Sequence record: KJ190157
Origin: Escherichia phage vB_EcoS_FFH_1
Reading direction: 5' to 3' (one strand)
Length of the DNA: 64,000 bases
Part shown: in pieces, positions 1 to 64,000 of the stretch
Numbering within the stretch: position 1 is the stretch's first letter
How the letters are laid out: the number at the start of each line of letters is the position of its first letter
Program-made: the position numbers and the translations under genes
The notes under the pieces: model-generated
The model's database searches: none
What the model saw: the letters and a program-made list of their open reading frames with translations, nothing else
What the model was told of the DNA's origin: nothing

Positions 1-735
1 TTACGCAACTTTTAATTTCTCGATATATTGTTGCGGGCTGCAACTATATTCTGCGCGTTCTTCCTCGGTCATACTTTCCCAACATAATTGCAGGCGGTCG
101 GCTAGAAACTGATAATCATTATCATCCTCAAGAGATTCATCAATAAAGGTTTCACCTATCAATGTAACCCCAATCGATAGAATATCGTTAACGGCTTGCG
201 CGTCCAGCGTTTTAAATCCGTATGATGCCGCCGCTGATAGCACGCCTTTATGATCATCAATCATTGTAAAATCAGCGTTCGGATATAACTGTTTAAATAA
301 TTCAAAGTAGTAAGATTTATATACAGCGTCTTTACTGTGGTATATTTCGCTAACCTTATCAGCCTCAAAATATTTGTGTAGTGTATCGCGGGAAAACACG
401 CGGATATTACTATCACCACGACCGCGCACTCCTTGTTTACGCAAATAATAATAGTCCGACTTGCTCATCAGTCGAGCGGTGCAAATAATGTTTAGCGTAT
501 TAACATCATTCATACATTGGCGCATATATGTAACAAGCGGCAATAAAGTATCTTGCATTATTAAATCATGTTTGCAGGCTTCATTTTTATACTTATTTAA
601 ATCTAAATTGCCCTCGCTATCAAAGCAAGGCGCTACACGATGGAAAGAGTTAATGATAGTGCCGTCCAGATCCCAAATCATGACGCGGGAAATATGCGGG
701 AAATTACGGGTAATATTCGTTTTAACTTGATTCAT
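1..735 (-). CDS. dmp: 5'-deoxyribonucleotidase (HAD-like), pre-early
   Basis: 244 aa ORF; N-terminal HAD motif I (WDLDGT); position left of A1/A2 as in T5. Confidence 0.75.
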   Translation of the reverse strand: MNQVKTNITRNFPHISRVMIWDLDGTIINSFHRVAPCFDSEGNLDLNKYKNEACKHDLIMQDTLLPLVTYMRQCMNDVNTLNIICTARLMSKSDYYYLRKQGVRGRGDSNIRVFSRDTLHKYFEADKVSEIYHSKDAVYKSYYFELFKQLYPNADFTMIDDHKGVLSAAASYGFKTLDAQAVNDILSIGVTLIGETFIDESLEDDNDYQFLADRLQLCWESMTEEERAEYSCSPQQYIEKLKVA

Positions 736-767
736 TTTGTTACGTTCTCCATTTAAGGGATTAGATT

Positions 768-799
768 AATTCAGCATTGCCCGCTATTTATAAGCGGGC
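768..799 (-). terminator. hairpin terminator candidate
   Basis: TTGCCCGCT...AGCGGGCAA stem with A/T-rich flank. Confidence 0.5.
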
Positions 800-815
800 A
801 ATAATAAATCAACTA

Positions 816-1211
816 TTAAAGACCATAAGCCAACGCATCAGCGATAAAACTAATATCCTCGCCAGATACGCTGGAACGAATCCCCGCGCAGGTGTATACC
901 TTTGCGCTCGCTAGTTGGTCATCAAGGCAAGCGGGGCAAGGAGCGACAACTGCAAAGGCTAGGCCGGATTTTACGGCGTCGATGATAATCGTTTCTTGTT
1001 TCACCGTGTCAACATAAACGCCTTTTGCTTTAATATGGCTGGTTAGTTTGCCCTGCGTATAGGCAAAGGTAGTAACCTGCAAAGCGTCATTGAAATCTAA
1101 CAATTCATCAATAACGTGCCCCGCCTCGACGTGGTAACGCTCACCATTAGAATAAACTAGAACAATAGAAGACTGAGCGCGGTCGAATGGGATACGGTTA
1201 GATTTAGCCAT
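816..1211 (-). CDS. hypothetical protein
   Basis: 131 aa ORF, same strand as neighbours, hairpin terminator downstream. Confidence 0.5.
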   Translation of the reverse strand: MAKSNRIPFDRAQSSIVLVYSNGERYHVEAGHVIDELLDFNDALQVTTFAYTQGKLTSHIKAKGVYVDTVKQETIIIDAVKSGLAFAVVAPCPACLDDQLASAKVYTCAGIRSSVSGEDISFIADALAYGL

Positions 1212-1249
1212 GTTTATAACTCCAGTTAGTTTAATAAAGGGTATTTAAT

Positions 1250-1507
1250 TTACTTGATAATAATCTGCATTTGATACGGCGTTAATTCACCATTTACGGG
1301 TAAATTATTATCGCTTAGCCACTCATAAAAAGCGTCATCATCGTCAAAAGGGACAATATCATTATCACGATAATCGACCGTAATAATCCCATCCGTATTA
1401 GTTTTGGCGGCTAGGATAGGCCCGAAGCTGTAAACTTTATCGGATTCCATTTCATCCGGTGAAATAAATGCTTTTTCGTCTAATGTTTTGGGTAATGTAA
1501 CTTTCAT
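1250..1507 (-). CDS. hypothetical protein
   Basis: 85 aa acidic ORF between A1 and upstream gene. Confidence 0.45.
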   Translation of the reverse strand: MKVTLPKTLDEKAFISPDEMESDKVYSFGPILAAKTNTDGIITVDYRDNDIVPFDDDDAFYEWLSDNNLPVNGELTPYQMQIIIK

Positions 1508-1564
1508 TCTAATTTAGCTCCTATAGTAGCGGCTATATTTCAAGCCGCTAGGGTAATAATTTAA

Positions 1565-3229
1565 TTATGCAAAGAATTTACCGTTTTTAAAGTCAATCAA
1601 AGTGCGCTGACCGTTTGCATAGGTAATTAAATGCGTTTGCGTCCAGCTTGACGCGCCAACGTTGTAACCCATGTCCAGACTACCAGCCACGCCAGCGGTA
1701 TATACGCCACCGTAAATGCTGGCGGTATGGGTATGCCCCGTGTTTAACTTGCCCAATTTCTTAAATTGTTTAGGATTGCCACGGCTGCCGTTAATGCCGT
1801 TGTGACCGTGTACACCACATTCAATGCCTGCAATCTTGAAAGATTGATCAGTGGTTAGGAAAATGGCGTTAAACTCACAACCTGCAACCTTGCGCAAAGC
1901 ATAATCCAGCACGTTAAACGTTTCGTCGTGTTCACCGATTGCCGCGTAAATTGCAGCATTCAGGCGGTGATATAACTCGGCGTTTGCTGGATCGTCTTTA
2001 ATGTTAGCATTTCGATCATCAAGCCAACGGGATAACGCCAGATCGTGGTTTGATTCAACAATGATCGTTTGACTAAAATCACGTTCCATCGATTCCAGCA
2101 CGCGCCCAGTATCGATTAAGTCATCCAGAACTTTATCACGTCCGGCGGCGTACTGTTTTGCTAGGAATACACCGGATGCACGGTTATGATGATTGCGCGA
2201 TGTAAAATCATGCACGTCATGCACAAACTGATATTTTGGTTTAAGAATATCAAGCAAGCTATTTTCGCCATCCCATGACGCAGCGGCGCATTCTTCATCT
2301 AATTTTTCAGCGTGGATGTCGCCATATTGTAAACCTAAAACGTGCCCCGTTGTTTCATAGCATCCGGCAGGAGTAGCGCAAACATTCAGATCATAAAACA
2401 CGCCGCTTTCGTCCATTGTTTCAAGCTGGCGAACAAAAAATTCCCCGTCCTCATCGAACTCAACAATCAGCGCACCGAAATTATGCAGCGCCTCGGCCTT
2501 TTGTCCTGCTTTCTGCTGAATGTAATTTTTGAGCGTTGCCGTTCCGGTTGAATACATGCGGCGCACAATTTCACCTTTTAAAGCTGGCACGCTTTCGGCG
2601 GTGATTTTAGCCGCTCCAATTGCCAGACCTTCCAGATTAAGCGCGGTTGCAGTTTCAGCGAATCCAGAAAGCGGATAATCTGCGGTTGGCAAAACATTAA
2701 TTTCAGCCATGAAAGCAAAACGGCGGTTATTTAAAAACACGTTTTTGCTGCAAATATATTTATCAAATGCGGAATCATATTTGATTCCGTCTGCACCTTC
2801 TCCATTCTGGAAGCCGTTTTTATTATAAATATACTTAGAAACAAGCAAATCAGCGCCGATATATTTAGCAAATTGCTCCAGTGAGGCTAAAAAGTTTTTA
2901 TGCGGGAAAGTATTGTTCTGAATCGATGTAATAATAAAGCGTTTACCTTGTTTTACTTCCCATTGCTCAACCGTGCTAGAAACAATCCCCGCCGCTTCTG
3001 GGCGCTCATCGTTTTTAATGGCTTTTGCTACTTTCGCCGCTTTCGGTTTCGCTGGTTTATTTGCTTCCAGCCAATCACAAATAGCGGTGGAATGTTTTGG
3101 AGTATCGTAAACCGCTTTTGATATATCGTCGCAGACCTCCAGTTTAGTAGCGCGCAGACGTTTACCGTAGAAATTAAAGTCAGCGGCCATTTTCAGGATA
3201 ACGGTTTGTTTTTCTGCGGAAATAATCAT
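1565..3229 (-). CDS. A1: pre-early protein A1-like, calcineurin-like metallophosphoesterase
   Basis: 554 aa; motifs GDIHAE, GHNGINGSRGN, GHTHT typical of Mre11/SbcD-type phosphoesterases; size and position match T5 A1. Confidence 0.7.
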   Translation of the reverse strand: MIISAEKQTVILKMAADFNFYGKRLRATKLEVCDDISKAVYDTPKHSTAICDWLEANKPAKPKAAKVAKAIKNDERPEAAGIVSSTVEQWEVKQGKRFIITSIQNNTFPHKNFLASLEQFAKYIGADLLVSKYIYNKNGFQNGEGADGIKYDSAFDKYICSKNVFLNNRRFAFMAEINVLPTADYPLSGFAETATALNLEGLAIGAAKITAESVPALKGEIVRRMYSTGTATLKNYIQQKAGQKAEALHNFGALIVEFDEDGEFFVRQLETMDESGVFYDLNVCATPAGCYETTGHVLGLQYGDIHAEKLDEECAAASWDGENSLLDILKPKYQFVHDVHDFTSRNHHNRASGVFLAKQYAAGRDKVLDDLIDTGRVLESMERDFSQTIIVESNHDLALSRWLDDRNANIKDDPANAELYHRLNAAIYAAIGEHDETFNVLDYALRKVAGCEFNAIFLTTDQSFKIAGIECGVHGHNGINGSRGNPKQFKKLGKLNTGHTHTASIYGGVYTAGVAGSLDMGYNVGASSWTQTHLITYANGQRTLIDFKNGKFFA

Positions 3230-3319
3230 ATTAATAAAACTCCATTAAAGGGACTAGGTTAATAATGGCAATATTGCCAAATATAACGCCTCGAATAATA
3301 GGCGTTATAATTTGCAACA

Positions 3320-3517
3320 TTAGTTTAAAGGCATAAGGCTAGAACTAACACCACAAGCAACAGCGGCAATAAAACAAATCAGACCTAAACGTTTTGCTAG
3401 TTTAGATTTACGTTTAAAATAATATGAATCTAAATCATTTTGAAAATAAGCGAACAATAACGAGGCCGCCATAATAAACAAGCCTAGAATTAATGATTCA
3501 GTAGGAAAGAAAATCAT
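3320..3517 (-). CDS. small membrane protein
   Basis: 65 aa, two hydrophobic helices. Confidence 0.4.
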   Translation of the reverse strand: MIFFPTESLILGLFIMAASLLFAYFQNDLDSYYFKRKSKLAKRLGLICFIAAVACGVSSSLMPLN

Positions 3518-3607
3518 TTTTAAAACTCCTGATTTAAGGGAAGAAAATAACTATCGCTAAACAGTTATATTATTGCCCCCTCACTAGAAGGGGGCAAGGT
3601 ATAACTA

Positions 3608-4015
3608 TTATTCGCCTGCGGCTTGTTTCACTTCATCGGCAACGCCCAGCAATTGCGCTACCGCATCCAGCGTTTCAAGTTTTGCGCTTTCCAGACTTGC
3701 CAGATCATCAGCGTCTTTGATAATGCCGGAATCAATAGCGTGTTTAGCGATAACGCGCACATAGTGAGCTTTACGCACAGAGCTACCGCCGCCAACTTTA
3801 CGCGGCTTATCGCTTTTTTGATAGGCTTTTGCGCTGGTCAATTTTGACCGAACGGATACTGGAGAAGCCGCGCCCACTGCTTTTGCAATCTCTTTCAGGC
3901 CGTCGCTATTTGCAAAATCTAAACCGTTTTCGTTGATTAACTGCTGGTACATAGAAACAGCTTTCTGAGTGTTTTCTTCATTCCATGCGAATTTTGCGGT
4001 TTTAGCGTTAGTCAT
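3608..4015 (-). CDS. A2: pre-early protein A2-like (putative DNA-binding)
   Basis: 135 aa ORF immediately downstream-left of A1; basic C-terminal half. Confidence 0.55.
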   Translation of the reverse strand: MTNAKTAKFAWNEENTQKAVSMYQQLINENGLDFANSDGLKEIAKAVGAASPVSVRSKLTSAKAYQKSDKPRKVGGGSSVRKAHYVRVIAKHAIDSGIIKDADDLASLESAKLETLDAVAQLLGVADEVKQAAGE

Positions 4016-4116
4016 GATAAAAACTCCTATTAGTTTAATTTAAGGGATTAGATTAACATAATGTTAATCGTTATATACCCCGAACTACTGGGGTATATAA
4101 AGTTAACACTATAAAC

Positions 4117-4368
4117 TTATGCTACAGCTTCCCATTTTTCGTTACGCTGGACAACCTTTACAACGTCGCCGGATTTAACGCGAACGCTAAAAACGGTTTT
4201 ACCGTTGTTACTACGTTCCGTTTCAGCGTATACCGCGTCGATTGTATCAAATGGCATAAGCGCCGCGCCTTTAATGCGTTCGGCCTTTCCGGTTAATTCA
4301 TCCGTTTTAGTAACGAAAGGAATAAAAACGGATTGACCAATTTTAGGCGTGGTAATAACGTTTTGCAT
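4117..4368 (-). CDS. hypothetical protein
   Basis: 83 aa ORF. Confidence 0.45.
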   Translation of the reverse strand: MQNVITTPKIGQSVFIPFVTKTDELTGKAERIKGAALMPFDTIDAVYAETERSNNGKTVFSVRVKSGDVVKVVQRNEKWEAVA

Positions 4369-4404
4369 AGTATAAACTCCAAGTTATTTAGGGGATTGTT
4401 CCGC

Positions 4405-4433
4405 ATTACCTGCTAGAAAGTAGCAGGTAATAA
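4405..4433. terminator. 10-bp perfect hairpin
   Basis: TTACCTGCTA-GAAAG-TAGCAGGTAA. Confidence 0.5.
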
Positions 4434-4564
4434 GTAACAATCCGCTCGCCAATATAATCAATTTAAAGAACTCCACGCAGGCCGCTATATCCCAGTTAGG
4501 GGGCGGGGCACATTATGGTAAGTGCCGACCGTCAAATTTTATCAAGTTATCGCTCTTATCGAAC

Positions 4565-4589
4565 TGGGTACATCTTAAAGCCTATCGGC
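4565..4589. repeat. 25-bp perfect inverted repeat, left arm
   Basis: TGGGTACATCTTAAAGCCTATCGGC; exact reverse complement at 4833-4857. Confidence 0.85.
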
Positions 4590-4596
4590 TAGGGTG

Positions 4597-4800
4597 TCAA
4601 ACAATTTTTTGCAGTTTTTTATGATTTTCTTTTAAGTCAATCATAATATTGCGCCAGATCATTTCCAGACCTTGCTGGCGGCCTTTCTTGTACTGCGTGA
4701 ATCTATATCTTACGGATTGTTGAGCTACTGTCAACAATTTTTTAGTAGTAACATCTAATTTTTTAGCTGGTTTACCAGTGATCAAAAGCGTTTGTTTCAT
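4597..4800 (-). CDS. small basic protein enclosed by 25-bp inverted repeats
   Basis: 67 aa Lys/Arg/Gln-rich ORF; perfect IR arms at 4565-4589 and 4833-4857. Confidence 0.4.
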   Translation of the reverse strand: MKQTLLITGKPAKKLDVTTKKLLTVAQQSVRYRFTQYKKGRQQGLEMIWRNIMIDLKENHKKLQKIV

Positions 4801-4832
4801 ATCGTCGATTCCTTATAATAGATAAGTTTACC

Positions 4833-4857
4833 GCCGATAGGCTTTAAGATGTACCCA
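4833..4857. repeat. 25-bp perfect inverted repeat, right arm
   Basis: GCCGATAGGCTTTAAGATGTACCCA. Confidence 0.85.
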
Positions 4858-5298
4858 ATTTTTAAAGAGCGTGGCGGTAAACTTCCCGCCGTGTAGTTCG
4901 TCATTGCCGCCCTACGTGATAAATAATAGCAAATACCAAAAATGGCGCAACCTTATTTTTGTAAAGAAACGTAAAGACAAGTGCCACCGGACACCGTGCG
5001 GCAATTGCCTAAGTTTAAAGGAAACGGGCGCGAATACCATAAAACCCAGCGGGTTGGCAAGTAATTTTTTCATTTATATTTGCCTTGCCCTACTTGACAA
5101 AACTTAAAAAGCTCGTGGTAGCGATAAACGAGGGTAGGCAATGCAATGGCATGGCTAAAACTTTCATCGCGTTCTAGGGCGTTTTAGGCCGCTTATTTTC
5201 GAATTAACAAATCATTAACAACCGCAAAATTGAAAAATAGTTGGAAAAGGTCTTGACTTTTAAAAATCAAGACCAAATGACTTAATTTAGTAAATAAA

Positions 5299-5817
5299 TT
5301 AATTGACAATTCCAAATTCAGCTTTTTTAGTTTCAAGCCATAATAGTAACTCTTGTAAATCATAACCAGACTTACTAACACGTTTGTTAGTAATAGGATT
5401 CTTAATTTGAGCAGTCAAATAGTCACGCCCGTAACTATCACGGGGGCGAACTTTATTAACGTAAATGTTTCTAGGGATACCATTAGCACGCTTACAGTTT
5501 TCATACTCACTAGGAGTACGATTATAATTATTCTGCGAACTATCAACCGCGCGAAGATTCCAGATGTTATTATTACGTGGGTTACGATCAATATGATCAA
5601 TCATTAGCTCGCTATCTATACCCCCATTCATTATACAAAAGATAATTCTGTGCACTTTGAATTGTCCCATATCTAATAATTCAACTTGCCAATAATTACC
5701 ATTTAAACCACCTGCGACGGCGTGATCTTCCCGCCAACGTAAAAATGATAACGCTGTTTCATCATAATAAAAGTAACTATTAAAAAGATCATAATCTATA
5801 TCTTTATACTTAGGCAT
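5299..5817 (-). CDS. HNH homing endonuclease
   Basis: 172 aa; HNH motif IDHIDRNPRNNNIWNLRAV plus AP2-like C-terminal DNA-binding region. Confidence 0.7.
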   Translation of the reverse strand: MPKYKDIDYDLFNSYFYYDETALSFLRWREDHAVAGGLNGNYWQVELLDMGQFKVHRIIFCIMNGGIDSELMIDHIDRNPRNNNIWNLRAVDSSQNNYNRTPSEYENCKRANGIPRNIYVNKVRPRDSYGRDYLTAQIKNPITNKRVSKSGYDLQELLLWLETKKAEFGIVN

Positions 5818-6007
5818 CTAATTGTTTCCTTATGTTATTAATTTAATCTCTATTATATTATATCAAAATAGTTAGCAAGCGAGCTAATGAGTTTTTCAGG
5901 ATTAGTTAGCAGACTCATAATCACGGTAAAATCCTATTAGCCAACTAACTATATTTTACGATATAATAACTTTATAAATTAGTTAGTGAGAAAAACTATC
6001 ATTTAAG

Positions 6008-6114
6008 TTATCCACAGACTTAATCACAGCACAAAATAATTTGACATGATAGGCGGCGATATAAGGACTTTTACACAGACTTATCCACATGTTATCCTAC
6101 TGTATAAATATACA
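6008..6114. repeat. left arm of large imperfect inverted repeat with two DnaA boxes
   Basis: TTATCCACA at 6008-6016 and 6081-6089; palindrome ACTGTATAAATATACAG at 6098-6114; reverse complement recurs at 8951-9058. Confidence 0.8.
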
Positions 6115-6382
6115 AGGTAAAAAGGTAGTGTTAACAACTGCAATCAATTTTAAGCCGCCTAAAACGCTTTCTAACGAGCTAAATGCGGTGGGGTAATATT
6201 AAAGTAAAGCCTCAATGCGTCGCCCTGGTGGCTTCGCCGTGTTTTGCTCTTTATTACACCGCTGCGCGGTTATCATAAAAATAGGCGCTAGGCAAGGAAA
6301 ATAAAAAGGTAAAATAATATTTGCCCCTAGAAAGAAAATACCTTTATCATTCACTCACCGATTAACGAGGGAGGCCGAACAA

Positions 6383-7393
6383 ATGAGGCTATATAAACCA
6401 GATAACGCAACCGTTTTAAAAGGTGCATTGCGCAACCTGCTGGACGGTGGCAAGTCAACCAGCATTAAACATTTTATTAACAAGGCTGAAACTATTCATC
6501 AAAACTTTTTTGATGATTATGACGCCTATGATATGGATAGTTTTCTACCATTATATAAGCAAGGGGCAACGCTAGTTTTATATAATCGGGATTGCCATAT
6601 CTTTACAGGCAGGGGAGCGGGGCCGGATACCGATTTTATTGTTGCGCAGGGTAATAATATTGTTGCGTATCATAGCAATTCAGGCCGTCAATCATTTAAT
6701 ATAAATAGTTTTGAGCTTATTGGGCTTGATCTGATAAATGGACTTTCTAGCATTGAGGGATTTTTAGATGTTATCTGGAAGTATTTACCCGCTGGATGGC
6801 ATAAGCCGGATAACGACGGATCTCAATATACTGGTATAATGGCTTTTGATGGCGATGGTAATTTTTTGTTACCTTCGAAATTATACCCGTATGTTTATAA
6901 TGATCTGATAGAAGAAGCCGGGTTTTCTTTCTGGAAAGATGAAGATCAGATTATTGACAGCGTAGAAAACCATGCTGTAAATTCTAACACTCAAAGCGTT
7001 AACACTCAAACTACTGAAAACAAAGGAAAAAACACCATGACCAAGATCGCTAATATTGTTGCCGCTAATAAATCCGCTGCTGTAAACGCTGCAAAACTGG
7101 AAGCAGGTAAAATTGCATTGACTCAAATTACGAAAGTAGCGGCTAAAAAAGCACCGTTCATGATCAAAGGCTATATTGATACGCCGATTGGTCGGGTAGT
7201 GATTGCCAACCTGCTGAGTGTAGCGGTTGACCAGTACGCCCCAAGTAACCAAAAGGCGAAAGCGGTGGCAGGTGCAGCTATGGAAGCGGCTATGTTAGAA
7301 ATGGTGCAAAGTTTTAACATCGCTGAGATGATTGATGAAATGGTAAAAGGTATTGATATTTCTACTTTTACCACTAGCACCGAAAGCGAGTAA
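6383..7393 (+). CDS. hypothetical protein
   Basis: 336 aa ORF, RBS GAGGGAGG upstream, terminator at 7422-7447. Confidence 0.6.
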   Translation: MRLYKPDNATVLKGALRNLLDGGKSTSIKHFINKAETIHQNFFDDYDAYDMDSFLPLYKQGATLVLYNRDCHIFTGRGAGPDTDFIVAQGNNIVAYHSNSGRQSFNINSFELIGLDLINGLSSIEGFLDVIWKYLPAGWHKPDNDGSQYTGIMAFDGDGNFLLPSKLYPYVYNDLIEEAGFSFWKDEDQIIDSVENHAVNSNTQSVNTQTTENKGKNTMTKIANIVAANKSAAVNAAKLEAGKIALTQITKVAAKKAPFMIKGYIDTPIGRVVIANLLSVAVDQYAPSNQKAKAVAGAAMEAAMLEMVQSFNIAEMIDEMVKGIDISTFTTSTESE

Positions 7394-7421
7394 TAGCTAA
7401 CCTAATGTAAAGTTTTGTAAA

Positions 7422-7447
7422 GGCCGCCTCTTATGGTGGCCTTTTTT
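7422..7447 (+). terminator. rho-independent terminator
   Basis: GGCCGCC...GGTGGCC followed by TTTTTT. Confidence 0.7.
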
Positions 7448-7510
7448 GTTATAATGCCTTTACACCGTTTGAGGACGGTTGAAAATTTTCCCAAAAATTG
7501 GAGGCTTAAA

Positions 7511-7741
7511 ATGGTTGCTTATTCTTCTGCTAGTCATCTGTTCACCGCTCAAGGCTGGGTATCTAACCGCGTTATTATTCACGAAATGGTGCAAGAATAT
7601 GGCATTGCTAAAACATACACTACCATTCAGGCGCTCTATGATAATGATCAAATCGATCAGCAAACGGCGGGCTTTTTGCTGGATACCCTGAAGGCGGAAC
7701 ATTGTACCAAAAAACAAGCCGCTAAAATTGTTTTAATGTAA
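7511..7741 (+). CDS. hypothetical protein
   Basis: start chosen at ATG after GGAGG RBS (table ORF begins 7433); terminator hairpin 7752-7775. Confidence 0.5.
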   Translation: MVAYSSASHLFTAQGWVSNRVIIHEMVQEYGIAKTYTTIQALYDNDQIDQQTAGFLLDTLKAEHCTKKQAAKIVLM

Positions 7742-7781
7742 GTAATAACGGGGCGTTATTTTCGCCCCGCTAACTAGGAGA

Positions 7782-7937
7782 ATGAAAATGGTTATTTTTC
7801 GAGCTATTTTAGCGGGTATCTTGGGCGCTATTTTATCGTTGTTTGCAATAGCTTTCGGTGTTCACGCGGTTATTATTGGCGCGGGTATCGCTGCATTTTC
7901 TTATCTGCTGGGCTGCATGACTAGTAAAGGAGAATAA
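7782..7937 (+). CDS. small hydrophobic peptide
   Basis: 51 aa, AGGAG RBS, Gly/Ala/Ile-rich single TM. Confidence 0.35.
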   Translation: MKMVIFRAILAGILGAILSLFAIAFGVHAVIIGAGIAAFSYLLGCMTSKGE

Positions 7938-7939
7938 AA

Positions 7940-8152
7940 ATGATCCGCAATGTTTCCCTTGCCCGTTCGAAAGGCTTTAAGCTGGTGGATGTTAACACGT
8001 TCGAGCGTGAAGATTGTAAAATCGAATATGTAGCACGTAATAAGAATGCCTTTCGTGTTACAGAAAAGAAATTTGACAAGCGCGGCAACGTGATCGCTGA
8101 AACGGTTAAACACTTTGCCACCTTTTACGCTGCGTTTCGTGGGGTGTTATAA
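7940..8152 (+). CDS. hypothetical protein
   Basis: 70 aa, RBS AAAGGAG. Confidence 0.5.
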   Translation: MIRNVSLARSKGFKLVDVNTFEREDCKIEYVARNKNAFRVTEKKFDKRGNVIAETVKHFATFYAAFRGVL

Positions 8153-8153
8153 A

Positions 8154-8498
8154 ATGGTTATTTATGAGGGCAACCGCTTTGTTGCTAATTGCCGCCCTGC
8201 ATTGCTAGCAAATTACTTAAATCAGCTTTCACCAGCTTATAAGGGCGTTATTAATATTTATGAAGGCAAGGCGCATTATAAAATCAATGCGGTCGTTGCC
8301 CGTGAACTAGCGTTTCAATTTTTGACCTTTGCATCTTGTGACGTTCAGGTCATGGGTGAAGCGTTAATTGCAGAAAATGAAGATGATTTTATTAATATTT
8401 TTCGCAAGATATGCACCGAGCGCCTGATAATGAAAGGCGCTTATATTCAATCCACTGCGGATAGTATTGAAACAGCGTTTCGAAAGGTGGCGCAATGA
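8154..8498 (+). CDS. hypothetical protein
   Basis: internal ATG of table ORF 8115..8498 chosen to avoid overlap. Confidence 0.45.
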   Translation: MVIYEGNRFVANCRPALLANYLNQLSPAYKGVINIYEGKAHYKINAVVARELAFQFLTFASCDVQVMGEALIAENEDDFINIFRKICTERLIMKGAYIQSTADSIETAFRKVAQ

Positions 8499-8698
8499 GC
8501 AATAAAATTGTTGTAACCAAAATCAGTACAATGGTTGATGTTTTTTACGTGCCCGATACGCCGGAAAACCGGCAAGCGGTCGAGCGTGGCGAGTATGATA
8601 AAGTGATTTATGATCACGATGGTTATTATCAGCATTTGGTCGATTCCTATGGGGAAGAGGAAAAGATCACGCATCAATTACCGGAGGATGGTTTATGA
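8495..8698 (+). CDS. hypothetical protein
   Basis: 67 aa, ATGA overlap with upstream gene. Confidence 0.5.
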   Translation: MSNKIVVTKISTMVDVFYVPDTPENRQAVERGEYDKVIYDHDGYYQHLVDSYGEEEKITHQLPEDGL

Positions 8699-8808
8699 AA
8701 CGATGGTTTAATCACTGGTACAAGCGGTTTTTAGTACGCCGTCGCAAATCTAGACATCAAGATGAGTGGCGGGAGTGGGCAAAGCGTAACGGTTGCCCGC
8801 TACTCTGA
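8695..8808 (+). CDS. small basic peptide
   Basis: 37 aa Trp/Arg-rich, ATGA overlap, terminator follows. Confidence 0.3.
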   Translation: MKRWFNHWYKRFLVRRRKSRHQDEWREWAKRNGCPLL

Positions 8809-8812
8809 AAAC

Positions 8813-8837
8813 GACGGGGATTAGCTCCCCGTTTTTC
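8813..8837 (+). terminator. rho-independent terminator
   Basis: ACGGGGA...TCCCCGT followed by TTTTT. Confidence 0.7.
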
Positions 8838-8950
8838 CATGCCTCCAGTTAAATACCCCCTTGTTTAGTATCCCCACCAAAATTAAACGCGTTAGAATGC
8901 GATCTAGGACGTTTTAGCGGTATATTAGAATTATTCACTACATAGGAATA

Positions 8951-9058
8951 CTGTATATTTATACAGTAGGATAAGCTGTGGATAAGTCTGTTAATAACGC
9001 CTCAAAATGGCTAGGATTCTGTCAAGTCAAATCGTGCTGTTAATAAGTCTGTGGATAA
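8951..9058. repeat. right arm of large imperfect inverted repeat with two DnaA boxes
   Basis: TGTGGATAA at 8978-8986 and 9050-9058; palindrome ACTGTATATTTATACAGT at 8951-8968. Confidence 0.8.
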
Positions 9059-9084
9059 CTTAAATAATAGTGTTTCTCACTTCC

Positions 9085-9240
9085 ATTCTTAAATGCAAAT
9101 CATTATCATTCGCATTTCACTTTCTAAATGAGAATCATTTCACTTCTTGAATAGTTCTCATTTCACTTTTTAAATGCGAATTATTATCATTCTCATTTCG
9201 CTTTTTAAATGAGAATAATTATCATTCGCATTCGCATTCA
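9085..9240. repeat. degenerate direct repeats (TTAAATG[A/C]GAAT...ATCATTC units)
   Basis: about five 25-35 bp units with internal dyad symmetry, read directly. Confidence 0.6.
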
Positions 9241-9242
9241 GG

Positions 9243-9275
9243 CGAGCGGGGGCAATTGCCCCCCGCGCTTTTGTG
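9243..9275 (+). terminator. hairpin/terminator
   Basis: GCGGGGGCAATTGCCCCCCGC followed by TTTTG. Confidence 0.55.
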
Positions 9276-9871
9276 CAAATCCGACATTGCTCCACGGGTG
9301 TTACGTGCGGGCATGTATGTGCGAATCCGACAATTTTTGGTAGTGTGCAAATCCGACCCGAAAAATTTTATAGTGTGCAAATCCGACAATGAATTTTCCC
9401 AAAAACTCCAGCAATCCGATGCTGCGCATCAATCCTGTGGAATTAGCTAGAATATGTGCAAATCCGACATGGGTTTATTTGTGCGAATCCGACAAGATTT
9501 TTGTGACTTTGATTGGAGGGCGTGTGATTGTAGGGGTTTGAGGAGAAGATGAGAGAGTGAGAGAAATTTGAGGGAACTGTGAGAGGGGCGCAGGATTGGT
9601 GCGGAGCACCTGATTTGCGGGGATTTTGGAGGAGATGTGAGATAACTTGGGTTAATTTGAGATAGGTGCAGAAAAAGCGAAATTTTATTAGCAAAATGGG
9701 GCAAAATAGCTTGACAAGTGAAAATTTCTGTGGCTCTAAAAACTCAGGCAATCATGGGCCTTCGGCCCGAAATAATGCTACTATTTTCAGGAGAGTAAGA
9801 GTTCCTAAAAACTTAGGCGTTTGTGCAAATCCGACCATAAATTTCTAGAAATGCAGTGTGCAAATCCGACA
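9272..9871. repeat. eight dispersed direct copies of TGTGC(A/G)AATCCGACA
   Basis: copies at 9272, 9318, 9346, 9374, 9455, 9480, 9822, 9857, all in the same orientation. Confidence 0.85.
9505..9665. repeat. polypurine (GA-rich) tract with strong strand asymmetry
   Basis: about 160 bp almost entirely G/A/T on the plus strand with GAG(A)G reiterations. Confidence 0.6.
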
Positions 9872-10334
9872 GTAATTTCTGGAAATGTGTTTTCAAAAAA
9901 TGTCTTCTAGAAATAACCGCCCTCCCTATAACCGCCCTGTATTAACCGCCTATTGCTGGAGTTTCTAGGAACAATGAAAACCGCCTGAGTTGACTGGAGA
10001 AACAGATTTAAAGTTTAATGTAAACTCTAGAGTTAGTGCTCAACTATTCCTAGAAACTTAGGAGTCTACTAGAAAGTGTTGTGCCATCCTAGCAGATGAG
10101 CGGCAACAGGTGTATCATCTTGAACACAGATATTGCCTTTAAATATTTTTATGTATTTTAAAAGTAAATAGTCCCCCATTTCATGTGAGATTTCCTCGTG
10201 GGGCGCGTGAGTATTACGGAAGACTTAGTAATTAGATCTATACTCGTGCTGTCGCAACGTATAGACGTAATACTAAGTGTAATAATCATCGCCCCTAGAG
10301 TTCAAAACAAGAGTTGTTTTTAATCTATGAGATT

Positions 10335-10364
10335 ATTATAACATGTGCCGCAATGAGTTGTCAA
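10335..10364 (-). promoter_or_regulatory. sigma70 promoter pointing into the repeat region
   Basis: minus strand TTGACA, 18 bp, TATAAT; no ORF immediately downstream. Confidence 0.5.
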
Positions 10365-10381
10365 GAAGATTTTGTTAACGT

Positions 10382-10738
10382 TTATACATCTCCTTCGAGA
10401 TTGGTATTGGGATCGTAAATTTTCTTGGCTCCTGTATTTAATAGGAATCGTTCTGCAAGTTGTGGGTGAATATCAAAGAACTCTGTGCATCCTTCGAATC
10501 CCTTTAAATTACAGCGGTATTTCTTAAAGTAGATATGTGCAGCGGCTTCTAGATCTCTAGGATTATGGGTTTCATAGATCCCATACACGTATAAATCGTC
10601 AAAACCACGATAAACTATCTTATCTAAGTTTAGTGTTTGAATCCTATTATGTGGATTCATACTAATACCGATCTTTGTTCTCTTAGGGATCTTCGTCAGA
10701 TCCCTATTTGCAAGAATATATACTTTATATAGTGACAT
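10382..10738 (-). CDS. hypothetical protein (possible GIY-YIG/T5orf172-like)
   Basis: 118 aa; weak resemblance only. Confidence 0.45.
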   Translation of the reverse strand: MSLYKVYILANRDLTKIPKRTKIGISMNPHNRIQTLNLDKIVYRGFDDLYVYGIYETHNPRDLEAAAHIYFKKYRCNLKGFEGCTEFFDIHPQLAERFLLNTGAKKIYDPNTNLEGDV

Positions 10739-11456
10739 TCTTTCTAGCCTTTAGATAGATTCCTTTAGATGCTAGATAAATATACGTAGCAAGGAATGAA
10801 GATGTAGATCCTGTTTCCTCAAGAGTAATAGATCCTTTTGCATAACGCTTAGTTCTAGGAGCCTGGTTAAGCACAAGTGCAGTGAGACTACCTAATCCTA
10901 GCGCATCCATTAAACGTTTGAAGGAGTCCTTTTCATCGTGGATAGCATATAGAATGTAATCTTCCGCTGTAGTTAGTTCTATATCACGATGATGTGCCAC
11001 TGCAATCCGTGCTACTACAGCTCCAATCGTTCTATAAATATCTTCAAACGTAATGCTAGTTTCAAAAGCTAATGCTGGAAGATGATCGAACTTACATTTC
11101 TTAGGTGGGATAAGAAGTTGCTCAGGATACGCTTCTAACGCTTCTCTAGCGGATGTTTCTCTATACGCTGGGAGAGGTTCATCAATAATAACATGAATAT
11201 AGTTTCCCATGTGACCTTTAGCAGTTGGATCTAAAGACTTGAGAAGTTTATTCATATCAACATAAGAGTAAGCAAGGTCAGCTTTTGCAGCTTTGTTATC
11301 GTACTTAATCTTACCACCTTCCCACCTAGCTGGGAACATCTCACAAACAAACATTACTGCATGTTTCTCTTGAGCAGTTAGATCAGAGAAACAGCGATGA
11401 TCAGCCCCCTTAGCGAGGGCTAGAATATTCTTAAATTTTACTGCCAAATCTTTCAT
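10725..11456 (-). CDS. hypothetical protein
   Basis: 243 aa ORF. Confidence 0.55.
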   Translation of the reverse strand: MKDLAVKFKNILALAKGADHRCFSDLTAQEKHAVMFVCEMFPARWEGGKIKYDNKAAKADLAYSYVDMNKLLKSLDPTAKGHMGNYIHVIIDEPLPAYRETSAREALEAYPEQLLIPPKKCKFDHLPALAFETSITFEDIYRTIGAVVARIAVAHHRDIELTTAEDYILYAIHDEKDSFKRLMDALGLGSLTALVLNQAPRTKRYAKGSITLEETGSTSSFLATYIYLASKGIYLKARKNVTI

Positions 11457-12076
11457 TAATTACCCCTCTTATCTTTATTAAGGGCAGCTCCCAACGCCTC
11501 CATAATAACATCTTCTAAACTTCCATGTTTACTAGGATTATTAAAATGAATAGTACAAACAGAACTCCTAGAAACTCCAGCATCCACAGGTGCTACGCTT
11601 CGCATATCAGATTCAAAAGCTTCTTGGGTATGTTTCAACTGTACAGAAGGGCCGTAATCTTCCCCAAACTTATATGACTTCGTACTACTTACCACACCCC
11701 CACAAGGAACATTGTGCATATCCGACATTAATCTTTTATCGGAGTTATTCAGCATTGAGATTGTCCCTGACTGCCACGGATCTCTAATAGTCACTGGAGT
11801 ACTAGGACGGTTCACCTCGGTCTTCACGAGTTTGTACCCCGCATCGATCAGTGCATTAATCAGGTTATCCGCCGGGATGCGAGCCGTACCAAAAATCTTA
11901 CGAGCATCTTCGAGCTTACCTTCAAGATCTTTACATGCTTTAATACTAGTGTGTGCAAAGGTTAGCTTCATAGATTTGAATTGTACAGTAGCAGTTAAAT
12001 CTTTAAAGCTATAATCCCATGTATTCAGTTCATGATCTGGTACTACTTGAATAGATTGTTGTGCATATAAAGTCAT
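11456..12076 (-). CDS. hypothetical protein
   Basis: 206 aa ORF, ATG/stop abutting neighbour. Confidence 0.55.
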   Translation of the reverse strand: MTLYAQQSIQVVPDHELNTWDYSFKDLTATVQFKSMKLTFAHTSIKACKDLEGKLEDARKIFGTARIPADNLINALIDAGYKLVKTEVNRPSTPVTIRDPWQSGTISMLNNSDKRLMSDMHNVPCGGVVSSTKSYKFGEDYGPSVQLKHTQEAFESDMRSVAPVDAGVSRSSVCTIHFNNPSKHGSLEDVIMEALGAALNKDKRGN

Positions 12077-12261
12077 TATTTATTCTCCAGTTTGTCTAAC
12101 AGTTTATGAGCTGCTAGATTATATTGTTTGAGTTCACGATTAAGGATTTGGTTTTCACACTTTAACTCTAAATTCTTATTATTAAGAATATTACAGATTA
12201 GTAGAAGTGCTAGTATAACTAGCAGGGAACCTACGAGCATTAAAAGAAAAAGAGTTTCCAT
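12076..12261 (-). CDS. small membrane protein
   Basis: 61 aa, N-terminal TM. Confidence 0.45.
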   Translation of the reverse strand: METLFLLMLVGSLLVILALLLICNILNNKNLELKCENQILNRELKQYNLAAHKLLDKLENK

Positions 12262-12494
12262 TATTTAATTCCCATGTAACGTTTGAGATACGTGATGAAG
12301 TCTTCTGTTGTATGTTCTACGCTACCCTGAACCACAAACAACTTTAAAGCCTCACGCTGTAATTTAAGAGCAGCTAACTCACCACGTAATTTTGTTATAT
12401 CTTCCGCTAGTTCTCTAGCTCTGCGCATAATAGCAAATGATACAAATGTTACAATAAATAACATAACTGCTAAAATAATTACTATGATCTCCAT
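12261..12494 (-). CDS. small membrane protein
   Basis: 77 aa, N-terminal TM plus coiled coil. Confidence 0.45.
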   Translation of the reverse strand: MEIIVIILAVMLFIVTFVSFAIMRRARELAEDITKLRGELAALKLQREALKLFVVQGSVEHTTEDFITYLKRYMGIK

Positions 12495-12772
12495 ATTAAC
12501 ATCCAGCTTTTATCATATATTTGGGCATGTTCTACTAATTCATTTATTGATGTAGAATTATCGTAGATACCCTCTAGTAAACGTTTTCTGTCAAATTTAT
12601 CAACCAAATACTCTGCGCCATTTATTACTACCCTATACAGCTCTGGAACTAATGGATGCTTGTTCGGTATTGGGCGACTACCTAAGTCTATTTCATTATA
12701 TCCCCACGTTGTTTTAAATAGTTTATTACTAAGTGCTGCTAATGGATTTGACCATACAATATAGCTACTCAC
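12482..12772 (-). CDS. hypothetical protein
   Basis: 96 aa ORF. Confidence 0.5.
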   Translation of the reverse strand: MSSYIVWSNPLAALSNKLFKTTWGYNEIDLGSRPIPNKHPLVPELYRVVINGAEYLVDKFDRKRLLEGIYDNSTSINELVEHAQIYDKSWMLIWRS

Positions 12773-13313
12773 TATTTATCTCCATTCTTAACTTTGAAAA
12801 CTTATTATACCAAATTATATGATTATCGTCAATTACAAATTTATGGTAACATGCTGGTACGGTATAAGTTCCATAATCCGTGACACGCTGCACAACCTTG
12901 TGTGCACACAGTCGACAACCATGCCCCTCTAAATGAGATCTAGCAGTTTGCCAGTAATAGCCATCGTGATCTGGACAATAAATCTCGACTTGTTGCTGCA
13001 TTGTTTTATAGTTTACACGCTCATACCCAAAGAAAGCTCCATGAGCTGCAACAGCTTTCTTGATAAATATAAGGTTTAGTGCTTCTTGCTGGAAGTCGGG
13101 GTGTAGCTGCTTAATCTTAGTCCTATTAATAGATCCATCCGATTTAATGAACCTATTTATTGGAAAGTTGTTAGCTTCCTCGATTAATAATTCATTTACT
13201 TTCTCTCTCATATTAAATAGTCTCACAGTTAAGGTAGAAACATTCGTAAGCATCCCCAGTAAACTCTTTATCCTGCAGTAAACACTTAGCTTGGTCTTCC
13301 GGTACTCCAGCAT
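12765..13313 (-). CDS. hypothetical protein (Cys/His cluster)
   Basis: 182 aa; CPDHDGYYW...HGCRLCAHK; start uncertain because of overlap with 13213..13491. Confidence 0.45.
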   Translation of the reverse strand: MLEYRKTKLSVYCRIKSLLGMLTNVSTLTVRLFNMREKVNELLIEEANNFPINRFIKSDGSINRTKIKQLHPDFQQEALNLIFIKKAVAAHGAFFGYERVNYKTMQQQVEIYCPDHDGYYWQTARSHLEGHGCRLCAHKVVQRVTDYGTYTVPACYHKFVIDDNHIIWYNKFSKLRMEINSE

Positions 13314-13491
13314 CTAATAATTGTTGTTTACTTGGCTTTTCAGCGAACACTTTTACAAAATACTCACCATCCTGATTATACTCATTTATATCTCTAGTAA
13401 GGACATATACTTGCATTTGAAGTTCCTTGAAACACAAAAGGCCAGAACAATTAAGTCCTGGCCCCTTAAAATTAATGAAGTTGTTTACCAC
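13213..13491 (-). CDS. hypothetical protein
   Basis: 92 aa ORF. Confidence 0.4.
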   Translation of the reverse strand: MVNNFINFKGPGLNCSGLLCFKELQMQVYVLTRDINEYNQDGEYFVKVFAEKPSKQQLLDAGVPEDQAKCLLQDKEFTGDAYECFYLNCETI

Positions 13492-13909
13492 TTCTTAACA
13501 TAGTGGCCGTTTCCATAAGACCTAGCGTAGTATCACGCTTATTGATCTGTTTACCAAGTTCATCAGTACGTTTACTGATGTAAGCATTAATAGCCATATT
13601 CATAGCTGTAGCGAGATCTTCTTTGGTTATCTCTTCATCGTCTAAGGCTAATTTAGCCAAAGAATCAAATGTGCTAGAGAGTCCTATAAGATCTGAGGTT
13701 TCTCCAGCCAGAATAGGATTAATATTATCTACTGTTACTTCTAGCATGGAGTTAACAATATCTTCGCCGTCTATTAGGCCAGATTCAATATTACTCTCCC
13801 ACTCCTTCATCTGCTCCAGCAATGGATTTTTCTTTTCTGTCATGGTAGAGGTTTCCTGTATCTGTGGGTAAGAAGGATGATTGTGTCTTAGGAGGATGTT
13901 GCTTAGCAA
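13472..13909 (-). CDS. hypothetical protein
   Basis: 145 aa acidic ORF. Confidence 0.5.
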   Translation of the reverse strand: MLSNILLRHNHPSYPQIQETSTMTEKKNPLLEQMKEWESNIESGLIDGEDIVNSMLEVTVDNINPILAGETSDLIGLSSTFDSLAKLALDDEEITKEDLATAMNMAINAYISKRTDELGKQINKRDTTLGLMETATMLRSGKQLH

Positions 13910-14252
13910 TCCAGTTAAGAATCAGCACGCGACAAGGAACAATATCAGTATTGTACCAGAAATCATGAACCCATTGACGAGCATCCTCAAACTTACCAAA
14001 TTTATATGCTTTCTTAAACAATTCAAACCCAAAACAATCTGGTGTAAAGTCTACTTCACGATATTGAACTACTTTAGAACCAGTTAGGTCTTGGATCGCT
14101 GCATTAATTTCTGTATGCGAGAATTTTGTTTCGTGAAACTTATTAAAGAATCGGTAGTTGAAGCGTCCGTTCGTTTCGACAAACAACTGGATGAAGAGAT
14201 CGTTAAATTGGTTATCAAACCAGTAATTCTGTATTTGTTGTAATGCTGTCAT
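13791..14252 (-). CDS. hypothetical protein
   Basis: 153 aa ORF. Confidence 0.5.
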   Translation of the reverse strand: MTALQQIQNYWFDNQFNDLFIQLFVETNGRFNYRFFNKFHETKFSHTEINAAIQDLTGSKVVQYREVDFTPDCFGFELFKKAYKFGKFEDARQWVHDFWYNTDIVPCRVLILNWIAKQHPPKTQSSFLPTDTGNLYHDRKEKSIAGADEGVGE

Positions 14253-14449
14253 TTACGAACTCCGTTAATTGCCACGATGATGCCTTCGTACATAAAAGGA
14301 AGTAGTTCAGAAGTGTAGAAGATATTTTCCGTTATTCCTAGATGTCGAAAAAGTATATTAAATAATGTTGTTAGAAACACAATCTGAGGCAGTAATATAA
14401 AATACTCAGTTACAATCTTTGGTGCTTGATAAACAAGACGTTTTATCAT
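14249..14449 (-). CDS. small membrane protein
   Basis: 66 aa. Confidence 0.4.
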   Translation of the reverse strand: MIKRLVYQAPKIVTEYFILLPQIVFLTTLFNILFRHLGITENIFYTSELLPFMYEGIIVAINGVRK

Positions 14450-14548
14450 TGTTTTTAAGTCTCCTTATTACTTTGGCCTGCTCCACAATAATGAAAACTG
14501 CGAGCACTAATAGTGCTATTAGCCCCGCAGTAATTGGTACTAAATCAA

Positions 14549-14926
14549 TCATGGGAGACGCCATACGTAATTAGCTGTCTGTAGAACCTTAGGTGTGTCA
14601 TCATGATACATTACTACAGACTTTGGTGAATAGCTATCAGCTAGCTCTTTACGAATCATCTTACATTCTTCACCAGTATCGATATTTTTAACTATCACTT
14701 TCATATTAAGAGGTGTTAATACAGAAAGCGGTTTCCAGAAGTCCTCAATCTCAATTCCTACCTTTTTCTCGATTACCATGAGGACTTCTAGTGTATCATC
14801 TGGAATACTAATATTATTATTCACAAACTGTAATATCTCATGTAAGGTATTTAATTCATTAAAATTAAGCTTCATCTTTAAGAATATCCTCAACCATATC
14901 ACAGGACTGTTGCAATTCGTCAGCAA
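14549..14926 (-). CDS. hypothetical protein
   Basis: 125 aa. Confidence 0.5.
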   Translation of the reverse strand: MLTNCNSPVIWLRIFLKMKLNFNELNTLHEILQFVNNNISIPDDTLEVLMVIEKKVGIEIEDFWKPLSVLTPLNMKVIVKNIDTGEECKMIRKELADSYSPKSVVMYHDDTPKVLQTANYVWRLP

Positions 14927-15110
14927 TGCGCTTAATATCGGTCTTCGTCACTCTACCGATTAACATCACCAGTAACATAGAAAGTATAATAAGTGGGACT
15001 GGAATAACAAATAAAGCTACCTTAACAACATTCTTTGGCGTCCATGTGTGGTACTTGGTAACCAGTACACCAACCACAATTAGATAAAACGCTAGAATAA
15101 ACATCATCAT
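14865..15110 (-). CDS. membrane protein
   Basis: 81 aa, two TM helices. Confidence 0.45.
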   Translation of the reverse strand: MMMFILAFYLIVVGVLVTKYHTWTPKNVVKVALFVIPVPLIILSMLLVMLIGRVTKTDIKRIADELQQSCDMVEDILKDEA

Positions 15111-15388
15111 TTTTTAATCTCCGTAATTATCTGTGCACGCATTACTTTATTAGGTAATTTTGTATTCCCAGCTATTGCTTCAATATTATTTAGTTTTTCT
15201 TTTAGAATATCTGAGCGTCTCTGTGCTAGTTCAATATCTTGTTCTTGTTCTATTAAGCGGCAGTGAAGTCCACTATTAGTAGTAAGCATACTCTCTATAT
15301 TTTTTCGCATGCTTACAATACCAATAATCCCGCCAATCGCTACTAGTGTCATAAGCACTAGCAATCCAATGAGAATTTCAGTTAACAT
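15107..15388 (-). CDS. membrane protein
   Basis: 93 aa, N-terminal TM. Confidence 0.45.
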   Translation of the reverse strand: MLTEILIGLLVLMTLVAIGGIIGIVSMRKNIESMLTTNSGLHCRLIEQEQDIELAQRRSDILKEKLNNIEAIAGNTKLPNKVMRAQIITEIKK

Positions 15389-15551
15389 TAAATGCCCCTA
15401 CATTTTTCGTTATTTGGCGTTACTTTGCAAATCTCTACGTTTAGCTCATGAAGAGACTTGTCTACTTCAGTTAAGCGTATGTTAAGAGAAACCATATTAT
15501 ATATTAGTATTCCTATAAGGAATGACAGTATTGAAATTGATACTCTTTCCA

Positions 15552-15821
15552 CTATTTCTTACCTTTCAGTTGCTTAACTTCACGCTCAAAAGATGCTGCA
15601 CGACGTTCGGCAGTCGCTTGATGCTCTTTAGCAAAACGTGCTTCCTGTTTTGCAAGGTTGAATGCCATAGCATTCTTATTCAGAGAATCATACATCTTTT
15701 TCATTGCCGGAATAGACATCTTCATGAGCTGACCCTCAAAACCCTGCATGTCGAGGAGAATTGCCAGAACGTTAGCCATTTCATTTTTAGTCATGTTTTC
15801 CATTAGAATTTCCTCTCTCAT
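15552..15821 (-). CDS. hypothetical protein
   Basis: 89 aa; canonical promoter at 15836-15864. Confidence 0.5.
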   Translation of the reverse strand: MREEILMENMTKNEMANVLAILLDMQGFEGQLMKMSIPAMKKMYDSLNKNAMAFNLAKQEARFAKEHQATAERRAASFEREVKQLKGKK

Positions 15822-15835
15822 TAATTTATGAACTT

Positions 15836-15864
15836 ATTATACAGAATTTTAAGGCTTAAAGCAA
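15836..15864 (-). promoter_or_regulatory. T5-type early sigma70 promoter
   Basis: TTGCTT, 17 bp, TATAAT on minus strand. Confidence 0.7.
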
Positions 15865-15881
15865 CTGAATTTTTTAATTAC

Positions 15882-16313
15882 TTACCAATCATTAACAACG
15901 CCGGAGAACTCAGAAGCAAAAACTTTTTCAAATTTCTCTGTAATTTCAGGATGATCTTTGCAGATCAGCTCAATGCATGCTTCTGGAGTCATTCCTTCAT
16001 CTTCAGGATCACCATAGTATTTATCCCAAAGATCATCGGGGATGATGTGCTCCGCCAAATCTTGGAAAGAGATTAGCTGATAACGTTCTGCTTCCTCGGG
16101 GATAAGGATTTCACAAAGATCTTTATCTATATCGCTACGATAATCCGCAATTAATAGGGCATTGCAAGCATGACACTCCCAAACCATCAAGCGTTCAGAA
16201 ATAGGATTAGACTTATCCTGAACGTAAGACTGAAACAGGGTTCGGAAAGTTGCCTTAACTTGTTCAAACTTATCTGCTGCTGCGAAAACTAGAGCTTTAT
16301 CAACTTTGTTCAT
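15882..16313 (-). CDS. hypothetical protein
   Basis: 143 aa; canonical promoter at 16344-16372. Confidence 0.55.
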   Translation of the reverse strand: MNKVDKALVFAAADKFEQVKATFRTLFQSYVQDKSNPISERLMVWECHACNALLIADYRSDIDKDLCEILIPEEAERYQLISFQDLAEHIIPDDLWDKYYGDPEDEGMTPEACIELICKDHPEITEKFEKVFASEFSGVVNDW

Positions 16314-16343
16314 TTTGATTCCTTCTCATCAATTTATAAAGTA

Positions 16344-16372
16344 ATTATACAGAAACTTAAGCATTTTAGCAA
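16344..16372 (-). promoter_or_regulatory. T5-type early sigma70 promoter
   Basis: TTGCTA, 17 bp, TATAAT. Confidence 0.7.
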
Positions 16373-16480
16373 ATAAAACTTTTAGTTAAAATGCCTAATC
16401 CTGTGCCAATAGCAATACAAATGATTATAAGTATTGCTACTGTTTGTATGATTCGTTTAATAATAGCCTCAGCTATATAC

Positions 16481-17071
16481 TTAGACATTTATATCTCCAC
16501 GCAATACGGCAGCTACATCTTCCCCTATTTGTAATACTTCGCCGGTAGTACAATTAACTACTCTATCATAGCTAGTAAACTTACCAGATACAATATCCTC
16601 CAGTGGGATTGGAGTTTTACTCATTTCAAATGAGACATTAATATAACGTGGATCACGTAGAGAAGTAGTATGTACATGCCCGTGAATATTTAGTTTGCCA
16701 CGAAGTTCATTAGGGTGCAAAGGGCAGTGAGATAGCCAAAACTTTTTGCCGCCTCCAGTCTGTTTACCTAGAGCCTGGATATCGTCATAAACTTCCGCTA
16801 AATCCCTGATGCTCAGTCCTTGACGTTCCGCATCATGATTACCCATAATAAGTTGATTAGGGACATTGTGGATAACCGACTTTAATTTGGTTAGACCTTC
16901 ACGACCTACTGCAATATCTCCTAGCAAAATAAGTTTTGTTCGTTTACCAATATGTTTAGACAAAGTATCTAGAATATACTCATCGTGCTCTTTCATGTTC
17001 TTAAACCACGGACGGAAACGTAACGCTCCAGGGTGGTCTAGATGCAAGTCTGACCAGAATTTAACTTTCAT
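16481..17071 (-). CDS. metallophosphoesterase
   Basis: 196 aa; motifs DLHLDH, GDIAVGREG, GNHDAE, HGHVHT. Confidence 0.7.
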   Translation of the reverse strand: MKVKFWSDLHLDHPGALRFRPWFKNMKEHDEYILDTLSKHIGKRTKLILLGDIAVGREGLTKLKSVIHNVPNQLIMGNHDAERQGLSIRDLAEVYDDIQALGKQTGGGKKFWLSHCPLHPNELRGKLNIHGHVHTTSLRDPRYINVSFEMSKTPIPLEDIVSGKFTSYDRVVNCTTGEVLQIGEDVAAVLRGDINV

Positions 17072-17360
17072 TACTCTTTTCCTTATTCTGTATTAAACTA
17101 TCAACCCAAGAGGTTAACACTTTGGTTTTAAACTCCTCGGGAGTCTCTCCTTCCTTAAGATCTACCTCATTAAGGTAGGTAGTAAGCCTTGTTTCTATCT
17201 CTATTTCAGCAGGAGAATTAAAACAAAAATTGACTGCTATTCCAGAATATATTACTCCGGTGTCTCCTTTGACGAAAGCATTAACTAATGCCCTCCAACG
17301 AAGGGCATCAATACGCATTGCTCGTAATTCTTCTTGTACTTCTTTCATTCTATCATTCAT
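17061..17360 (-). CDS. hypothetical protein
   Basis: 99 aa. Confidence 0.5.
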   Translation of the reverse strand: MNDRMKEVQEELRAMRIDALRWRALVNAFVKGDTGVIYSGIAVNFCFNSPAEIEIETRLTTYLNEVDLKEGETPEEFKTKVLTSWVDSLIQNKEKSNES

Positions 17361-18235
17361 TAAAGGATCCTCTGTACACCACAGCTATCTTCTCGAAGCG
17401 TGGTAAATGTTGTGATTTTCCCCGTTTCATCATTAACTTGCGCAACCGTCAACTGCCCGTTGAAAACACCGCCAGTATCTAGGTAAACACGATTCTGGTA
17501 TAAAATAGGGTAAGGTACTCCAGTATGTCCGTGAAACACGAAATCTACTCCATTAACTGGAGGTACTTCTACCATGTATTTCTCTTTAAACCCTGCATAA
17601 CGCTGGAAATATGAGTGTTCTTCACCATTTTTAGATAAGTGAAAACCTATTTCTTGGATTACATCTCGATCCCATAAGTATGGCTCAACATGGTATCCAG
17701 GATGATCATGTGGGTCTTCCTTAGCTGCTTCTACTTGTGCAATAAGGTTATCCCATACTGGGGTTTCTACTTCGTTACCACATTCTTTGTACGTAAAAGG
17801 TACACCACCATGAACAACACCATACTTCTGGCCACGATGTTTAACAGTTAGGAACACTGGCATTTTTTCAGCCATGTCTTCGGCAATATTTTTAATGGTA
17901 TCTGCATCTAGTTCATTCATGGCCCACATACCACCGTTATACATCCAGTTAGCCCAATCTCCCACAATCATAAATTGGTCATGATTACCACGGACACTGA
18001 TAAAGCGTGGATTATACAGGAATTTGGCTAAAACTTGTAGGTTCTGCGTGCCTCGATCAATTAAATCCCCCACGCATACAACGCAGTCTTTCTTGCCGTT
18101 ATAGCCAGCTAATTGTAGTGCATCTTCTAGTAAATCGTTGCATCCATGAATATCACCAACAAAGAATAAGTTAACATCATCCGGTACTACTAGTGTTTTA
18201 TGCACATTAAATTCTTTTTTCATAATTATTCCCAA
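17360..18235 (-). CDS. Ser/Thr protein phosphatase (PPP family)
   Basis: 291 aa; GDIHG, GDLIDRG, GNHDQ motifs. Confidence 0.8.
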   Translation of the reverse strand: MGIIMKKEFNVHKTLVVPDDVNLFFVGDIHGCNDLLEDALQLAGYNGKKDCVVCVGDLIDRGTQNLQVLAKFLYNPRFISVRGNHDQFMIVGDWANWMYNGGMWAMNELDADTIKNIAEDMAEKMPVFLTVKHRGQKYGVVHGGVPFTYKECGNEVETPVWDNLIAQVEAAKEDPHDHPGYHVEPYLWDRDVIQEIGFHLSKNGEEHSYFQRYAGFKEKYMVEVPPVNGVDFVFHGHTGVPYPILYQNRVYLDTGGVFNGQLTVAQVNDETGKITTFTTLREDSCGVQRIL

Positions 18236-18471
18236 ATAACATTTAAAATAGTTGTACCATAATTATTTGATAGTTTGAGAGTATAACCCTCTTTATTGAG
18301 GGCTTTTATAGCTTCATAACTAATTTCGTCACGATTAAGCTGTACAAAAGAACCTCCAATCTCGACAGAAGATACTATCCTCCGCTTAACCCATCTATAC
18401 GTTTTCTTTCGGCTCTTAAGGGACGCGGCTCTATTTATCCTAGCTAAACGTTTTGCTTGTTCCGCTAACAT
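18226..18471 (-). CDS. hypothetical protein
   Basis: 81 aa basic N-terminus. Confidence 0.45.
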   Translation of the reverse strand: MLAEQAKRLARINRAASLKSRKKTYRWVKRRIVSSVEIGGSFVQLNRDEISYEAIKALNKEGYTLKLSNNYGTTILNVIWE

Positions 18472-18475
18472 TTAA

Positions 18476-18910
18476 TTATCTCCAATGGTTAGTATGTTTT
18501 TCAGCCTCTTCATCATTAGGTTCAAATACTACGTGGCAATCTACAGCTTCCCAAAAGGCTTCACGGATTAAGGAGTTTTTAGCTGAAATATCTAACTCTT
18601 CCCACTCTTCTAAAGTCTCTAGGTCTGTATCAACTTCGGTATCACAGCCAACCAAACCCAGAGACACAACAAGAGTAAGACAATCTTCACGTTCTTCGGG
18701 ATAAACCTCAGCATACTCCCAAGCAGCTTCTTCAACATAATATTGTTGTTCCTTTTCTGGAAGTGACTTATACTTTTCTTCTGTAATACCCATCTCAACA
18801 GCGCGAGTACCACAAACTACGTTATTATTAATAATTAGATATGCATAGTTCATTGGAATACCCCTATTTCTTGTAGTGCGTTGATAGCCCCTAGTATGAC
18901 TAGAACCCAT
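18476..18910 (-). CDS. hypothetical protein
   Basis: 144 aa acidic; true start may be the internal MNYAYL. Confidence 0.5.
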   Translation of the reverse strand: MGSSHTRGYQRTTRNRGIPMNYAYLIINNNVVCGTRAVEMGITEEKYKSLPEKEQQYYVEEAAWEYAEVYPEEREDCLTLVVSLGLVGCDTEVDTDLETLEEWEELDISAKNSLIREAFWEAVDCHVVFEPNDEEAEKHTNHWR

Positions 18911-18943
18911 ACGAAGATAGCCTTCCCATCAATTTATATAAGT

Positions 18944-18972
18944 ATTATACCAAAATTTTTAGCAAAAAGCAA
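18944..18972 (-). promoter_or_regulatory. T5-type early sigma70 promoter
   Basis: TTGCTT, 17 bp, TATAAT. Confidence 0.7.
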
Positions 18973-18982
18973 GTAAAATAAA

Positions 18983-19008
18983 AGCCTGATCCGCTAAGAT
19001 CAGGCTTG
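18983..19008 (-). terminator. rho-independent terminator
   Basis: AGCCTGATC...GATCAGGCT, U-rich on minus strand. Confidence 0.65.
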
Positions 19009-19013
19009 GTTTA

Positions 19014-19304
19014 TTAATCCTCTGGATTATCATCCAGGAAATTTTTAATAGCTTCGTGCATAGTTTCTTTACGAAGCTGACGTCCAATCAAAATATGATT
19101 AGCTTCTACTCGACCATTAGGTAAGCGATCCGCTAGAACTACTACAGGAACTTGGCGTACGCCAAATTTCTGCATTAATTCTGTATTATCAGTCTCTTTA
19201 TGGACTTCCAAATTATACTCATTGACTACTTTATCAAATACTGGCTCAAACATTTTGCAAGGATTGCAAGTAGAACCTTTCAATAGATATACTAATTTAC
19301 TCAT
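19014..19304 (-). CDS. thioredoxin/glutaredoxin-like protein
   Basis: 96 aa; CNPC redox motif near N-terminus. Confidence 0.55.
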   Translation of the reverse strand: MSKLVYLLKGSTCNPCKMFEPVFDKVVNEYNLEVHKETDNTELMQKFGVRQVPVVVLADRLPNGRVEANHILIGRQLRKETMHEAIKNFLDDNPED

Positions 19305-19728
19305 AATTATTAATGGCCTCTAAGAAGTTTTTCATAGTTTTTACGGTTGCGGTGCTCAGATCAAGATTTACACCCAAACACTCGGTTAATGCTTCCTGAT
19401 AAGGAGCCTTTAATCTGCCTTCTGGGACTTCTACCTTCTTATATTCTTTATTTTTGACCTTTTTAATCATAGTCTCTAGTACAAGAAGCGGTAATTTAGC
19501 ACCTTCAATATCAGTACCCAAAAGTTCAGTTAAAATTTTATTAAGATCAAGACGAGTTAACTTTTTGCCCTTAGACATAGATGCGCCTACCTTTGTATCA
19601 ATAGATTTTTCCGCTTTCTTTTCGAGCTTTTTGTACTCAGGAGAGTCATGATCACGGAGTGCAATGTTTAGCTCGTAATGTGGTATACGAAAATGTTCCG
19701 CCATTTGAGTGTAGAAACGATCAGACAT
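19297..19728 (-). CDS. hypothetical protein
   Basis: 143 aa. Confidence 0.5.
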   Translation of the reverse strand: MSDRFYTQMAEHFRIPHYELNIALRDHDSPEYKKLEKKAEKSIDTKVGASMSKGKKLTRLDLNKILTELLGTDIEGAKLPLLVLETMIKKVKNKEYKKVEVPEGRLKAPYQEALTECLGVNLDLSTATVKTMKNFLEAINNYE

Positions 19729-19806
19729 AATATATATACCTCTCTTAACTAATTTATGTATATATTATATAATAACTAGGGCTAAAAGTCAACTACTTTT
19801 TTTATC

Positions 19807-20223
19807 TTAATCTACTGCATGTATAAATCTTTTCCTAACTAGATACATAGTTATTGGGTAAATTGAGTACATAAGTATCGGGGAGAAAAGGGTGAAATAC
19901 GCTGTAACTCCCCCAGCTAACATCAAAGGTATTAATGCTAGAGTAAGGGCCATAAGAATCATGCCGAATGAAACAGCCAAAGCTATGGATATAGGATTCT
20001 CTAGTTCCATCCATAACCAACAATATTTCGTATCTCTATGGCAATTGCATTTACAAACGCCGAATGAACCCATAATTATATACTCTAGTCCGTGAATAAC
20101 CTTTATTAATAAGCTATTTCGGGTAGTTAATGCAAGGATAGTAAAGACTATCATTAAAACGAATACTACTAGACTTATTTTCCAGATACCTAGCAGCATC
20201 ATAGTGAATAGTTCTGCAAACAT
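19807..20223 (-). CDS. membrane protein
   Basis: 138 aa, 4 predicted TM helices. Confidence 0.5.
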   Translation of the reverse strand: MFAELFTMMLLGIWKISLVVFVLMIVFTILALTTRNSLLIKVIHGLEYIIMGSFGVCKCNCHRDTKYCWLWMELENPISIALAVSFGMILMALTLALIPLMLAGGVTAYFTLFSPILMYSIYPITMYLVRKRFIHAVD

Positions 20224-20300
20224 GGCTTTCTCCTATCTTCAAAAATTATTAAAGCCCCCTTTGCCTAAAAAGGCGGGAATACCCCCGCCTAAGTTATTAA

Positions 20301-20714
20301 TTAAACTAGTTCGACATGACCGCCATCATAGGTACCACGTTTTATTTCATCGTGATAGTCTCCCGAAGCATTCCAATCAGCACCAAAACGAAGCTTAATG
20401 CCTAGTTCTTTACCAGCTTGTTCAAAAGCCTTTTTAACTGCCCAAAATGCTTCTAAGTCATTCCAATCAATTTTGCCATTAATGTATGGAGCAAAATCAA
20501 GAGCATCCCCAGTAATATGCTTACTTTTACTAGGATCTTTTAAAAATGAAGTACCATTAGCAATATTCTGGGCACTTTGTGCTACTGTACGAATACCCTG
20601 TACGATCGTAAAATCATATGGAGATAATTCTAAAGCTCTACGAGCTACTTTTTGTAGCTCTGGCTTGACGGTAGCTAATTGTTTTTCGCTATTTTTACCA
20701 AATTTAAAACTCAT
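20301..20714 (-). CDS. lys: endolysin, L-alanyl-D-glutamate peptidase (EndoT5-type)
   Basis: 137 aa; sequence matches my recollection of T5 endolysin almost residue for residue; metallopeptidase His/Asp residues (HITGDALDF, GGHVE). Confidence 0.85.
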   Translation of the reverse strand: MSFKFGKNSEKQLATVKPELQKVARRALELSPYDFTIVQGIRTVAQSAQNIANGTSFLKDPSKSKHITGDALDFAPYINGKIDWNDLEAFWAVKKAFEQAGKELGIKLRFGADWNASGDYHDEIKRGTYDGGHVELV

Positions 20715-21367
20715 ATTGATCTACCTAAAGATCTCTGTTGTGGGGAACAGAGCTTTGTTAAATACTCGTTAAATTTCTCAGAATCGGCTGCATCTACAGG
20801 ATTATCTTTCCAAGCAATACCAATATATCCAGCATAGATATTGTTTAGATTGAAATACGGACAAGTGTATATGTAATTAAAAGTAACGTTCTTAAACGCA
20901 GGTATATTTAACCCCATGTATTTATTTACTTTTACACTTAAATCCGATGCGTAGTTAAAGCCGTCTAAGTGACGTCTATATAGCTCAGACGTCTTATTTA
21001 CCGCTTTATCGGCCAAGTCAGCCCTATCTAATTGCGCATTGCTTTCCCATGCAATAATGTTAGAATAATCATTAATGGCATCGGGTTTATACTTGACTAC
21101 AAAAACAGCATCCGCACCCGTTTGGGAAAAAAGCACCATGCTCTTTTCTCTAGCTACGTTAGGAAAATTACTTATCCTTTGAGTTTGAACATCCTGTAGA
21201 ACCGCAGACGTGGAGAAAGTCTTTAAGAATGACATCACCTCACTAGTATTACTAACAAATAAGAAAATAATGACAGCAACTAAGATAGTTAGCAGACGTT
21301 TAAGAAGCGATGCTGGATCTTTCGCTTCTTGGAGCAGTACCGTTAATAATTGTAAGAACTTTTCCAA
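20711..21367 (-). CDS. hol: holin
   Basis: 218 aa, N-terminal TM, immediately upstream of endolysin with start/stop overlap. Confidence 0.6.
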   Translation of the reverse strand: MEKFLQLLTVLLQEAKDPASLLKRLLTILVAVIIFLFVSNTSEVMSFLKTFSTSAVLQDVQTQRISNFPNVAREKSMVLFSQTGADAVFVVKYKPDAINDYSNIIAWESNAQLDRADLADKAVNKTSELYRRHLDGFNYASDLSVKVNKYMGLNIPAFKNVTFNYIYTCPYFNLNNIYAGYIGIAWKDNPVDAADSEKFNEYLTKLCSPQQRSLGRSI

Positions 21368-21490
21368 TTGTAACCTCCTCTAACCAGTACCATTATACTA
21401 ATTTTGGAGGAAAATTACAATGTGTTTTTAAAGATCACTTCTGGAGCATAAAATTTTGTCGTTGTCAAGAAGAATTTTAGATAAAAGAAA

Positions 21491-21515
21491 AGCCAGGGTC
21501 GTTAAACCCTGGCTT
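21491..21515 (-). terminator. rho-independent terminator after ClpP-like gene
   Basis: AGCCAGGG...CCCTGGCT. Confidence 0.65.
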
Positions 21516-21523
21516 AAAATTAC

Positions 21524-22120
21524 TTACTCTTCATTATGCTCCTCGGATTGAGGTAACTGGGCTTTATTATATTGCTCAGATCGATATTTTGCCAAGATTT
21601 CAATACGCTTATGGATTTCTTTGCTATCTAGGTAGATATTTTTGTTGTCTTTTACCATCTCGTCGATTTCGTCTATTGAGAAGAACGGATAGTAGACATC
21701 TAGCATCATATCTTCTACGAACTTGTTGTAAGATTCATAGGCTTTCTTAATTTCTTGACCCTTCTCACAGAATCCGCCAGAGAACGTGTGTCCCATTAGC
21801 GTAGCATGTGGATGTACTACCCATCCATGACAGGATAGGAAAATTGTGCAGTAAGCAGAAGCACTAGGACCAATCAGGTGTCCTATAACTGTTCCACGGC
21901 AATTAGCAATTAAGTTAGATAACTGTGCAGCAGTATCAACATAACCACCCGGACCATTAATCATCAGATTAATTTCGTCGTCCTCATTTGCCTGCATAAG
22001 TACCATTGATAAATCACGGTATTCATCCGGCGGGCCTAACTCTTCATCAAAGAAAAAGGTATACTCGTTAGATTGGCGAATGGAGTGAAACAGATTAGTC
22101 TTTTCTTTTTTATTAGCCAT
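21524..22120 (-). CDS. ClpP-like protease
   Basis: 198 aa; GPSASAYC serine motif and His region resembling ClpP. Confidence 0.65.
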   Translation of the reverse strand: MANKKEKTNLFHSIRQSNEYTFFFDEELGPPDEYRDLSMVLMQANEDDEINLMINGPGGYVDTAAQLSNLIANCRGTVIGHLIGPSASAYCTIFLSCHGWVVHPHATLMGHTFSGGFCEKGQEIKKAYESYNKFVEDMMLDVYYPFFSIDEIDEMVKDNKNIYLDSKEIHKRIEILAKYRSEQYNKAQLPQSEEHNEE

Positions 22121-22132
22121 AGCGATCCTTGA

Positions 22133-22885
22133 TTATCCAACTAGTGGTTCTAGCTCTAAGTCACAGAAGTTATAAACTTCTAGTTTAAGGTTATTGATAC
22201 CATCGAATTTATTAACTAATTCGTGAGTAATATATTTTGCAGGAATACCACTTTCAGATGGATGATCTGATTTAATAGTGAACTTCTGCTCAGCGGGTAC
22301 TACATTTACTATCAAAGAATCCATATCTAAATGGTTTGTTTCTCTGAGTAACTCTCCTTCATTGGGGAATCTAACATCTGTTATTATGGCGACATCTGGG
22401 TCGTCTTTAGCGATGGATTGCTCCAGAATTATGAGCCAAATGCGTTCATGCACCAGCTGCCTTCCTAGCTCTGTCCCTACGAGCTGTAACATTTTTCTCG
22501 GAGAAATAAATAAACTATAAAGTCCGTCTTCTTTATTCTCTGAGATAAGTTGTTGAGGATTAAGATATTTTTCCTCAAAAATAGGCCAAACGTACGAGAA
22601 GTCTTCAAACTTATCGATACCGTACTTAAACCACACATCTCTGGCTCGCTCCAGTTGAGATTGTGTGACCGTAAACCATTGGTCAATCTCTTTTCCCCTG
22701 CGCTCTCCTAAAAACTCTGGAGTTACACCGAGGATTACGGATGCAAGTTCATAAACGGGCTTAGCAAAACTATAACGACGGGATAAACACGTTGGATACG
22801 TGTCATTACACCAATCGATAATTAATTTTGCAACGGTATCTTTTCCCGAACCAGCTTCACCATGTAAACCGACTAATACTGACAT
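22133..22885 (-). CDS. dnk: deoxynucleoside monophosphate kinase
   Basis: 250 aa; P-loop GEAGSGKDT. Confidence 0.7.
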   Translation of the reverse strand: MSVLVGLHGEAGSGKDTVAKLIIDWCNDTYPTCLSRRYSFAKPVYELASVILGVTPEFLGERRGKEIDQWFTVTQSQLERARDVWFKYGIDKFEDFSYVWPIFEEKYLNPQQLISENKEDGLYSLFISPRKMLQLVGTELGRQLVHERIWLIILEQSIAKDDPDVAIITDVRFPNEGELLRETNHLDMDSLIVNVVPAEQKFTIKSDHPSESGIPAKYITHELVNKFDGINNLKLEVYNFCDLELEPLVG

Positions 22886-23238
22886 TAATCTTTCCTATTG
22901 TTAATTGGTGGATAGTAAACTAAGCAACGTTTTTCTTGTAAATCTTGGCGATAGAAGCAAACCATACCAGTCAGTCGTGAAATGTAAGAGTAAACTGCTT
23001 CCTCACATTTTGCTTTTGCATTCCAATCTTTATATGGTACAACAACTACTACGCCATCTTCTCCATTTGTAGCTAATTTCTTTTCAAACTTAAAGTCAAA
23101 GCTACAAGGTTGAAGTTCTTTAGGCCAGTCTACATGAGCTTGCTTTAACTCATGAGATGGCTCTGGTTTTATTTCTTCTGCACAGCCTGTGATTGTGATT
23201 GTGGCTGCGAGCAGTACTCCAAGTTTCCAGTTAAACAC
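22885..23238 (-). CDS. lipoprotein (o-spanin candidate)
   Basis: 117 aa; signal peptide with lipobox ITGC; starts inside the 3' end of the upstream TM/coiled-coil gene. Confidence 0.45.
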   Translation of the reverse strand: MFNWKLGVLLAATITITGCAEEIKPEPSHELKQAHVDWPKELQPCSFDFKFEKKLATNGEDGVVVVVPYKDWNAKAKCEEAVYSYISRLTGMVCFYRQDLQEKRCLVYYPPINNRKD

Positions 23239-23618
23239 GCTAATCTTTCCTCGAACTCTTTATTCTGCTTTTTAGCAATTAATGTAACCAATCCAGGCTT
23301 TGCAGCGATAACATCTTGGCGACTAAGAGCTTTATCTAGCTGCTTAATCTTTTTGTCTAGATCTGCTTGAGATACATTATTCAGTGTAAAATATTGATTC
23401 ATTCGAGTCTCCCGAAGTTCGCTCTCAGCTTTCACCTTATTAAGGGAAGTCTCTAGAGAAGAAATCTTTTTAGTAGCTACCGCAAGATCTCCCGCTAAAG
23501 TCTCCACTTTATCTACTAAGTGATAAGTACCGAATCCGATGCCTATCGCTAGACCTGCTCCCAGGATATACCACTTACCGTGCCATATTCCTGAAAGAAG
23601 TTTTTGTATCAAATCCAT
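23169..23618 (-). CDS. TM plus coiled-coil protein (i-spanin candidate)
   Basis: 149 aa; N-terminal TM, long coiled coil. Confidence 0.45.
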   Translation of the reverse strand: MDLIQKLLSGIWHGKWYILGAGLAIGIGFGTYHLVDKVETLAGDLAVATKKISSLETSLNKVKAESELRETRMNQYFTLNNVSQADLDKKIKQLDKALSRQDVIAAKPGLVTLIAKKQNKEFEERLACLTGNLEYCSQPQSQSQAVQKK

Positions 23619-24273
23619 GTGCTGCTAACCTGTCTTTATCTGATACTTTAATCATATCAGGCTCACCAGTTCCTAGTACACCGAAGATATACTGTTCGAG
23701 AACTTGGTGTAAACGGTATAAGTTACTTTCAATTTCCTGCCACGGAATACCTGACTGATGGAAACGAATGTTAGTCTGAATCACGAAGTTACGAACATCA
23801 TCGTTATCGTTCTTTTTAATACCTTTCACATATGCAATCGGTACACGCAGTTCGGATAAGATACGTTCTGCTTTAGGTTTTGCTTCAGCGAGCAGATCAC
23901 GCATTGTTTCACGAACATCTCCACGACTCTTATCCATTAAGTAAGAGCGAGCATGTAATCCCATCTCTTCCATTTTATCAAACATAGTGTCGAGATTAAA
24001 CGTTTTGAAGCTAAATGCTGGATGCCAGCAGTACAGCTCGTGTAACCAGTAAACTTCACCTGCAACAAACAGTGGGTTTACAAAGTATTCGAAGTCGCCA
24101 CGGAAAGATAGTGAACCATCCCGAAATACTTGGCGAGTATGCACAATGTTCTTTTCTGCATCATCAGTTACCTTAACCAGTAGCTCTTCAGTTTTACGCT
24201 CCCAAACACGATCGGGGTCGAACAAACTGTTCTGCAAATCATACACATCGGCGAACTTAGAAATAATCCTCAT
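23575..24273 (-). CDS. hypothetical protein
   Basis: 232 aa; canonical promoter at 24305-24333. Confidence 0.55.
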   Translation of the reverse strand: MRIISKFADVYDLQNSLFDPDRVWERKTEELLVKVTDDAEKNIVHTRQVFRDGSLSFRGDFEYFVNPLFVAGEVYWLHELYCWHPAFSFKTFNLDTMFDKMEEMGLHARSYLMDKSRGDVRETMRDLLAEAKPKAERILSELRVPIAYVKGIKKNDNDDVRNFVIQTNIRFHQSGIPWQEIESNLYRLHQVLEQYIFGVLGTGEPDMIKVSDKDRLAAHGFDTKTSFRNMAR

Positions 24274-24304
24274 ATTTAATCCTCTTGCCTCAATCTATAA
24301 ACAT

Positions 24305-24333
24305 ATTATACAAAAGTTTGGGCATCTAAGCAA
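24305..24333 (-). promoter_or_regulatory. T5-type early sigma70 promoter
   Basis: TTGCTT, 17 bp, TATAAT. Confidence 0.7.
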
Positions 24334-24427
24334 CTAAAATTTTATTATAAAAATAGCCCAGTCGCAAAAGTGCGTGCTGGGCTTTGTCATTATTTGCTTT
24401 TGCTAGTAAGTTGACTTAGTGTCAATC

Positions 24428-24808
24428 TTATGTAATATTAGTTTCTCTAGCTTTGCGTAGTACCCCTGCATTTCTCCATAACTTAATATCGTCTACTGTT
24501 TCTTTATAAGGAGCTATGGTAAAACCTAGTGGGCCAGCACTAAATAACCCTAAGAATCCTATTGCACGCATATAGAACAAGCATTCTTCGCCTGTCATTT
24601 CTTCAACTGCTTTTCTTTGTTTTTCGTTTTCAAACTCGTGCTCCTTGTTATCTATACGAAGGTGTTTAATGAACCATTCAGCAGAATATTCATCTAAGTG
24701 TCTAAGTATAGCTACTGCATACCCAGCGCCAATTAAAAACCAAGTGGTAACAAGAATTAGTATTATAGTCATATAATCTCCAGTTAAGGTCAGCGACCAA
24801 CTCACCAC
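24428..24808 (-). CDS. membrane protein
   Basis: 126 aa. Confidence 0.5.
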   Translation of the reverse strand: MVSWSLTLTGDYMTIILILVTTWFLIGAGYAVAILRHLDEYSAEWFIKHLRIDNKEHEFENEKQRKAVEEMTGEECLFYMRAIGFLGLFSAGPLGFTIAPYKETVDDIKLWRNAGVLRKARETNIT

Positions 24809-24882
24809 TTACCGCACTAAGGGGCACGACTCCCTTATCCGTAACAGTTGCAGGTGACGCAACTCGGTCCTACGCGAGTTCT

Positions 24883-25167
24883 TTAGGTATTCTGCATTTC
24901 AGCTTTAAATTTTTTCATATTACGAGTCTTTCTATAAAAGAAAAACACAGATGTTGGGCCTAGAAGAATATCCACAATAAATATCATAGATCTAGCACAT
25001 CTGAGTAATGTTTTATCATCAAGAGGAGGCAGATCTAACGGTCGAGTTTTATGTATAACGTATAATATTACATCTTTATTCTTAGAAATATACAGATCAT
25101 CAACCAAGCTGTAAATAGCTACTATAGATCCAATGACGAACCAAAGAGCAAATGGAGAGATAATCAT
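24883..25167 (-). CDS. membrane protein
   Basis: 94 aa. Confidence 0.45.
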   Translation of the reverse strand: MIISPFALWFVIGSIVAIYSLVDDLYISKNKDVILYVIHKTRPLDLPPLDDKTLLRCARSMIFIVDILLGPTSVFFFYRKTRNMKKFKAEMQNT

Positions 25168-25460
25168 TTCAGATCCTTTTCATTAATTAGAATATTAGTA
25201 AACAGTGGAATAACCCCTAGACTCATAGCAGGTCCAAACGTATTCATAGCTACCCACAGCTGCATAGTGATCATCCCATCTTTAATCTCTGGATCTTTAT
25301 ATTCTTCGATACGTTTTTTGGCAAAGGCAACTACATCTGGATTATTTTTATTTTCCTGAATATAGTCATGCCAAAACTGGGTATTCTCACTACGTAGGAA
25401 TGTTAAAACATCCTTAGTTGCTGGAATCTGCACTGTGCTATTGATGTTTAGCTTTTTCAC
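25164..25460 (-). CDS. hypothetical protein
   Basis: 98 aa. Confidence 0.5.
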   Translation of the reverse strand: MKKLNINSTVQIPATKDVLTFLRSENTQFWHDYIQENKNNPDVVAFAKKRIEEYKDPEIKDGMITMQLWVAMNTFGPAMSLGVIPLFTNILINEKDLK

Positions 25461-25857
25461 GCTCTTCTCTCCGACGTTTGCATTCTTTCATCATATGAGC
25501 TGCTACAACTTCATGGTAGTAGTCATTAATGTTACCTTCTGGCAAGAAATGCTTAATAGTCTCTAGCTGACAAATAACTCGATGAAGATGGTTATTTGGT
25601 AGACACAATTTTATACCTGCAACAAATCCAGAGAAGCCTGGAACACTGAACATGGGTTGGGCTTCCACTCTACCTTCAGAGTTGATATTAAGATCAATTG
25701 AGATACCCATTTTCATGCTATAAAGCTGGCAATATTCTCCATTACCAGATCTTGACCAAACAGTGAAATCCTCATCAATTTGATCTTGGATTTCTGTAAT
25801 TGCAAATTTAATTCTAGGGTCTAAATTATTCATCTTCACCTTCAAAGTCGCAATCAT
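25438..25857 (-). CDS. hypothetical protein
   Basis: 139 aa. Confidence 0.5.
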   Translation of the reverse strand: MIATLKVKMNNLDPRIKFAITEIQDQIDEDFTVWSRSGNGEYCQLYSMKMGISIDLNINSEGRVEAQPMFSVPGFSGFVAGIKLCLPNNHLHRVICQLETIKHFLPEGNINDYYHEVVAAHMMKECKRRREEREKAKHQ

Positions 25858-26131
25858 AACGACAAGTAAAAGAACTGGAGCTATTAGTACGTTGAGTGGT
25901 TATTTCACCGCGTTTGCTAAGAGTAACGGCTGGAGTAGAGAAGTTTTTATTAGTATATATTTCTACTTTACCATTACGTTCCTTAACATCACGAACTTTA
26001 CCATACTCGGTAATAATGCCGTTCTGTTGGACTTTAACATTACCATTTTTCATAGAAACTTTGGTAGATGCCAGAGAACCGAAACTAACTGTGGAGATCA
26101 TCAGTGCAATAATAAACTTATTCATCTTCAT
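25826..26131 (-). CDS. secreted small protein
   Basis: start moved to MKMNKF after GGAGG RBS (table ORF 25826..26212); signal peptide. Confidence 0.45.
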   Translation of the reverse strand: MKMNKFIIALMISTVSFGSLASTKVSMKNGNVKVQQNGIITEYGKVRDVKERNGKVEIYTNKNFSTPAVTLSKRGEITTQRTNSSSSFTCRYDCDFEGEDE

Positions 26132-26399
26132 CCTCCCCACTACAATCACGACATACATCATAATCGTTGAAAGAACGTTCGTGAGCTTCACACCACCAAG
26201 AACAAGAATCACAGAGAAACATTTCGGTTTTCTCTAGTGCTTGACCTAAAAGATCATCAGCTTCCTCAGCAGTAATCTTCAATCCGCACACATCTGCCAC
26301 ACGTTCTTTAATTAAACGACCTGCTTCGTGATAAGACATACAGGTTCCCACAACATCATGTTCAAGAACATGAACAGCACAGTCTAGACGAGTTTTCAT
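26118..26399 (-). CDS. Cys-rich hypothetical protein
   Basis: 93 aa; CDSCSWWC...CRDCSGEDEDE; promoter at 26430-26458. Confidence 0.5.
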   Translation of the reverse strand: MKTRLDCAVHVLEHDVVGTCMSYHEAGRLIKERVADVCGLKITAEEADDLLGQALEKTEMFLCDSCSWWCEAHERSFNDYDVCRDCSGEDEDE

Positions 26400-26429
26400 T
26401 TCAAACCTCTCTCATCAATTTATAAATAT

Positions 26430-26458
26430 ATTATAGCAAGAAAATAGAGGTTTAGCAA
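26430..26458 (-). promoter_or_regulatory. T5-type early sigma70 promoter
   Basis: TTGCTA, 17 bp, TATAAT. Confidence 0.7.
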
Positions 26459-26475
26459 ATGAATTATTTCAGAAT

Positions 26476-26823
26476 TTAGTCATAGCACCACCATAACCCA
26501 CGCTTACGCATGTCATGATCGCGATTATAATCATAATTTTCTGGATCTTTCATCACGCGGTGGAGTTCTTGACGATTCCCTTGACGAACCATTTTATTAG
26601 AATGCCACTTAACATTCTTACTAATAGAATTCCAGTTATAACCATCCTTTTTCTCATTACGAATGGTTGCTTCCTTCATTTCCTGTTCTACATCATCCCA
26701 GGATTTAGCATAAATAACACGAATCCAGTAGCCATTTTCTTTGATGAAAGAATATTCTTGAGAGAATTGTTCTTTAGACTTCCACCACTGATCACCAGAT
26801 TGTTTACGATAAGTACGGCTCAT
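26476..26823 (-). CDS. hypothetical protein
   Basis: 115 aa, Trp/Lys-rich. Confidence 0.5.
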   Translation of the reverse strand: MSRTYRKQSGDQWWKSKEQFSQEYSFIKENGYWIRVIYAKSWDDVEQEMKEATIRNEKKDGYNWNSISKNVKWHSNKMVRQGNRQELHRVMKDPENYDYNRDHDMRKRGLWWCYD

Positions 26824-26944
26824 ATTACCTCCATTAAGTCTTTTAAATTAACCTAATGTGGATGAATTTTGTTATACATATATTATGTACCTTTATACAG
26901 AAAAACCCCAGACTACTTATTCAATAGCTGGGGTTTGTTATTAA

Positions 26945-27259
26945 TTACAGATCGGGGCGTTCATCTTCGAAACAGCCTGAGCTAATTCCTTCTCCGAATC
27001 CTACAAAGCCATCAAATTCATCATTTGAGATGCCCATAATCATTGCTTCCATTTTCCTAATCTCCGAAATTTTCATGCCTGCTTTACTATTCTTATAATA
27101 TTTGCGAGGGTTCCCGCACATCCAACAAGAACAGATGCAAGGAGTAGTAGTGATAATACCTAACCGCTTAGGGCTTTCTTCATGTGGGAAGACTGTCCAA
27201 TACTTCTTGCGGTTGTTCTTCACACGTTGCCGGTGATGGCGTCTTAATGCTCGATCCAC
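26945..27259 (-). CDS. hypothetical protein
   Basis: 104 aa; basic N-terminus, Cys cluster. Confidence 0.5.
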   Translation of the reverse strand: MDRALRRHHRQRVKNNRKKYWTVFPHEESPKRLGIITTTPCICSCWMCGNPRKYYKNSKAGMKISEIRKMEAMIMGISNDEFDGFVGFGEGISSGCFEDERPDL

Positions 27260-27340
27260 ACATTTCTCCTAAAACTTGGGAGATAAACGGAGTTTGCTCG
27301 ACTACCTTGCGTAGCTGGGAGAAATCGTATCCAAACCCCA

Positions 27341-27709
27341 TTACATCGCCTGAGTAAATGTACGACTAATAACGTCGTTCTGTTGTTCACGAGTCAGTGC
27401 ATTAAATCGAACAGCGTAGCCAGAGACACGGATGGTCAACTGAGGATATTTTTCAGGATGTTTCTGCGCATCCAAAAGCTGATCACGGCTTAACACATTG
27501 ACATTTAGGTGCTGACCACCTTCGATTTGAGGGGCGACTTCCACCTTAACTTCACGGAAGGCTTCGGGATCGAATTGTGGTGTGATACCTTCTAGATCTT
27601 CAACTAGAACTTTCTGTTTAAGTTCACCATTGTCGGAGTATAGCTGAATAATCTGATTTTCATGAACAAGGTTAATTACGCCAGACTTAAGATTTTGATA
27701 TGCTTTCAT
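27341..27709 (-). CDS. grcA: autonomous glycyl-radical cofactor (GrcA/YfiD-like)
   Basis: 122 aa; C-terminal [10 protein letters not shown]...[20 protein letters not shown] is near-identical to the E. coli GrcA glycyl-radical domain as I recall it. Confidence 0.75.
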
Positions 27710-27751
27710 TAGATCTCCCTGATGTTAGAATTTGGCTCAGCTCTTTATTGT

Positions 27752-27946
27752 CTATAGTTTACCACGATATACAGAAACTGTCTTACCAGTTTGGTTCATA
27801 ACGTATGCTACTTCATCTTCTTTTAAGAAGATTGCTTGATCTATTCCAGAAATAGCTATGCTTTTATTTCTGGGATTAAACCCTACGCTTTTACCAACAT
27901 GAATCTGCTCACCACCATCAGTGGACATTATTTTAACTGTTAACAT
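27752..27946 (-). CDS. hypothetical protein
   Basis: 64 aa. Confidence 0.45.
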   Translation of the reverse strand: MLTVKIMSTDGGEQIHVGKSVGFNPRNKSIAISGIDQAIFLKEDEVAYVMNQTGKTVSVYRGKL

Positions 27947-27983
27947 AATTGCTCCTATATTTAGCTATCTCTAGCTCTTTTAA

Positions 27984-28059
27984 TGGTAGTTAGTAGTGGA
28001 TTTGAACCACTGTAGTCGCTCCGTATGAAGGAGGTGCATAACCACTCTGCCAACTAACT
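27984..28059 (-). tRNA. tRNA-Met(CAU) (or Ile2/fMet)
   Basis: hand-traced cloverleaf; T-arm AGTGG-ATTTGAA-CCACT; anticodon loop on plus strand GTATGAA; CCA encoded. Confidence 0.65.
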
Positions 28060-28155
28060 GTTATGTTTTACTAGACTAAGTAAGTATTCTTTATACTCTT
28101 TAGACCAATTAGCTTTTTTAAACTTTCCTGGACGCATAGTCTTAATTCCTAGATT

Positions 28156-28232
28156 TGGTACTCCGGGAGGGATTTAAACCCCCGATCTCTCGGTTATCAG
28201 CCGAGTGCTTTAGATCGCTAAGCTACCGAAGT
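28156..28232 (-). tRNA. tRNA-Ile(GAU)
   Basis: perfect anticodon stem CTCGG/CCGAG, loop TTATCAG. Confidence 0.7.
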
Positions 28233-28247
28233 ATTAGAATATTTACA

Positions 28248-28538
28248 TCATACACTGTCTAAGTAAGAAGTATAATGGAATTTAGCTTCTCCAGTCTTAT
28301 CTACTTCTACCTCAGTTCGTGGTACTTGACGAACCACACCATGAATCATCTTATAGCGAATGCCTTTAGCTGGTTCATGATCTTTTGGGAATACTTGTTT
28401 AACCGTTACTACTTTATATCCTTCACGCGGTGTTAACACTACTACTTGATCACCTTCTTTGATTTTCCAAGAAGATGGAAATTCATAGGTATATCTTTGA
28501 CCACCAGTTTGGAATACTACAGAAAGATAACGTTTCAT
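28248..28538 (-). CDS. hypothetical protein
   Basis: 96 aa; promoter at 28569-28597. Confidence 0.5.
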   Translation of the reverse strand: MKRYLSVVFQTGGQRYTYEFPSSWKIKEGDQVVVLTPREGYKVVTVKQVFPKDHEPAKGIRYKMIHGVVRQVPRTEVEVDKTGEAKFHYTSYLDSV

Positions 28539-28568
28539 TTGGTTTCCCTCTCATTAATTTATATAGAT

Positions 28569-28597
28569 ATTATAACAAGAAATAAGAGAGAAGGCAA
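28569..28597 (-). promoter_or_regulatory. T5-type early sigma70 promoter
   Basis: TTGCCT, 17 bp, TATAAT. Confidence 0.65.
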
Positions 28598-28602
28598 ATG
28601 AA

Positions 28603-28677
28603 TTTTTAAATTTGGTGCTCCCACCAGGAATCGAACCCGGTTCAGATGCTTACAAGGCAACTGCATCGCCAGCAATG
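28603..28677 (-). tRNA. tRNA-Thr(UGU)
   Basis: T-loop AATCGAA, D-stem GCAT/ATGC, loop TTACAAG; one anticodon-stem mismatch. Confidence 0.55.
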
Positions 28678-28854
28678 CTTTAGGAGCGATGATCCCGTTA
28701 TTTCAACGGGATTTCTTTTTCAATAACAGGAGACTTATCAGTCATAACTGTCATTGCCATTTGTTGTAGAAATTCAAAGGTGAAGGCTACACGTTCTTCA
28801 CCAATCTCTACTTCTACACGTTTCTTTTGTTTATCGATCTTGACTTTTAGGTTG

Positions 28855-29076
28855 TCAGCCATCTTCGGGTTCTCGTTGCTGCGCTACTTCTAGCCAGTCT
28901 GGTAGAAGAAACTTTGTACGAAATTCTTCGTAAGTTTCTTTGGGATAAAAGCTAAAACCTCCTTTCTCATCATTCAGGATAACAGAACCGTCAGTTTGTT
29001 CGTATGCTCGGTATGTTTCCCCAATAACAATAACTCGTTTATCAGTACTTTTATTACGAAACTCAAAAACGTGCAT
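28855..29076 (-). CDS. hypothetical protein
   Basis: 73 aa between tRNA genes. Confidence 0.4.
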   Translation of the reverse strand: MHVFEFRNKSTDKRVIVIGETYRAYEQTDGSVILNDEKGGFSFYPKETYEEFRTKFLLPDWLEVAQQREPEDG

Positions 29077-29092
29077 AATGTTCCCTTAAAGT

Positions 29093-29168
29093 TGGAGCGG
29101 CTAGAGGGAATCGAACCCTACTCAGCGAGGCTTGGAAGGCCTGCGACACAACCCGTGTGCTTAACCGC
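29093..29168 (-). tRNA. tRNA-Gly(UCC)
   Basis: T-loop AATCGAA; anticodon loop TTGGAAG. Confidence 0.6.
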
Positions 29169-29176
29169 TTATTGTT

Positions 29177-29254
29177 TGGCAGGGGATATTGGATTTGAAC
29201 CAATGATCTCGACTTCAAAGGCCGAAGCTTTAGACCAGGCTAAGCTAATCCCCA
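29177..29254 (-). tRNA. tRNA-Gln(UUG)
   Basis: perfect T-arm ATTGG-ATTTGAA-CCAAT; loop TTCAAAG. Confidence 0.6.
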
Positions 29255-29260
29255 ACTGTT

Positions 29261-29336
29261 TGGCAGAAGGTAGTGGGTTCGAACCACTGATCGGGGTTTC
29301 AGAGACCCCAGCCTTAACCGACTTGGCTAACCTTCT
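29261..29336 (-). tRNA. tRNA-Gln(CUG)
   Basis: perfect T-arm and anticodon stem GGGGT/ACCCC; loop TTCAGAG. Confidence 0.7.
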
Positions 29337-29520
29337 TCTTAATACTTTTTGGATCTTCTAAACGTTTGCCTTCATGATCTACTCGAATAACTCCGCACCC
29401 TTCGCAAACCACAACTACACCATAACCTTCTTTGACCTCAGCTTCTGTAATCAAACCAGAAAGATCACCAGTATCTCTGCCCCACATATCAATGGAGCAT
29501 TGTTTGCAGAAATCAGCCAT
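29314..29520 (-). CDS. small zinc-ribbon-like protein
   Basis: 68 aa; CKQC...CEGC. Confidence 0.45.
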   Translation of the reverse strand: MADFCKQCSIDMWGRDTGDLSGLITEAEVKEGYGVVVVCEGCGVIRVDHEGKRLEDPKSIKKKVSQVG

Positions 29521-29545
29521 ATTTTATTTCCTATTTAAGTTAATT

Positions 29546-29622
29546 TGGGGTGGCTAGTGGAATTCGAATCCACATAGGCCTGATTCACAATCAGGATCAT
29601 TAACCAATTATGATATAGCCAC
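29546..29622 (-). tRNA. tRNA-His(GUG)
   Basis: perfect T-arm and anticodon stem CCTGA/TCAGG; loop TTCACAA. Confidence 0.7.
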
Positions 29623-29862
29623 AATTGAAAACTCGCAGGGTTAGCGAAACCTTCCTCAATTAGCATGTTCTAGAATACTAATCAAGTTATCTCCTATTGC
29701 ACGCAGCTCAAGACGAGTACGAATTTTCAATTGTGGTGGCTCTCAGAAACTCTTCTACTCTAGCCTTAGCAGCTTACTCCCGAACGCATGTCGGGGAAGT
29801 CTTACTAAGCGCATCAAATAGCACCGTTACACTTTGAGCCATTGATATATCAAGAAGTAGAA

Positions 29863-29993
29863 GGACTTGAACCTTCACGAGATAGACCATTTATCTCAGC
29901 CGCTTTATGAGGTATATTGCAGAGAGTGGATGTTCCCTATAAACCTTTTAGGCAGCCCCGTCTACCGATTCCGGCATACTTCAAGATTTGGAG
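29863..29993 (-). ncRNA. tRNA-like stable RNA candidate (~130 nt)
   Basis: perfect T-arm GAAGG-ACTTGAA-CCTTC at 29870-29886 and 6-bp acceptor pairing 29863-29869 with 29987-29993, but 100-nt interior with no canonical anticodon arm. Confidence 0.35.
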
Positions 29994-29998
29994 GTAGG

Positions 29999-30093
29999 TA
30001 AGGGGATCGAACCCTTACACCGTATCACTACGATCAACCGATTTCAAGTCGGAGTCCAGCGCCAGCCATTGGATTGACCTACCGTATAAATTG
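29999..30093 (-). tRNA. tRNA-Ser(UGA), class II
   Basis: 95 nt with long variable arm; T-arm AAGGG-GATCGAA-CCCTT; loop TTTCAAG. Confidence 0.6.
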
Positions 30094-30105
30094 TTTGGCG
30101 GAAGA

Positions 30106-30196
30106 GGAGAGATTTGAACTCTCAAGCCGTTTTACCAGTCAGCCACTTTCCAAGCGGTTTTCGTCGCCAATTCGATTTGCTCTTCCAATAATAAGA
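30106..30196 (-). tRNA. class II tRNA, probably Ser(GGA)
   Basis: 91 nt; perfect T-arm and 7-bp acceptor; anticodon arm only resolved with mismatches (loop TTTCCAA). Confidence 0.4.
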
Positions 30197-30233
30197 TGAT
30201 GCCTCTATCACACCAGGCAGTTACGCCTCGCTG

Positions 30234-30300
30234 GGATTCGAACCCATTAAAACAGCTCAACCGAGATAGTAGATTTAATTTACTCTGACCATCAAATTTG
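30234..30300 (-). ncRNA. tRNA-like fragment (T-arm only)
   Basis: T-loop GGGATTCGAACCC present but no acceptor partner or anticodon arm found. Confidence 0.25.
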
Positions 30301-30308
30301 GTGCGTGA

Positions 30309-30385
30309 CAAGGGATTCGAACCCTCAAAACCCGACTTCTAAGGACGGTATGTATGCCAATTCCATCAATCACGCGTATTTGGTG
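30309..30385 (-). tRNA. tRNA with UAG anticodon (Leu by anticodon), class I shape
   Basis: 77 nt, short variable region; loop TTCTAAG; discriminator A. Confidence 0.45.
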
Positions 30386-30390
30386 GAGGA

Positions 30391-30469
30391 TAACGAATTC
30401 GAATCGTTCTGATGTCCTCGGTGCAAGCGAGGTGTCCACCCCTAGCAGACCCATCCCCCAAATTCTTTA
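30391..30469 (-). tRNA. tRNA-Ala(UGC)
   Basis: perfect anticodon stem CCTCG/CGAGG, loop GTGCAAG; G3-U70 wobble in acceptor stem. Confidence 0.7.
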
Positions 30470-30571
30470 GTTTACTAAGGCTATTAGCTCGGCGTAACTA
30501 CAGCACCTTCGCTTCGAGCTAATACCTTAGTGAACTATGATGAGGATTTCTCCCCATCAATTTATATAAAT

Positions 30572-30600
30572 ATTATAACAAGAAATTAAGCATTAAGCAA
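30572..30600 (-). promoter_or_regulatory. T5-type promoter driving tRNA block 30469-29999
   Basis: TTGCTT, 17 bp, TATAAT; tRNAs immediately downstream. Confidence 0.7.
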
Positions 30601-30952
30601 GTACATTTTTGCAGATTTCTTGTAGTTCCTTTACATCACGAACGTAAAGGTAGTCTGAACTTCCAGAGTGCATACTTTGCATAAACACACCCTCATCTGG
30701 CGCAGTATCCTTCAAAGTAATTCCTAACCAAAAAGCGGCAAAACGAGGTGTTACCTCACCTTGACTTGCCTTGAATACATCGGCTTCTGTGATCTCCTGA
30801 CCAGTAGAAAGTCCCATATACGGTACGTTCAGATCGATATCTTTGTAGAATTCAGCTAGGTCTTGTTCGAAGTCCCAACCTTTAGAGATAGCGAACTCTA
30901 TTGTTACATGACCGAAATAACCTTGAATCTTGTTTGATAGTTGCATTTGCAA
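30593..30952 (-). CDS. hypothetical protein
   Basis: 119 aa. Confidence 0.5.
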   Translation of the reverse strand: MQMQLSNKIQGYFGHVTIEFAISKGWDFEQDLAEFYKDIDLNVPYMGLSTGQEITEADVFKASQGEVTPRFAAFWLGITLKDTAPDEGVFMQSMHSGSSDYLYVRDVKELQEICKNVLA

Positions 30953-30961
30953 TTCCTTATT

Positions 30962-31035
30962 TTGAGTTAATTGGTACTCGGTGATAGAATCGAACTATCA
31001 CAACCGCCGTGTAAAGACGGGGTTCTCCCATTAAA
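30962..31035 (-). tRNA. tRNA-Val(UAC)
   Basis: perfect T-arm GATAG-AATCGAA-CTATC; loop GTGTAAA. Confidence 0.6.
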
Positions 31036-31178
31036 CTAACCGAGCAAAAGATTTGCTACTAAAAATGCTTCGAACAGAAATTCACAAAATCCCGCTAAAA
31101 ACATACCTATTGTAAAATCGGCAGAAAATACATAGGAATCTTTTATTTTCTGCTTCATTAAGTAAAACCAGATAGTCA

Positions 31179-31496
31179 TTAAAATCTCTCCATTCTAAAG
31201 CCAATGAAGTAAGGTGCATTACACGGAACATGCTTAAGATCTTTAAGAGTAATTTTACGTCCTAAGCGTCGTTCCATACAAGTGAAACATAGAACAATAT
31301 CTTTGGGCTGCCCTTTTCTTATCTGATCCCAGACCCAATCTTCAACCATACACATTTCATGGTATTGTTCACAGTCTCGACAATAATGACACTGATGTTC
31401 TGGTACTTTTTGATTTTTAATACACAGTTCAGTAAAGCGTTTTCCGGCTCTGCCAGACATTTCTGATATTGTTTCTAGAACTTTGTTAATATTCAT
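31179..31496 (-). CDS. Cys-rich hypothetical protein
   Basis: 105 aa; HQCHYCRDCEQYHEMC...CFTCMERR. Confidence 0.5.
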   Translation of the reverse strand: MNINKVLETISEMSGRAGKRFTELCIKNQKVPEHQCHYCRDCEQYHEMCMVEDWVWDQIRKGQPKDIVLCFTCMERRLGRKITLKDLKHVPCNAPYFIGFRMERF

Positions 31497-31513
31497 AACA
31501 AATTCCTTTAAAT

Positions 31514-31592
31514 TGGTAGATCGCCTGGGACTCGAACCCAGAACCTTCCGATTAAAAGTCGGATGCTACTAAACCTATTGAGCTAGCGACCT
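31514..31592 (-). tRNA. tRNA-Lys(UUU)
   Basis: perfect T-arm and anticodon stem TCCGA/TCGGA; loop TTAAAAG. Confidence 0.7.
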
Positions 31593-31781
31593 ATTAGTAG
31601 CCATTATATACTTCTTTAATAGAATGGACTTTTAAGTAAGGATGATTAATCCCAAACTCCGCCATTACTTCTTTTTCATCTTTTCCATAATGTGCAAGTA
31701 AGGATCTTGAGGTATTATTACCTAAACGTTTGTCATTTACTACTAATCGAAATACTTTCATTTCGAAATCCTCTATTAAAA

Positions 31782-31859
31782 TGGAAGCGGGTGCAGGAAT
31801 CGAACCTACCTCTTTCTAGCTTATGAGACTAGCGATCTCTACCAGAGATCTAACCCGCA
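31782..31859 (-). tRNA. tRNA-Met(CAU) (or Ile2)
   Basis: loop TTATGAG; mismatch at acceptor pair 1-72. Confidence 0.55.
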
Positions 31860-31865
31860 ATTGTT

Positions 31866-31941
31866 TGGTCAGTGCGGCAGGACTCGAACCTGCGACCCGA
31901 AGCATCCAAGGCTCCCACGCTACCAACTGCGCTACGCACTG
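31866..31941 (-). tRNA. tRNA-Pro(UGG)
   Basis: perfect T-arm GCAGG-ACTCGAA-CCTGC and acceptor; loop ATCCAAG. Confidence 0.65.
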
Positions 31942-31950
31942 TTAATTCTT

Positions 31951-32148
31951 TTATTGTGGGGGGATATTAATAATTCGTCCATCTACACAATAAACGGTAC
32001 TAGGGATTGTACTGTATATGTAGAAATTCTTTATATTACTCTCTCCGCCACAGAAATTTTTAGCAAATTCATACTCTTTATTAATGGTTGAGTCAAGTTT
32101 AAAACAACCAGTAAGTAGGAATACAGATAGCAATAAAACTTTCTTCAT
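31951..32148 (-). CDS. small lipoprotein
   Basis: 65 aa; lipobox LLTGC; promoter at 32181-32209. Confidence 0.5.
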   Translation of the reverse strand: MKKVLLLSVFLLTGCFKLDSTINKEYEFAKNFCGGESNIKNFYIYSTIPSTVYCVDGRIINIPPQ

Positions 32149-32180
32149 TTTGCTTTCCTTCTCTTCACTTTATAAAATAT

Positions 32181-32209
32181 ATTATACAGAGAATTAAGTA
32201 AAATAGCAA
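32181..32209 (-). promoter_or_regulatory. T5-type early sigma70 promoter
   Basis: TTGCTA, 17 bp, TATAAT. Confidence 0.7.
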
Positions 32210-32358
32210 ATGAATTTTTAATAAATTTACTTATTGTGTAGGCCACCTGGAGGCTATGAACCCCACGGCTGACAAAGAAGTTTGCGAGACTTCTCTTAAA
32301 AGCCAGAATAGACCCGCCGATCTATCGGAACCTACATAATAAGTAAACTTTATAGTGT

Positions 32359-32479
32359 CATTCTAGACAGGACTCGAACCTGTTATCACTTGTGCGGACT
32401 TACGAGAACCATTCTTTCACTCGAATCGAACGAGCTTCTGCCCTAGCCAAGCTGGTTTCCCCATCAACCACGCTAGAAT
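32359..32479 (-). ncRNA. tRNA-like stable RNA candidate (~120 nt)
   Basis: perfect T-arm ACAGG-ACTCGAA-CCTGT at 32367-32383 and perfect 7-bp acceptor pairing 32360-32366 with 32473-32479; long interior. Confidence 0.35.
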
Positions 32480-32601
32480 GTTTGATTGTTTTCAGTGCAA
32501 GAGTCCGAGTCTTGGACACGACCGCTTCGCAAGTACATAGGCAGCTTATCATGAGTCAGCACTTCCGAATTGCTAGCCCCGTGTTCTGCACTGAAATTTT
32601 A

Positions 32602-32949
32602 TTAGTTTAACCGTAAAGTATTATCTACTTCACCATTAATTGTTCGGCATTCCTCTGGGATTGCCGGTGTAGCCTTGTATTCCCACCACTCAGCACCATC
32701 ATATTCCCCACGTTCTAGCCAAGTTCCATCGGCAAACCATACATTACCATAAAGTAATTGTCCACCGTATCCAGAATCATATTCAAAGTCTAGGTTATTA
32801 AGAAACCCCTCAATGTCTTCTTCTGTATAATCTAAAGGTAATACCCAGACTTTTTTGTCCCCATAATACCCAAATTCTATTTTAATACACTTAACTTTAG
32901 AATTGGTATTTTTTAAGGCGAGTAACAGCTCTTCTTTAGCATTACGCAT
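32602..32949 (-). CDS. hypothetical protein
   Basis: 115 aa. Confidence 0.5.
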   Translation of the reverse strand: MRNAKEELLLALKNTNSKVKCIKIEFGYYGDKKVWVLPLDYTEEDIEGFLNNLDFEYDSGYGGQLLYGNVWFADGTWLERGEYDGAEWWEYKATPAIPEECRTINGEVDNTLRLN

Positions 32950-32974
32950 AGTATATTCTCATACTGAATTAAGT

Positions 32975-33051
32975 TGGCGCGACCGATGGGATTTGAACCC
33001 ACATTCTCTCCCGTGACAGGGGAGTACCATTACCAAGCCAGCCCCGGTCGC
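32975..33051 (-). tRNA. tRNA-Asp(GUC)
   Basis: perfect anticodon stem CTCCC/GGGAG, loop GTGACAG; perfect acceptor. Confidence 0.75.
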
Positions 33052-33060
33052 ATAATTCAT

Positions 33061-33246
33061 TTACTCAGCTTTGAGTTTTTCAATAGCTGCATTAAGTTCT
33101 TTAAGAAACTCTTTTCGTACATTAAGACGATTGAGACTTACTAGTATATCGTGTTTAAGTTCTTCGATGTATTTCTTTTCAACTTCAATATTGTTGATAG
33201 TGCTATCACGATGAACTTCTAGCTGCGCAATTACATTCTTGGACAT
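33061..33246 (-). CDS. hypothetical coiled-coil protein
   Basis: 61 aa. Confidence 0.4.
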   Translation of the reverse strand: MSKNVIAQLEVHRDSTINNIEVEKKYIEELKHDILVSLNRLNVRKEFLKELNAAIEKLKAE

Positions 33247-33348
33247 GCTTGTTTCCTCAGTTATTAATGAAAATGGTATCTGTGGCTGAATTCGATGTCA
33301 GCAATGATAGCTGGTTGGCTACCGGTTTACTTAACTCTACACAGAATT

Positions 33349-33431
33349 TGGCGGGCCGTGTAGGATTCGAACCTACGTTGTCTTTCGACATGGATTAACA
33401 GTCCACCGCCAAACCGCTTGGCTAACGACCC
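33349..33431 (-). tRNA. tRNA-Asn(GUU) with extended variable region
   Basis: perfect T-arm GTAGG-ATTCGAA-CCTAC; D-stem GCCA/TGGC; loop TTAACAG; 13-nt variable region. Confidence 0.55.
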
Positions 33432-33583
33432 TAAATTTATATTGCTGACTAGGATTTTCACCTAGACGGAGTTAGCACCGTAGCGTGTAGCGGCATACCT
33501 CTCCAAACCGTGCCTCATCTTTCAATTACGGAGACAGTGTTCCTACGCGTGCCTGAATTGATTCAACAATTCTTCCAGCAAAT

Positions 33584-33659
33584 TGGACGACCGCATGAGA
33601 TTTGAACTCACATAAAAAGGATTTGCAATCCTTCGCCTAAGCCCTTCAGCCAACGGTCG
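33584..33659 (-). tRNA. tRNA-Cys(GCA)
   Basis: perfect anticodon stem AAGGA/TCCTT, loop TTTGCAA. Confidence 0.7.
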
Positions 33660-33707
33660 GTTTATCTTGTTCTGTCATGTTGCTTCTCCAGTTCAATTTA
33701 TGTAATT

Positions 33708-33736
33708 ATTATACAGAACTTTTGGAAACTAAGCAA
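33708..33736 (-). promoter_or_regulatory. T5-type promoter driving tRNA block 33659-32975
   Basis: TTGCTT, 17 bp, TATAAT. Confidence 0.7.
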
Positions 33737-34016
33737 CTACATTTTTTAAGAATTTGATGCCTTTCTTTTTCTTCTTATATTTCCACGTTAATGGATTCTG
33801 TCGATTATGAACGCTTGAGATCTTTGTCTCGTCAAAGTTCTTCAATATCATGTAATCACAGGATAATTGTTCTAGTAGAATGTGATCACCGTCAAAAGCG
33901 TATACATAAGGCTGTTGACTAACACGATAATGATAGACTTTGTTAATTCTACGTTTCAGCGACTTATCAGCGCAGTAAATAAAGAAGTTTTCAGGATGCA
34001 TCAGCAGCTCCTTCAA
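33729..34016 (-). CDS. hypothetical protein
   Basis: 95 aa. Confidence 0.45.
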   Translation of the reverse strand: MKELLMHPENFFIYCADKSLKRRINKVYHYRVSQQPYVYAFDGDHILLEQLSCDYMILKNFDETKISSVHNRQNPLTWKYKKKKKGIKFLKNVVA

Positions 34017-34099
34017 TTTGGTGCACCCTGTTCGTATCGAACGAACCTCTCAAGCTCTTCAGGCAAGCGCTAATCCATCTCAGCTAAAGGTGCAAATTT

Positions 34100-34176
34100 T
34101 GGCAAACCTACTAGGACTCGAACCTAGACCGTACGGTTTTGGAGACCGACATGCTGTCCAGTAACACTCTAGGAAT
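34100..34176 (-). tRNA. tRNA-Trp(CCA)
   Basis: perfect T-arm CTAGG-ACTCGAA-CCTAG; loop TTTGGAG; two acceptor mismatches. Confidence 0.55.
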
Positions 34177-34184
34177 GCAGAAAT

Positions 34185-34261
34185 TGGCGTCCTGTGCGGG
34201 GATCGAACCCGCAAATCCTACCTTGAAAGGGTAGTGACTTTACCAGTTTGTCTAACAGGAC
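34185..34261 (-). tRNA. tRNA-Glu(UUC)
   Basis: perfect T-arm, anticodon stem CTACC/GGTAG and acceptor; loop TTGAAAG. Confidence 0.75.
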
Positions 34262-34268
34262 TTAAATT

Positions 34269-34359
34269 TGGTGTTGGATGATGGAGTCGAACCACCCGAG
34301 ACCCTTCCGAGTCGGCAGATTTACAGTCTGCTTCGCTACCTCTACGATACTAATCCAAC
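34269..34359 (-). tRNA. tRNA-Tyr(GUA), class II
   Basis: 91 nt with long variable arm; perfect anticodon stem GCAGA/TCTGC, loop TTTACAG. Confidence 0.7.
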
Positions 34360-34489
34360 ATATTTAGAAGTATTCAAAAATTCTCATTTAAACACTTTTA
34401 AATATGTTTTCAAATTAGGTAACTATTATACCAAGTTTTAAGGCACTGAGCAAGTCAAATTTTAAAGAACTTGCTCAGTGCTATATTAG

Positions 34490-34765
34490 TTAGTCGAACT
34501 TAGGAGTGACAGTTAAGGAGAACGGAAGTTCGAAAACTTCTTCACCCTCATTACTAACGGTAACTACACGACCTTTAAGTTCAGACATTAAAATATCAAT
34601 ATCAGCTTTTGCATCTGGAGCCATGCCAGCTTCAATACATTTAGCTTTAACCTCCGGTAGAAGATCTACGTTATAGAGATAGAGCCACTCAATCTCACCT
34701 TCCCAGTCTTCCCAGGATTTGCAGATTGCACTTTCAATACCAGTTGCTGCAACACGATTTTGCAT
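34490..34765 (-). CDS. hypothetical protein
   Basis: 91 aa; promoter 34785-34814. Confidence 0.5.
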   Translation of the reverse strand: MQNRVAATGIESAICKSWEDWEGEIEWLYLYNVDLLPEVKAKCIEAGMAPDAKADIDILMSELKGRVVTVSNEGEEVFELPFSLTVTPKFD

Positions 34766-34784
34766 TCGTTAACTCCTTCATCAA

Positions 34785-34814
34785 TTTATACAACTATTAT
34801 ATCAGAAATTTAAA
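34785..34814 (-). promoter_or_regulatory. T5-type early sigma70 promoter
   Basis: TTGCCT, 18 bp, TATAAT. Confidence 0.6.
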
Positions 34815-34855
34815 GCAAAAGGCAAGTACATTTTTAAAAATTCTGTTTGGAGGAG

Positions 34856-35062
34856 CTAAACTCCAGATTCTTCAGCTAAGTCTAGGCTAATAAGAGTTAT
34901 AGCCATAATTGCTGCACCGTGTTCTTTTTCTCCGGTGTTTTTAGCAGAGTCTATAATAGTCTTAATCTGTTCGTAATAGCCTTTTACTTCTTGTTCAATA
35001 CCTGCCTCGGCTATCATGCCTTTAGTCATGATTCGTTGCATAGTAATTTCACGGTTAGCCAT
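34856..35062 (-). CDS. hypothetical protein
   Basis: 68 aa. Confidence 0.4.
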   Translation of the reverse strand: MANREITMQRIMTKGMIAEAGIEQEVKGYYEQIKTIIDSAKNTGEKEHGAAIMAITLISLDLAEESGV

Positions 35063-35238
35063 GATGTTTCTCCAGCTTCATTTTTAATAGTTTACAAATG
35101 AAATCAACGTCTTCATCTGTACCTAGATCTCTATCTTCAAGAGTTGCCTTGAAGTTTTTAGTCAATTCCATGAGGATAACTTCTCTAGAACGACGTGTTG
35201 GCGGAGGTGGATGTCTATACATCTTATTTCCTTAGTTT

Positions 35239-35315
35239 GGTAGGGGTGGTGGGATTCGAACCCACAAAACCTGAATTTTAAGTCCAGTACCTATGCCAAT
35301 TCGATTACACCCCCG
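35239..35315 (-). tRNA. tRNA with UAA anticodon (Leu by anticodon), class I shape
   Basis: 77 nt; perfect T-arm GTGGG-ATTCGAA-CCCAC; loop TTTTAAG; discriminator A. Confidence 0.5.
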
Positions 35316-35321
35316 TGTAGT

Positions 35322-35510
35322 TTAGTCAATTACTTTTGAGGCTTCAAGGTAGTCGATATAGTGTATGTTTTCTACCGTAATCATATAATCTGCCACTTTA
35401 TCCATAGCTTGGGCTTCAGAGGTAGCTCTGGCTAACCTATATCCTTTTTTATATTCATCCGGGTATTCTCTATCTTGGATAAACACAACATAAACTATAT
35501 ATAGATCCAT
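35322..35510 (-). CDS. hypothetical protein
   Basis: 62 aa. Confidence 0.4.
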   Translation of the reverse strand: MDLYIVYVVFIQDREYPDEYKKGYRLARATSEAQAMDKVADYMITVENIHYIDYLEASKVID

Positions 35511-35529
35511 TTGTGACCTCTATTTAATT

Positions 35530-35607
35530 TGGTGGCTCCCCGAGGATTCGAACCTACGTACCTTCCGGTTATGAGCCGGGTGCTCATACCATATGAGCTT
35601 GAGAACC
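35530..35607 (-). tRNA. tRNA-Met(CAU), possibly initiator
   Basis: loop TTATGAG; three consecutive G-C pairs at base of anticodon stem; weak T-stem. Confidence 0.5.
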
Positions 35608-35613
35608 AGAATT

Positions 35614-35702
35614 TGGCGGAAGAAGCGGGAATCGAACCCACAAGGCTATATTTCAAACCGACAGATTAGCAATCTGCTGCAATACCGTTATGCTATTCTT
35701 CC
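35614..35702 (-). tRNA. tRNA-Ser(GCU), class II
   Basis: 89 nt; perfect acceptor; anticodon stem GCAGA/TCTGC; loop TTAGCAA. Confidence 0.6.
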
Positions 35703-35717
35703 GAATTTATAAGATAT

Positions 35718-35746
35718 ATTATATTAGAAATTTAGCTTCATAGCAA
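35718..35746 (-). promoter_or_regulatory. T5-type promoter driving tRNA block 35702-35239
   Basis: TTGCTA, 17 bp, TATAAT. Confidence 0.7.
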
Positions 35747-36242
35747 GAAAATTTTTCAAGTTTTCGGTAGACATCTCATCCACATCTACGGGAGAAACAA
35801 AGCCGTTTAATTTTCTAGCAAATTTTTCACCCGCAGGATCATTGTCCCCAACAGCTACCAATTTAAAAGGTAGTAATTTCAGTTGCTTTAATAACGCTTT
35901 TCCTGGAGAAGAACCCAACATTGCTAGGGCTGGATAACCAGCATTATGTAACGCAACTGCCTTAAATACAGATTCAGCAATCAATACTACTTTTTCATCT
36001 CCATTGAGAGTTTCTAGTCCCCATACACACTGGGTAGTAGAATAAGTAAAGTATTTAGCTTCAAAGGGGCACTTACCATGACCTTTTGGAGCAGAAGGAT
36101 TATAAGTTTGATAGCCCCTCAACATCCCGGAGAAGTCATACAACGGGACTGTTAGCCATCCTTCCGGACTTAACCAGCAATGATATTTATCTGTATCAAA
36201 TCCTCTAGATAAGAGGTGCTGTGTTAGCTCATCAACATTCAT
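35724..36242 (-). CDS. Toprim-domain protein
   Basis: start set at MNVDEL after AAGAGGA RBS; conserved Glu (LIAESVFKA) and VAVGDNDPAGEK (DxD) Toprim signature. Confidence 0.55.
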   Translation of the reverse strand: MNVDELTQHLLSRGFDTDKYHCWLSPEGWLTVPLYDFSGMLRGYQTYNPSAPKGHGKCPFEAKYFTYSTTQCVWGLETLNGDEKVVLIAESVFKAVALHNAGYPALAMLGSSPGKALLKQLKLLPFKLVAVGDNDPAGEKFARKLNGFVSPVDVDEMSTENLKNFLAMKLNF

Positions 36243-36272
36243 ATTTGGTTCCTCTTTCAAATTTATAGATAT

Positions 36273-36301
36273 ATTATACAGAGAATTTAGCATTCAAGCA
36301 A
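36273..36301 (-). promoter_or_regulatory. T5-type early sigma70 promoter
   Basis: TTGCTT, 17 bp, TATAAT. Confidence 0.7.
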
Positions 36302-36417
36302 TCAAATTTTTTAACTTTTTAGAGGAAAATCATAGGGCACTTAAGGATAGCAGATAAGTGGTGAGGACCAAAATTTGTGACCCCACTAAAAATCCTGGGG
36401 CAATTTTTAAAGACCCC

Positions 36418-36446
36418 TTGACATTTTCGCTGGGGTAGTGTAAAGT
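36418..36446 (+). promoter_or_regulatory. candidate sigma70 promoter for the plus-strand Gly/Gln/Cys module
   Basis: TTGACA, 17 bp, TAAAGT (weak -10). Confidence 0.4.
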
Positions 36447-36508
36447 ATATGTTATGGATGAGTGATCAAATAGACACACATTTTCTATATACTAGGAGGT
36501 GTCAAAAA

Positions 36509-37492
36509 ATGACAGAAGAAGTAACTAAGAGTCCTGAGACCGTCGCTAGCGTTGCAGCAGAATTGCACCGTCACGAGGAATCAGATAAGAAAAAGTGGGA
36601 GAAGGTCAGAGCCTACGAAGAAAAACATCGTGAACACGATGATAAAGAAGATGATGATGAACATTGTCATAAATATGGAAAACATAAAATGCAAGAACCA
36701 GTAAACGTATTCACTAGTGGCTTCCCTGGCCTACTGGGTGGTTATCCAGCAAACGCAAGTGCTTTCGGTGGTGAAGGTATGGGACTATTCGGAGCTATCC
36801 TAATCGGTGCTCTATTAACAGGCGGATTCGGTGGTTTCGGTGGATTCGGCGGACGTGGTGTAGTTGGTGAAGGTACCGCAGTTGATGCAGTACTTCAGAA
36901 CCAAGATACCGCTAGTATTCTAGCAGCTATTAACACTACTCGTACAGAAGCTAACCAGGGTACTGGAGCTGTTTTAAGCGCAGTTAACAATGGTTTTAGC
37001 CAGACATCCCAAAACCAGAGCCGTGATACTCAGTCTGTACTGACTACGATCTATGGTACAGGTGCTAATCTGTCTAATCAGATCTGTCAGGAAACTCGCA
37101 ACGTTATTCAGGGTCAGTTCGATCTTTCTCGCCAGATTGATCAATCTTTCGCAGCTAATCAGATAGCTCGTGCACAAGATAAGTTTGATTCTGCACAGAT
37201 CGCTTTCCAGCAGACTTTACAAACTAATAACCAGTTTGCCGCTGTTCAGGCTCAGATGTGTGCTAATCAGAACTCTCTGGAACGTCAGATCGCTGAATGT
37301 TGCTGTGAACTTCAGACTGCGATCGCTGGTGTAACTACTGCGCGTATCCAGGATGAGTTAGATGCATGTCGTCTACGTGAAGCAATCGCTGCGGGTAACG
37401 GTGCTAACGGTCAGGTAATTAATCAAATCGCTGTAAGTCTTGGTGCTATAACTCAGACTCTGGCTGGTCTGCAGGCTAAACTGCCGGCTTAA
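36509..37492 (+). CDS. Gly-rich/Gln-Asn-rich protein of unknown function
   Basis: start at ATG after AGGAGG RBS; charged His/Asp/Lys N-terminus, glycine-zipper hydrophobic segment (GGFGGFGGFGG), Q/N/S/T-rich C-terminus with CCC; E. coli-like codon usage. Confidence 0.6.
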   Translation: MTEEVTKSPETVASVAAELHRHEESDKKKWEKVRAYEEKHREHDDKEDDDEHCHKYGKHKMQEPVNVFTSGFPGLLGGYPANASAFGGEGMGLFGAILIGALLTGGFGGFGGFGGRGVVGEGTAVDAVLQNQDTASILAAINTTRTEANQGTGAVLSAVNNGFSQTSQNQSRDTQSVLTTIYGTGANLSNQICQETRNVIQGQFDLSRQIDQSFAANQIARAQDKFDSAQIAFQQTLQTNNQFAAVQAQMCANQNSLERQIAECCCELQTAIAGVTTARIQDELDACRLREAIAAGNGANGQVINQIAVSLGAITQTLAGLQAKLPA

Positions 37493-37513
37493 TATTAAGG
37501 GGAGGAGCCCATT

Positions 37514-37930
37514 ATGAGTAAATATGGTTTTGTAAATAACGGACTTAATCAAAGTATGGGCTCCCAGCAGCCCCTGCCTGGTCTGGATAACCCCTACTTA
37601 CAACAATTGCAACAGCGTTTAGCAGAAGCGCAACAGATGCAGCAACAACTCCAGCAAAACCCTGGAAGTGTGAGTCCTATGCAAATGATGCAGCAAATGA
37701 GCGGGCAGTCGCAAATGCCTCAACAAATGCAGCAACAGGTGCCTCAGCAGCAAGTTCAGCAACAAACCCAACAACCGCAGGTTTCTGCGGAAGGACAGGC
37801 AGTACTAGCCCTTTTCGAAGACTTCGCAAAGACAGAGGATGGGAAACAGCTTGTATCACTTATGGGTAAGTTTAATAGCTTCTGCCAAAGCCAAGTTGCA
37901 AAAGCTCAAAATGGTGGTAATAACTCCTAA
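37514..37930 (+). CDS. Gln-rich low-complexity protein
   Basis: 138 aa; strong RBS GGGGAGGAG; poly-Q/M tracts. Confidence 0.55.
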   Translation: MSKYGFVNNGLNQSMGSQQPLPGLDNPYLQQLQQRLAEAQQMQQQLQQNPGSVSPMQMMQQMSGQSQMPQQMQQQVPQQQVQQQTQQPQVSAEGQAVLALFEDFAKTEDGKQLVSLMGKFNSFCQSQVAKAQNGGNNS

Positions 37931-37939
37931 GGAGAAATT

Positions 37940-38134
37940 ATGTGTTGCAGAAAACCTGTTTCGTGCTGCCCAATGCCTGTAGCACGTTGTTGCTCTCCAG
38001 CAATGTTTACACAAATACCGGCGTTCAATCCCTTTGCCTTTAAGCCTACTCTTATCCTGCCCCCTAGAGTAGATTTTCAGTCAAGATTGGCCTCCCGTAT
38101 GGGTGGTTGCTGTACACCGAGAGTGTGGTTCTGA
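37940..38134 (+). CDS. small Cys-rich protein
   Basis: 64 aa; paired cysteines (MCC...SCCP...RCCSP...GGCCTP); RBS AAGGAGA; terminator follows. Confidence 0.5.
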   Translation: MCCRKPVSCCPMPVARCCSPAMFTQIPAFNPFAFKPTLILPPRVDFQSRLASRMGGCCTPRVWF

Positions 38135-38148
38135 AGAACCAAACAATA

Positions 38149-38182
38149 AAGCCCCTAGTCGAAAGACTTAGGGGCTTTTCTG
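38149..38182 (+). terminator. terminator ending the plus-strand module
   Basis: AGCCCCTA...TAGGGGCT followed by TTTT; A-rich on the other side. Confidence 0.7.
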
Positions 38183-38192
38183 TATTTAAGAT

Positions 38193-38230
38193 AAAAGAAA
38201 AGCCCTGCGCTCTCCAGGGAACGCAGGGCT
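38193..38230 (-). terminator. terminator after SPFH gene
   Basis: perfect 9-bp stem AGCCCTGCG/CGCAGGGCT, U-rich on minus strand. Confidence 0.7.
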
Positions 38231-38254
38231 TACTTCAGATGTTACATGCGGATA

Positions 38255-39202
38255 TTATTTATTACGCATATCCATGATCATTTGACCATCGTAGCCAGTA
38301 CCTACCACAGTCTGTGGTACACCACCTTGATATTTCTGAGCACGAATCATTTCGACTTCCAGTTGTTTCCAACGAATCATCTCAGGAGTAATGGTACGTT
38401 GCAGTGCGGCGTTAGCTTCAGCTTCTTTCTTAGCTGCGTACAGTTTAGCATCTGCGTCACGTTCATTAGCGATAGCTTGGTTGTTGCGAGCTTCACGATC
38501 TGCTTCTGCTTGTTTAACTTTTTGCTGTGCTTCCTGTTCAACACGAGCTAATTCAGCTTTAGCAGCATTAACCTGTTCTTCACGAACTTTGGTATTCTGT
38601 ACCTGTTCCATGATTACCGGTGGCAAAGTAATATCCTGAAGGAATACCTGCTTAACTGTGTAACCATATGGGCGTGCATACTCTTCAACTTCCTGTTGAA
38701 TTGCAGTTTGCAATTGAGCCTGAATTTTAGCATCAAACAAATCTTGTGCTTTAGGTACAGACTTACCAAACTCACGAATAGTAGACAGTAATTTTTCAGT
38801 TACATATTTGTCTAACGCTTGATCCTGAGTACCTGCGTTAATACGGTTAATTGGTGCCTTAGAACCATCAAACTGCAACATAACAGTCAGGTCAACAGTG
38901 GATTTAAACTTATCCTGGCTAGGAACCTGAAGTTTATCTAATTTTACAGCAATATCTTTTGTACTAAAAGTGTCGAAAGATGCAAATGGGTTTACAAGAT
39001 GGAAACCTGGTAATACTGGGTTAGGATCTACTTTACCCAGAAATGTTTGGGTTTTAACCGTACCATCAGAAACAATAGTATATGAATTAAAGGCTAGAAT
39101 CAAGCCTGCTAAACCAACTACAGCACCAATACCCCAACGTTTAATAGTACGAATTACTTTCTGCTCAGAAGTCAGTTCTTTCATATTTTTAGTATTAAAC
39201 AT
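38255..39202 (-). CDS. SPFH/band-7 (HflC/stomatin-like) membrane protein
   Basis: 315 aa; N-terminal TM, SPFH-like core, Ala/Glu/Gln-rich coiled-coil C-terminus. Confidence 0.65.
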   Translation of the reverse strand: MFNTKNMKELTSEQKVIRTIKRWGIGAVVGLAGLILAFNSYTIVSDGTVKTQTFLGKVDPNPVLPGFHLVNPFASFDTFSTKDIAVKLDKLQVPSQDKFKSTVDLTVMLQFDGSKAPINRINAGTQDQALDKYVTEKLLSTIREFGKSVPKAQDLFDAKIQAQLQTAIQQEVEEYARPYGYTVKQVFLQDITLPPVIMEQVQNTKVREEQVNAAKAELARVEQEAQQKVKQAEADREARNNQAIANERDADAKLYAAKKEAEANAALQRTITPEMIRWKQLEVEMIRAQKYQGGVPQTVVGTGYDGQMIMDMRNK

Positions 39203-39236
39203 ATATTTCCTTTGTTTTAGTTACAGTTAATAAAAT

Positions 39237-39311
39237 TGGCCGAGGTGACAGGATTCGAACCTGCATAAAGGAATTTAGAAGACTCCTGCCTCTCCCTTAG
39301 ACTACACCCCG
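39237..39311 (-). tRNA. tRNA-Arg(UCU)
   Basis: T-arm ACAGG-ATTCGAA-CCTGC; loop TTAGAAG; isolated just upstream of the SPFH gene. Confidence 0.6.
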
Positions 39312-39812
39312 TTTAAATATTTTTAAGAACTCTCGTAAAAACTCTTAAAAATACAGACGATACCGGGAGAGTCATAAGTCTCACTCATTAAGTATTTCAA
39401 GACAAAATACAGTAACGTCTATTATTTTCCAGTTTAAGTCAGGGTGACTTAGTGGTTATGTCCTGCGGTATATTGAGGACTCGGTTAGGCTTGGGGTCAT
39501 GACTTCCCGCCTTTTGCTGCTACTCAACAGGAGTTATCGCGAATTACCTGTGCTATTGTGCACCATTAGTGACATCTCTCATGTCAGCATTTCCCACTTT
39601 GTGGATAGCTTGAAAAACTACTCCGATATGGAGAAAAACTTCACTATCCTAGAATACCTTCTAAAGTTCTTCTTTAGCCTGGACATAGTTAAAGCGTAAT
39701 AAAACTATTCAGCAGACTGGTTGGTTAGTCTGGAACCAACTACCGCGTGGTTTAGGCAGTGCGCAACTAACCTCGGAAGCTTTTACGTTAAAAGCATCAG
39801 TTATCCAGTTCT

Positions 39813-39884
39813 TACCGACCGTAGGATTCGAACCTACATCTTCCACCAGTTACGGCTTGATAATACCAATTATACTAGGACGGC
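39813..39884 (-). ncRNA. tRNA-like element, identity unresolved
   Basis: perfect T-arm GTAGG-ATTCGAA-CCTAC and partial acceptor pairing, no convincing anticodon arm. Confidence 0.3.
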
Positions 39885-40122
39885 AGTGTTACTACATAAG
39901 TGATTTCCACACCCCACTATTTATAAATTAGAGAAGAGTTTAGGGGAGAGGTTTCAGACGCCTCATTTTACACGTTCTAGCCACTAACCGGGATTGCCGC
40001 CCCCTGTGTACTAGTTTTACAACTAACCCACCGACTCTATTCAACGAATCTTAGTGCTCGACGCATCTTACATTAAGACAAGTTCAGCGTAATCGGCTCG
40101 CTGTTCTCTAATTTATGAATAT

Positions 40123-40151
40123 ATTATACAGAATTTATAAGCATTTAGCAA
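40123..40151 (-). promoter_or_regulatory. T5-type early sigma70 promoter
   Basis: TTGCTA, 17 bp, TATAAT; points towards the tRNA-like element, tRNA-Arg and the SPFH gene. Confidence 0.7.
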
Positions 40152-40159
40152 ATAAATTT

Positions 40160-40603
40160 TTAATTAAATTCGCCAGCAATCTGAGCAGCAGTACCACCAT
40201 CGTAACGCCCAGGAAATTCTTCCTTAATCGCTTTCATCAGCATACCTTTTGTAATTCCAGGGTTTAGCTTAACTAATTCTGCAAAGTATTTACGAATCTC
40301 AGTATCAGATAACTGAGGAGGCAGATACTCCTGCAACCACTTATTTAGAATGTATTCATACTGAGCGGACTGCAAGCTATAACTATCAAGATCTTGACCA
40401 TGAAGTTTAGCTTTCATCTGGTTAATGCTTTTTAGTTGAGCTTTGAGATAAGACACAAATTGTTCAGAAGTGATGAAATCTTTATCAATACGCTGAAGAT
40501 CCCCGATTATGGTCTGATAGCTTTTAGCGACTTCTTTATCAGAACCATTAAACTTAGAATCCTGCAAAGCTCTACGCAAAACATCTAAAATATTCTCTTC
40601 CAT
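40160..40603 (-). CDS. GatB/YqeY-like domain protein
   Basis: 147 aa; overall resemblance to YqeY family, recalled not searched. Confidence 0.45.
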   Translation of the reverse strand: MEENILDVLRRALQDSKFNGSDKEVAKSYQTIIGDLQRIDKDFITSEQFVSYLKAQLKSINQMKAKLHGQDLDSYSLQSAQYEYILNKWLQEYLPPQLSDTEIRKYFAELVKLNPGITKGMLMKAIKEEFPGRYDGGTAAQIAGEFN

Positions 40604-40804
40604 TATTTCATTCCTAACGCTTGGTTAAAAGATTGTTCTGTCATAACTGCTGAGACTTTGGCGAAATCAAACTTTTTAGGGTTCGTAGTGATTTCAGCAA
40701 CGTTAGAAGTTTTAACAGTTTTCGTAGTACGAATACCGCGAGTGTTAACACCAATAATTACAACTGATTTCATATTTCGCTTCCTCTCATTAATTTATGG
40801 AAGT

Positions 40805-40833
40805 ATTATACGGAAATTTAAGTATTTAAGCAA
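40805..40833 (-). promoter_or_regulatory. T5-type early sigma70 promoter
   Basis: TTGCTT, 17 bp, TATAAT. Confidence 0.7.
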
Positions 40834-40841
40834 GTAAATTT

Positions 40842-41309
40842 TTAAGTTTTAGTGACAACAGGTTTATAAAACGTATGTCCCTTAATCTTAGTTGTTTTCT
40901 TAAACTTCTTTGTCCAGTAAGGTTTATCTTTACCACTATGGAAGTATAGTGCTCCATATGTAGGATCTTGTGGTAAATCAACGTAGTATATCACTCTAGC
41001 TAAATTCTTAGCGGTTTGCCAAGCCTCATCAGTTTTATCAACTTTTGGTCTCTTAGATACCCAAGAGAACTGGTTAGACTGATATACTACTTTACAGTAG
41101 GAATCTGGGAATTTACCGGAGTTTACACGGTTCTTAGTAACATGTGCAATCGCCGTCATTCCCTTTATGCCCTCACCACGACTTTCGAAATAGATATTTT
41201 TAGCAATGCAATCTATTTCTTTTGCATCGTGCGATGCCTGACTACTAAAGCTGAAGGTAAGGGCAGCTACTAAAAGCAAAGCTGCCTTCATTCTTTTTAC
41301 TCCTGCCAA
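40842..41309 (-). CDS. secreted cell-wall hydrolase (SleB-like)
   Basis: 155 aa; signal peptide; conserved NIYFESRGE...HVTKNRV region. Confidence 0.5.
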   Translation of the reverse strand: MAGVKRMKAALLLVAALTFSFSSQASHDAKEIDCIAKNIYFESRGEGIKGMTAIAHVTKNRVNSGKFPDSYCKVVYQSNQFSWVSKRPKVDKTDEAWQTAKNLARVIYYVDLPQDPTYGALYFHSGKDKPYWTKKFKKTTKIKGHTFYKPVVTKT

Positions 41310-41614
41310 TCATATTCAACACGATTGGGATTTTCTTTATACCCTAAGTCAAGCAAATCATTACGCATAGTTTGCTTAGCTACGGGATTCGAGGTTACTA
41401 GTACCACTTTCTTTGGTCTCTGCCCAAACTCTAAGAGTAAACGAAGAATTTGATAACCTTCCATACCATCTACAGCCAAGTCATTATCCATATAAACGAA
41501 GTGGCCTGTGGTATCAGTTTTATTCAGAAACTTTACAGCGGCTTCTGGGGTTCGAATGATAATGTCCATTCCGTGAAGATTACGCACATCATCAATCAAA
41601 ATATGAAAAGTCAT
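41297..41614 (-). CDS. hypothetical protein
   Basis: 105 aa; promoter 41645-41673. Confidence 0.5.
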   Translation of the reverse strand: MTFHILIDDVRNLHGMDIIIRTPEAAVKFLNKTDTTGHFVYMDNDLAVDGMEGYQILRLLLEFGQRPKKVVLVTSNPVAKQTMRNDLLDLGYKENPNRVEYDWQE

Positions 41615-41644
41615 AATAGCCTCGTTTCATCAATTTAAAAATAT

Positions 41645-41673
41645 ATTATACATATAATGTAGTAGATTAGCAA
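41645..41673 (-). promoter_or_regulatory. T5-type early sigma70 promoter
   Basis: TTGCTA, 17 bp, TATAAT. Confidence 0.7.
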
Positions 41674-42056
41674 ATACATTTTTAAATTGTGAAACTAGTA
41701 AACCGATAAACAGCCTAGAGGCGCCACAGGCCATATCTTATGAGCCATGTACCTTTGATCTAGGGTTTGAATCATCAACGAATACTTTGCATCTTTTAGC
41801 TTTAGAAGTTTAGAAGTTTGAGTTCTTTAAACTTTTCAGCTTTCATACTTAAATGTTGATCTTTGAAGTTGTGTCGATAATATCAACGACGCTTTGTTCT
41901 TACGTGTCAGCTTAAAAGGCTGGTGTAATAAACATAATCTCCAATAGATTATACTTTATAGTATGGTCAGCGGTCTTATTTAACCTCGTATTTCAACCGC
42001 TGCTGCGAGGTAAGATGCTTGGGCTTTCGTCTACCGATTTACTAGCTTTTAAATTA

Positions 42057-42695
42057 TTACTCTACTTCAATGAGGGTAGAGGCGTTAGACTCGGACAGAA
42101 CAAAGTCAACATTTGTTGCAAAGTCCTGGTATTCCTCGTCATGCTGCTTAATCAGCTTCTCCAGTTCCAGCGGATCAATCAAGAATGGAGTATTCTTGAG
42201 TTCCAGCAGGTTGAGCTGCATTTTAACTTCATCTTCGGAAGTTTTCTTATCGCGGGTAGCCATACTATCCTGCAAACGCTCATATTTAGCATCAAACTGT
42301 GCTTTCTGCGTATTAAACTTAACCGTAGCGGCATGGAACTGCTTACGCATGTTAGCCAGCAATTGGGCTTTAAGTTCCATAGAACGCTTAGCTTCAATTG
42401 CTTCCGCAACAGTCATCTTACGAGAGCCAATCTCAACGATTGTTTCCGCATTGCTTTTAATCAGAGCAGCTTTGATACGATCACGCTGGGACATCATATC
42501 CAGCAGAGACTGGAAATCAGTCTTAATACGAGTAGACAGATCAGCTACTTCGATTGCAGCGCCAACTACAACCTGGTTTTTATCCTTACCTTCACCAACA
42601 GCGATCAGAAGCTGTTGTTCAGTAGCTTTACGGATTTTAGCTTCCAGAGATTTGATAGTTGCCAGAGCGCGAGTTTTAGAGATACGAGTAGTCAT
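42057..42695 (-). CDS. coiled-coil protein
   Basis: 212 aa; strand consistent with neighbours and promoter; overlapping plus-strand ORFs treated as shadows. Confidence 0.55.
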   Translation of the reverse strand: MTTRISKTRALATIKSLEAKIRKATEQQLLIAVGEGKDKNQVVVGAAIEVADLSTRIKTDFQSLLDMMSQRDRIKAALIKSNAETIVEIGSRKMTVAEAIEAKRSMELKAQLLANMRKQFHAATVKFNTQKAQFDAKYERLQDSMATRDKKTSEDEVKMQLNLLELKNTPFLIDPLELEKLIKQHDEEYQDFATNVDFVLSESNASTLIEVE

Positions 42696-42748
42696 TATTT
42701 GCTTCCTTATATGAAGTTTGAGATTTGAATTTGTTTAAATTTGGTCTA

Positions 42749-42931
42749 TTACAGACCAATTGCCAGCAGAGTGCGCAGAACAGTATCGTTACTGTTATCA
42801 ATTTTAGGATTAGCACGATTTAGCAGATCAAAGATTTTCTGGATACCTGATTGACGTTCAGCCATACGACGGATACCCAGATTACGAGTAGCTTTCTTAC
42901 CATTTTTACGAACATTTTTAGATACTGGCAT
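42749..42931 (-). CDS. small basic protein
   Basis: 60 aa; promoter 42972-43000. Confidence 0.45.
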   Translation of the reverse strand: MPVSKNVRKNGKKATRNLGIRRMAERQSGIQKIFDLLNRANPKIDNSNDTVLRTLLAIGL

Positions 42932-42971
42932 ATTTGTTTTCCTCTTATTGTTTTCTCAAATTTATGAATAT

Positions 42972-43000
42972 ATTATACAGAATTTTGGGGCCGGAAGCAA
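42972..43000 (-). promoter_or_regulatory. T5-type early sigma70 promoter
   Basis: TTGCTT, 17 bp, TATAAT. Confidence 0.7.
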
Positions 43001-43001
43001 A

Positions 43002-43703
43002 TCAAATTTTCATTTTTTCGATCATAGCTGCAACACAATAGCTTTCAACTAAGGCATCAAATGCAGGATCATGCTTAACCGGATAGATCCCATAACGAAT
43101 AGTGTCCATCTTCTCCATTTTAGCTATTGCCCAGCTAATACCTTCGGTCTCTAGAGCCTTATAACTGTATCCAGCTTGCATCCAGAGATTACGAAGAGAT
43201 CGAACATTGCCCAAATTCCAGAATTTCCACGGAACTACCTCTTCATTGGTTCCAGCATGGAACGTATTTGCAGAGTAGATAGTCATATCAAACTCTGGGC
43301 CATTGCCATAGTACAAAGCATTGTCGCCTAGAGCCAATTCCATAATATTTTGAGCCATAGAGAAGGCAGCATAGTTAGAGCCAAGTTTATTAGTGCAATG
43401 ATGTTTACCATTTTGGAAGGCAATCAGTTTTGGATTACGTTCCTTCATAGCTTCCATAATGTGGATAGCAGACGGGCTATTTTTAGCTTGATCCATCCAG
43501 AATGCTAGAGTAGATGCTGTAACTTTAGCACCAGAATTAAACTGATCTTGCACATCCAAAGTAACAAATACTAGATCAGGGTCTTTATCAATTCCATGCA
43601 TAGCCACAAAAGCGAAAGAAGGCATTGCGATATGAGTAGTACCACAATCTCCTGGAGTTCCTAGAGATTCAATATCTAGCATACCAAATGGTTTTACTTT
43701 CAT
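43002..43703 (-). CDS. DEDDh-type 3'-5' exonuclease
   Basis: 233 aa; Exo I motif MLDIESLG, Exo III motif HDPAFDA. Confidence 0.6.
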   Translation of the reverse strand: MKVKPFGMLDIESLGTPGDCGTTHIAMPSFAFVAMHGIDKDPDLVFVTLDVQDQFNSGAKVTASTLAFWMDQAKNSPSAIHIMEAMKERNPKLIAFQNGKHHCTNKLGSNYAAFSMAQNIMELALGDNALYYGNGPEFDMTIYSANTFHAGTNEEVVPWKFWNLGNVRSLRNLWMQAGYSYKALETEGISWAIAKMEKMDTIRYGIYPVKHDPAFDALVESYCVAAMIEKMKI

Positions 43704-43731
43704 AACTTATCCTTTATTGTGTAGAAAACTA

Positions 43732-43968
43732 TTAAAGAGCTGTCTCTTTAATAGACTCCCACTTCTTGGGGTCTTTAAAACCAGGAAGCATATCCTCACT
43801 GACATCCCAGTTCTCTTCCATAGAGAAGTCGGGCCATTCATTCCAGCTACCTTCCAGCTCTTCATAACAGGTATCCATTACCTCATGACTAGAAAGTCGT
43901 GTATAATCCCTAGCTGACTTATGGGTGCTAGCACGGTTAAAATCATTCTTTGCTACAAAATTACGCAT
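43732..43968 (-). CDS. hypothetical protein
   Basis: 78 aa. Confidence 0.45.
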   Translation of the reverse strand: MRNFVAKNDFNRASTHKSARDYTRLSSHEVMDTCYEELEGSWNEWPDFSMEENWDVSEDMLPGFKDPKKWESIKETAL

Positions 43969-44009
43969 AGTTTCTCCAAATAAGAGGGGCTTTCGCCCCC
44001 TGATTTAAA

Positions 44010-44225
44010 TCACTTGCCCAGCAGTTTAAGGATATTTTCCATAATAGTTTGGGCAGACTTTTCACTCTTGTTAGTTTCAGCCAACTTTAAAGCGAGTTCT
44101 TCCTGCTGTTTCTGAATATCAGCTGCGATTTTTTGATCAGCCTCAATACGAGCTTGAAGCTCATCAGTGATAGTGGTAAAGGAAGCAACGATTTCAGTAA
44201 CAGAACGTGGTTTCTTAGAGAACAT
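44010..44225 (-). CDS. hypothetical coiled-coil protein
   Basis: 71 aa. Confidence 0.45.
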   Translation of the reverse strand: MFSKKPRSVTEIVASFTTITDELQARIEADQKIAADIQKQQEELALKLAETNKSEKSAQTIMENILKLLGK

Positions 44226-44289
44226 AAAAAATATCCTTGATTAGTTAGAGAATTAGTCGATTGTAGGGGCTTTCGCCCCTACTTATCTA

Positions 44290-44805
44290 TTACTTCGCTT
44301 TACGCTTACGAACTGGTTTAGCAGATTTACGAGCAGAATCACCCGTGAACTTAATGCCTACACCGTAACACAGAGCACGAACATTATCTTTACTATACTC
44401 TACGCCAAAGATATTTGGCTTAACAGAACCAAACTGTCCACGAGTATCACGCAATACATCTGCTGTTGGTTTACGCTTCTGGTTAACTGCTTTCTCGTAA
44501 TCTTTCATGGCCATGCCATTACGAGGGAACAATTCTGCTCCAGCATTGAAACTCAGTGCTACTGGAACAGATTTGTGACCATAACCCTGTACATAGGTCA
44601 CAAGGCGGGCTACAGAACGAGTGGCATTCTTAGCCTTCGGCTTTTGACGAATCGGAGCCGGATTATTCAGTGCTTGAGCAGCCTGAGCATCAGTAGGGTG
44701 CTTGCGCAGGTGGCGTTCCAGACGAGCTTTGCGGTTAGCCTCAGTCTGCGGGAAAGTTTTAACTGTAGTAGCTGCTTGAGTTTTTGCGTTTTTCTGCTTA
44801 GCCAT
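44290..44805 (-). CDS. basic protein (possible nucleic-acid binding)
   Basis: 171 aa Lys/Arg-rich; promoter 44844-44872. Confidence 0.5.
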   Translation of the reverse strand: MAKQKNAKTQAATTVKTFPQTEANRKARLERHLRKHPTDAQAAQALNNPAPIRQKPKAKNATRSVARLVTYVQGYGHKSVPVALSFNAGAELFPRNGMAMKDYEKAVNQKRKPTADVLRDTRGQFGSVKPNIFGVEYSKDNVRALCYGVGIKFTGDSARKSAKPVRKRKAK

Positions 44806-44843
44806 TATTTGTTTTCCTTTTTGTTTATCAATTTATGAAGTAT

Positions 44844-44872
44844 ATTATACAAGAATTTGAAGCGTTTAGCAA
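44844..44872 (-). promoter_or_regulatory. T5-type early sigma70 promoter
   Basis: TTGCTA, 17 bp, TATAAT. Confidence 0.7.
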
Positions 44873-44888
44873 ATGAATTTTTTAAAAA

Positions 44889-45167
44889 TTATCTACCAAC
44901 CATCTTGGCTTGTTCTGCATCGGAAACATATTGATACGCTCCTTTATTATACGCTGGAGCAGTACACATTTTCTTACGCTCAATCTCTTCTTGAGCTTTT
45001 CTTTCGCGTTCAGCTAATTCTTCATCCAGATAAACTAAACGTTGTTCTGGAGGAGGTGGAAGACGTGTTTCTGGCTCACCAATATTAGCCTTTCTTATTT
45101 GACGAGGTGATTGTGCACGTTTTCTCAACGGTTTAAATCCTAATGAATTTGAGTTATAAATTCGCAT
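44889..45167 (-). CDS. hypothetical protein
   Basis: 92 aa; promoter 45195-45223. Confidence 0.45.
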   Translation of the reverse strand: MRIYNSNSLGFKPLRKRAQSPRQIRKANIGEPETRLPPPPEQRLVYLDEELAERERKAQEEIERKKMCTAPAYNKGAYQYVSDAEQAKMVGR

Positions 45168-45194
45168 AAAGCCCTCCTCACTTTCAATACGAAT

Positions 45195-45223
45195 ATTATA
45201 CTAAATTAGAGGGCTTTAAGCAA
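45195..45223 (-). promoter_or_regulatory. T5-type early sigma70 promoter
   Basis: TTGCTT, 17 bp, TATAAT. Confidence 0.7.
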
Positions 45224-45243
45224 GAAGATTTTTAATTTATTTA

Positions 45244-45732
45244 TCACATCTCGGCAAGTTCTTGCTCAGTAATAACTGTGTTACACAATGCATCTACAGC
45301 TTCATTACCACTAATACCAGAATGTCCTTTAACCTTAATAAAGGTAGGATTAGTATTATGAAAGTTGATATACTGCTGTGTTAATTTAAATGCTTCCTGC
45401 CAAAGTTCTAGATTAAGAGGAACTTCACCATCTGCTTTCTTCCAGCCTTTCCTTTGCCAAGAAAACATCCAACTTTCCATACCATTTTTGCAATAAGCAG
45501 AGTCAGTATAGATAGCAATTGGTCTATTATCTTTTTTAACAGACCAACGTAGAGCTTCTACAATAGCTGTGAGTTCCATCTCATTATTTGTAGTTTTAGG
45601 ATTATAACCAGATTTAGAACCTAAACGATCGTCGTTATCATCATAGACAATAAAACCCCAAGCACCTGGACCTGGGTTAGACTTACAAGCACCATCTGTG
45701 TAAATGTGGAAAACCGACATTATACCTCCCAA
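45244..45732 (-). CDS. rnhA: ribonuclease H
   Basis: 162 aa; YTDGACKSNPGPGAWG N-terminus and DSAY motif typical of RNase HI. Confidence 0.85.
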   Translation of the reverse strand: MGGIMSVFHIYTDGACKSNPGPGAWGFIVYDDNDDRLGSKSGYNPKTTNNEMELTAIVEALRWSVKKDNRPIAIYTDSAYCKNGMESWMFSWQRKGWKKADGEVPLNLELWQEAFKLTQQYINFHNTNPTFIKVKGHSGISGNEAVDALCNTVITEQELAEM

Positions 45733-46001
45733 CTAATTTTAAGACCCATGTCTACAAAGGCGGCTTCTCGGTAGTATTGTGAGAGATGATACCCCTTATC
45801 CGATAAGGTTTTTAGTACCGATTTAGCTGCTCCTGGCATTTCTCTAGGATTATATAGCCACCTAGCGTAAGGATTATCTCGAATAATTACTTCTGTATTT
45901 CCAGACTTAGCAGCTTCTACAATCTTTTCTTCTATAAACTTTAGAAATGCGGGTACTTCTGTTAATCCTGCAAGTTCTTGGGCTTCTTTGGCTGAAATCA
46001 T
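45720..46001 (-). CDS. hypothetical protein
   Basis: 93 aa; promoter 46027-46055. Confidence 0.5.
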   Translation of the reverse strand: MISAKEAQELAGLTEVPAFLKFIEEKIVEAAKSGNTEVIIRDNPYARWLYNPREMPGAAKSVLKTLSDKGYHLSQYYREAAFVDMGLKISWEV

Positions 46002-46026
46002 TGTATACCTCCAATTTATAAAATAT

Positions 46027-46055
46027 ATTATATTTAAATTTCACTAAATAAGCAA
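46027..46055 (-). promoter_or_regulatory. T5-type early sigma70 promoter
   Basis: TTGCTT, 17 bp, TATAAT. Confidence 0.7.
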
Positions 46056-46096
46056 ATGAAATTTAAATATAATAGCCCCCGAAAGGGCTATTTGAG

Positions 46097-46936
46097 TTAA
46101 GAAGACATCTTAGCTTTAAGAGCTGGGTGAGGATCGTACCCCTCTAAATGGAATGACCAAGCTGCCGTATTATTTTCTAGTAAGTCGTAAAGATCTACAA
46201 ACTCTGGCATTACTAGAGTTGGTAAAGGACGAGGTTTACGTTTTACCTGTTCTTCTACCTGTTCCATGTGGTCATTATAGATATGAGTATCACCGCCACT
46301 AAAGATAAGATAACGAGGTTTTAATCCTGTCAGTTTTGCTAATATATGCGTTAATAAAGCATAACTAGCAATATTGAAAGGTAAACCGAGGAAACAATCC
46401 ACAGAGCGTTGTGTCCATTTAAGATCTAGGTATCCATCGTTACTTACATAGCACTGGAAGCCGTAGTGACAGGGTGGTAATGCCATTTTATCAAGTTCAG
46501 CTACGTTCCATGCAGAAACTAGATGTCTGCGGCCATGAGGATTATTCTTGAGTCCTTCAATAAGTTCTAGAATCTGATCTCGCCCACCAAAGTTGCGCCA
46601 CTGTTTACCATATACTGGTCCTAGATTACCCTTATCATACCCCATACTTATAGCTTGGTCTTCATAATTTGGAGTCCAGATGGTCCACTGTCCTTCGTCA
46701 CGACCAAATGTGAATACACGTAGATCATGGAGATTTGTGGAACCAGACAAGAACCATAAGAGTTCTCCTACTACGGATTTCCAAGCTAGACGTTTGGTAG
46801 TTACAGCCGGGAACCCTTCACGTAGGTCGAACTTAGCATAGGAATCAAAAATTGAAACTGTGCCTGTTCCTGTACGGTCATTACGGGGTTCACCTAGTAA
46901 AATTACATCTGTCAAAATTTTTAAGTATTGTTGCAT
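46097..46936 (-). CDS. thyA: thymidylate synthase
   Basis: 279 aa; active-site LPPCHYGFQCYV and other ThyA blocks. Confidence 0.9.
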   Translation of the reverse strand: MQQYLKILTDVILLGEPRNDRTGTGTVSIFDSYAKFDLREGFPAVTTKRLAWKSVVGELLWFLSGSTNLHDLRVFTFGRDEGQWTIWTPNYEDQAISMGYDKGNLGPVYGKQWRNFGGRDQILELIEGLKNNPHGRRHLVSAWNVAELDKMALPPCHYGFQCYVSNDGYLDLKWTQRSVDCFLGLPFNIASYALLTHILAKLTGLKPRYLIFSGGDTHIYNDHMEQVEEQVKRKPRPLPTLVMPEFVDLYDLLENNTAAWSFHLEGYDPHPALKAKMSS

Positions 46937-47469
46937 TAATAAGTAACCAATTCCTGTACAAATCGCAGGCTGTTATCACTGTTTGCGCCAACTGCATAGA
47001 CTAATCGAGTGGATTCATAGTTATAATCCAGTATCATACTATCTAGGTGTATATCTGCCTCTAGCTTCTGTTCGCTAAAGATTGTAGATACAAAAGCACT
47101 TTCAATATGCCCATGTTGGTACATTTCTAGAAGAAGATTAGCTCCACCTAGAACTACTGTTTGCTGATCTTTTAGAAAAGTAGGTAATGTATCACCTATC
47201 ATTGATATGGGAGTGTAAATATCATGTGTAATATCATCTGGCAGTGGACGATCAGCACGAATAAATAGGTCAGAAGCTCCAATCATACGTTCCCTAACGG
47301 CGTATGGAAGAGCTAAATAAGTACCAGCACCAATGATGATGTTATCTGGATTCAACACGTCCAGTTGAGAATAGAAAGCATTCAGTTCTTCTTTGAAAGA
47401 GCCCCAAGGGAGCTTACCTCGGAGGCCGAACTCCCCATTCGGCCCAACTGCGTACATTGCTGTAATCAT
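46936..47469 (-). CDS. frd: dihydrofolate reductase
   Basis: 177 aa; DHFR-like N-terminus; start/stop coupled with thyA and nrdB. Confidence 0.75.
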   Translation of the reverse strand: MITAMYAVGPNGEFGLRGKLPWGSFKEELNAFYSQLDVLNPDNIIIGAGTYLALPYAVRERMIGASDLFIRADRPLPDDITHDIYTPISMIGDTLPTFLKDQQTVVLGGANLLLEMYQHGHIESAFVSTIFSEQKLEADIHLDSMILDYNYESTRLVYAVGANSDNSLRFVQELVTY

Positions 47470-48611
47470 AAGAAATCTCCAAATTCATTACCCAGATCTT
47501 TCAGAGTATCAGTAGAGGTCTCAGTTACCTGACCTACACGGTAGGCTGCACCAATCTGGATTTCTTGTGGAGCAGGCTGTAGAGAAGTAGTATCCAACCA
47601 GTTCATAATCCACGGAATAGGGTTTTTAGTGATTACTGGTAAGTGACTAGGCCATTCTACACCAATGTGCATAAATGCATTACGCCCTACAAAGTACAAG
47701 TATTCTTCTAGAAGTTCTGCATTCAAACCAATCAGACTACGACCTTTGAAAATGAAATGACCCCATTCAATTTCAGTTTTCAGAGTTTTCAGGAGCTGTG
47801 CTGGTGCTTTAGCCACTGCTTCGTCTACCAGATCTTTGTCAAACTGCTGGAACATAATCTGGATGATTGCTTTGGACATCTGAGTGTGCAGAGCTTCATC
47901 TTTAGCGATTAATTGCAGATTTTTAGCAATACCTTGCAGAATATCGTTCTCTGCTAATGCAAAGGTACATGCAAAGGATGCGTAGAACTGCATTGCTTCC
48001 AGACCGTAGATTGCAAAATAAGCATCTAACAGTTTAGCCTGAGTTTCACGCTTAACTTCAGGGAACTCCGTTTCTGGGTATGTATTGTCACCACGATGAT
48101 CACGTACTGCGATGAAATACTGACCTAACTGGTACAGTTCATCGAATAGTTCAACAGAATCAGCGATGCGTGCGAATGCTTCTTGGTTTTTGGTTACAGA
48201 ATCAATAAATTCTGCTGGATCAGTTAGCACATTACGAATAATATTGCTATAAGCACGACTGTGCAGATCTTCGAAGTAGCTCCACTGCTTGAGCATACCT
48301 TCCAATTCTGGACGACTTACAAGCGGCATAATAGCTGCTTCAGGAGCACGACTGATGAAGGAATCTGTTTGAGTCTGCCATGCTAAGTTCAGGAGTGTAA
48401 TTTCCTGAATTTCTCGTGGGAGATTAGGCCATTGTTTCTTATCTGCTTCCAGACTGATTTCAGTTTCAGTCCAAAATTGAGAGCGTTGCAGAAGTGCCAG
48501 ACGTTCTAGTTCTGGATGTGCTACACGTACATAATCTGCGATACCTAGAGAATCTCCCAGGAAAAGGTCAGCGTTAGTATGATCCCAATTCAGGTTTAGT
48601 AAAGTAGTCAT
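47466..48611 (-). CDS. nrdB: ribonucleotide reductase class Ia beta subunit
   Basis: 381 aa; di-iron ligand motifs and C-terminal acidic tail typical of NrdB. Confidence 0.9.
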   Translation of the reverse strand: MTTLLNLNWDHTNADLFLGDSLGIADYVRVAHPELERLALLQRSQFWTETEISLEADKKQWPNLPREIQEITLLNLAWQTQTDSFISRAPEAAIMPLVSRPELEGMLKQWSYFEDLHSRAYSNIIRNVLTDPAEFIDSVTKNQEAFARIADSVELFDELYQLGQYFIAVRDHRGDNTYPETEFPEVKRETQAKLLDAYFAIYGLEAMQFYASFACTFALAENDILQGIAKNLQLIAKDEALHTQMSKAIIQIMFQQFDKDLVDEAVAKAPAQLLKTLKTEIEWGHFIFKGRSLIGLNAELLEEYLYFVGRNAFMHIGVEWPSHLPVITKNPIPWIMNWLDTTSLQPAPQEIQIGAAYRVGQVTETSTDTLKDLGNEFGDFL

Positions 48612-48642
48612 TGATTTTCCTCTTTCTCACTATTTCAGGAAT

Positions 48643-48671
48643 ATTATAGCAAATCTGGTAGCGATTAGCAA
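48643..48671 (-). promoter_or_regulatory. T5-type promoter upstream of nrdB
   Basis: TTGCTA, 17 bp, TATAAT. Confidence 0.7.
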
Positions 48672-48677
48672 ATAAAA

Positions 48678-49160
48678 TTATAAACTATCAAGCTCCAATA
48701 GTTTAGCATCGCGCCATTCTATAGCATCCTCTAATTCTTTGAATGTTTTAGTATGTTTTACACCTTTTCTAGCAATCTGGACTTGGTAAGATCCGCTTGC
48801 TTTTTGGTGTATATTTTTAATACCTAACTTATTGTCTTTGTGCGCTCCGACATTCTTTCCATTGTTAAATCTATCAGATGCTAATAAATTAATTGCTCTA
48901 TTATCATGACGTATTCTGTTGTCATGGTCTACTTCTTTTGGAATGTATCCATGGGTGATATAGAATGCTAAGATATGTGCATAGTATTTTTTACCCCTTA
49001 CTTGCATTACTATGTATCCTGAACATTTTTCTAGAGAACCTGCTTCTTTGTCAGCAAACTTAGTATTAAAGGATTTATCTTCTCTAGGTCTGTGGGTAAA
49101 GATTCCGGTTTCTGGATTATAGTCAAATAACTCAGCTATTTCTTTGTATTTTTCTTCCAT
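48678..49160 (-). CDS. HNH homing endonuclease
   Basis: 160 aa; HNH motif VDHDNRIRHDNRAINL; inserted between nrdB and nrdA. Confidence 0.75.
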   Translation of the reverse strand: MEEKYKEIAELFDYNPETGIFTHRPREDKSFNTKFADKEAGSLEKCSGYIVMQVRGKKYYAHILAFYITHGYIPKEVDHDNRIRHDNRAINLLASDRFNNGKNVGAHKDNKLGIKNIHQKASGSYQVQIARKGVKHTKTFKELEDAIEWRDAKLLELDSL

Positions 49161-49189
49161 AATCTAAAATTACAGCCGTTATAGGCCTA

Positions 49190-49212
49190 ATAAAAGGGGC
49201 TTTCGCCCCCTT
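49190..49212 (-). terminator. hairpin terminator between nrdA and HNH gene
   Basis: GGGGCTTTCGCCCC flanked by A/T runs. Confidence 0.55.
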
Positions 49213-49217
49213 ATTTA

Positions 49218-51551
49218 TTATAATTGGCAACCACCTGATGCGCATCCAGCAGCAGCTTCCTCTCCTGCACCTCCACCGTTTGCGGTGTTGAAGTTAGCAT
49301 AATAGAAAGTTTTCCACCCGTACTTAACAGCAGTCATGAAATCACGAACTACTACTGGGCCAGGAATAATTTCATTCTCAAACTTGGTGTAGTCGTAGTA
49401 CATATTAGTACTGATAGACTGGCTGAAGAATTTCTGCATAGTTGCTACCCATTTGATCCACTCGATACGATCTACATCATAAGCCAATTTATAGCTCATT
49501 AACGTTTCCCAATCGGTTGCACCTGGAGCAATTGCAATTACTTTATTTACTGCACTACCCTTGATAGATACAATCTTACGTGGTGGTTCGATAGAGTTAG
49601 TAACACCTAACAGAACAGAAGAACTTTCTCCCGGCATCTGAGCAGTCAGAACAGAGTTACGCATACCATATTTCAGAATATCTGCACGTAGAGACTCCCA
49701 ATCCATTTCTAGACCTATGGATACCAGTTCATCAACAGTTTTCTTGTACGTGTCGATTACCAAAATTCCCTTAGATGGTTTAGTACGATCAAACCACTCA
49801 CATGCACCCTGTTCTTTAGCTAGGCGTACAGAGGCTTTATGCAGGAAGTAAGACAGTTTTTCAGCCTCACGGTGAATCCAGTTACGTGCTTCAATACCTT
49901 CATAAGCCAGACCTTCTGCGGCCATTGCACCTGCTGCGTTCATTAGGCCAATACCAACATTACGACGTTTCTTAGCCGTATATTCCATAGTTGGGAACGG
50001 ATAATCCTGAATTTCGATAATTGTATCAATGAATTTCAGAAGGATGTAGCAAGTTTTTTCCCACTCAGCCAGAGATTCCATGCGTCCAAGTACAACACCA
50101 CCTAAGTTACACAGAGATACTTCACCAATATCCTCCGGCTTCATTTGATCAAGCTGCTCTTTTGTCTTATACAGCTCTGTGATATGATGGAACGGGCGTG
50201 TAGGCTGAGTAATCTCAACACAAAGGTTTGTCATACGGATCGGATCAAGGAAATTACCATGACGATTAGACTCCCCAATGTGATGAGCATACATACGTCC
50301 TGTTTCCATTCGGATACGTAGCCAAGTATCTAGGATTTCTTTTGCAGAGACTTTAGGAGCTGCTGGAACTGTTTTTCCTTTGTGGTCGATCTTTGTAAGA
50401 GATGCCACACGTTTCTCCGCTGCCACATAGATTTCTTCAAATTTAGCCTCGTCATCACTATAAAACGCTTCATGAACTTCTGGAGCATAGAAGTATGACA
50501 TTAGCGTAATATCTTCATTTTTCAGATAACGTTTTAACAAAAGATTGTTGAAGCTCAGAGAATAATCCATCTTATCGATTTTATTCTCATCTGTAGCACG
50601 TTGTTGCTTAACCTGCATCAATTGAATGATTTCAGGGTCAAAGTATGGATAAGACACTGTAGCAGAACCACCACGAGTTTGCTGAGTATTGGCCTTTACT
50701 GAGCGGTCAATGTGTCGATAATATGGCAGTTTTCCGGAATGCGGGAATGCCCCATTTCGCACCGGATCAGCAATTGATCTGCTCTCAAGATGATACCCGA
50801 TTCCCGCTCTGGCTGCGACCATTTTGAAGACGATGTGCTCGGCGGTGTCGATTGAATCCAACGTGTCAGTGGAATCCACGAGGCAGCAACTAGCAAATCC
50901 ACGGTCACTAGAGCGCAGACCAACCAGTGGCGGCGTAGGAACGTTGATTTTGTGGAGCGACATTGCGTTGTAGAGGTCGATTGCATCTAGAATTGTCCAG
51001 TTAGGTTGAGATAACATCGCCATTGCCATACCCATGTAGGCAAACTGCGGGGTTTCATAAATTTCACCAGTGGCTATGTTACGACGGGAATACTTATCAA
51101 AGAACTGCTTCAGCCCACCACTAGTAAAAAGACGGTCACGATCATGGTCGATAACCTGATTCAGAGCTTCAAATTGCTCATCGGTAATCCATGCACTCAT
51201 GTCTTCCCATGCACCTACGCTAACCATGTGGTCATGGAAGAAACGTAGAGAAGGTGGTTCGAAGGAGTCATAAAGGCGCTTACGCATTTGCGCAAGACGT
51301 AATTCCTTTGCTGGCACATCGTATGCTGGGTTATCTTTGATAAGACTTTCAGCAGCTTTAATTAATGCGTCCATCAGAGTGTCGGAATCTACAACCCCTT
51401 TAGGTAGAGTTTTTTGAGCAGCCATAGTAATGGCTGACCAACTTACATCAACTGTTTTGCAACCATACTCTGCCCAACCATTGAGTTTTTCAGGAGCAAA
51501 GTCTTCTACAGTACCGTCACGTTTAATTACTTTTTCAATGCGATGGCTCAT
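49218..51551 (-). CDS. nrdA: ribonucleotide reductase class Ia alpha subunit
   Basis: start set at MSHRIEKVIKRDG (ATP-cone) after AGGAAAG RBS, table ORF extends to 51656; C-terminal Cys pair. Confidence 0.9.
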   Translation of the reverse strand: MSHRIEKVIKRDGTVEDFAPEKLNGWAEYGCKTVDVSWSAITMAAQKTLPKGVVDSDTLMDALIKAAESLIKDNPAYDVPAKELRLAQMRKRLYDSFEPPSLRFFHDHMVSVGAWEDMSAWITDEQFEALNQVIDHDRDRLFTSGGLKQFFDKYSRRNIATGEIYETPQFAYMGMAMAMLSQPNWTILDAIDLYNAMSLHKINVPTPPLVGLRSSDRGFASCCLVDSTDTLDSIDTAEHIVFKMVAARAGIGYHLESRSIADPVRNGAFPHSGKLPYYRHIDRSVKANTQQTRGGSATVSYPYFDPEIIQLMQVKQQRATDENKIDKMDYSLSFNNLLLKRYLKNEDITLMSYFYAPEVHEAFYSDDEAKFEEIYVAAEKRVASLTKIDHKGKTVPAAPKVSAKEILDTWLRIRMETGRMYAHHIGESNRHGNFLDPIRMTNLCVEITQPTRPFHHITELYKTKEQLDQMKPEDIGEVSLCNLGGVVLGRMESLAEWEKTCYILLKFIDTIIEIQDYPFPTMEYTAKKRRNVGIGLMNAAGAMAAEGLAYEGIEARNWIHREAEKLSYFLHKASVRLAKEQGACEWFDRTKPSKGILVIDTYKKTVDELVSIGLEMDWESLRADILKYGMRNSVLTAQMPGESSSVLLGVTNSIEPPRKIVSIKGSAVNKVIAIAPGATDWETLMSYKLAYDVDRIEWIKWVATMQKFFSQSISTNMYYDYTKFENEIIPGPVVVRDFMTAVKYGWKTFYYANFNTANGGGAGEEAAAGCASGGCQL

Positions 51552-51692
51552 TTGGCTTTCCTTTTTATAGTTATCAGGATTTAAGGAATATTCTACTTTA
51601 TTATCGGTCATTAGGCAAATAAAATTTTCTGATAGAAAAGGCCCGAGTATTTTCATACCCAGGCCTGTATATTACCAGTCTAGCTTTTTAGC

Positions 51693-51983
51693 TTATTCAA
51701 TTACTTTAGCTCTAGCTACTTCTTTTAATAGAATATCTATAGAGGTGCTCAGCTCATTATAATTGAATGGTTTATTTGGATTTGAGGTTACAATTTTCCA
51801 CGCTAGGGTTGTCTTAGGACTTTCTTCCCCTTCCTTACGTGTAATCATATTAGCAGCACTCAGTGAAGTACGATGTATTTTAGTTTTACGGCTCAGATGA
51901 ACGACGTTTCCCATATTACACCTTCCCCATGTCTTTAAAAATGTCATAGAATGCTTTAGACTCAACAGAACGAACGTTATCAA
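51693..51983 (-). CDS. hypothetical protein
   Basis: 96 aa; overlaps phoH 3' end in another frame. Confidence 0.3.
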   Translation of the reverse strand: MITFVLLSLKHSMTFLKTWGRCNMGNVVHLSRKTKIHRTSLSAANMITRKEGEESPKTTLAWKIVTSNPNKPFNYNELSTSIDILLKEVARAKVIE

Positions 51984-52677
51984 TCAATTCGATCATTGAG
52001 AAGGGGGCATTTTCGTATTTCTCATAGACTTCCATAAGGAGTGCTAGACCTGAGTCACCTTTAATGTCTTTCTGAGCTATATCTCCGCAGATAATTAAAC
52101 GGCAGTCTTGTCCTACACGGGTTAGGAGACAAATCATTGCCTCAACGGAAATATTCTGAGCTTCATCGACAATTACATAGGAGTTGTTGAAAGTTCTGCC
52201 ACGAGCATGTTCGATAGCCAAAAATTTAATTTTCTGACGTTCGACATATCCTTTATATGCATGATCGCCGATGGCCCATTTCATACCATCAGCTATTGGC
52301 TCCAACCAAGGCTCTAGCTTTTCCGCTAGATCACCAGGAAGCATACCAAGAGACTTACCTAGAGGTTCATTAGGACGTACGAGAATCACTTGCTCAATAT
52401 CTGAGTGAATGTCTACTAGTTCCTGAGCTGCAAGAACGGACGGAATAAAGGTTTTACCAGTACCTGGCTCACCGATACCCACAGTCACTGTGTTGTTCTT
52501 GATCATATTGATATATGATTTTTGCTCGCGGTTTTTACCTACTAGGGATTTAGCAACTGGGTTAGCGTAATCATTAGAAAAATCAGCCTGAATTACGTTA
52601 TTCTCATATTTGTTGCCACGCTTTCTTGAACCATTGCGGTTCTCTCTTTTTTGACGTGCTTTTCCCATAAATAACAC
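51916..52677 (-). CDS. phoH: PhoH-like ATPase
   Basis: 253 aa; Walker A GEPGTGKT and PhoH blocks. Confidence 0.85.
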   Translation of the reverse strand: MLFMGKARQKRENRNGSRKRGNKYENNVIQADFSNDYANPVAKSLVGKNREQKSYINMIKNNTVTVGIGEPGTGKTFIPSVLAAQELVDIHSDIEQVILVRPNEPLGKSLGMLPGDLAEKLEPWLEPIADGMKWAIGDHAYKGYVERQKIKFLAIEHARGRTFNNSYVIVDEAQNISVEAMICLLTRVGQDCRLIICGDIAQKDIKGDSGLALLMEVYEKYENAPFSMIELIDNVRSVESKAFYDIFKDMGKV

Positions 52678-52744
52678 TCCTATAGTGTACTTCGCTTCTA
52701 ACAGAGGATCAACAAAGAGATCTTGTTTATCAACTTACAAATAT

Positions 52745-52773
52745 ATTATAACAAGGTTTACAGCAAAAAGCAA
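52745..52773 (-). promoter_or_regulatory. T5-type promoter upstream of phoH (divergent region)
   Basis: TTGCTT, 17 bp, TATAAT. Confidence 0.7.
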
Positions 52774-52965
52774 GTATAATTTTAAATAAACCTATGATAT
52801 TGCTTTTAAGTAAAAAATTTACTTGCTTTTAACGTGAGATGTACGATACTAGATAATCATTTTATATCGCGTGCACGAGTGCGTGATTATACAATTTTTA
52901 ATAGAGGTTGGCAAATAAAATTTTTTGACTCAGATCATGTTACAGAACTTTATAGTAAAATATTA

Positions 52966-52994
52966 TTGACATCCGCCCTCGAATGAGTTATAAT
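52966..52994 (+). promoter_or_regulatory. sigma70 promoter upstream of nrdD
   Basis: TTGACA, 17 bp, TATAAT. Confidence 0.75.
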
Positions 52995-53023
52995 AGTAGT
53001 CTTAGTTAGAGAAGGAGGGTGTA

Positions 53024-54898
53024 ATGAATCGTAATGAAGAACTAAAATATAAAGAAATGCAGGCGTTAATTAGAAACTGCAAAGAGATTATCGAAGGGTC
53101 AGCAGATGAAGAGCTGCTGTTTAATAATGCTAATAAACCCTCAGAACGTTTCCCTACACAAAGGGATATGCTTGCAGGTGAATTGAGTAAGTATCTAATT
53201 CTAGAAGAAATGCCTATCCAGATTCGAAATGCTCATATGATTGGGGATATTCATTTCCACGATGCTGATTATGCTGCATTAGGCATGACTAACTGTTGTC
53301 TGGTAGCTTTGGAAGATATGTTGAAGAATGGTATGAAGGTTGGTAATGCTGAAATTAGCACTCCAAACTCTATCACTACTGCGGCGGCTATTACTGCTCA
53401 GATTATCACTCAGGTTAGCTCCCATCAGTATGGCGGTACTTCTGTAGATCGCCTTGATGAAGTATTAGCCCCTTATGTTCGTAAATCCTATGACAAAAAT
53501 CATGCGTTTGCAAAACGTTGGACTAAGGATGAAGCCAAAGCATCAGTAATGGCTACGGAGATGACTGAAAAAGAAGTCTATGACGCTTGTCAGGGTTTAG
53601 AATATGAAATCAATACCATGTTCAACTCTAATGGTCAGAGTCCATTTATTACCTTTGGTTTTGGTCTAGGAACTTCCTGGGAAGCACGTCTAGTACAGAA
53701 AGCAGTACTGAAAGTACGCATGGATGGTTTAGGTATCAATAAACGTACAGCTATCTTCCCGAAACTGGTATTTGTACTTCGCGATGGCGTAAATATGAAA
53801 CCAGGAGATGTTAATTATGACATCAAGAAGTTAGCTATGAAATGTACTGCTGAACGTATGTATCCAGATTATATCAGCTATGACAAGGTTGTAGAAGTTA
53901 CTGGAGACTATAAAGTTTCTATGGGCTGCCGTTCATTCCTAGCTGCTGCAGAAGATGGTGAAACTGCTGGCCGTAATAACTTAGGTGTTGTTTCTGTAAA
54001 CTTGCCTAGAATTGCTATCGAAGCTGAAGGAAATATTGATCTATTCTTTGATTTGCTTGAGCTACGTGTGGATACAGCGTTAAAAGCATTGGAGTGGAGA
54101 GTTGATCGCTTAAAATACATCCAAGCTAAAGCTGCACCCATCCTCTATATGTCAGGAGCCTTTGGGTTACGCTTGGAGCCTGATGAATATGTATTCGATC
54201 ATTTCTATAACCGTGCTTCTGTATCTCTAGGGTATATTGGTTGCCATGAAATGCTACAGTTCATGTTCGGCAAAGATGTAGACACAATGTCAGAGACCTG
54301 CATCAAGTTTGTTCAGCGTGTATTGCAGTACATGCGAGATAGAGTCGATCAGAAGAAGGAAGAGACTAAGTTAGGTTATAGCCTGTATGCTACACCGTCA
54401 GAGTCCCTATGTGATAGGTTTTGCCGTTTAGACCGTGAATATTTCCCAGAGCATGAAGATATTCTGTCTAAAGGATACTACACTAACTCGCACCACCTTG
54501 ATGTAGAGCGTAAAGTTGCTCCTAACGTGAAATTTGATTATGAATCTAACTTTACGCCTATTGCTTCTGGTGGGTGCATTTCCTATGTAGAACTACCGGA
54601 TATGAAACGATTCCCAGATGCACTGGAATGGGTTATTAATTATGCTGCTAGTAAGGTTCATTACTTCGGTATTAATACCCCAGTGGATTCTTGTGGTAAA
54701 TGTGGATTCTTAGGTGAAACAATAGCATCCGAAGATGGATTCAAGTGCCCTATCTGTGGTAATCATGACCCCGAAACTCTTGAAGTAACTCGTCGAGTTT
54801 GTGGGTATCTTGGAAATCCAGGTGCTCGTCCGTTTAACCCAGGAAAACAACATGAGGTTATGGGCAGGGTGAAACATCAGGATATTCGAGCTAAGTAA
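53024..54898 (+). CDS. nrdD: anaerobic ribonucleoside-triphosphate reductase
   Basis: 624 aa; C-terminal Cys cluster and glycyl-radical motif RVCGYLG; TTGACA/TATAAT promoter and GAAGGAGGG RBS upstream. Confidence 0.9.
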   Translation: MNRNEELKYKEMQALIRNCKEIIEGSADEELLFNNANKPSERFPTQRDMLAGELSKYLILEEMPIQIRNAHMIGDIHFHDADYAALGMTNCCLVALEDMLKNGMKVGNAEISTPNSITTAAAITAQIITQVSSHQYGGTSVDRLDEVLAPYVRKSYDKNHAFAKRWTKDEAKASVMATEMTEKEVYDACQGLEYEINTMFNSNGQSPFITFGFGLGTSWEARLVQKAVLKVRMDGLGINKRTAIFPKLVFVLRDGVNMKPGDVNYDIKKLAMKCTAERMYPDYISYDKVVEVTGDYKVSMGCRSFLAAAEDGETAGRNNLGVVSVNLPRIAIEAEGNIDLFFDLLELRVDTALKALEWRVDRLKYIQAKAAPILYMSGAFGLRLEPDEYVFDHFYNRASVSLGYIGCHEMLQFMFGKDVDTMSETCIKFVQRVLQYMRDRVDQKKEETKLGYSLYATPSESLCDRFCRLDREYFPEHEDILSKGYYTNSHHLDVERKVAPNVKFDYESNFTPIASGGCISYVELPDMKRFPDALEWVINYAASKVHYFGINTPVDSCGKCGFLGETIASEDGFKCPICGNHDPETLEVTRRVCGYLGNPGARPFNPGKQHEVMGRVKHQDIRAK

Positions 54899-54904
54899 GC
54901 TAAT

Positions 54905-54938
54905 CAGCCGGGTTGCTAGTCGACCTGGCTTTTATTTT
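54905..54938 (+). terminator. rho-independent terminator after nrdD
   Basis: imperfect hairpin GCCGGG...CCTGGC followed by TTTTATTTT. Confidence 0.6.
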
Positions 54939-54940
54939 AT

Positions 54941-54969
54941 TTGCTTTCAGCCAAAAATTTATATATAAT
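54941..54969 (+). promoter_or_regulatory. T5-type sigma70 promoter
   Basis: TTGCTT, 17 bp, TATAAT. Confidence 0.7.
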
Positions 54970-54998
54970 AGATTTATAAATTTGAGGAGGTAGGAATT

Positions 54999-55379
54999 AT
55001 GACTTTAAAACCGTATATAGTGGAGTCTACGTGTGGCAGTTTCCACCTGGGTGTGGATGATATTGCTGAGGCTGTCTTTGCTGCCACAGGTGATTACTCT
55101 CATATAGGGGGTGCTGGGTACCCCACCGTTATTGGCGATTGGGTGGAAACAAATCTAGATGTGTCGCCTTATAACCCGTATTGCTTGTTTGATGAAGACA
55201 GAGATGAGGTAAAGTGTAATCTTGAATTTGTGTATAATAGAGTATTAAAAGTATACCAACGTAGTCCCGAGGGGTACGGAGATATTACTTGTAGTATTAA
55301 ACAGTATCTTAAAGATGTATACTCTAGTTTTTCTGACGAAGGCCTAGAAACAGTTGCAGTGGAGTTTAATAATGACTAA
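54999..55379 (+). CDS. hypothetical protein
   Basis: 126 aa; own promoter 54941-54969. Confidence 0.5.
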   Translation: MTLKPYIVESTCGSFHLGVDDIAEAVFAATGDYSHIGGAGYPTVIGDWVETNLDVSPYNPYCLFDEDRDEVKCNLEFVYNRVLKVYQRSPEGYGDITCSIKQYLKDVYSSFSDEGLETVAVEFNND

Positions 55380-55578
55380 GAATGTGAAACACCTTAAATA
55401 TCGCTTAATCTATAACGGACGTATGGAAACAGAAGATCTGGCCCAATTAGCTATTAATTCTAATGAGGTTATGGTGCGTGCGCTAGCAATTGAAAAGTTG
55501 CGTGCTTCTTATGAAAATCGTGTTATGGAACTAGAGGAGAAACTGTATGGACTTCTTGAATCAGAGTCTAAAAAGTAA
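55354..55578 (+). CDS. hypothetical protein
   Basis: 74 aa; start may be internal MTKNVKH. Confidence 0.45.
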   Translation: MQWSLIMTKNVKHLKYRLIYNGRMETEDLAQLAINSNEVMVRALAIEKLRASYENRVMELEEKLYGLLESESKK

Positions 55579-55741
55579 TCCAGAAAACATGCTTATTGAG
55601 CAATGGAACTTTGGTTATAATGCCGGTATAGCTACTTGTATTGCTAGATTGGATATGCTTATTAAGCAAGAAAAGGTACGCCCGGAGGAAGCAATTTTAC
55701 TCCGAAATATTATCGAAGGATTTAAGCAAGGAATCGTATAG
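55547..55741 (+). CDS. hypothetical protein
   Basis: 64 aa. Confidence 0.45.
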   Translation: MDFLNQSLKSNPENMLIEQWNFGYNAGIATCIARLDMLIKQEKVRPEEAILLRNIIEGFKQGIV

Positions 55742-56565
55742 TGCGTAGACTAATTATTATTAGCGGTGCGGGTTTGAGTGTTGAAAGTGGTGTACGAGCT
55801 TTTCGTACTGATACTGCTAGTGGTAAAGCATTGTGGGATGATTATAATCTAGAAGAAGTATGTAATATTCATGCCTTTCGTGGTAATTTTTATCATAAAA
55901 CCCATATGTTTTACAACAAGCGACGTGAAGAGTTAGAAACTGTTGAACCTAACCTTGCGCATCTTCGTATTGGTGAGTGGTATAAGAAATATCCGGGTCA
56001 AGTAGTAAATTTGACTACTAACATTGATGACCTTATTGAGCGTGCTGGTGTTCCACATAATGATATTCTCCACATTCATGGATACTTAAAGGAGGTTGTT
56101 GTAGCTGATAGCTACAATAGTAGTAATAAACGAATTATTGATGTTGGGTATAACTCTATTGACCCAGAGGATTATAAATGGGTTAAACCTAACGTTATCT
56201 TCTTTGGTGAGCATGCTCCAGCATATACAGAAATGTACAATGTTTTTGATGGTATTACCAGTCAAGATATGATCATTGTGGTTGGTTGCTCTAACCAAGT
56301 AATTAACTTCTACTGGGAATTATTTCCTGTTCTTAATTTGACTGCTGCCAAATTAATGGTAGTTAACTACTACGATAGTGCCCTAGCGGCAGAACCAGGC
56401 TATCAAGGTATGACTCGTAGTGAGATGTACCAGTTGGAAGATCGTGGTATTCCTTACTGGAGTAAAGGTGCGGTAGATGCTTTTAGTGACCCTGATTTTA
56501 TTGCTCGTGTGGAAGCCCATTTAGAGGGTAGACCTTACGTGCCAGGGAAACAAATATGTCCATAA
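55741..56565 (+). CDS. Sir2-like (sirtuin family) protein
   Basis: 274 aa, probable GTG start; N-terminal GAGLSVESGVRAFR matches the sirtuin NAD-binding signature. Confidence 0.65.
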   Translation: MRRLIIISGAGLSVESGVRAFRTDTASGKALWDDYNLEEVCNIHAFRGNFYHKTHMFYNKRREELETVEPNLAHLRIGEWYKKYPGQVVNLTTNIDDLIERAGVPHNDILHIHGYLKEVVVADSYNSSNKRIIDVGYNSIDPEDYKWVKPNVIFFGEHAPAYTEMYNVFDGITSQDMIIVVGCSNQVINFYWELFPVLNLTAAKLMVVNYYDSALAAEPGYQGMTRSEMYQLEDRGIPYWSKGAVDAFSDPDFIARVEAHLEGRPYVPGKQICP

Positions 56566-56738
56566 TTAAATCTGTGTATACACACCCTGATGATATATTT
56601 GTATGGGCGGACGGTAGTTGGTGCTATCGCTGTGAACTGTGGGAAATGGACTATAAATCCGATGACTATGGTGTCATATATGTTGATACGGCTGAGTATG
56701 ATACGTTCTTAGAAAGGAACAAAAATGGAAATAAGTAA
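56556..56738 (+). CDS. hypothetical protein
   Basis: 60 aa. Confidence 0.4.
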   Translation: MSIIKSVYTHPDDIFVWADGSWCYRCELWEMDYKSDDYGVIYVDTAEYDTFLERNKNGNK

Positions 56739-57231
56739 TACTCCAATTATTTTTCTAGACATTGATGGGGTGCTCAATTCGAGCATCTCCCACCATCATG
56801 CACCTGATGATGAAAAGATTTTCTTTGGAAGTGACTGGGTTTTCAAACCGCTTCTCAAGGCTTTTCAGGACTTTATTCGTCCTTCTCCGATAATGATTGT
56901 TGGGGTATCCTCATGGTTCTCTGTCAGGAATGAGATGGAGAACGTTCAGATTATGACCGGATTAGGTCTTATCGATCGTTTTCTTGGTACAACGGATTTT
57001 ACTGGTGGTGGGCTATCTAGGGGTAATTCTGTTCTTCGCTTCGTTGAAAAGCATAAGCTCAAACATTGGTGTGTACTGGATGACGCTGGTGCTATGATGT
57101 ATCAGTATCCAACGGTTATAGTCAATGGTAGAACTGGAATAAATCTTCAAGATTTAAAAGCTGTTAGCTATATGCTAGAATTTAGCCCAGATCTTGAAAT
57201 GTGTAAATCCTTACAACAATTTAAGGTGTAA
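56725..57231 (+). CDS. HAD-superfamily hydrolase-like protein
   Basis: 168 aa; HAD motif I IIFLDIDGVLN. Confidence 0.55.
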   Translation: MEISNTPIIFLDIDGVLNSSISHHHAPDDEKIFFGSDWVFKPLLKAFQDFIRPSPIMIVGVSSWFSVRNEMENVQIMTGLGLIDRFLGTTDFTGGGLSRGNSVLRFVEKHKLKHWCVLDDAGAMMYQYPTVIVNGRTGINLQDLKAVSYMLEFSPDLEMCKSLQQFKV

Positions 57232-57233
57232 AT

Positions 57234-57662
57234 ATGTTCAATAATGTATTCTCTAAAGAAGCTAACCCAATTTTGGTTAACTTTTGGCGTACTCTCCCAG
57301 CTAGCCTGTATAATGAGGCTATTAACTCTTTGAAAATATGGTGTGAGAATAACGAAATCTCCTTTGCTTTTAAAGATGATATTGATGAGGCTCCCTGTAT
57401 TGTTTTAATTGTGCAGGTAGAGGAGGGTCTTGAAGAGATTGTGGGCTGGAAAGAGTTAGACGAAATGGGCTTAGTTTTTGCGTTAAATTATAAACTGTTT
57501 ATGCCTGCTAAGCATCGCCTTGTTGTTAACTATAAAACTAGTGAATCTCCTGGTTTTCAGGTTAATGAACGTTATGGTTGGTCTTACTCACCGGAAGAAG
57601 TAAATGAGGGGATTCAGAAACTTCGACGTTTCGGGTATATGATCCCGGGTTTAACTGCTTAA
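57234..57662 (+). CDS. hypothetical protein, paralog A
   Basis: 142 aa; shares blocks with downstream gene. Confidence 0.5.
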   Translation: MFNNVFSKEANPILVNFWRTLPASLYNEAINSLKIWCENNEISFAFKDDIDEAPCIVLIVQVEEGLEEIVGWKELDEMGLVFALNYKLFMPAKHRLVVNYKTSESPGFQVNERYGWSYSPEEVNEGIQKLRRFGYMIPGLTA

Positions 57663-57671
57663 GGAGGCAGG

Positions 57672-58064
57672 ATGGAACAAGTATATTGGCGTCAGATTGA
57701 CCCTAGTTTGGTGAAACGTGCGGAGAAGCTGCTACAACGTTGGTTGGGGGTAAGGCAAGCCTCCTTCTCTTTTCCGGAGCAGCAAACGGATGATCCATGC
57801 ATTGGCGTTTTCCTGTCTGGATATGCCGGGGAATGGGAGATGGATTGGAATGAATTGTCCGCTATGGGTTTAATTGTTGCCCTAAATTTCTCTTTGTTCC
57901 ATCCACGTGGTTTGGCCATATGTCGTGTGCCTGATGACGGTTGTTCGCCCCATCTTTTACAGGTGGAAGATGATATTTGGGAGTACACTCCAGATATTCT
58001 CAAAGAAGCTAAAGAACAATTAAACCGTGTTGGGATTTATGTTCCAGGCCTAAATGATGAATGA
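57672..58064 (+). CDS. hypothetical protein, paralog B
   Basis: 130 aa; RBS AAGGAGG; terminator at 58091-58118. Confidence 0.5.
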   Translation: MEQVYWRQIDPSLVKRAEKLLQRWLGVRQASFSFPEQQTDDPCIGVFLSGYAGEWEMDWNELSAMGLIVALNFSLFHPRGLAICRVPDDGCSPHLLQVEDDIWEYTPDILKEAKEQLNRVGIYVPGLNDE

Positions 58065-58090
58065 TTTTTACTAGCTGAACTCTGATTACC

Positions 58091-58118
58091 GAGTCAAAAT
58101 GACTCGGTTTTATCCGTA
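58091..58118 (+). terminator. rho-independent terminator
   Basis: CCGAGTCA-AAA-TGACTCGG followed by TTTTAT. Confidence 0.7.
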
Positions 58119-58155
58119 CTCAAGACCAATGATAGCACCATCCGGAAAATTTTAC

Positions 58156-58184
58156 TTGCAGGATGCCCAAAATCTTGATATAAT
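58156..58184 (+). promoter_or_regulatory. sigma70 promoter with ~490-nt leader before the 929-aa NTPase gene
   Basis: TTGCAG, 17 bp, TATAAT. Confidence 0.6.
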
Positions 58185-58676
58185 ATTTATATTGAGAGAC
58201 ATTAGTAAAAATTGATTTTGCTAATTTTTCTTGTTTACAATCCGCGATACGGAACAGTTAGGCTGCCCCATTAAGGGTTGTTTTAACTATTACTAGTGTT
58301 TATATTGCATTAGTTAATCTTCAATTAAGTGATCTGTGTACCCTGAATTCGGAAAGGTAAATCCAAACCGTGCATATTTAGCTCGTTATATAGGCAGAGC
58401 TTTATATGGGGGTGCGAACGAAAAGAGCAGCGAATGGCGGCACGTACAGTAGTCACCTACCAATAGGATAGTGAGGACAAATAGAATCGGCTTAGCGGCC
58501 AATGACCTAGGTTCTATTCTGTATATGAGCGAAGAGAGCACAGCACTGAGATATGATAACTTATTCATATTGTTTGATGATAATTGATGTTTACGTAAAT
58601 AGTAGTAATAGTTGTTCTATTCTTTCTGAATAGTCCTAAAGAAAAGATTTCTATTAATCAACACAGGAGTATTGTT

Positions 58677-61466
58677 GTGTTTTCTATCCTCCAAGGTCAC
58701 GCCGGTTTTTCTCGTGATTTAGCAACAGGTATTTGGCGAGAAATCAAAGCGGAAGATTATACCTTTGCCAAACGATTCTCGAAAGAGCATCCAGAAGGTA
58801 AACCAGCTTCTATGCCCTTCAAATTTGATGTAATAGAAGAGCACGACCCACAAAGCCTTGCCGAAATGTTACCACTTATGAGACGTTTAACGTCTGACCC
58901 TCATATCGTTGCGGTACGAGGTCGATGTCTTGCACCTAAAAATAATGTGCGACGTAAGAAAGGTAACTTTAATGTATCCAACCCTAGCAATATTATTGCT
59001 ATGGACGTGGATGGTATCCTAGATACCGGTGGGTATGACAAGTTTAATCTTGTAGGTATGGCTCGCCACATTATTAAGATGTTGAATAGTATTAGTGAGG
59101 ATATGTTTCCTCTTGATGCAGGGTTTATTGCTCATGCATCGTCTTCGGCTGGCCTAAAACCAGGTATCCGAATGCACTTAATGCTAGAATCTAACGTCAA
59201 GGTAACTCAAGGTCAGTTAAAGTTCTTATTTACGTCTATCAATGATAGTAGTAAGCAAAAATTCGGTTTTGATATTGCCGACTTAGCTTATTACTCATCT
59301 GTCCAGCTTCACTATTTTGCCGACCCTTTATTTAGCGATGGTATTGTTGATCCGTTTAAAGCGGAGAGTAAGCCACGTCTGGTATATGTTAAAGGTTCGA
59401 AGGTAAATTTGCCCAATAATCTGGTTGACTATGAAACAACTAGAGGGGAATTTAAGGAAGAGTTTTATTCTTTACTTGATCAAATTAAAGGCAAAAAGAT
59501 TGCTTCTGATAAAGTAGAAGAAACCATCAGCGAATTGGAAGAAGCCGAGGATGGGGTGTACTTGCGTATTATCCCCAAACTCTACCATAGAGCATTAGAG
59601 GATGGTGTTGATTTCGCATGGCTAGAACGCGAGATTAAACCCGCTTTATCTGAATATATTGCAACTAAAGATAACAGTCGTAATATTCAAGATTACTTTA
59701 ATAACGGTCGTAAGCAGGCTCTCAAAGCGTTTGTTAATAATTCTAAACGTGAGATCCCATTAAATCTGAAGGGTGTTCCACTCAAGAAATTAGAAGTGGA
59801 TTCTCCACCAGAAGTTCCGTACCTGAAGATTAACATTGTGCCTCCAAAAGGCCATATAACATTTGTTAAGGCAAGTCTTGGTACTGGTAAGACTACGGCA
59901 GTAACTAAATGGCTGGACGCAGGTGTTCTTCCTGGCAACTTTTTAGCAGTTACAAATACTAGAGCACTGGTATCTTCAAACGCTAAGAAATTTAGCGCAG
60001 GACAATATGATAAGTCTGTAGATATGCTCAACTTTAAACGTGGAGCTATTGATCGTATGTCTACAACTATCCACTCTTTGCATAAGTTCAAAAGTTTTAT
60101 TGGTCAAATAGATACCATTTTTATTGATGAATGTGATGCTGTAATGAATGATCTATTATTCGCACCTGTTGTTAAGCAACGTCGCGAATGTATTCAAGTT
60201 CTACGTGACATCCTCATGACAGCTAAAACTGTAATTCTATCAGATGGTGATATTAGTGCCGAAACTATTGAAGCATATGGTTCTCTAATTGATTTTGATA
60301 AACCAGTAGCATTTTATAATCATCACCGTAAGATGCTGTCAAAAGCTCATGCTTATGAGTTCCCGGATGAATCCAGTATTTGGGTTGCACTTCAGACCTC
60401 TCTAGAGATGGGTGAGAAATCTATCCTAGTATCTGATTGTGGGCCGGATGAACTGAATGAGAAGGGCATGGCATTGCGTCGTAATACGGGTGCGCTAGTT
60501 AAGGAAATCCACTCAAACTCCACTTCAGATGTGGATATTAGACGTATTCTGGATTATACGACTAATGAGTTAATTGATCAACAAATTGACTGCTTATTAT
60601 GTAGTCCATCCGTAACGAGTGGCGTTGATTTCAACTATTTTGATAACGTATTTGTTATTACTAGAACTAGTAATCAAGCGCCAAACATGCGTTTCCAAGC
60701 AATTAGGCGCGACCGTGGTGCTCAGAATATCTATTATTTTATTGATAAATCTACGAGTGGATTCTCCGCAGGTTCTGAACAATATAATATTGATGAGGGT
60801 TGGCTGGAGTTAGCACAGCAATTATACGCACGTCGCAGAGAGCTAGAATCTAGGAACTATACTAGTACTTTACGTTATTACTTGCTTGATCAGGGTGCAA
60901 CTATTGATATTTTCAGTGAAAGTTGGGGAACTATTGAAGGTGCTGGTAAAGAGTACACAGAAGAGCGAATTAAAGCTATTCTACATTCAACTCCTGATTA
61001 TTGTGCTCCACGTCATGCGGATGCGTATGAAGCTAAACTACTTCTTGTCCGCTATTATCATCTTGAGTCTATTAAAGATGTAACAGTTGAGCATGTTGAA
61101 CAATATATCAAAGATAAACCGAATGATCGAGCTGCATTCTTCCATAAGATGCACGAGATGTTCTGGGAAGATATTAAGAAGTGTTCAAATGTGACCATTA
61201 AACCATTCATAGAGGCTCTGAAAGGTAAGAAGAAAGACTTCTTCCTTAAAACAGGTCAGAGTGCTAACCCAAAATATGCTAGAATGTATCTTGGTATGAT
61301 GGGTATTGGTAAGGATATGAACACTGAAAATATTGTAGACTGGTACAGAACCTATTGTAAAATCGAGTGTATGCCAATCCCATATAAGTTTATGACTGAT
61401 GAGGAGAAACATATGCATGATGAAGCAATGGCAGAGCTAGGTGCTAGAAATGACAGTGAAGAATAA
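58677..61466 (+). CDS. large NTPase/helicase-like protein (possible replication origin-binding protein)
   Basis: 929 aa, probable GTG start after AGGAG; Walker A SLGTGKTTAV and Walker B IFIDECDAV. Confidence 0.55.
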   Translation: MFSILQGHAGFSRDLATGIWREIKAEDYTFAKRFSKEHPEGKPASMPFKFDVIEEHDPQSLAEMLPLMRRLTSDPHIVAVRGRCLAPKNNVRRKKGNFNVSNPSNIIAMDVDGILDTGGYDKFNLVGMARHIIKMLNSISEDMFPLDAGFIAHASSSAGLKPGIRMHLMLESNVKVTQGQLKFLFTSINDSSKQKFGFDIADLAYYSSVQLHYFADPLFSDGIVDPFKAESKPRLVYVKGSKVNLPNNLVDYETTRGEFKEEFYSLLDQIKGKKIASDKVEETISELEEAEDGVYLRIIPKLYHRALEDGVDFAWLEREIKPALSEYIATKDNSRNIQDYFNNGRKQALKAFVNNSKREIPLNLKGVPLKKLEVDSPPEVPYLKINIVPPKGHITFVKASLGTGKTTAVTKWLDAGVLPGNFLAVTNTRALVSSNAKKFSAGQYDKSVDMLNFKRGAIDRMSTTIHSLHKFKSFIGQIDTIFIDECDAVMNDLLFAPVVKQRRECIQVLRDILMTAKTVILSDGDISAETIEAYGSLIDFDKPVAFYNHHRKMLSKAHAYEFPDESSIWVALQTSLEMGEKSILVSDCGPDELNEKGMALRRNTGALVKEIHSNSTSDVDIRRILDYTTNELIDQQIDCLLCSPSVTSGVDFNYFDNVFVITRTSNQAPNMRFQAIRRDRGAQNIYYFIDKSTSGFSAGSEQYNIDEGWLELAQQLYARRRELESRNYTSTLRYYLLDQGATIDIFSESWGTIEGAGKEYTEERIKAILHSTPDYCAPRHADAYEAKLLLVRYYHLESIKDVTVEHVEQYIKDKPNDRAAFFHKMHEMFWEDIKKCSNVTIKPFIEALKGKKKDFFLKTGQSANPKYARMYLGMMGIGKDMNTENIVDWYRTYCKIECMPIPYKFMTDEEKHMHDEAMAELGARNDSEE

Positions 61467-61683
61467 AAAATGGGAAACAAGGAAGTTCCCAGTAAAAGAA
61501 CGTAAAGTTCCTGTTTATGATACTTCGGAAAAGCTATGTAGGGTGGTACCGCATAGATTAGCTGGTATCCCTAACATATCCGAATGGTTACTTAAACAAC
61601 GGAAAACAAACGTGTCTCTTCGCATCGGCTTTGAGTTAGATAAAGTCTATGCTGAACTTGCTTCTTTGCTCAAGGAATCGTAA
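61441..61683 (+). CDS. hypothetical protein
   Basis: 80 aa. Confidence 0.4.
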   Translation: MLEMTVKNKKWETRKFPVKERKVPVYDTSEKLCRVVPHRLAGIPNISEWLLKQRKTNVSLRIGFELDKVYAELASLLKES

Positions 61684-61691
61684 AAATTTAT

Positions 61692-61720
61692 TTGCATAGT
61701 TCAAAAAATTTCTGTATAAT
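61692..61720 (+). promoter_or_regulatory. T5-type sigma70 promoter
   Basis: TTGCAT, 17 bp, TATAAT. Confidence 0.7.
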
Positions 61721-61751
61721 AGATTCATAAATTTGAGAGAGGAGTTTAAAT

Positions 61752-62456
61752 ATGGCTGGTTCTCGCAGAAAGAAACATATCCATGAAATCCCGGATGAAG
61801 TCTTTAAAAAAGTTATAGAGCATCTGGAGAACGGTGGTACTAAGAAAGCAGCATGTGAAATGCTTGGCGTATCATCCAACCCAACTATGGAAAGGATGAT
61901 AGAAGAGTGGCAAGATCGCCAAATTCAAGTTGCCGAGATGAAGAAAAAGAAACGTGGCACACTCATTGAAGGCATTGAGTTGGCCAACGTTATTGAACAG
62001 TATCTATCTGGCGATTCTTTTGAAGAGATTGCCGATCGTAATTACCGCTCTGTAGCAATGGTTAAATCTGTTCTGGAACGCTATGGTGCTCTGCTTCGTT
62101 TGAACGATATTGTAGATCCATTGAATCCACCAATTATTCCTGATGATGCTGTAGCAGAAGAATTTGAGGTAGGTGAGCTTGTTTGGGTTCCTGGATACCA
62201 GTGTATCGGTGAAATCAAAAAAGCAATGGATACCCCTGTTGGTTGTTACCGTGTATGGCTTCTATCAGAAGGCAAACAACAGAACGTTCATTATATGAAT
62301 TATGAGTTGGCTTCTGTTAAACATCTGGAAAAGCTAGGGGTTGATGTAAAATCTCTAGGGTATAAGTGGACTCGTGAAGAAGTTATTACGTTGATTAACG
62401 AAGCTGTTAAGGCTGCCTTGAAACTTGATAAAGAAAAAGGAAAACGCCGTGAGTAG
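61752..62456 (+). CDS. putative HTH DNA-binding protein
   Basis: 234 aa; N-terminal helix-turn-helix-like segment (GGTKKAACEMLGVS); promoter 61692-61720. Confidence 0.5.
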   Translation: MAGSRRKKHIHEIPDEVFKKVIEHLENGGTKKAACEMLGVSSNPTMERMIEEWQDRQIQVAEMKKKKRGTLIEGIELANVIEQYLSGDSFEEIADRNYRSVAMVKSVLERYGALLRLNDIVDPLNPPIIPDDAVAEEFEVGELVWVPGYQCIGEIKKAMDTPVGCYRVWLLSEGKQQNVHYMNYELASVKHLEKLGVDVKSLGYKWTREEVITLINEAVKAALKLDKEKGKRRE

Positions 62457-62700
62457 ACTAACTGATTTACTTAAAGATGGGGAAATAAAAACACTATATC
62501 GTAGAAGCTGGGATAACGATAATAACGGCTTAGTGTTACTAACTTTAGATGCTGACTCGGATGTAGCTACTCAGCATACCTGGGTAGCCGGTAACTATCC
62601 ATATAGCGAGGTTGTTTCATTAACAGTATGCGAAGCTATTGCAGATGATTGGGAGGTTGCCAGCATCGAGGATATGCTCGCTGTTGGCCTGGTGGAGTAA
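62425..62700 (+). CDS. hypothetical protein
   Basis: 91 aa; true start possibly GTG near 62449. Confidence 0.4.
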   Translation: MIKKKENAVSRLTDLLKDGEIKTLYRRSWDNDNNGLVLLTLDADSDVATQHTWVAGNYPYSEVVSLTVCEAIADDWEVASIEDMLAVGLVE

Positions 62701-62717
62701 CTACTTAAAAATTTCAG

Positions 62718-62746
62718 TTGCTTAATCCTACAATTCTTGATATAAT
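62718..62746 (+). promoter_or_regulatory. T5-type sigma70 promoter
   Basis: TTGCTT, 17 bp, TATAAT. Confidence 0.7.
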
Positions 62747-62803
62747 ATTCTCATAGTTTGAAAGAACTATTCTGTTTAATTCTTAATTAAGGAAATATAA
62801 AAT

Positions 62804-63214
62804 ATGACTACTCCAACTCAGTGGACTGATGAACTGTTCGAAAAAATGTCTTCCGAATACGTTGCTCGTATGGAGCAATTCCCAGAGGATGAACGTCCGG
62901 GTGTTAGCATGGAAATTGTTAGCGAAATTGCCCAGGAAAACGGTGTAACTCCGAACGGTTTTCGTATGAAGCTGACTAAAGCAGGTTTGTATATTAAGAA
63001 AGCTGCTGGTTCTACTTCTAAATCTAGCGCATCTACTGGAGAAAAAGCTTCTGGTGGTTCTCGTACCTCCAAAGCTCAAGCCCATGCCGACCTTCGCGCA
63101 GCATTCTCTGACGCTGGCTTAGCACCAGATTTTCTGGATGATGCAATTATCGACAAACTGACCGGTAAAGCGGCTGCTCATCTGGCAGAAGCAATCCGAG
63201 CTATCACTAAGTAA
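62804..63214 (+). CDS. hypothetical protein
   Basis: 136 aa; promoter 62718-62746. Confidence 0.55.
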   Translation: MTTPTQWTDELFEKMSSEYVARMEQFPEDERPGVSMEIVSEIAQENGVTPNGFRMKLTKAGLYIKKAAGSTSKSSASTGEKASGGSRTSKAQAHADLRAAFSDAGLAPDFLDDAIIDKLTGKAAAHLAEAIRAITK

Positions 63215-63250
63215 TTTTTAGATAAATCCACCAACAAAAGGAACACAGTT

Positions 63251-63547
63251 ATGACCAAAGCTGAAATTATCGCACAATGTGAAAAATTTGGTGAGTTTTA
63301 TCTTCATTACGAGAAACTTCGTCAGAAAGGAACCACGTACCTTCAGGGTACGATGGAATTTGATCCAGCCCAAGATAAATATCTGGCTGAGCGTATTAAA
63401 CGTGAACGTATTCGTAAAGCGAAAGATGATGAGATCCTTGTCTTCTCTCGTACTAATGATAGCTTCCGTTTTATTCCTGTTGAGAAAGTCCGTCGTGTGA
63501 CTAGCCTCCAATCAGAGTTAGATCGTGCTTCTCCAGTAGGCCGATAA
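63251..63547 (+). CDS. hypothetical protein
   Basis: 98 aa; terminator 63555-63582. Confidence 0.5.
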   Translation: MTKAEIIAQCEKFGEFYLHYEKLRQKGTTYLQGTMEFDPAQDKYLAERIKRERIRKAKDDEILVFSRTNDSFRFIPVEKVRRVTSLQSELDRASPVGR

Positions 63548-63554
63548 GAAACCA

Positions 63555-63582
63555 ATTAGCCCCTATATGGGGCTTTTTGTGT
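63555..63582 (+). terminator. rho-independent terminator
   Basis: AGCCCC-TATAT-GGGGCT followed by TTTTTG. Confidence 0.7.
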
Positions 63583-63597
63583 ATTTGGGATATGTAA

Positions 63598-63906
63598 ATG
63601 AGCGAACAGGTAAATCAAAACTATGAAGGACACGTTGATGACCAGTCCATCATACTTTGGGAGAAGGAGGGGGAACAAGTAAGATTAACAGTATCGGAAT
63701 TTCGTGGGAATCTATACATGGGTATTCGTTACTGGCTTCTTGATATTAATGATGAATGGTTTCCAACGAAATCTGGCTTCTCTTTTCCTTACACCCTAGA
63801 AACAACATCACAGCTTTTCTACGCGTTTACACAGATTCTTAGTGAATCTGAGGTTTTACATGAGGTACAGAAACGAGCTGAAGAACTCAAAGCCAAGAAT
63901 GCCTAG
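63598..63906 (+). CDS. hypothetical protein
   Basis: 102 aa. Confidence 0.5.
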   Translation: MSEQVNQNYEGHVDDQSIILWEKEGEQVRLTVSEFRGNLYMGIRYWLLDINDEWFPTKSGFSFPYTLETTSQLFYAFTQILSESEVLHEVQKRAEELKAKNA

Positions 63907-63933
63907 TTCTTGGCTTTTTCTTTATAAATGTAT

Positions 63934-63962
63934 TTGCTTTCAACTCAGTTTTGTTATATAAT
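63934..63962 (+). promoter_or_regulatory. T5-type sigma70 promoter (gene truncated at window end)
   Basis: TTGCTT, 17 bp, TATAAT; ATG at 63994. Confidence 0.65.
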
Positions 63963-64000
63963 ATTTATATAAATTGATGAGAGATACAAATAAATGACTA

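What the first reader, a model, noticed from the sequence alone, without database searches (positions are those of the whole stretch)
9061..9871. Dense non-coding repeat block: palindromic direct repeats, eight copies of TGTGCAAATCCGACA and a 160-bp polypurine tract
About 1.3 kb (9060-10380) lacks convincing ORFs. It holds about five degenerate 25-35 bp units (9085-9240), a GC hairpin (9243-9275), eight same-orientation copies of a 15-bp motif at irregular spacing (25-342 bp) and a strongly strand-asymmetric GA-rich tract (9505-9665). A same-orientation array of a fixed 15-mer is the signature of a cooperative protein-binding site cluster, and a candidate for the DNA-transfer pause or a terminal-repeat boundary function.
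Basis: seen in the sequence. Interest (0 to 1): 0.6.

Follow-up and report, generated by a model that had tools for sequence, protein, structure and literature searches.

The report
T5-type injection-stop / terminal-repeat junction block
This is the already-described non-coding "injection stop signal" region at the right edge of the long terminal repeat of a T5-like phage. The repeated 15-mer is T5's known DRD repeat, whose function is still unproven.

Summary
There are eight same-strand copies of TGTGCAAATCCGACA (5 exact, 3 with one mismatch), AT-rich palindromic repeats, a GC hairpin and a strongly strand-asymmetric tract. None of the ORFs in the block is conserved.

The window is a Tequintavirus. 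The block is homologous to T5's annotated "injection stop signal (iss)", called Repeat Region 3 in the literature. The 15-mers are most probably T5's "DRD" repeats and the 66-nt units its "DRE" repeats.

New detail from this work:
- The terminal repeat ends at window 9736|9737, between 15-mer copies 6 and 7.
- The GC hairpin carries T5's 7.9% nick site (9269|9268, minus strand).
- The "polypurine" tract is really a C-depleted, G-rich tract (C 6.8%, purine 67%).
- The 15-mer core GTGCAAATCCGA and the whole order of parts recur in five genera, down to a Vibrio phage whose A1 protein is only 32% identical. Copies always lie on both sides of the repeat end.

Function remains unproven in the literature up to 2026. 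I favour a protein-binding array that marks the repeat/unique junction and acts in the pause or restart of DNA transfer. Recognition by the end-forming (packaging) machinery is a close rival. Verdict: already known, low to moderate interest.

The parts
8815..8836 (+). Intrinsic terminator ending the rightward pre-early operon
   Evidence: Homologous to the annotated T5 terminator 9275-9296. Follows the last ORF, 8695-8808.
8949..8968 (.). LexA-type SOS-box palindrome TACTGTATATTTATACAGTA (CTGT-N8-ACAG)
   Evidence: 19 of 20 match to the consensus and the only such match in 64 kb. Conserved in T5, Bf23, IME260, Slocum, My1 and Javier.
8952..9081 (.). 130-nt arm (IRD'-spacer-IRC') with paired DnaA boxes at 8977-8985 and 9050-9058, plus near-boxes at 8989-8997 and 9038-9046. 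Its inverted partner lies at 5985-6114.
   Evidence: Inverted repeat, 79% complementary. DnaA boxes. Described for T5 by Davison.
9074..9240 (.). AT-rich, G-poor palindromic direct repeats (T5 'DRE', 66-nt units)
   Evidence: z = -5.2. Most G-depleted stretch of the window.
9246..9269 (.). GC hairpin overlapping the nick consensus A|GCGCGGG on the minus strand (nick at 9269|9268). Homologue of T5's major 7.9% nick.
   Evidence: Consensus R/GCGCRGG taken from PMC3517423.
9299..9310 (-). CCGCACGTAACA, an auxiliary element 30 nt upstream of the nick, in the spacer between 15-mer copies 1 and 2
   Evidence: The only two exact matches in the window both lie 29-30 nt upstream of nick sites.
9272..9494 (+). 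15-mer copies 1-6 (TGTGCRAATCCGACM), inside the terminal repeat
   Evidence: Logo: positions 1-14 carry 1.7-1.9 bits apart from position 6 (A/G, 1.06), against at most 0.8 bits in the flanks.
9505..9665 (+). C-depleted, G-rich tract. Contains the nick consensus GGCGCAGG on the un-nicked strand at 9587-9594.
   Evidence: For leftward RNA the C/G ratio is 15.0, against 5.6 for the best site elsewhere. The composition, not the sequence, is conserved in IME260, My1, Slocum and Javier.
9711..9736 (+). TTGACA...CTGTGGCTC box ending at the right end of the terminal repeat (9736|9737)
   Evidence: The annotated repeat ends of T5, Bf23 and Elw, and eight assemblies that stop at this base, agree. In IME260 the identity between the left and right repeat copies ends at the same place.
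9756..9768 (.). Conserved small hairpin GGGCC-TTC-GGCCC just outside the repeat
   Evidence: Function unknown.
9822..9871 (+). 15-mer copies 7 and 8, 86-135 bp outside the terminal repeat
   Evidence: Absent from right-repeat loci, which stop 256-259 bp after the start of copy 6.
9914..9986 (+). Four copies of WAACCGCCY
   Evidence: The only four matches in the window. The same heptamer lies 35 bp inside the T5, Bf23 and MM-1 left ends.
10335..10364 (-). Strong leftward sigma-70-type promoter (TTGACA-18-TATAAT preceded by TG) aimed into the block
   Evidence: 12 of 12 hexamer match. The hexamers are kept while the spacers differ in 17 of 27 loci, including IME260.
11713..11727 (+). Outlying 15-mer copy TGTGCATATCCGACA inside the minus-strand gene 11456-12076
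   Evidence: Conserved in 19 homologues, but not separable from coding constraint.

Best explanation
The block is the T5-family 'injection stop signal / Repeat Region 3'. It is a composite cis-acting DNA element lying between the convergent pre-early and early transcription units, at the junction of the left terminal repeat and the unique DNA.

The 15-mers are iterons (repeated binding sites; T5's 'DRD' repeats) for a sequence-specific protein restricted to this phage family. They are arranged on both sides of the fixed repeat end.

Proposed mechanism, which is inferred. When the first ~8% of the genome has entered the cell, the sites for host proteins (LexA box, DnaA boxes) and the palindromes are already inside. 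The iterons then sit at the point of entry. There they are loaded by a pre-early DNA-binding protein, with A2 or the A1-A2 complex as the prime candidate. That complex holds the DNA and then restarts its transfer.

Shown here: identity with the T5 iss region, the anatomy, the position of the repeat end and of the nick, non-coding status, confinement of the motif, and family-wide conservation.

Inferred: that the iterons bind protein, which protein it is, and any role in the pause or restart.
For: - Homology to the T5 feature 'injection stop signal (iss)' and to the left terminal repeat.
- Every element that Davison lists is present: the IRD'-spacer-IRC' arm with DnaA boxes, the 66-nt DRE units, and a DRD series that numbers nine in T5.
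- The block 8840-9940 is 85-98% conserved, against 33-70% for the flanking genes.
- The iteron logo is sharply bounded. The cores are 95.5% conserved, against 86% and 74% for the spacers.
- The motif is confined to this locus. Paired cores occur in T5-sized contigs (96-123 kb), apart from one 11.8-kb metagenome fragment that I did not examine.
- The same core and the same order of parts occur in IME260, My1, Slocum and Vibrio phage Javier.
- A2 is 42% identical between the window and Javier, with conserved basic segments.
- The literature places the nominal 7.9% end of the first-step DNA at the end of DRE2, next to copy 1.
Against: - There is no experimental evidence that anything binds the 15-mers. 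Davison's model assigns them no role, and a 2026 paper still calls the mechanism poorly understood.
- A role in DNA transfer alone does not explain why copies lie on both sides of the repeat end in every genus examined.
- The spacing is irregular and not in helical phase.
- If the DNA is stalled with this segment still inside the tail tube, cytoplasmic proteins could not reach it.
- That DRD equals this 15-mer rests on the matching count and position, not on a printed sequence.
Confidence: 0.4

Rival explanations
1. The iterons, the C-depleted tract and the TTGACA...CTGTGGCTC box form the recognition site for the machinery that makes the genome's right end (terminase, possibly together with the nicking activity). 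The left end is injected first, so the right end should be packaged first. The six inner iterons would then lie 240-460 bp inside the first DNA to be packaged, in the way cosB does in phage lambda, with further copies across the cut as in the P1 pac site.
For: - The repeat end is invariant and lies between the two iteron clusters in Tequintavirus (11 independent ends), IME260, My1, Slocum and Javier, although the copy numbers differ: 6+2, 5+6, 6+3, 4+2 and about 5+2.
- A nick made in virion DNA abuts copy 1 in all of these phages.
- Paired cores occur in T5-sized contigs, apart from one unexamined 11.8-kb fragment.
Against: - No terminase small subunit or binding data are available.
- No iterons occur at the left repeat boundary, and the two cut sites share no motif.
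- The conserved order of parts could reflect shared ancestry rather than a functional link.
- The packaging direction is inferred from the last-in, first-out rule and was not tested.
Confidence: 0.32
2. The iterons are sites for a conserved host protein, or part of a plasmid-like replication origin (DnaA boxes, then an AT-rich region, then iterons).
For: - The neighbouring elements are sites for host proteins (LexA box, DnaA boxes).
- The iteron core is unchanged from Escherichia phages to Vibrio phages, although A1 drops to 32% identity.
- The order of parts resembles an iteron-type origin.
Against: - The spacing is irregular (25-81 bp), not the regular in-phase spacing I recall for plasmid iterons (about 22 bp, from my own knowledge).
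- There is no adjacent rep gene.
- Arrays were seen only in T5-like contigs.
- T5 origins were mapped near the genome centre, according to Davison.
- I could not match the motif to any host-factor consensus I know.
- The scan of bacterial genomes was uninformative.
Confidence: 0.12
3. Much of the block is a transcription buffer. Two rightward intrinsic terminators and a Rho-utilisation (rut-like) site for leftward RNA (the C-depleted tract) keep convergent transcription from crossing the junction. On this view the 15-mers are incidental or regulatory.
For: - Terminators at 8815-8836 and at 9246-9266 followed by TTTT.
- A conserved strong leftward promoter at 10364->10335.
- The leftward RNA across 9665-9505 has a C/G ratio of 15, the most extreme value in 64 kb.
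- The tract's composition, not its sequence, is conserved across genera.
Against: - This does not explain a 14-nt core conserved across the whole family, or its placement on both sides of the repeat end.
- Within Tequintavirus the tract's sequence, not just its composition, is 87% conserved.
Confidence: 0.1
4. The region encodes small proteins, or the repeats are a chance or decaying remnant.
For: - Some database records annotate hypothetical proteins here.
- A 36-aa ORF at 10069-10179 recurs in about 8 relatives.
Against: - The ORFs are broken in most relatives and have no family hits.
- The block is conserved more strongly than the neighbouring genes.
- Motif count versus chance: 0 of 100 shuffles reach it.
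Confidence: 0.02

Closest known systems
Bacteriophage T5 injection stop signal / 'Repeat Region 3' (Heusterspreute et al. 1987; GenBank AY543070 annotation; Davison 2020 preprint, doi 10.1101/866236)
   Same: Same position, at the right end of the left terminal repeat between convergent operons. Same order of parts, same 15-mer, same nick site and same repeat end. Nucleotide identity is about 78-90%.
   Different: The window has 8 iterons in the block, where T5 has 9; the degenerate ninth copy is missing. It has one fewer 23-bp AT-rich unit and a slightly different hairpin stem (G5/C6).
Terminase recognition sites built from repeated binding sites next to the cut (lambda cosB R sites; P1 pac hexamer arrays). 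Cited from my own knowledge.
   Same: Same-orientation short repeats clustered beside, and on both sides of, a fixed DNA end.
   Different: No binding protein has been identified. T5 makes ~10-kb direct terminal repeats rather than cohesive ends or headful packaging. No iterons occur at the other (left) boundary.
Iteron-type plasmid replication origins (pSC101, P1, RK2). Cited from my own knowledge.
   Same: DnaA boxes, then an AT-rich repeat region, then direct iterons in two clusters.
   Different: The spacing is irregular, there is no rep gene, and T5 origins were mapped elsewhere.
T7 concatemer junction (terminal repeat flanked by short-repeat arrays and entered by a promoter). Cited from my own knowledge.
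   Same: Repeat arrays bracket a direct terminal repeat boundary, and a conserved promoter points into the junction.
   Different: The repeat is 160 bp in T7 against ~10 kb here, the polymerase and terminase are unrelated, and there is no sequence similarity.

Membership tests
T5-type iss / Repeat Region 3 | Non-coding block at the right end of the left terminal repeat of a T5-like genome, between the pre-early and early genes | tested here: met
   dmp, A1 and A2 lie upstream. Aligns to T5 9140-10400. Not coding.
T5-type iss / Repeat Region 3 | IRD'-spacer-IRC' arm with paired DnaA boxes 3 bp apart, and an inverted partner ~3 kb upstream | tested here: met
   Arm 8952-9081 against 5985-6114, 79% complementary. 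DnaA boxes at 8977 and 9050, and at 6008, 6069 and 6081.
T5-type iss / Repeat Region 3 | Two 66-bp DRE repeats | tested here: met
   66-nt copies at 9074 and 9155, 85% identical.
T5-type iss / Repeat Region 3 | Series of DRD direct repeats (nine in T5) | tested here: met
   8 copies in the window. T5 itself has 9 copies with up to 2 mismatches in this block. That DRD is this 15-mer is inferred from the count and position.
T5-type iss / Repeat Region 3 | Major 7.9% nick site (R/GCGCRGG on the nicked strand) | tested here: met
   AGCGCGGG on the minus strand at 9262-9269, aligned to T5 9748/9749.
T5-type iss / Repeat Region 3 | Acts in cis to halt DNA transfer at ~8% of the genome | not testable with these tools
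   Needs infection experiments. Still unproven for T5 itself.
Terminase recognition (pac/cos-type) site | Repeated sites adjacent to the sequence-specific end | tested here: met
   The end at 9736|9737 lies between iterons 6 and 7 here, and between the two iteron clusters in four other genera.
Terminase recognition (pac/cos-type) site | Bound by the small terminase subunit and required for packaging | not testable with these tools
   No binding or packaging data could be obtained.
Iteron-type replication origin | Regularly spaced, helically phased iterons with an adjacent initiator gene | tested here: not met
   Spacings are 46, 26, 30, 81 and 25. The neighbouring genes are PHROGs of unknown function or a homing endonuclease.
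Rho-dependent terminator (rut site), for the tract only | C-rich, G-poor RNA of at least ~80 nt downstream of a promoter | tested here: met
   Leftward RNA has C 41.6% and G 6.8%, with a C/G ratio of 15 in 78 nt. Promoter at 10364->10335. Dependence on Rho was not testable.
LexA SOS box | CTGT-N8-ACAG within a 20-bp palindrome | tested here: met
   19 of 20 at 8949-8968. LexA binding was not testable.

The most novel reading that the evidence does not exclude
The 15-mer iterons are not the stop signal. They would instead be the long-sought recognition (pac-like) site that fixes the right end of T5-family genomes. A phage protein would bind the arrays on both sides of the cut and direct both the end cleavage at ...CTGTGGCTC| and the adjacent strand-specific nick. 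The injection pause would then be a separate property of the upstream LexA-box / DnaA-box / palindrome part.
Probability: 0.3. Interest if true: 0.6.

Novelty: already known. Interest (0 to 1): 0.3.

Why it matters
How T5 stops and restarts DNA transfer has been open since the 1960s, and how phages with long direct terminal repeats define their ends is also unknown. This block is where both events happen.

The finding itself rediscovers a described region, so it adds little. Three comparative points sharpen which experiments to do:
- The 12-nt iteron core is invariant from Escherichia phages to Vibrio phages.
- Iterons always lie on both sides of the repeat end.
- A nick signal abuts iteron 1.

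Tried and rejected
- Rfam: only two sub-threshold microRNA matches, taken as chance.
- PHROGs and Pfam on the internal ORFs: nothing.
- Scan of bacterial genomes for the 15-mer, to look for host sites: single hits in unrelated taxa, consistent with the ~1,100 chance matches I calculate for a 15-mer in 596 Gb.
- Shared cut-site motif between the left and right ends: T5 looked suggestive (CWGTGG three bases before each end), but Bf23, MM-1, IME260 and My1 do not keep it.
- Chi sites in the G-rich tract: one perfect Chi in My1, none in the window's tract, and one in the whole window, which is the chance level.
- G-quadruplex: IME260 has canonical G-runs, but the window and T5 do not.
- TTGACA at 9711 as a promoter -35 element: no acceptable -10 element at 16-19 bp.
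- Outlying copy at 11713: its conservation cannot be separated from that of the host gene; 25% of 15-nt windows in the gene are equally conserved.
- Matching the 15-mer to host-factor consensus sequences from memory (IHF, Fis, CRP, PhoB, Xer, MarA, NtrC): no convincing match.
- Davison's 2015 review could not be retrieved.

Full report
**1. Observation**

The sequence features are all present.
- TGTGCAAATCCGACA matches ten times with up to 2 mismatches, against 0.18 expected; 0 of 100 shuffles reach that count.
- Eight copies lie on the + strand at 9272, 9318, 9344, 9374, 9455, 9480, 9822 and 9857. Five are exact and three have one mismatch.
- The AT-rich units are real. Tandem Repeats Finder gives period 35 x 3.8 copies, there are 66-nt direct copies at 9074 and 9155, and the palindrome 9173-9232 folds with z = -5.2.
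- The GC hairpin is at 9246-9266.
- The "polypurine" tract is only 67% purine. Its real property is depletion of C (C 6.8%, G 41.6%), the most extreme in the 64 kb.
- No internal ORF hits a phage protein family. None is intact in more than 5 of 19 relatives, although nucleotide conservation is about 90%.

**2. What it is**

The region matches 455 phage records, almost all T5-like. The genes upstream are dmp, A1 and A2.

The T5 record AY543070 annotates the homologous DNA as "injection stop signal (iss)", inside the left terminal repeat and carrying a major single-chain interruption, or nick.

Davison's preprint describes the same block as "Repeat Region 3". It lists an IRD'-spacer-IRC' arm with DnaA boxes, two 66-bp DRE repeats, nine DRD repeats and DRA copies, conserved in 25 T5-like phages. 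All of these are found here:
- The 130-nt arm and its inverted partner.
- The DnaA boxes.
- The 66-nt units.
- The 15-mer series.

T5 has nine copies of the 15-mer in this block, so I equate the 15-mer with DRD. That is an inference from count and position.

**3. Landmarks mapped onto the window**

- Repeat end. The annotated repeat ends of T5, Bf23 and Elw map to window 9736|9737 (...TTGACAAGTGAAAATTTCTGTGGCTC|TAAAAAC). Eight independent assemblies stop at that same base. Copies 1-6 are therefore inside the repeat and copies 7-8 lie 86-135 bp outside it. One record, Kenya-K18, annotates its repeat end about 100 bp earlier.
- Nick. T5's 7.9% nick maps to 9269|9268 on the minus strand. There the window reads A|GCGCGGG, which fits the published consensus R/GCGCRGG. 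It lies in the right arm of the hairpin, 3 nt before copy 1.
- Other nick sites. The other minus-strand consensus sites, at 22697 and 38204, fit T5's 18.5% and 32.6% nicks.

**4. Conservation**

Across 19 distinct relatives the block 8840-9940 is 85-98% conserved, whereas the flanking genes are 33-70% conserved.

The iteron logo is sharply bounded. Positions 1-14 carry 1.7-1.9 bits apart from position 6 (A/G, 1.06 bits), against at most 0.8 bits in the flanks. The cores are 95.5% conserved, against 86% and 74% for the spacers. This sample was chosen by the presence of the motif, which favours the cores somewhat.

Exact copies in complete T5-like genomes occur only at the two repeat ends. Paired cores occur in T5-sized contigs out of 2.9 million viral contigs, apart from one 11.8-kb metagenome fragment that I did not examine.

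**5. Distant relatives**

The same order of parts recurs in every relative examined:
1. LexA-type palindrome and DnaA boxes
2. AT-rich repeats
3. GCGC nick motif next to iteron 1
4. Iterons
5. C-depleted tract
6. Repeat end
7. More iterons, plus AACCGCC-type repeats in the four enterobacterial-host phages (not seen in Javier)

| Phage | Host / group | Iterons inside + outside the repeat |
|---|---|---|
| IME260 | Klebsiella, Sugarlandvirus | 5 + 6 |
| My1 | Pectobacterium | 6 + 3 |
| Slocum | Serratia | 4 + 2 |
| Javier | Vibrio, Ermolyevavirinae | about 5 + 2 |

In Javier, A1 is only 32% identical and A2 42% identical to the window's proteins. The core GTGCAAATCCGA is nevertheless unchanged in all of these phages.

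**6. Transcription context**

The block lies between convergent units. A perfect leftward sigma-70-type promoter at 10364->10335 points into it. Its hexamers are kept across relatives although the spacer sequences differ.

Leftward RNA across the tract would have a C/G ratio of 15, against 5.6 for the best site elsewhere. That makes the tract a strong rut-like candidate.

**7. Mechanism**

Nothing in the literature up to 2026 assigns a role to the DRD repeats. The stop mechanism is still described as poorly understood.

I favour, at about 0.4, a protein-binding array at the far end of the first-step DNA. It would be loaded by A2 or A1-A2 to hold the DNA and restart transfer.

The close rival, at about 0.3, is recognition by the end-forming (packaging) machinery. 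It explains better why iterons always lie on both sides of the repeat end and why a nick abuts iteron 1.

The two are not exclusive. The readings as a host-factor site or origin, as a transcription buffer only, and as coding DNA are weaker; see the rival explanations.

**8. Verdict**

Interest is low to moderate.

Noticed in passing
window 8949-8968: Near-perfect LexA SOS box (TACTGTATATTTATACAGTA, 19 of 20) directly left of the DnaA boxes. It is conserved from T5 to Vibrio phage Javier, which has two copies. 'LexA' does not occur in the Davison 2020 text I searched.
   Followed up: partly
window 9299-9310 and 38240-38251 (minus strand): CCGCAYGTAACA occurs exactly twice in 64 kb. Both copies lie 29-30 nt upstream of a nick-consensus site on the nicked strand, and a looser version precedes the 22697 site. 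This suggests that the T5 nick signal is bipartite, which would explain why R/GCGCRGG alone is not sufficient.
   Followed up: partly
window 9587-9594 (+): The nick consensus GGCGCAGG sits on the strand that is not nicked, inside the C-depleted tract, and is invariant in T5, Bf23 and Elw. Together with the minus-strand site at 9262-9269 it brackets all six inner iterons.
   Followed up: no
window 10335-10364 (minus strand): Perfect extended -10 sigma-70-type promoter aimed leftward into the non-coding block, with no conserved gene downstream. It is conserved across relatives, including IME260. Its transcript is unknown.
   Followed up: partly
window 9914-9986; T5, Bf23 and MM-1 left ends at +35: WAACCGCCY occurs four times, only here in the window. 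The same heptamer lies 35 bp inside the genome's left end in T5, Bf23 and MM-1, and My1 has ACCGCCCT at a similar position.
   Followed up: partly
window 10069-10179 (minus strand): A 36-aa ORF ending ...GNICVQDDTPVAAHLLGWHNTF recurs in about 8 relatives. It has no ATG-initiated equivalent in T5 and many others, and the underlying DNA (10061-10120) is conserved in all. Whether it is a peptide or a DNA/RNA element is unresolved.
   Followed up: partly
window 10382-10738 (minus strand): A 118-aa homing-endonuclease-like ORF matches only positions 1-102 of a 236-position PHROG profile, so it is probably a truncated remnant. This slot varies among relatives.
   Followed up: no
window 11713-11727: A tenth, one-mismatch iteron lies ~1.9 kb right of the repeat end, inside a conserved gene of unknown function (PHROG 5271). 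It is present in all 19 homologues examined.
   Followed up: partly
L058 (IME260 right end) versus L070: The last 20 nt of the IME260 record's right end differ from the sequence that follows CTGTGGCTC in the left copy. The annotated 10,277-bp repeat therefore overstates the true identity by 20 bp. The real end matches T5's.
   Followed up: yes
L071 (Salmonella phage Kenya-K18): This record annotates its direct terminal repeat as ending about 100 bp earlier (equivalent to window ~9630, inside the G-rich tract) than in T5, Bf23, Elw and eight other assemblies. It could be a method difference or a real variant.
   Followed up: no

What the first reader, a model, noticed from the sequence alone, without database searches (positions are those of the whole stretch)
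22885..23618. Possible overlapped spanin pair located 1.5 kb from the holin-endolysin genes
A TM plus coiled-coil protein (23169-23618) overlaps by 70 nt a downstream lipoprotein gene with lipobox ITGC (22885-23238), the hallmark arrangement of i-spanin/o-spanin pairs. They are separated from holin and endolysin (20301-21367) by ClpP-like and dNMP kinase genes.
Basis: inference. Interest (0 to 1): 0.4.

Follow-up and report, generated by a model that had tools for sequence, protein, structure and literature searches.

The report
Known T5-type overlapped spanin gene pair

Summary
A 149-aa ORF (23169-23618, minus strand) has an N-terminal membrane helix and a heptad-repeat helix. It overlaps by 70 nt a 117-aa ORF (22885-23238, minus strand) with signal peptide and lipobox ITG|C. 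The window is a Tequintavirus (T5-like phage), 97.9% identical to published genomes. Both proteins hit the PHROG 'Rz-like spanin' families (E 1.6e-36 and 4.2e-30), and RefSeq annotates their orthologues as spanins. They belong to the 'T5 family' of overlapped two-component spanins described by Kongari et al. 2018, which states the 70-bp overlap. The order i-spanin, o-spanin, dNMP kinase, Clp-like protease, terminator, promoter, holin, endolysin is kept in the five other genera or lineages of Demerecviridae examined. The pair is a distant homologue of T4 PseT.3/PseT.2, which was shown to replace lambda Rz/Rz1. The two cysteines essential in PseT.2 are conserved here (Cys94, Cys105). The overlap varies less than its flanks, as expected for two coding frames. 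I found no experiment on the T5 pair itself. Verdict: interpretation supported, already known, low interest. Two minor extras are a Demerecviridae-specific Cys-x7-Cys tail on the i-spanin, and a one-base TGA/TGY toggle that may link the T4 (separated) and T5 (overlapped) gene layouts.

The parts
23169..23618 (-). i-spanin gene (149 aa, ATG start); overlaps the upstream 232-aa ORF by 44 nt and the o-spanin gene by 70 nt
   Evidence: ORF. phrog_739 'Rz-like spanin' E 1.6e-36. 95% identical to the EPS7 i-spanin listed by Kongari 2018. Orthologue annotated as Rz-like spanin in RefSeq NC_047822.
23514..23573 (-). N-terminal transmembrane segment of the i-spanin (about residues 16-35, Gly-rich)
   Evidence: Hydropathy maximum at residues 17-35. 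Helical in the AF2 model. The Sugarland orthologue is annotated 'N-terminal TMD'.
23394..23525 (-). Heptad-repeat (coiled-coil) region of the i-spanin periplasmic domain (about residues 32-75)
   Evidence: Heptad score 0.85, reached by 0 of 2000 shuffles. Kongari supplementary table lists a coiled coil at 33-75 for the 149-aa EPS7 protein.
23211..23237 (-). C-terminal C-L-T-G-N-x3-C motif of the i-spanin (Cys128, Cys136); it lies inside the overlap and is encoded by the same bases as the o-spanin MFNWKLGVLL
   Evidence: Conserved in all 7 Demerecviridae sequences and absent from the T4-type i-spanins (alignment A2; junction DNA).
22885..23238 (-). o-spanin gene (117 aa, GTG start); its stop shares one base with the dNMP kinase start
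   Evidence: ORF. phrog_812 'Rz-like spanin' E 4.2e-30. tblastn finds 558 phage records. 89.7% identical to T5p043.
23182..23238 (-). Lipoprotein signal peptide (residues 1-18) plus the lipidated Cys19 codon (23182-23184); lipobox ITGC, Ala at +2
   Evidence: G18 and C19 are invariant across 9 sequences, T4 included (A1). LipoP SPII cleavage is noted for the Sugarland orthologue.
22924..22959 (-). C-x-Y-R-x-D-L-x-E-x-R-C motif (Cys94...Cys105); the equivalent of T4 PseT.2 Cys87/Cys98
   Evidence: C94, Y96, E102 and C105 are invariant in alignment A1. In T4 both Cys are essential for lysis (Kongari 2018).
23169..23238 (-). 70-nt dual-coding overlap
   Evidence: Nucleotide diversity 0.033 versus 0.079 and 0.094 in the flanks. 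The changes are silent in the i-spanin frame.
24339..24367 (-). Promoter-like site upstream of the 232-aa ORF; likely start of the transcription unit that contains the spanin genes
   Evidence: Consensus scan. It matches the position of the 'putative promoter' annotated in T5 st0 upstream of T5p046. Inferred, not shown.
21490..21515 (-). Intrinsic-terminator-like hairpin (11 bp, 6 GC, T-run) just after the Clp-like gene; it separates the spanin-containing unit from the holin-endolysin operon
   Evidence: A terminator is annotated at the same place in Sugarland.
21392..21420 (-). Promoter-like site (TTGTAA-17-TATAAT) upstream of the holin
   Evidence: A promoter is annotated at the equivalent place in T5 st0.
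20711..21367 (-). Class III (T-type) holin, functional partner in lysis
   Evidence: PF11031 E 4.8e-113; phrog_860.
20301..20714 (-). Endolysin (M15-type peptidase, T5 Lys-like), functional partner in lysis
   Evidence: phrog_465 E 2.2e-54. PF13539 E 1.1e-4, just below the Pfam cut-off.

Best explanation
The two genes encode the two-component spanin of a T5-like phage.

The 149-aa protein inserts into the inner membrane through its N-terminal helix, N-in and C-out. It extends a largely helical periplasmic domain that is partly coiled coil.

The 117-aa protein is exported, lipidated on Cys19 and, with Ala rather than Asp at +2, sorted by Lol to the outer membrane. Its mature domain of about 98 aa has predicted strands and a helix, and carries a C-terminal Cys pair (94/105).

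The C-terminal parts of the two proteins bind, so complexes span the periplasm through the peptidoglycan mesh. The complexes are made from an early-region transcription unit (232-aa ORF, i-spanin, o-spanin, dNMP kinase, Clp-like protease). They stay inert until the separately transcribed T-type holin releases the endolysin. Once the wall is cut, the complexes can move and oligomerise, stabilised by disulfides, and fuse the inner and outer membranes, which completes lysis.

Shown here: gene anatomy, family membership, synteny, conservation of the diagnostic residues, and dual-frame constraint. Inferred from lambda and T4 work: complex formation, disulfide chemistry, membrane fusion and timing.
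For: - ORFs and overlap.
- PHROG spanin families: phrog_739 at 1.6e-36 and phrog_812 at 4.2e-30.
- Orthologues annotated i-/o-spanin or Rz-like spanin in many records.
- Kongari et al. 2018 list T5, EPS7, SPC35 and others as the 'T5 family' with overlapped architecture and a 70-bp overlap. Their tables give a 149/147-aa i-spanin with a coiled coil at 33-75 and a 117-aa o-spanin.
- The TM segment, lipobox and neighbouring genes are kept in Sugarlandvirus, Novosibvirus, Priunavirus, Hongcheonvirus and an unclassified Markadamsvirinae phage, at 19-44% protein identity.
- Homology to T4 PseT.2 and PseT.3: BLASTP 1e-7 and 5e-6. A T4-like phage carries the same PHROGs. The T4 pair complements lambda RzamRz1am and needs both o-spanin Cys; those Cys are invariant here.
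- Heptad periodicity: 0 of 2000 shuffles. Helical AF2 model.
- The overlap is less variable than its flanks, and its substitutions are silent in the i-spanin frame.
- A terminator and a promoter lie between the Clp-like gene and the holin.
Against: - No experiment on the T5-family pair was found in the searchable literature. Function therefore rests on homology and anatomy.
- No Pfam family matches either protein, and no solved structure exists.
- The TM hydropathy is modest (1.42).
- The single-sequence structure models have low confidence: pLDDT 66 and 54.
- The o-spanin start is GTG here, a minority allele, which may lower expression.
- The genes sit in a nucleotide-metabolism/early unit rather than next to the holin and endolysin. 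The same is true of T4.
Confidence: 0.9

Rival explanations
1. The lipoprotein is a lytic-conversion or superinfection-exclusion lipoprotein that blocks a receptor, like T5 Llp or lambdoid Cor. The upstream membrane protein is unrelated.
For: It is a small phage lipoprotein made from the early region. T5-like phages are known to encode a receptor-blocking lipoprotein, Llp (mentioned in PMC4342426).
Against: Llp is described as a different gene. This lipoprotein is homologous to the T4 o-spanin PseT.2 and keeps its essential Cys pair. It is always paired in the same phase with the TM/coiled-coil gene in all 7 Demerecviridae and 2 T4-type genomes examined. It occurs in 558 phage records whose names cover phages of many hosts, and so of varied receptor specificity.
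Confidence: 0.03
2. The pair descends from spanins but has another or redundant role in T5-like phages, for example an early envelope function. Outer-membrane disruption would then be done by something else, such as the 65-aa lipoprotein at 31951-32148 that PHROGs also labels 'Rz-like spanin'.
For: The pair is co-transcribed with dNMP kinase and a Clp-like protease rather than with the holin and endolysin. A second lipoprotein with a spanin label exists in the window. There are no direct experiments on T5 spanins.
Against: T4's validated spanins are also far from t and e. The 65-aa lipoprotein has no TM partner and no C-terminal TMD, and it sits among tRNA genes. It is found in only 81 records, against 558. 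In a Seunavirus its upstream neighbour has no TMD. The spanin-specific residues of the 149/117-aa pair are under strong constraint.
Confidence: 0.05
3. The overlapping ORFs are a chance arrangement, and one of them is not a gene.
For: Short ORFs and lipobox-like strings do arise by chance: 0-2 hits per shuffled window.
Against: Both ORFs are intact in 24 close relatives and in the other genera or lineages examined, with the signal peptide and TM kept. Profile E-values are 1e-30 to 1e-36. The overlap shows dual-frame constraint.
Confidence: 0.005

Closest known systems
T5 spanin family (T5p044/T5p043; EPS7, SPC35, Stitch, DT57C and others) of Kongari et al. 2018, BMC Bioinformatics 19:326
   Same: Orthologous. 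The i-spanin is 95% identical to EPS7 and about 86-91% to T5. The o-spanin is 89.7% identical to T5. Lengths (149/147 and 117 aa), the 70-nt overlap, the lipobox, the Cys pattern and the genomic position upstream of dnk all match.
   Different: Only allelic details differ. The o-spanin start is GTG instead of ATG. There is a G41E change in the o-spanin. The cytoplasmic N-terminal tail of the i-spanin differs, and the HNH endonuclease gene found upstream in T5 st0 is absent.
T4 PseT.3 / PseT.2 two-component spanin (experimentally validated)
   Same: The PHROG families are the same (739/812), and pairwise BLASTP gives 5e-6 and 1e-7. Shared motifs are the i-spanin AKPGLV motif, the o-spanin WP motif, and C-x-Y-R-x-[DE]-L-x-E-x-x-C with the two essential Cys. 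Both o-spanins have predicted strand and helix content, though the model for this one is low-confidence. Both phages use a T-type holin, and in both the spanin genes lie away from the holin and endolysin.
   Different: T4 has the separated layout (4-nt ATGA junction) and this pair the overlapped layout (70 nt). The T4 i-spanin has no Cys, whereas this one carries a C-terminal Cys-x7-Cys tail. This o-spanin has an extra Cys pair (45/78). Identity is only about 24-28%.
Lambda Rz / Rz1
   Same: The functional design is the same: a type II inner-membrane coiled-coil protein plus an outer-membrane lipoprotein, periplasmic Cys, and genes that share DNA.
   Different: There is no detectable sequence similarity; neither protein matched any Pfam family above threshold. 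Rz1 is fully embedded in Rz, and its 40-aa mature form is Pro-rich and unstructured (background knowledge). Here the layout is overlapped, and the mature o-spanin is 98 aa, 7% Pro, with predicted strands and a helix.
T1 gp11 unimolecular spanin
   Same: It is an outer-membrane lipoprotein that serves the last step of lysis.
   Different: A u-spanin has a C-terminal TMD in the same polypeptide and needs no partner. Neither lipoprotein in this window has a C-terminal TMD.

Membership tests
Two-component spanin (functional class, Young lab definition) | i-spanin: a single N-terminal TMD, type II topology, soluble periplasmic domain | tested here: met
   Hydrophobic segment at residues 17-35 and nothing hydrophobic afterwards. 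Helix in the AF2 model. A TMD is annotated in orthologues. Topology itself is inferred.
Two-component spanin (functional class, Young lab definition) | Helical or coiled-coil periplasmic domain in the i-spanin | tested here: met
   Heptad periodicity over residues 32-75, reached by 0 of 2000 shuffles. Published coiled-coil call at 33-75 for the 95%-identical EPS7 protein. AF2 helices 2-80, 84-101 and 108-129.
Two-component spanin (functional class, Young lab definition) | o-spanin: SPII signal with lipobox, and no Asp at +2 (outer-membrane sorting) | tested here: met
   MFNWK-LGVLLAATITI-TG|C, with Ala at +2. G18 and C19 are invariant. Actual lipidation and sorting were not tested.
Two-component spanin (functional class, Young lab definition) | o-spanin gene embedded in, overlapping, or immediately after the i-spanin gene | tested here: met
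   70-nt overlap, phase +2. The phase is the same in all 9 genomes compared.
Two-component spanin (functional class, Young lab definition) | At least one periplasmic Cys available for intermolecular disulfide | tested here: met
   Two Cys in the i-spanin (128, 136) and four in the mature o-spanin (45, 78, 94, 105). Disulfide formation was not tested.
Two-component spanin (functional class, Young lab definition) | The subunits interact and are needed for outer-membrane disruption (spherical cells when absent) | not testable with these tools
   This needs genetics and biochemistry. No T5-family experiment was found.
T5 spanin family (Kongari 2018) / PHROG 739 + 812 | Significant sequence similarity of both subunits to family members | tested here: met
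   phrog_739 at 1.6e-36 and phrog_812 at 4.2e-30. 95% identity to EPS7 and 89.7% to T5.
T5 spanin family (Kongari 2018) / PHROG 739 + 812 | Overlapped architecture with about 70 shared bases, upstream of dnk | tested here: met
T4 PseT.3/PseT.2 family | Conserved o-spanin Cys pair (T4 C87/C98), essential for lysis | tested here: met
   C94 and C105 are invariant, with the same 11-residue spacing; essentiality is.
T4 PseT.3/PseT.2 family | Separated gene architecture; i-spanin without Cys | tested here: not met
   The layout is overlapped by 70 nt, and the i-spanin has two Cys. It is therefore a related but distinct family, as in Kongari's classification.
Lambda Rz/Rz1 family | Sequence match to the Rz / Rz1 families; embedded architecture; Pro-rich o-spanin | tested here: not met
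   Neither protein matched any Pfam family above threshold. The layout is overlapped, not embedded. The mature o-spanin is 7% Pro.
Unimolecular spanin (T1 gp11 type) | Lipoprotein signal plus a C-terminal TMD in one chain | tested here: not met
   The 117-aa protein has no hydrophobic C-terminus.

The most novel reading that the evidence does not exclude
The T5-type overlapped spanin layout and the T4-type separated layout may be two states of one ancestral gene pair, linked by a single-base toggle.

In all nine genomes compared, the o-spanin ATG lies in the same phase on an i-spanin triplet 'xxA TGx'. In the T4-type phages that triplet is the TGA stop (the ATGA junction). In Demerecviridae it is TGT or TGC. 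There it reads on as the first Cys of a conserved C-x-x-G-N-x3-C tail, encoded by the same bases as the o-spanin signal peptide.

The read-through would have given a Cys-free i-spanin two cysteines. That could add lambda-like homotypic i-spanin disulfides to the T4-like o-spanin disulfide scheme.
Probability: 0.4. Interest if true: 0.25.

Novelty: already known. Interest (0 to 1): 0.1.

Why it matters
For annotation, it confirms that this window carries a complete lysis set (T-type holin, M15 endolysin, two-component spanin), with the spanin genes in a different transcription unit from the holin and endolysin. Nothing new about phage lysis follows from that; the family, its overlap and its position are published and routinely annotated.

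Three smaller points could interest spanin specialists:
- the clear T4-T5 spanin homology, with conservation of the essential o-spanin Cys pair;
- the Demerecviridae-specific Cys-x7-Cys tail of the i-spanin, encoded inside the o-spanin signal-peptide DNA;
- a small orphan lipoprotein elsewhere in the window that is probably mislabelled as a spanin by PHROG-based pipelines.

Tried and rejected
- Pfam gave no credible hit for either protein. PDB sequence searches gave nothing below E 0.17.
- Single-sequence AlphaFold2 models had low confidence (pLDDT 66 and 54). I used them only for secondary structure and did no fold search. Alignment-based prediction would have needed the costly protein database search, which the verdict did not justify.
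- Summer et al. 2007 (PMID 17900620), the original Rz/Rz1-equivalents survey, is not held. I cannot cite what it says about T5.
- Searches for experiments on T5 spanins returned only Kongari 2018.
- I considered the 65-aa lipoprotein at 31951-32148 (phrog_6073, 'Rz-like spanin') as an alternative or additional o-spanin or u-spanin. I rejected it. It has no TM partner and no C-terminal TMD, it lies in the tRNA cluster, and it occurs in only 81 records. In Seunavirus SPLA5a the adjacent upstream gene has no TMD.
- I considered that the i-spanin Cys pair might pair heterotypically with o-spanin Cys45/78. Providencia phage PSTCR5 lacks both Cys45 and Cys78 yet keeps the i-spanin Cys pair. That favours Cys45-Cys78 being an independent intramolecular pair.
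- The alignment of the i-spanin C-terminus with T4 is ambiguous by about 4 residues. The stop-to-Cys toggle therefore remains an inference.
Full report
**What is there.** The minus strand carries a 149-aa ORF (23169-23618, ATG) and a 117-aa ORF (22885-23238, GTG). They share 70 nt, with the second gene in phase +2.

The first protein has a Gly-rich hydrophobic segment at residues 17-35 and no other hydrophobic stretch. It has two Cys near its C-terminus (128, 136). Residues 32-75 form a single-register heptad repeat with V38, L41, L45, I52, L55, L59 and V62 at a/d positions; 0 of 2000 shuffles reach its score. A single-sequence AF2 model is almost all helix, at pLDDT 66.

The second protein begins MFNWK-LGVLLAATITI-TG|C. 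That is a canonical lipoprotein signal with Cys19, followed by Ala at +2. The mature part has four more Cys (45, 78, 94, 105) and 7% Pro. A pattern scan over every possible start codon in the 64-kb window found only three such signals, against 0-2 in shuffled sequence.

**Identity of the window.** The 1.1 kb around the pair is 97-98% identical to many Tequintavirus genomes, such as vB_EcoD-Elw and phiLLS, and it matches 445 phage records. The neighbours are a dNMP kinase, a Clp-like protease, a T-type holin (PF11031, 4.8e-113) and an M15-type endolysin.

**Family assignment.**
- The two proteins hit phrog_739 and phrog_812, both labelled 'Rz-like spanin', at 1.6e-36 and 4.2e-30.
- RefSeq annotates the orthologues in phiLLS as two Rz-like spanins at the same relative coordinates. 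Many other records call them i-spanin and o-spanin.
- Kongari et al. 2018 (PMC6139136) define a 'T5 family' of i- and o-spanins: T5, EPS7, Stitch, SPC35, AKFV33, FFH1, DT57C, My1, plus Shivani and phiR201. They state that 'the T5 spanins overlap by 70 bp'.
- Their supplementary tables list the EPS7 i-spanin sequence, which is 95% identical to this one. They give a coiled coil at 33-75, a 117-aa o-spanin, and a 70-nt overlap for EPS7 and SPC35.
- In T5 st0 the genes are T5p044 and T5p043, deposited as hypothetical proteins.

The finding is therefore a rediscovery of a published, routinely annotated feature.

**Independent support from distant relatives.** I fetched the locus from five other Demerecviridae genera or lineages: Sugarland, Stubb, PSTCR5, DU_PP_V and KKP_3711. 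At 19-44% identity all keep three things:
- a TM-plus-helix protein;
- an overlapping lipoprotein gene;
- downstream dnk, Clp-like protease, and then the holin-endolysin pair. In PSTCR5 no holin is annotated and I did not check that stretch.

The overlap length varies (34-88 nt), but the phase is always the same. Two o-spanin starts are mis-annotated or unannotated in the public records (Stubb, PSTCR5). The correct ORFs have MSNW(R/K)xGLL signals and VGC lipoboxes.

Among 24 close relatives, nucleotide diversity in the overlap is 0.033, against 0.079 and 0.094 in the single-coding flanks. Of the seven variable sites in the overlap, five are silent in the i-spanin frame (one of them in its stop codon) and two alter i-spanin residues 147 and 148. 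All seven change the o-spanin, three of them conservatively within its signal peptide. One caveat: 16 of the 70 overlap positions were part of the exact pattern used to fetch those loci. Excluding them, 6 of 54 sites vary, which is still less than half the flank rate.

**Link to an experimentally validated system.** tblastn with the o-spanin also reached a T4-like phage (Ursula). There the hit is the gene pair next to alc and pseT, annotated with the same PHROGs.

Direct BLASTP against T4 PseT.2 and PseT.3 gives 1e-7 and 5e-6. In the nine-sequence alignment of o-spanins the invariant columns are the lipobox G-C, a WP proline, and C94, Y96, E102 and C105. The shared motif reads M-x-C-[FY]-Y-R-x-[DE]-L-x-E-x-[RK]-C.

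Kongari et al. showed that pseT.3/pseT.2 complement a lambda RzamRz1am lysogen. They also showed that both PseT.2 cysteines (87 and 98) are essential. Those two correspond to C94 and C105 here, with identical spacing.

The low-confidence AF2 model of the o-spanin has strands at 51-53, 63-69, 91-97 and 102-108 and a helix at 72-86. This broadly resembles the beta-alpha-beta organisation described for PseT.2, and it places C94 and C105 on neighbouring strands. T5 and T4 also share the class III holin.

**How the T5 type differs from the T4 type.**
- All Demerecviridae i-spanins end in C-[LVA]-[TSV]-G-[ND]-x3-C, a tail that T4-type i-spanins lack.
- Their o-spanins carry an extra Cys pair (45/78). 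Both are lost together in PSTCR5 and absent from the T4-type proteins, which suggests an intramolecular pair.
- The i-spanin tail is encoded by the same bases as the conserved o-spanin N-terminus, M-x-N-W-K-x-G-x-L-L.
- In every genome the o-spanin ATG lies on an i-frame triplet 'xxA TGx'. That triplet is TGA (stop) in T4 and Ursula and TGT/TGC (Cys) in Demerecviridae. A one-base change could therefore switch between the separated and overlapped layouts. This is an inference, and the protein alignment near the junction is ambiguous by about four residues.

**Expression context.** A strong terminator-like hairpin (21515-21490) follows the Clp-like gene. A TTGTAA-17-TATAAT site (21420-21392) precedes the holin, and another promoter-like site (24367-24339) precedes the 232-aa ORF upstream of the i-spanin. 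These coincide with promoters and terminators annotated in T5 st0 and Sugarland.

The spanin genes thus appear to be transcribed with the 232-aa ORF, dnk and the Clp-like gene, separately from the holin-endolysin operon. T4's spanin genes are likewise remote from t and e. By the lambda model, spanin complexes made early are harmless until the endolysin removes the peptidoglycan. That step is established background, not something tested here.

**Mechanism proposed.**
1. The i-spanin is anchored in the inner membrane, N-in and C-out.
2. The o-spanin is lipidated and sorted to the outer membrane.
3. The two bind through their C-terminal parts, so complexes span the periplasm.
4. Disulfides stabilise the complexes: the conserved C94/C105 pair, and possibly the i-spanin Cys pair.
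5. After holin triggering and wall degradation, the complexes fuse the two membranes.

Confidence that this is the function is 0.9. The remaining doubt comes only from the lack of any direct experiment on the T5 family.

**Rivals.**
- A receptor-blocking lipoprotein of the Llp/Cor type. This is contradicted by the T4 o-spanin homology, the obligate pairing and the distribution across 558 phage records of many hosts.
- A descended-but-repurposed pair, with another protein doing the outer-membrane step. The only other candidate is the 65-aa lipoprotein at 31951-32148, and it lacks a partner, lacks a C-terminal TMD and occurs in only 81 records.
- Chance ORFs. This is excluded by conservation.

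**Verdict.** Novelty: already known. Interest: 0.1.

Noticed in passing
window 31951-32148 (-): A 65-aa orphan lipoprotein (MKKVLLLSVFLLTG|C...) sits among the tRNA genes. It hits phrog_6073, labelled 'Rz-like spanin' (1.2e-28), and is auto-annotated as such in several genomes. It has no TM partner upstream and no C-terminal TMD, and it occurs in only 81 phage records (a subset of T5-like phages, plus Seunavirus and Cronobacter phages). In Seunavirus SPLA5a the upstream neighbour has no TMD either. The spanin label is probably wrong and the function is unknown; it may be an exclusion-type lipoprotein.
   Followed up: partly
window 23236-23238 (-): The o-spanin start codon is GTG here and in 5 of 23 close relatives (phiLLS, Elw, NBSal005, fp01-like). 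It is ATG in the rest and in all the distant relatives examined. The A-to-G change is silent in the i-spanin frame (GCA to GCG, Ala127).
   Followed up: yes
window 23575-24273 (-) and 23575-23618: A 232-aa ORF (phrog_4243, unknown function, no Pfam hit) overlaps the i-spanin start by 44 nt and is conserved upstream of the spanins in Sugarland and KKP_3711. Public records label it inconsistently: 'putative terminase' in some, 'DNA polymerase III subunit epsilon' in others. T5 st0 has an HNH endonuclease gene inserted between this ORF and the i-spanin. That gene is absent here, and the i-spanin cytoplasmic tail differs accordingly. This tail region is the most variable part of the locus (pi 0.13).
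   Followed up: partly
window 27984-39311 (-): A cluster of 22 tRNA genes, all on the minus strand, interspersed with small ORFs. This is typical of T5-like phages.
   Followed up: no
window 19807-20223 (-): A 138-aa protein that looks multi-pass hydrophobic by eye (no TM prediction was run) is encoded 78 nt downstream of the endolysin. It belongs to phrog_5944 (unknown function), and an ORF of the same length (417 nt) is annotated at the same position in phiLLS, Elw, T5 and Sugarland. Given its position it could be a lysis accessory or regulator; this was not examined.
   Followed up: no
window 24428-24808 (-) and 24883-25167 (-): Two small proteins with hydrophobic N-terminal segments lie upstream of the spanin transcription unit. 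They belong to phrog_5468 and phrog_5265, both of unknown function.
   Followed up: no
L005 (Proteus phage Stubb) 3501-3812; L006 (Providencia phage PSTCR5) 3001-3327: These public annotations miss or truncate the o-spanin. In Stubb the annotated start lies 8 codons too far downstream, and its note says the lipobox was not found. In PSTCR5 the gene is not annotated at all. The full ORFs have MSNW(R/K)xGLL...VGC signals.
   Followed up: yes
L003 (T5 st0) 3535-3536, equivalent to the dnk gene at window 22133-22885: The T5 record marks a 'major DNA single-chain interruption' (a genomic nick site) inside dnk, just downstream of the spanin pair. I did not check whether the nick motif is present in this window.
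   Followed up: no

What the first reader, a model, noticed from the sequence alone, without database searches (positions are those of the whole stretch)
27341..27709. Phage-encoded GrcA-like spare glycyl-radical domain, 25 kb away from nrdD
The 122-aa product ends with a segment near-identical to the E. coli autonomous glycyl-radical cofactor ([10 protein letters not shown]...[10 protein letters not shown]). The same window encodes a full anaerobic RNR NrdD (53024-54898) with its own RVCGYLG radical motif. A stand-alone radical domain suggests the phage repairs oxygen-damaged glycyl-radical enzymes (host PFL or its own NrdD) during infection. No NrdG-like activase was recognisable in this window.
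Basis: partly seen in the sequence, partly recalled or inferred. Interest (0 to 1): 0.5.

Follow-up and report, generated by a model that had tools for sequence, protein, structure and literature searches.

The report
Phage copy of GrcA spare part
This T5-like phage carries a small, well-conserved copy of the bacterial "spare part" protein GrcA, which most likely lets host pyruvate formate-lyase keep working after oxygen damage during infection. The gene family and a T4 precedent are already known, so the finding is real but ordinary.

Summary
Window 27341..27709 (minus strand) encodes a 122-aa protein. Its C-terminal 62 residues form a glycyl-radical domain of the pyruvate formate-lyase (PFL) type: 79% identical to the E. 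coli PflB C-terminus, 74% to GrcA, and with the RVSGYAV loop and radical glycine G97 intact. NrdD at 53024..54898 is real. No NrdG or PflA activase exists in the window or in the complete genome of the near-identical phage SP15.

The gene is the ortholog of T5.056. It is present in about 434 of about 441 close T5 relatives and is under strong purifying selection (dN/dS 0.04-0.17). It lies in an early transcription unit among the tRNA genes.

It belongs to a phage GrcA lineage that includes T4 Y06I (vs.6). Y06I was shown in 2001 to be activated by host PFL-activating enzyme and to rescue oxygen-cleaved PFL. Repair of the phage's own NrdD is not supported, because there is no detectable similarity to the NrdD radical domain.

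One lead is new. In several unrelated phages (RaK2-like jumbo phages, Aeromonas phages 65 and BUCT695) grcA sits directly beside nrdD or nrdG. That fits a metabolic link in which PFL makes the formate that class III ribonucleotide reductase (RNR) uses as its reductant.

Verdict: already known; low-to-moderate interest.

The parts
27341..27709 (-). GrcA-like gene (ortholog of T5.056), 122 aa plus stop codon
   Evidence: The ORF is listed. It matches Pfam Gly_radical, NCBIfam GrcA models, PDB GrcA and PFL and full-length phrog_1209. The protein is 100% identical to SP15 gp057.
27530..27709 (-). Codons 1-60: phage-type N-terminal half (MKAYQ...), a divergent homolog of the GrcA N-terminal region that in YfiD helps bind cleaved PFL
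   Evidence: hhalign of N-halves only: T5-like against other phage GrcAs gives E=4e-7, score 34.4, against a shuffle-null maximum of 16.9. Other phage GrcAs against bacterial GrcA give E=1.5e-24. dN/dS is 0.05-0.18. AF2 predicts five beta-strands at pLDDT about 72-76. The role of the YfiD N-half is from PMC8683613.
27344..27529 (-). Codons 61-122: PFL-type glycyl-radical domain
   Evidence: Identity is 79% to PflB 699-760, 51/62 to TdcE and 48/62 to GrcA. Foldseek's top hits are YfiD 6owr and PFL. dN/dS is 0-0.09.
27410..27430 (-). Codons 94-100: RVSGYAV radical loop; the G97 codon is at 27419..27421
   Evidence: Read directly from the sequence. The column is invariant in alignments A1 and A2. 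The heptamer is identical to the PFL-AE peptide substrate (PMC10665898).
27715..27720 (-). Shine-Dalgarno-like AGGGAG, 5 nt upstream of the ATG
   Evidence: Upstream sequence printed.
28543..28617 (-). Ortholog of T5 promoter P11, the likely start of the transcription unit that contains the gene
   Evidence: 69/75 identical to the annotated T5 P11. A consensus TTGCCT-17-TATAAT with TG lies at 28597..28569.
27984..28232 (-). tRNA-Met (27984..28059) and tRNA-Ile (28156..28232), lying between the promoter and the gene on the same strand
   Evidence: ARAGORN. The same order is annotated in T5.
26901..26933 (-). Rho-independent terminator closing the unit, downstream of the T5.055 ortholog
   Evidence: 33/33 identical to the terminator annotated in T5.
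53024..54898 (+). Phage NrdD (class III RNR, formate type). A separate gene, proposed to be metabolically linked to the GrcA-like gene, with no cognate NrdG
   Evidence: PF13597 E=3.9e-172. It is 54% identical to E. coli NrdD and keeps C175, M382, C384, G681 and the four zinc-site cysteines.

Best explanation

Proposed sequence of events:
1. It is transcribed early, from a T5 P11-type promoter within the tRNA region.
2. The 122-aa protein is activated by the host's pyruvate formate-lyase activating enzyme PflA, because the phage encodes no activase. PflA installs a radical on G97 of the RVSGYAV loop.
3. The C-terminal domain then inserts into host PFL (PflB, possibly also TdcE) whose own radical domain was cut at G734 by oxygen. 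[quoted passage not shown]
4. The N-terminal half helps to dock onto the damaged enzyme.

T5-type phages destroy the host chromosome within minutes. The cell can therefore no longer make new PflB or GrcA, so a cheap phage-encoded spare part keeps fermentative ATP, acetyl-CoA and formate production running in microaerobic gut-like conditions.

Shown here: the sequence identity, the intact motif, conservation, purifying selection, the transcription context and the absence of any activase. Inferred: activation by PflA, binding to cleaved PFL, and the physiological benefit.
For: Sequence and structure:
- PFL-type glycyl-radical domain, with 39 columns of the GGQHLNVNV...[15 protein letters not shown] core invariant across 48 phage and bacterial GrcAs.
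- RVSGYAV is identical to the 7-mer that PFL-AE binds and converts to a glycyl radical (PMC10665898).
- The AF2 C-half matches the YfiD NMR structure and the PFL radical domain.

Homology to a tested protein:
- 52% identity over the full length to T4 vs.6 (Y06I), including the shared MKAYQ start.
- The N-halves alone are significantly related.
- Y06I and YfiD are the two spare parts validated biochemically for PFL, using PFL-AE (PMC8683613; PMC13450708).

Evidence that the gene is functional:
- dN/dS is 0.04-0.17, with both halves constrained.
- It is present at 80% identity or more in 434 phage records, against 441 records with a close A1 gene.
- It has a Shine-Dalgarno sequence and sits in an annotated T5 promoter-terminator unit.

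Dependence on the host:
- No NrdG or PflA homolog and no plausible radical-SAM ORF exists in the window or the SP15 genome.
- T5 degrades host DNA within about 5 minutes (bioRxiv 10.64898/2026.04.02.716235).
Against: - There is no experiment on any T5-like ortholog, and no paper on it in the searched library.
- The protein scores below the NCBIfam trusted cutoffs for all three GrcA models (121 against 170). The validated T4 Y06I also fails (151 against 170).
- The T4 precedent is weaker than it looks as a proxy. The T4 radical domain is a near-exact recent copy of E. coli grcA (59/62 aa, 96% nucleotide identity). The T5-like domain differs from GrcA at 14 of 62 positions.
- The N-terminal half, which in YfiD is needed for binding cleaved PFL, is only weakly similar to bacterial GrcA when compared directly (hhalign E=1e-3).
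Confidence: 0.8

Rival explanations
1. The protein is a spare radical domain for the phage's own NrdD. After oxygen cleaves NrdD at its glycine, it would replace the lost C-terminus, activated by host NrdG.
For: The same genome encodes NrdD but no NrdG. In RaK2-like jumbo phages, Aeromonas phage 65 and BUCT695, grcA lies directly beside nrdD or nrdG on the same strand. Reviews state that spare parts for glycyl-radical enzymes other than PFL remain an open possibility (PMC8683613; PMC13450708).
Against: There is no detectable similarity to the NrdD radical domain (BLASTP E=6 against phage NrdD, E=8.6 against E. coli NrdD). The loop is the PFL-AE substrate RVSGYAV, not RVCGYLG. The protein lacks the four-Cys zinc site that precedes the NrdD loop. 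Even the grcA copies that lie next to nrdD keep the PFL-type [16 protein letters not shown] core. If the client were the phage NrdD, the domain should track phage NrdD and not host PFL.
Confidence: 0.04
2. It is still a PFL spare part, but its selected benefit is to secure formate, the reductant of the phage class III RNR, and not energy. GrcA and NrdD would form one anaerobic dNTP-synthesis module. This is a refinement of the best explanation and not an alternative to it.
For: E. coli and T4 class III RNRs use formate as electron donor (PMC4390871). The phage NrdD keeps the Met382/Cys384/Cys175 set of the formate-type E. coli enzyme. grcA is contiguous with nrdD or nrdG in at least four phage lineages, with gaps of 2-75 nt. 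T5 excretes host nucleotides and makes its dNTPs de novo, so anaerobic replication depends heavily on NrdD flux.
Against: In T5-likes and T4-likes the two genes are about 17-25 kb apart. Most Vibrio T5-like phages have NrdD (328 Vibrio records) but few have GrcA (20 or fewer Vibrio records), so NrdD does not need it. Adjacency could simply reflect co-regulation of oxygen-sensitive functions or co-transfer. No whole-genome co-occurrence matrix could be computed.
Confidence: 0.35
3. It is an inert remnant of a captured pflB/tdcE 3' end, or a decoy that titrates host PflA, with no repair function.
For: Only the last 62 residues resemble PFL. GenBank records label it variously as PFL, 2-ketobutyrate formate-lyase, acetyltransferase-like or RNR subunit. 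One record (GE_vB_N8) carries a frameshifted copy.
Against: Purifying selection acts on both halves (dN/dS 0-0.18). The gene is nearly universal in close T5 relatives. The N-half is homologous to the N-half of other phage GrcAs, and through them to bacterial GrcA, so it is not a bare PFL fragment. The frameshifted copy is in an 'UNVERIFIED' 51-kb record. T4 Y06I restores PFL activity and does not inhibit it.
Confidence: 0.04

Closest known systems
Bacteriophage T4 Y06I (gene vs.6), a phage-encoded autonomous glycyl-radical cofactor
   Same: Both are stand-alone phage proteins of about 120 aa. They share 52% identity over the full length, including the MKAYQ start and the PFL-type radical domain, and fall in the same PHROG (phrog_1209). 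Y06I was shown to be activated by host PFL-AE and to rescue oxygen-cleaved PFL (PMC8683613).
   Different: The T4 radical domain is a recent patch from E. coli grcA: 96% nucleotide identity over the last 186 nt, against flanks of about 45-50%. The T5-like gene is long diverged, with third-codon-position identity of 45-56% to grcA, pflB and tdcE. T4 encodes its own NrdG and T5-likes encode no activase. The T5-like N-half has a distinct insertion/deletion pattern. The T5-like protein is untested.
E. coli GrcA / YfiD (TIGR04365; PDB 6owr)
   Same: Same size class and the same C-terminal domain (74% identity over 74 aa). RVSGYAV is identical. It is the best PDB sequence and fold match.
   Different: The N-terminal 50 residues do not align by BLASTP and relate only through intermediate phage sequences. 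The protein scores 121 bits against the equivalog cutoff of 170. The gene is phage-borne and driven by an early phage promoter, whereas host grcA is under host stress and anaerobic control (established knowledge).
C-terminal glycyl-radical domain of PflB and TdcE (formate C-acetyltransferases)
   Same: The last 62 residues are 79% identical to PflB and 82% (51/62) to TdcE. The tail [20 protein letters not shown] matches TdcE at 20 of 22 positions.
   Different: The protein lacks the roughly 700-residue barrel and the catalytic Cys418/Cys419. It covers only profile positions 683-744 of 744. It is therefore not an enzyme, and the GenBank names 'pyruvate formate-lyase' and '2-ketobutyrate formate-lyase' are misnomers.
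grcA genes embedded in phage nrdD-nrdG clusters (Klebsiella phage RaK2/K64-1 group, Aeromonas phages 65 and BUCT695)
   Same: Same protein family, with the phage-type N-half and the PFL-type core.
   Different: There, grcA is contiguous with nrdD and nrdG. In the window it lies 25 kb from nrdD, in the tRNA region, and there is no nrdG.

Membership tests
[quoted passage not shown] | Small stand-alone protein (about 120-130 aa) and not part of a full-length glycyl-radical enzyme | tested here: met
   The ORF is 122 aa with its own Shine-Dalgarno sequence, start and stop.
[quoted passage not shown] | C-terminal glycyl-radical domain above the Pfam gathering score | tested here: met
   PF01228 scores 66.4 bits against a cutoff of 22.2, E=3.7e-18.
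[quoted passage not shown] | Radical glycine within the RVSGYAV loop (GrcA G102, PFL G734) | tested here: met
   G97 lies within RVSGYAV and the column is invariant in 4-sequence and 48-sequence alignments.
[quoted passage not shown] | Radical domain specifically PFL-like (about 75-80% identity to the last 60 residues or so of PflB) | tested here: met
   79% identity over 62 aa, E=4e-33. For comparison, E. coli GrcA against PflB gives 76.6% over 64 aa.
[quoted passage not shown] | N-terminal half homologous to the GrcA N-terminal region | tested here: inconclusive
   The direct comparison is weak (hhalign E=1e-3, probability 18%). Homology is supported transitively: T5-like to other phage GrcAs E=4e-7, and those to bacterial GrcA E=1.5e-24.
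[quoted passage not shown] | Score above the NCBIfam equivalog cutoff (TIGR04365 170 bits; GrcA2 145; GrcA3 158) | tested here: not met
   Scores are 121, 90.7 and 117 bits. As a benchmark, the biochemically validated T4 Y06I also fails (151 bits) while E. coli GrcA passes (234 bits). The cutoff therefore delimits bacterial equivalogs and not function.
[quoted passage not shown] | Radical installed by PFL-AE, and activity restored to oxygen-cleaved PFL | not testable with these tools
   This needs EPR and enzyme assays. Only the identical PFL-AE recognition heptamer could be shown.
Formate C-acetyltransferase (PflB/TdcE), as many GenBank records name it | Full barrel of about 750 aa with catalytic Cys418/Cys419 | tested here: not met
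   TIGR01255 scores 85.9 bits against a cutoff of 994, and only profile positions 683-744 are matched.
Spare part for class III RNR (hypothetical family) | Radical domain resembling that of NrdD (RVCGYLG loop, preceding four-Cys zinc site) | tested here: not met
   BLASTP against phage NrdD gives E=6 and against E. coli NrdD E=8.6. The protein has no Cys-rich site.
Glycyl-radical activase (NrdG/PflA) encoded by the phage | Radical-SAM CxxxCxxC protein homologous to NrdG or PflA somewhere in the genome | tested here: not met
   The best tblastn E-value is 0.2 across the window plus the whole SP15 genome. The only motif hit in the window is a 104-aa ORF with no Pfam match.

The most novel reading that the evidence does not exclude
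Phage GrcA may be more than a generic fermentation helper. It could be the third component of a phage anaerobic dNTP-synthesis module made of NrdD, optionally NrdG, and GrcA. By keeping host PFL alive it would guarantee formate, the obligatory reductant of the phage class III RNR.

T5-type phages would be the extreme case. They destroy the host chromosome, make all their dNTPs de novo, and depend entirely on pre-existing host PflA and NrdG to activate two phage-encoded glycyl-radical proteins.

The evidence is the repeated nrdD-(nrdG)-grcA adjacency in unrelated phages and the formate-type active site of the phage NrdD. I found no paper that states this link.
Probability: 0.35. Interest if true: 0.5.

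Novelty: already known. Interest (0 to 1): 0.25.

Why it matters
The finding adds little as posed. Phage-encoded GrcA has been known since the T4 Y06I work of 2001, the T5 ortholog (T5.056) is in the reference annotation, and proteins 99-100% identical to this one are in public databases.

Three things are useful:
- **Annotation.** Records call this protein pyruvate formate-lyase, 2-ketobutyrate formate-lyase, acetyltransferase-like or RNR subunit. It is a GrcA-type spare part.
- **A more independent test case.** The T5-like protein tests the spare-part mechanism better than T4 Y06I does, because the T4 radical domain is essentially a copy of the host's.
- **A testable idea.** The combination of no activase, two glycyl-radical proteins, rapid destruction of the host genome, and grcA-nrdD synteny in other phages suggests how virulent gut phages sustain DNA synthesis at fluctuating oxygen. 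That is relevant to phage performance in the intestine and in phage therapy.

Tried and rejected
1. **Activase search.**
   - tblastn with T4 NrdG, E. coli NrdG and E. coli PflA against the window and the whole SP15 genome gave only noise (E 0.2 or higher).
   - The six-frame CxxxCxxC scan gave one hit in the window, the ORF at 26945..27259 (CICSCWMCGNPRK), two genes downstream. It is 104 aa, has no Pfam match and falls in PHROGs of unknown function. I rejected it as an activase.
2. **Direct NrdD spare part.** Rejected because the protein shows no similarity to NrdD radical domains.
3. **Decaying PFL fragment.** Rejected by dN/dS and by homology of the N-half. The frameshifted GE_vB_N8 copy is in an UNVERIFIED record.
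4. **First hhalign run on N-halves.** It was contaminated by two T5-like sequences in the 'other phage' group. I repeated it with clean groups and column-shuffle nulls.
5. **NCBIfam cutoffs as a membership criterion.** I kept the result as 'not met' but benchmarked it against T4 Y06I, which also fails.
6. **TdcE-specific targeting.** The tail is most like TdcE, but other phage GrcAs carry similar ALT(R/P)EQQ tails. I treat this as weak evidence.
7. **Fold search for the N-half.** No PDB match beyond the radical domain.
8. **Literature.** Searches for T5-like phages combined with PFL or glycyl-radical terms, and for GrcA with nrdD and phage, found nothing relevant. The φR2-01 proteogenomics paper does not mention the gene.
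9. **Per-genome co-occurrence of GrcA and NrdD across all phages.** It could not be computed with these tools. Only counts by identity band and by organism were available.

Full report
**What the window is.** The window comes from a T5-like phage (Demerecviridae, Tequintavirus). It is colinear with Escherichia phage SP15 (NC_048627) at 90-99% nucleotide identity. The 1.5 kb around the finding is 99.9% identical to SP15.

**Observation.**
- An ORF of 122 aa lies at 27341..27709 on the minus strand. Its ATG is preceded by AGGGAG.
- It matches Pfam Gly_radical (E=3.7e-18, 66.4 bits against a cutoff of 22.2) and the full length of phrog_1209.
- Among solved structures the best matches are E. coli GrcA/YfiD (6owr, E=1.4e-30) and then pyruvate formate-lyase (PFL) (E=5e-27).
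- BLASTP gives 55/74 identities to E. coli GrcA, 79% over the last 62 residues of PflB and 51/62 to the TdcE C-terminus.
- The radical glycine is G97 in RVSGYAV (codons at 27410..27430). It aligns with GrcA G102 and PflB G734 and is invariant in a 48-sequence alignment.
tblastn with T4 NrdG, E. coli NrdG and E. coli PflA gives nothing below E=0.2, and there is no activase-sized CxxxCxxC ORF.
- Dwivedi et al. [quoted passage not shown]

**Context and evidence that it is a working gene.**
- The ortholog in T5 is T5.056, annotated 'putative acetyltransferase-related protein, match to IPR001150'.
- In T5 it lies in a unit that runs: promoter P11, T5.058, tRNA-Ile, tRNA-Met, T5.056, T5.055, terminator.
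- In the window the P11 region is 69/75 identical at 28543..28617 and the terminator is 33/33 identical at 26901..26933. tRNA-Ile and tRNA-Met are in place.
- An extra 64-aa ORF (27752..27946, phrog_3909) sits between tRNA-Met and the gene.
- In the phage collection, 434 records carry the protein at 80% identity or more. By comparison, 441 records carry a close A1 gene, and NrdD is found in 390 records at 80% or more plus 155 at 60-80%. Both genes are therefore close to universal in E. coli and Salmonella T5 relatives.
- In Vibrio phages, A1 and NrdD are common (368 and 328 records) while GrcA is rare (20 or fewer), so NrdD does not require GrcA.
- Pairwise dN/dS among five T5-like orthologs is 0.04-0.17. 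The N-half gives 0.05-0.18 and the C-half 0-0.09, at dS 0.3-0.6.

**Family relations.**
- The protein is 52% identical over its whole length to T4 vs.6, which is Y06I, and shares its MKAYQ start.
- I compared the N-terminal halves alone.
  - The T5-like group relates to other phage GrcAs (T4-like and jumbo phages) with hhalign E=4e-7. The score is 34.4, against a column-shuffle null of mean 9.6 and maximum 16.9.
  - Those other phage GrcAs relate to bacterial GrcA with E=1.5e-24.
  - The direct T5-like to bacterial comparison is weak (E=1e-3).
- The protein is therefore a divergent full-length GrcA and not an independently captured PFL tail.
- It falls below the NCBIfam equivalog cutoff (121 against 170 bits). 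So does the validated T4 Y06I (151), whereas E. coli GrcA scores 234.
- The AF2 model has mean pLDDT 70.
  - The C-half shows a helix, a beta-hairpin with G97 at its tip, and a second helix.
  - Foldseek places the model on YfiD and the PFL radical domain.
  - The N-half is predicted as five beta-strands at pLDDT about 72-76, with no PDB match.
  - The two halves are joined by a low-confidence linker.

**Mechanism.**
- Knappe and co-workers showed that E. coli YfiD and T4 Y06I receive a glycyl radical from PFL-AE and restore activity to oxygen-cleaved PFL. The YfiD N-half promotes binding and activation, and the C-half replaces the damaged domain (PMC8683613; PMC13450708; PMC12338860).
- PFL-AE accepts the bare heptamer RVSGYAV (PMC10665898), and that heptamer is identical here.
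- The phage has no activase, so host PflA must do the activation. This step is inferred.
- T5 destroys the host chromosome within about 5 minutes and makes its dNTPs de novo (bioRxiv 10.64898/2026.04.02.716235). The infected cell therefore cannot replace PflB or induce grcA. A 122-aa phage-encoded spare part is a cheap way to keep pre-existing PFL scaffolds working when oxygen intrudes. This too is inferred.
- Repair of the phage NrdD is not supported. There is no detectable similarity to NrdD radical domains (E=6 and 8.6), the loop is of a different type, and the protein has no zinc site.

**A lead beyond the finding.**
- grcA is physically joined to the class III RNR genes in several unrelated phages.
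  - Klebsiella jumbo phage RaK2: nrdD 8039..9844, grcA 9920..10282, a small ORF, then nrdG 10612..11082, all on one strand (L042). K64-1, Munch, 7t3 and A4 show the same neighbours.
  - Aeromonas phage 65: nrdD, nrdG and grcA with a 4-nt overlap and a 1-nt gap between the ORFs (L072).
  - A 225-kb IMG/VR contig: nrdD, nrdG, grcA (L093).
  - Aeromonas phage BUCT695 (Grimontviridae): grcA starts 10 nt after nrdD.
- These adjacent copies keep the PFL-type core.
- E. coli and T4 class III RNRs use formate as reductant (PMC4390871). The phage NrdD here is 54% identical to E. coli NrdD and keeps Cys175, Met382, Cys384, Gly681 and the zinc cysteines.
- A metabolic link is therefore plausible: PFL supplies the formate that NrdD consumes. 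I did not find this stated in the searched literature. I rate it at about 0.35.
- In T5-likes and T4-likes the genes are 17-25 kb apart, and adjacency elsewhere may only reflect co-regulation or co-transfer.

**Comparison and novelty.**
- The closest known entities are T4 Y06I, E. coli GrcA and the PflB/TdcE C-termini.
- The gene family, its presence in phages and its mechanism are established, and several T5-like records already name it GrcA. I therefore classify the finding as already known.
- Differences worth recording:
  - The T5-like lineage is long diverged from host genes, with third-codon-position identity of 45-56%. The T4 radical domain is a recent host-derived patch (96% nucleotide identity).
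  - T5-likes lack any activase.
  - The N-half is the most divergent in the family.

**Verdict.** Confidence in the main explanation is 0.8 and interest is 0.25.

Noticed in passing
L004:25558-25920 (T4 vs.6) compared with L006:3067-3450 (E. coli grcA): T4 vs.6 is a mosaic. Roughly nt 159-338 of the gene are 93-100% identical to E. coli grcA, and over the last 186 nt third-codon positions are 95% identical. The 5' half and the flanks are only about 45-50% identical. This looks like a recent recombination patch from the host gene. It means the biochemically tested Y06I carries essentially the host radical domain (59/62 aa).
   Followed up: partly
L042:8039-11082; L072:7679-10351; L093:7247-10246; L014:34470-36947: grcA is contiguous with nrdD and/or nrdG on the same strand in RaK2-like jumbo phages, Aeromonas phage 65, a 225-kb IMG/VR contig and Aeromonas phage BUCT695. 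In several records the grcA gene there is annotated only as 'hypothetical protein', 'vs.6' or 'pyruvate formate-lyase'.
   Followed up: partly
window 53024-54898 and the whole SP15 genome (L001-L003): The phage encodes a formate-type NrdD (54% identical to E. coli NrdD, with a conserved Gly loop and zinc site) but no NrdG anywhere. It must rely on host NrdG. So two phage glycyl-radical proteins depend on two host activases.
   Followed up: partly
window 26945-27341 (minus strand): Annotation conflicts just downstream of the gene. T5 calls one 103-aa ORF (T5.055). SP15 calls two short ORFs (26945..27121 and 27180..27341) that hit separate PHROGs (phrog_6828/4499 and phrog_31464). The long form (GTG start at 27259) contains a basic stretch followed by a Cys cluster, CICSCWMCGNPRK, which is the only CxxxCxxC motif in the window. 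It has no Pfam match and its function is unknown.
   Followed up: partly
window 27752-27946 (minus strand): A 64-aa ORF (phrog_3909, unknown function) lies between tRNA-Met and the GrcA-like gene. In T5 the tRNA-Met is followed directly by T5.056. This is a small accessory insertion within the same transcription unit.
   Followed up: no
window 27984-28059 (minus strand): ARAGORN finds a tRNA-Met (CAT) here. The SP15 RefSeq record does not annotate it and lists only tRNA-Ile in this stretch.
   Followed up: no
protein P0107: This cluster has 900 member sequences, all from short Logan assemblies. It has an E. coli-type GrcA sequence up to RFNSLT followed by the PflB-type tail KEQQQDVITRTFTQSM. 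It is either a grcA/pflB recombinant allele or, more likely, an assembly chimera across the near-identical [10 protein letters not shown] region.
   Followed up: no
GenBank records listed: Product names for the same 122-aa protein are inconsistent and mostly wrong: pyruvate formate-lyase, 2-ketobutyrate formate-lyase, putative formate acetyltransferase, acetyltransferase-like protein, ribonucleotide reductase subunit and hypothetical protein. Only a few records say GrcA.
   Followed up: yes
window 55741-58064 (plus strand): Downstream of nrdD lie a Sir2-domain ORF (55741..56565), a HAD_SAK_2 'Swiss Army Knife RNA repair' domain ORF (56725..57231) and two tandem paralogous DUF7415 ORFs, each with two repeats (57234..57662 and 57672..58064).
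   Followed up: no
L012:1480-1900 (Salmonella phage GE_vB_N8): The GrcA-like gene is broken by frameshifts in this record. The record is flagged UNVERIFIED and is only 51 kb, so sequencing error is more likely than a true pseudogene.
   Followed up: partly
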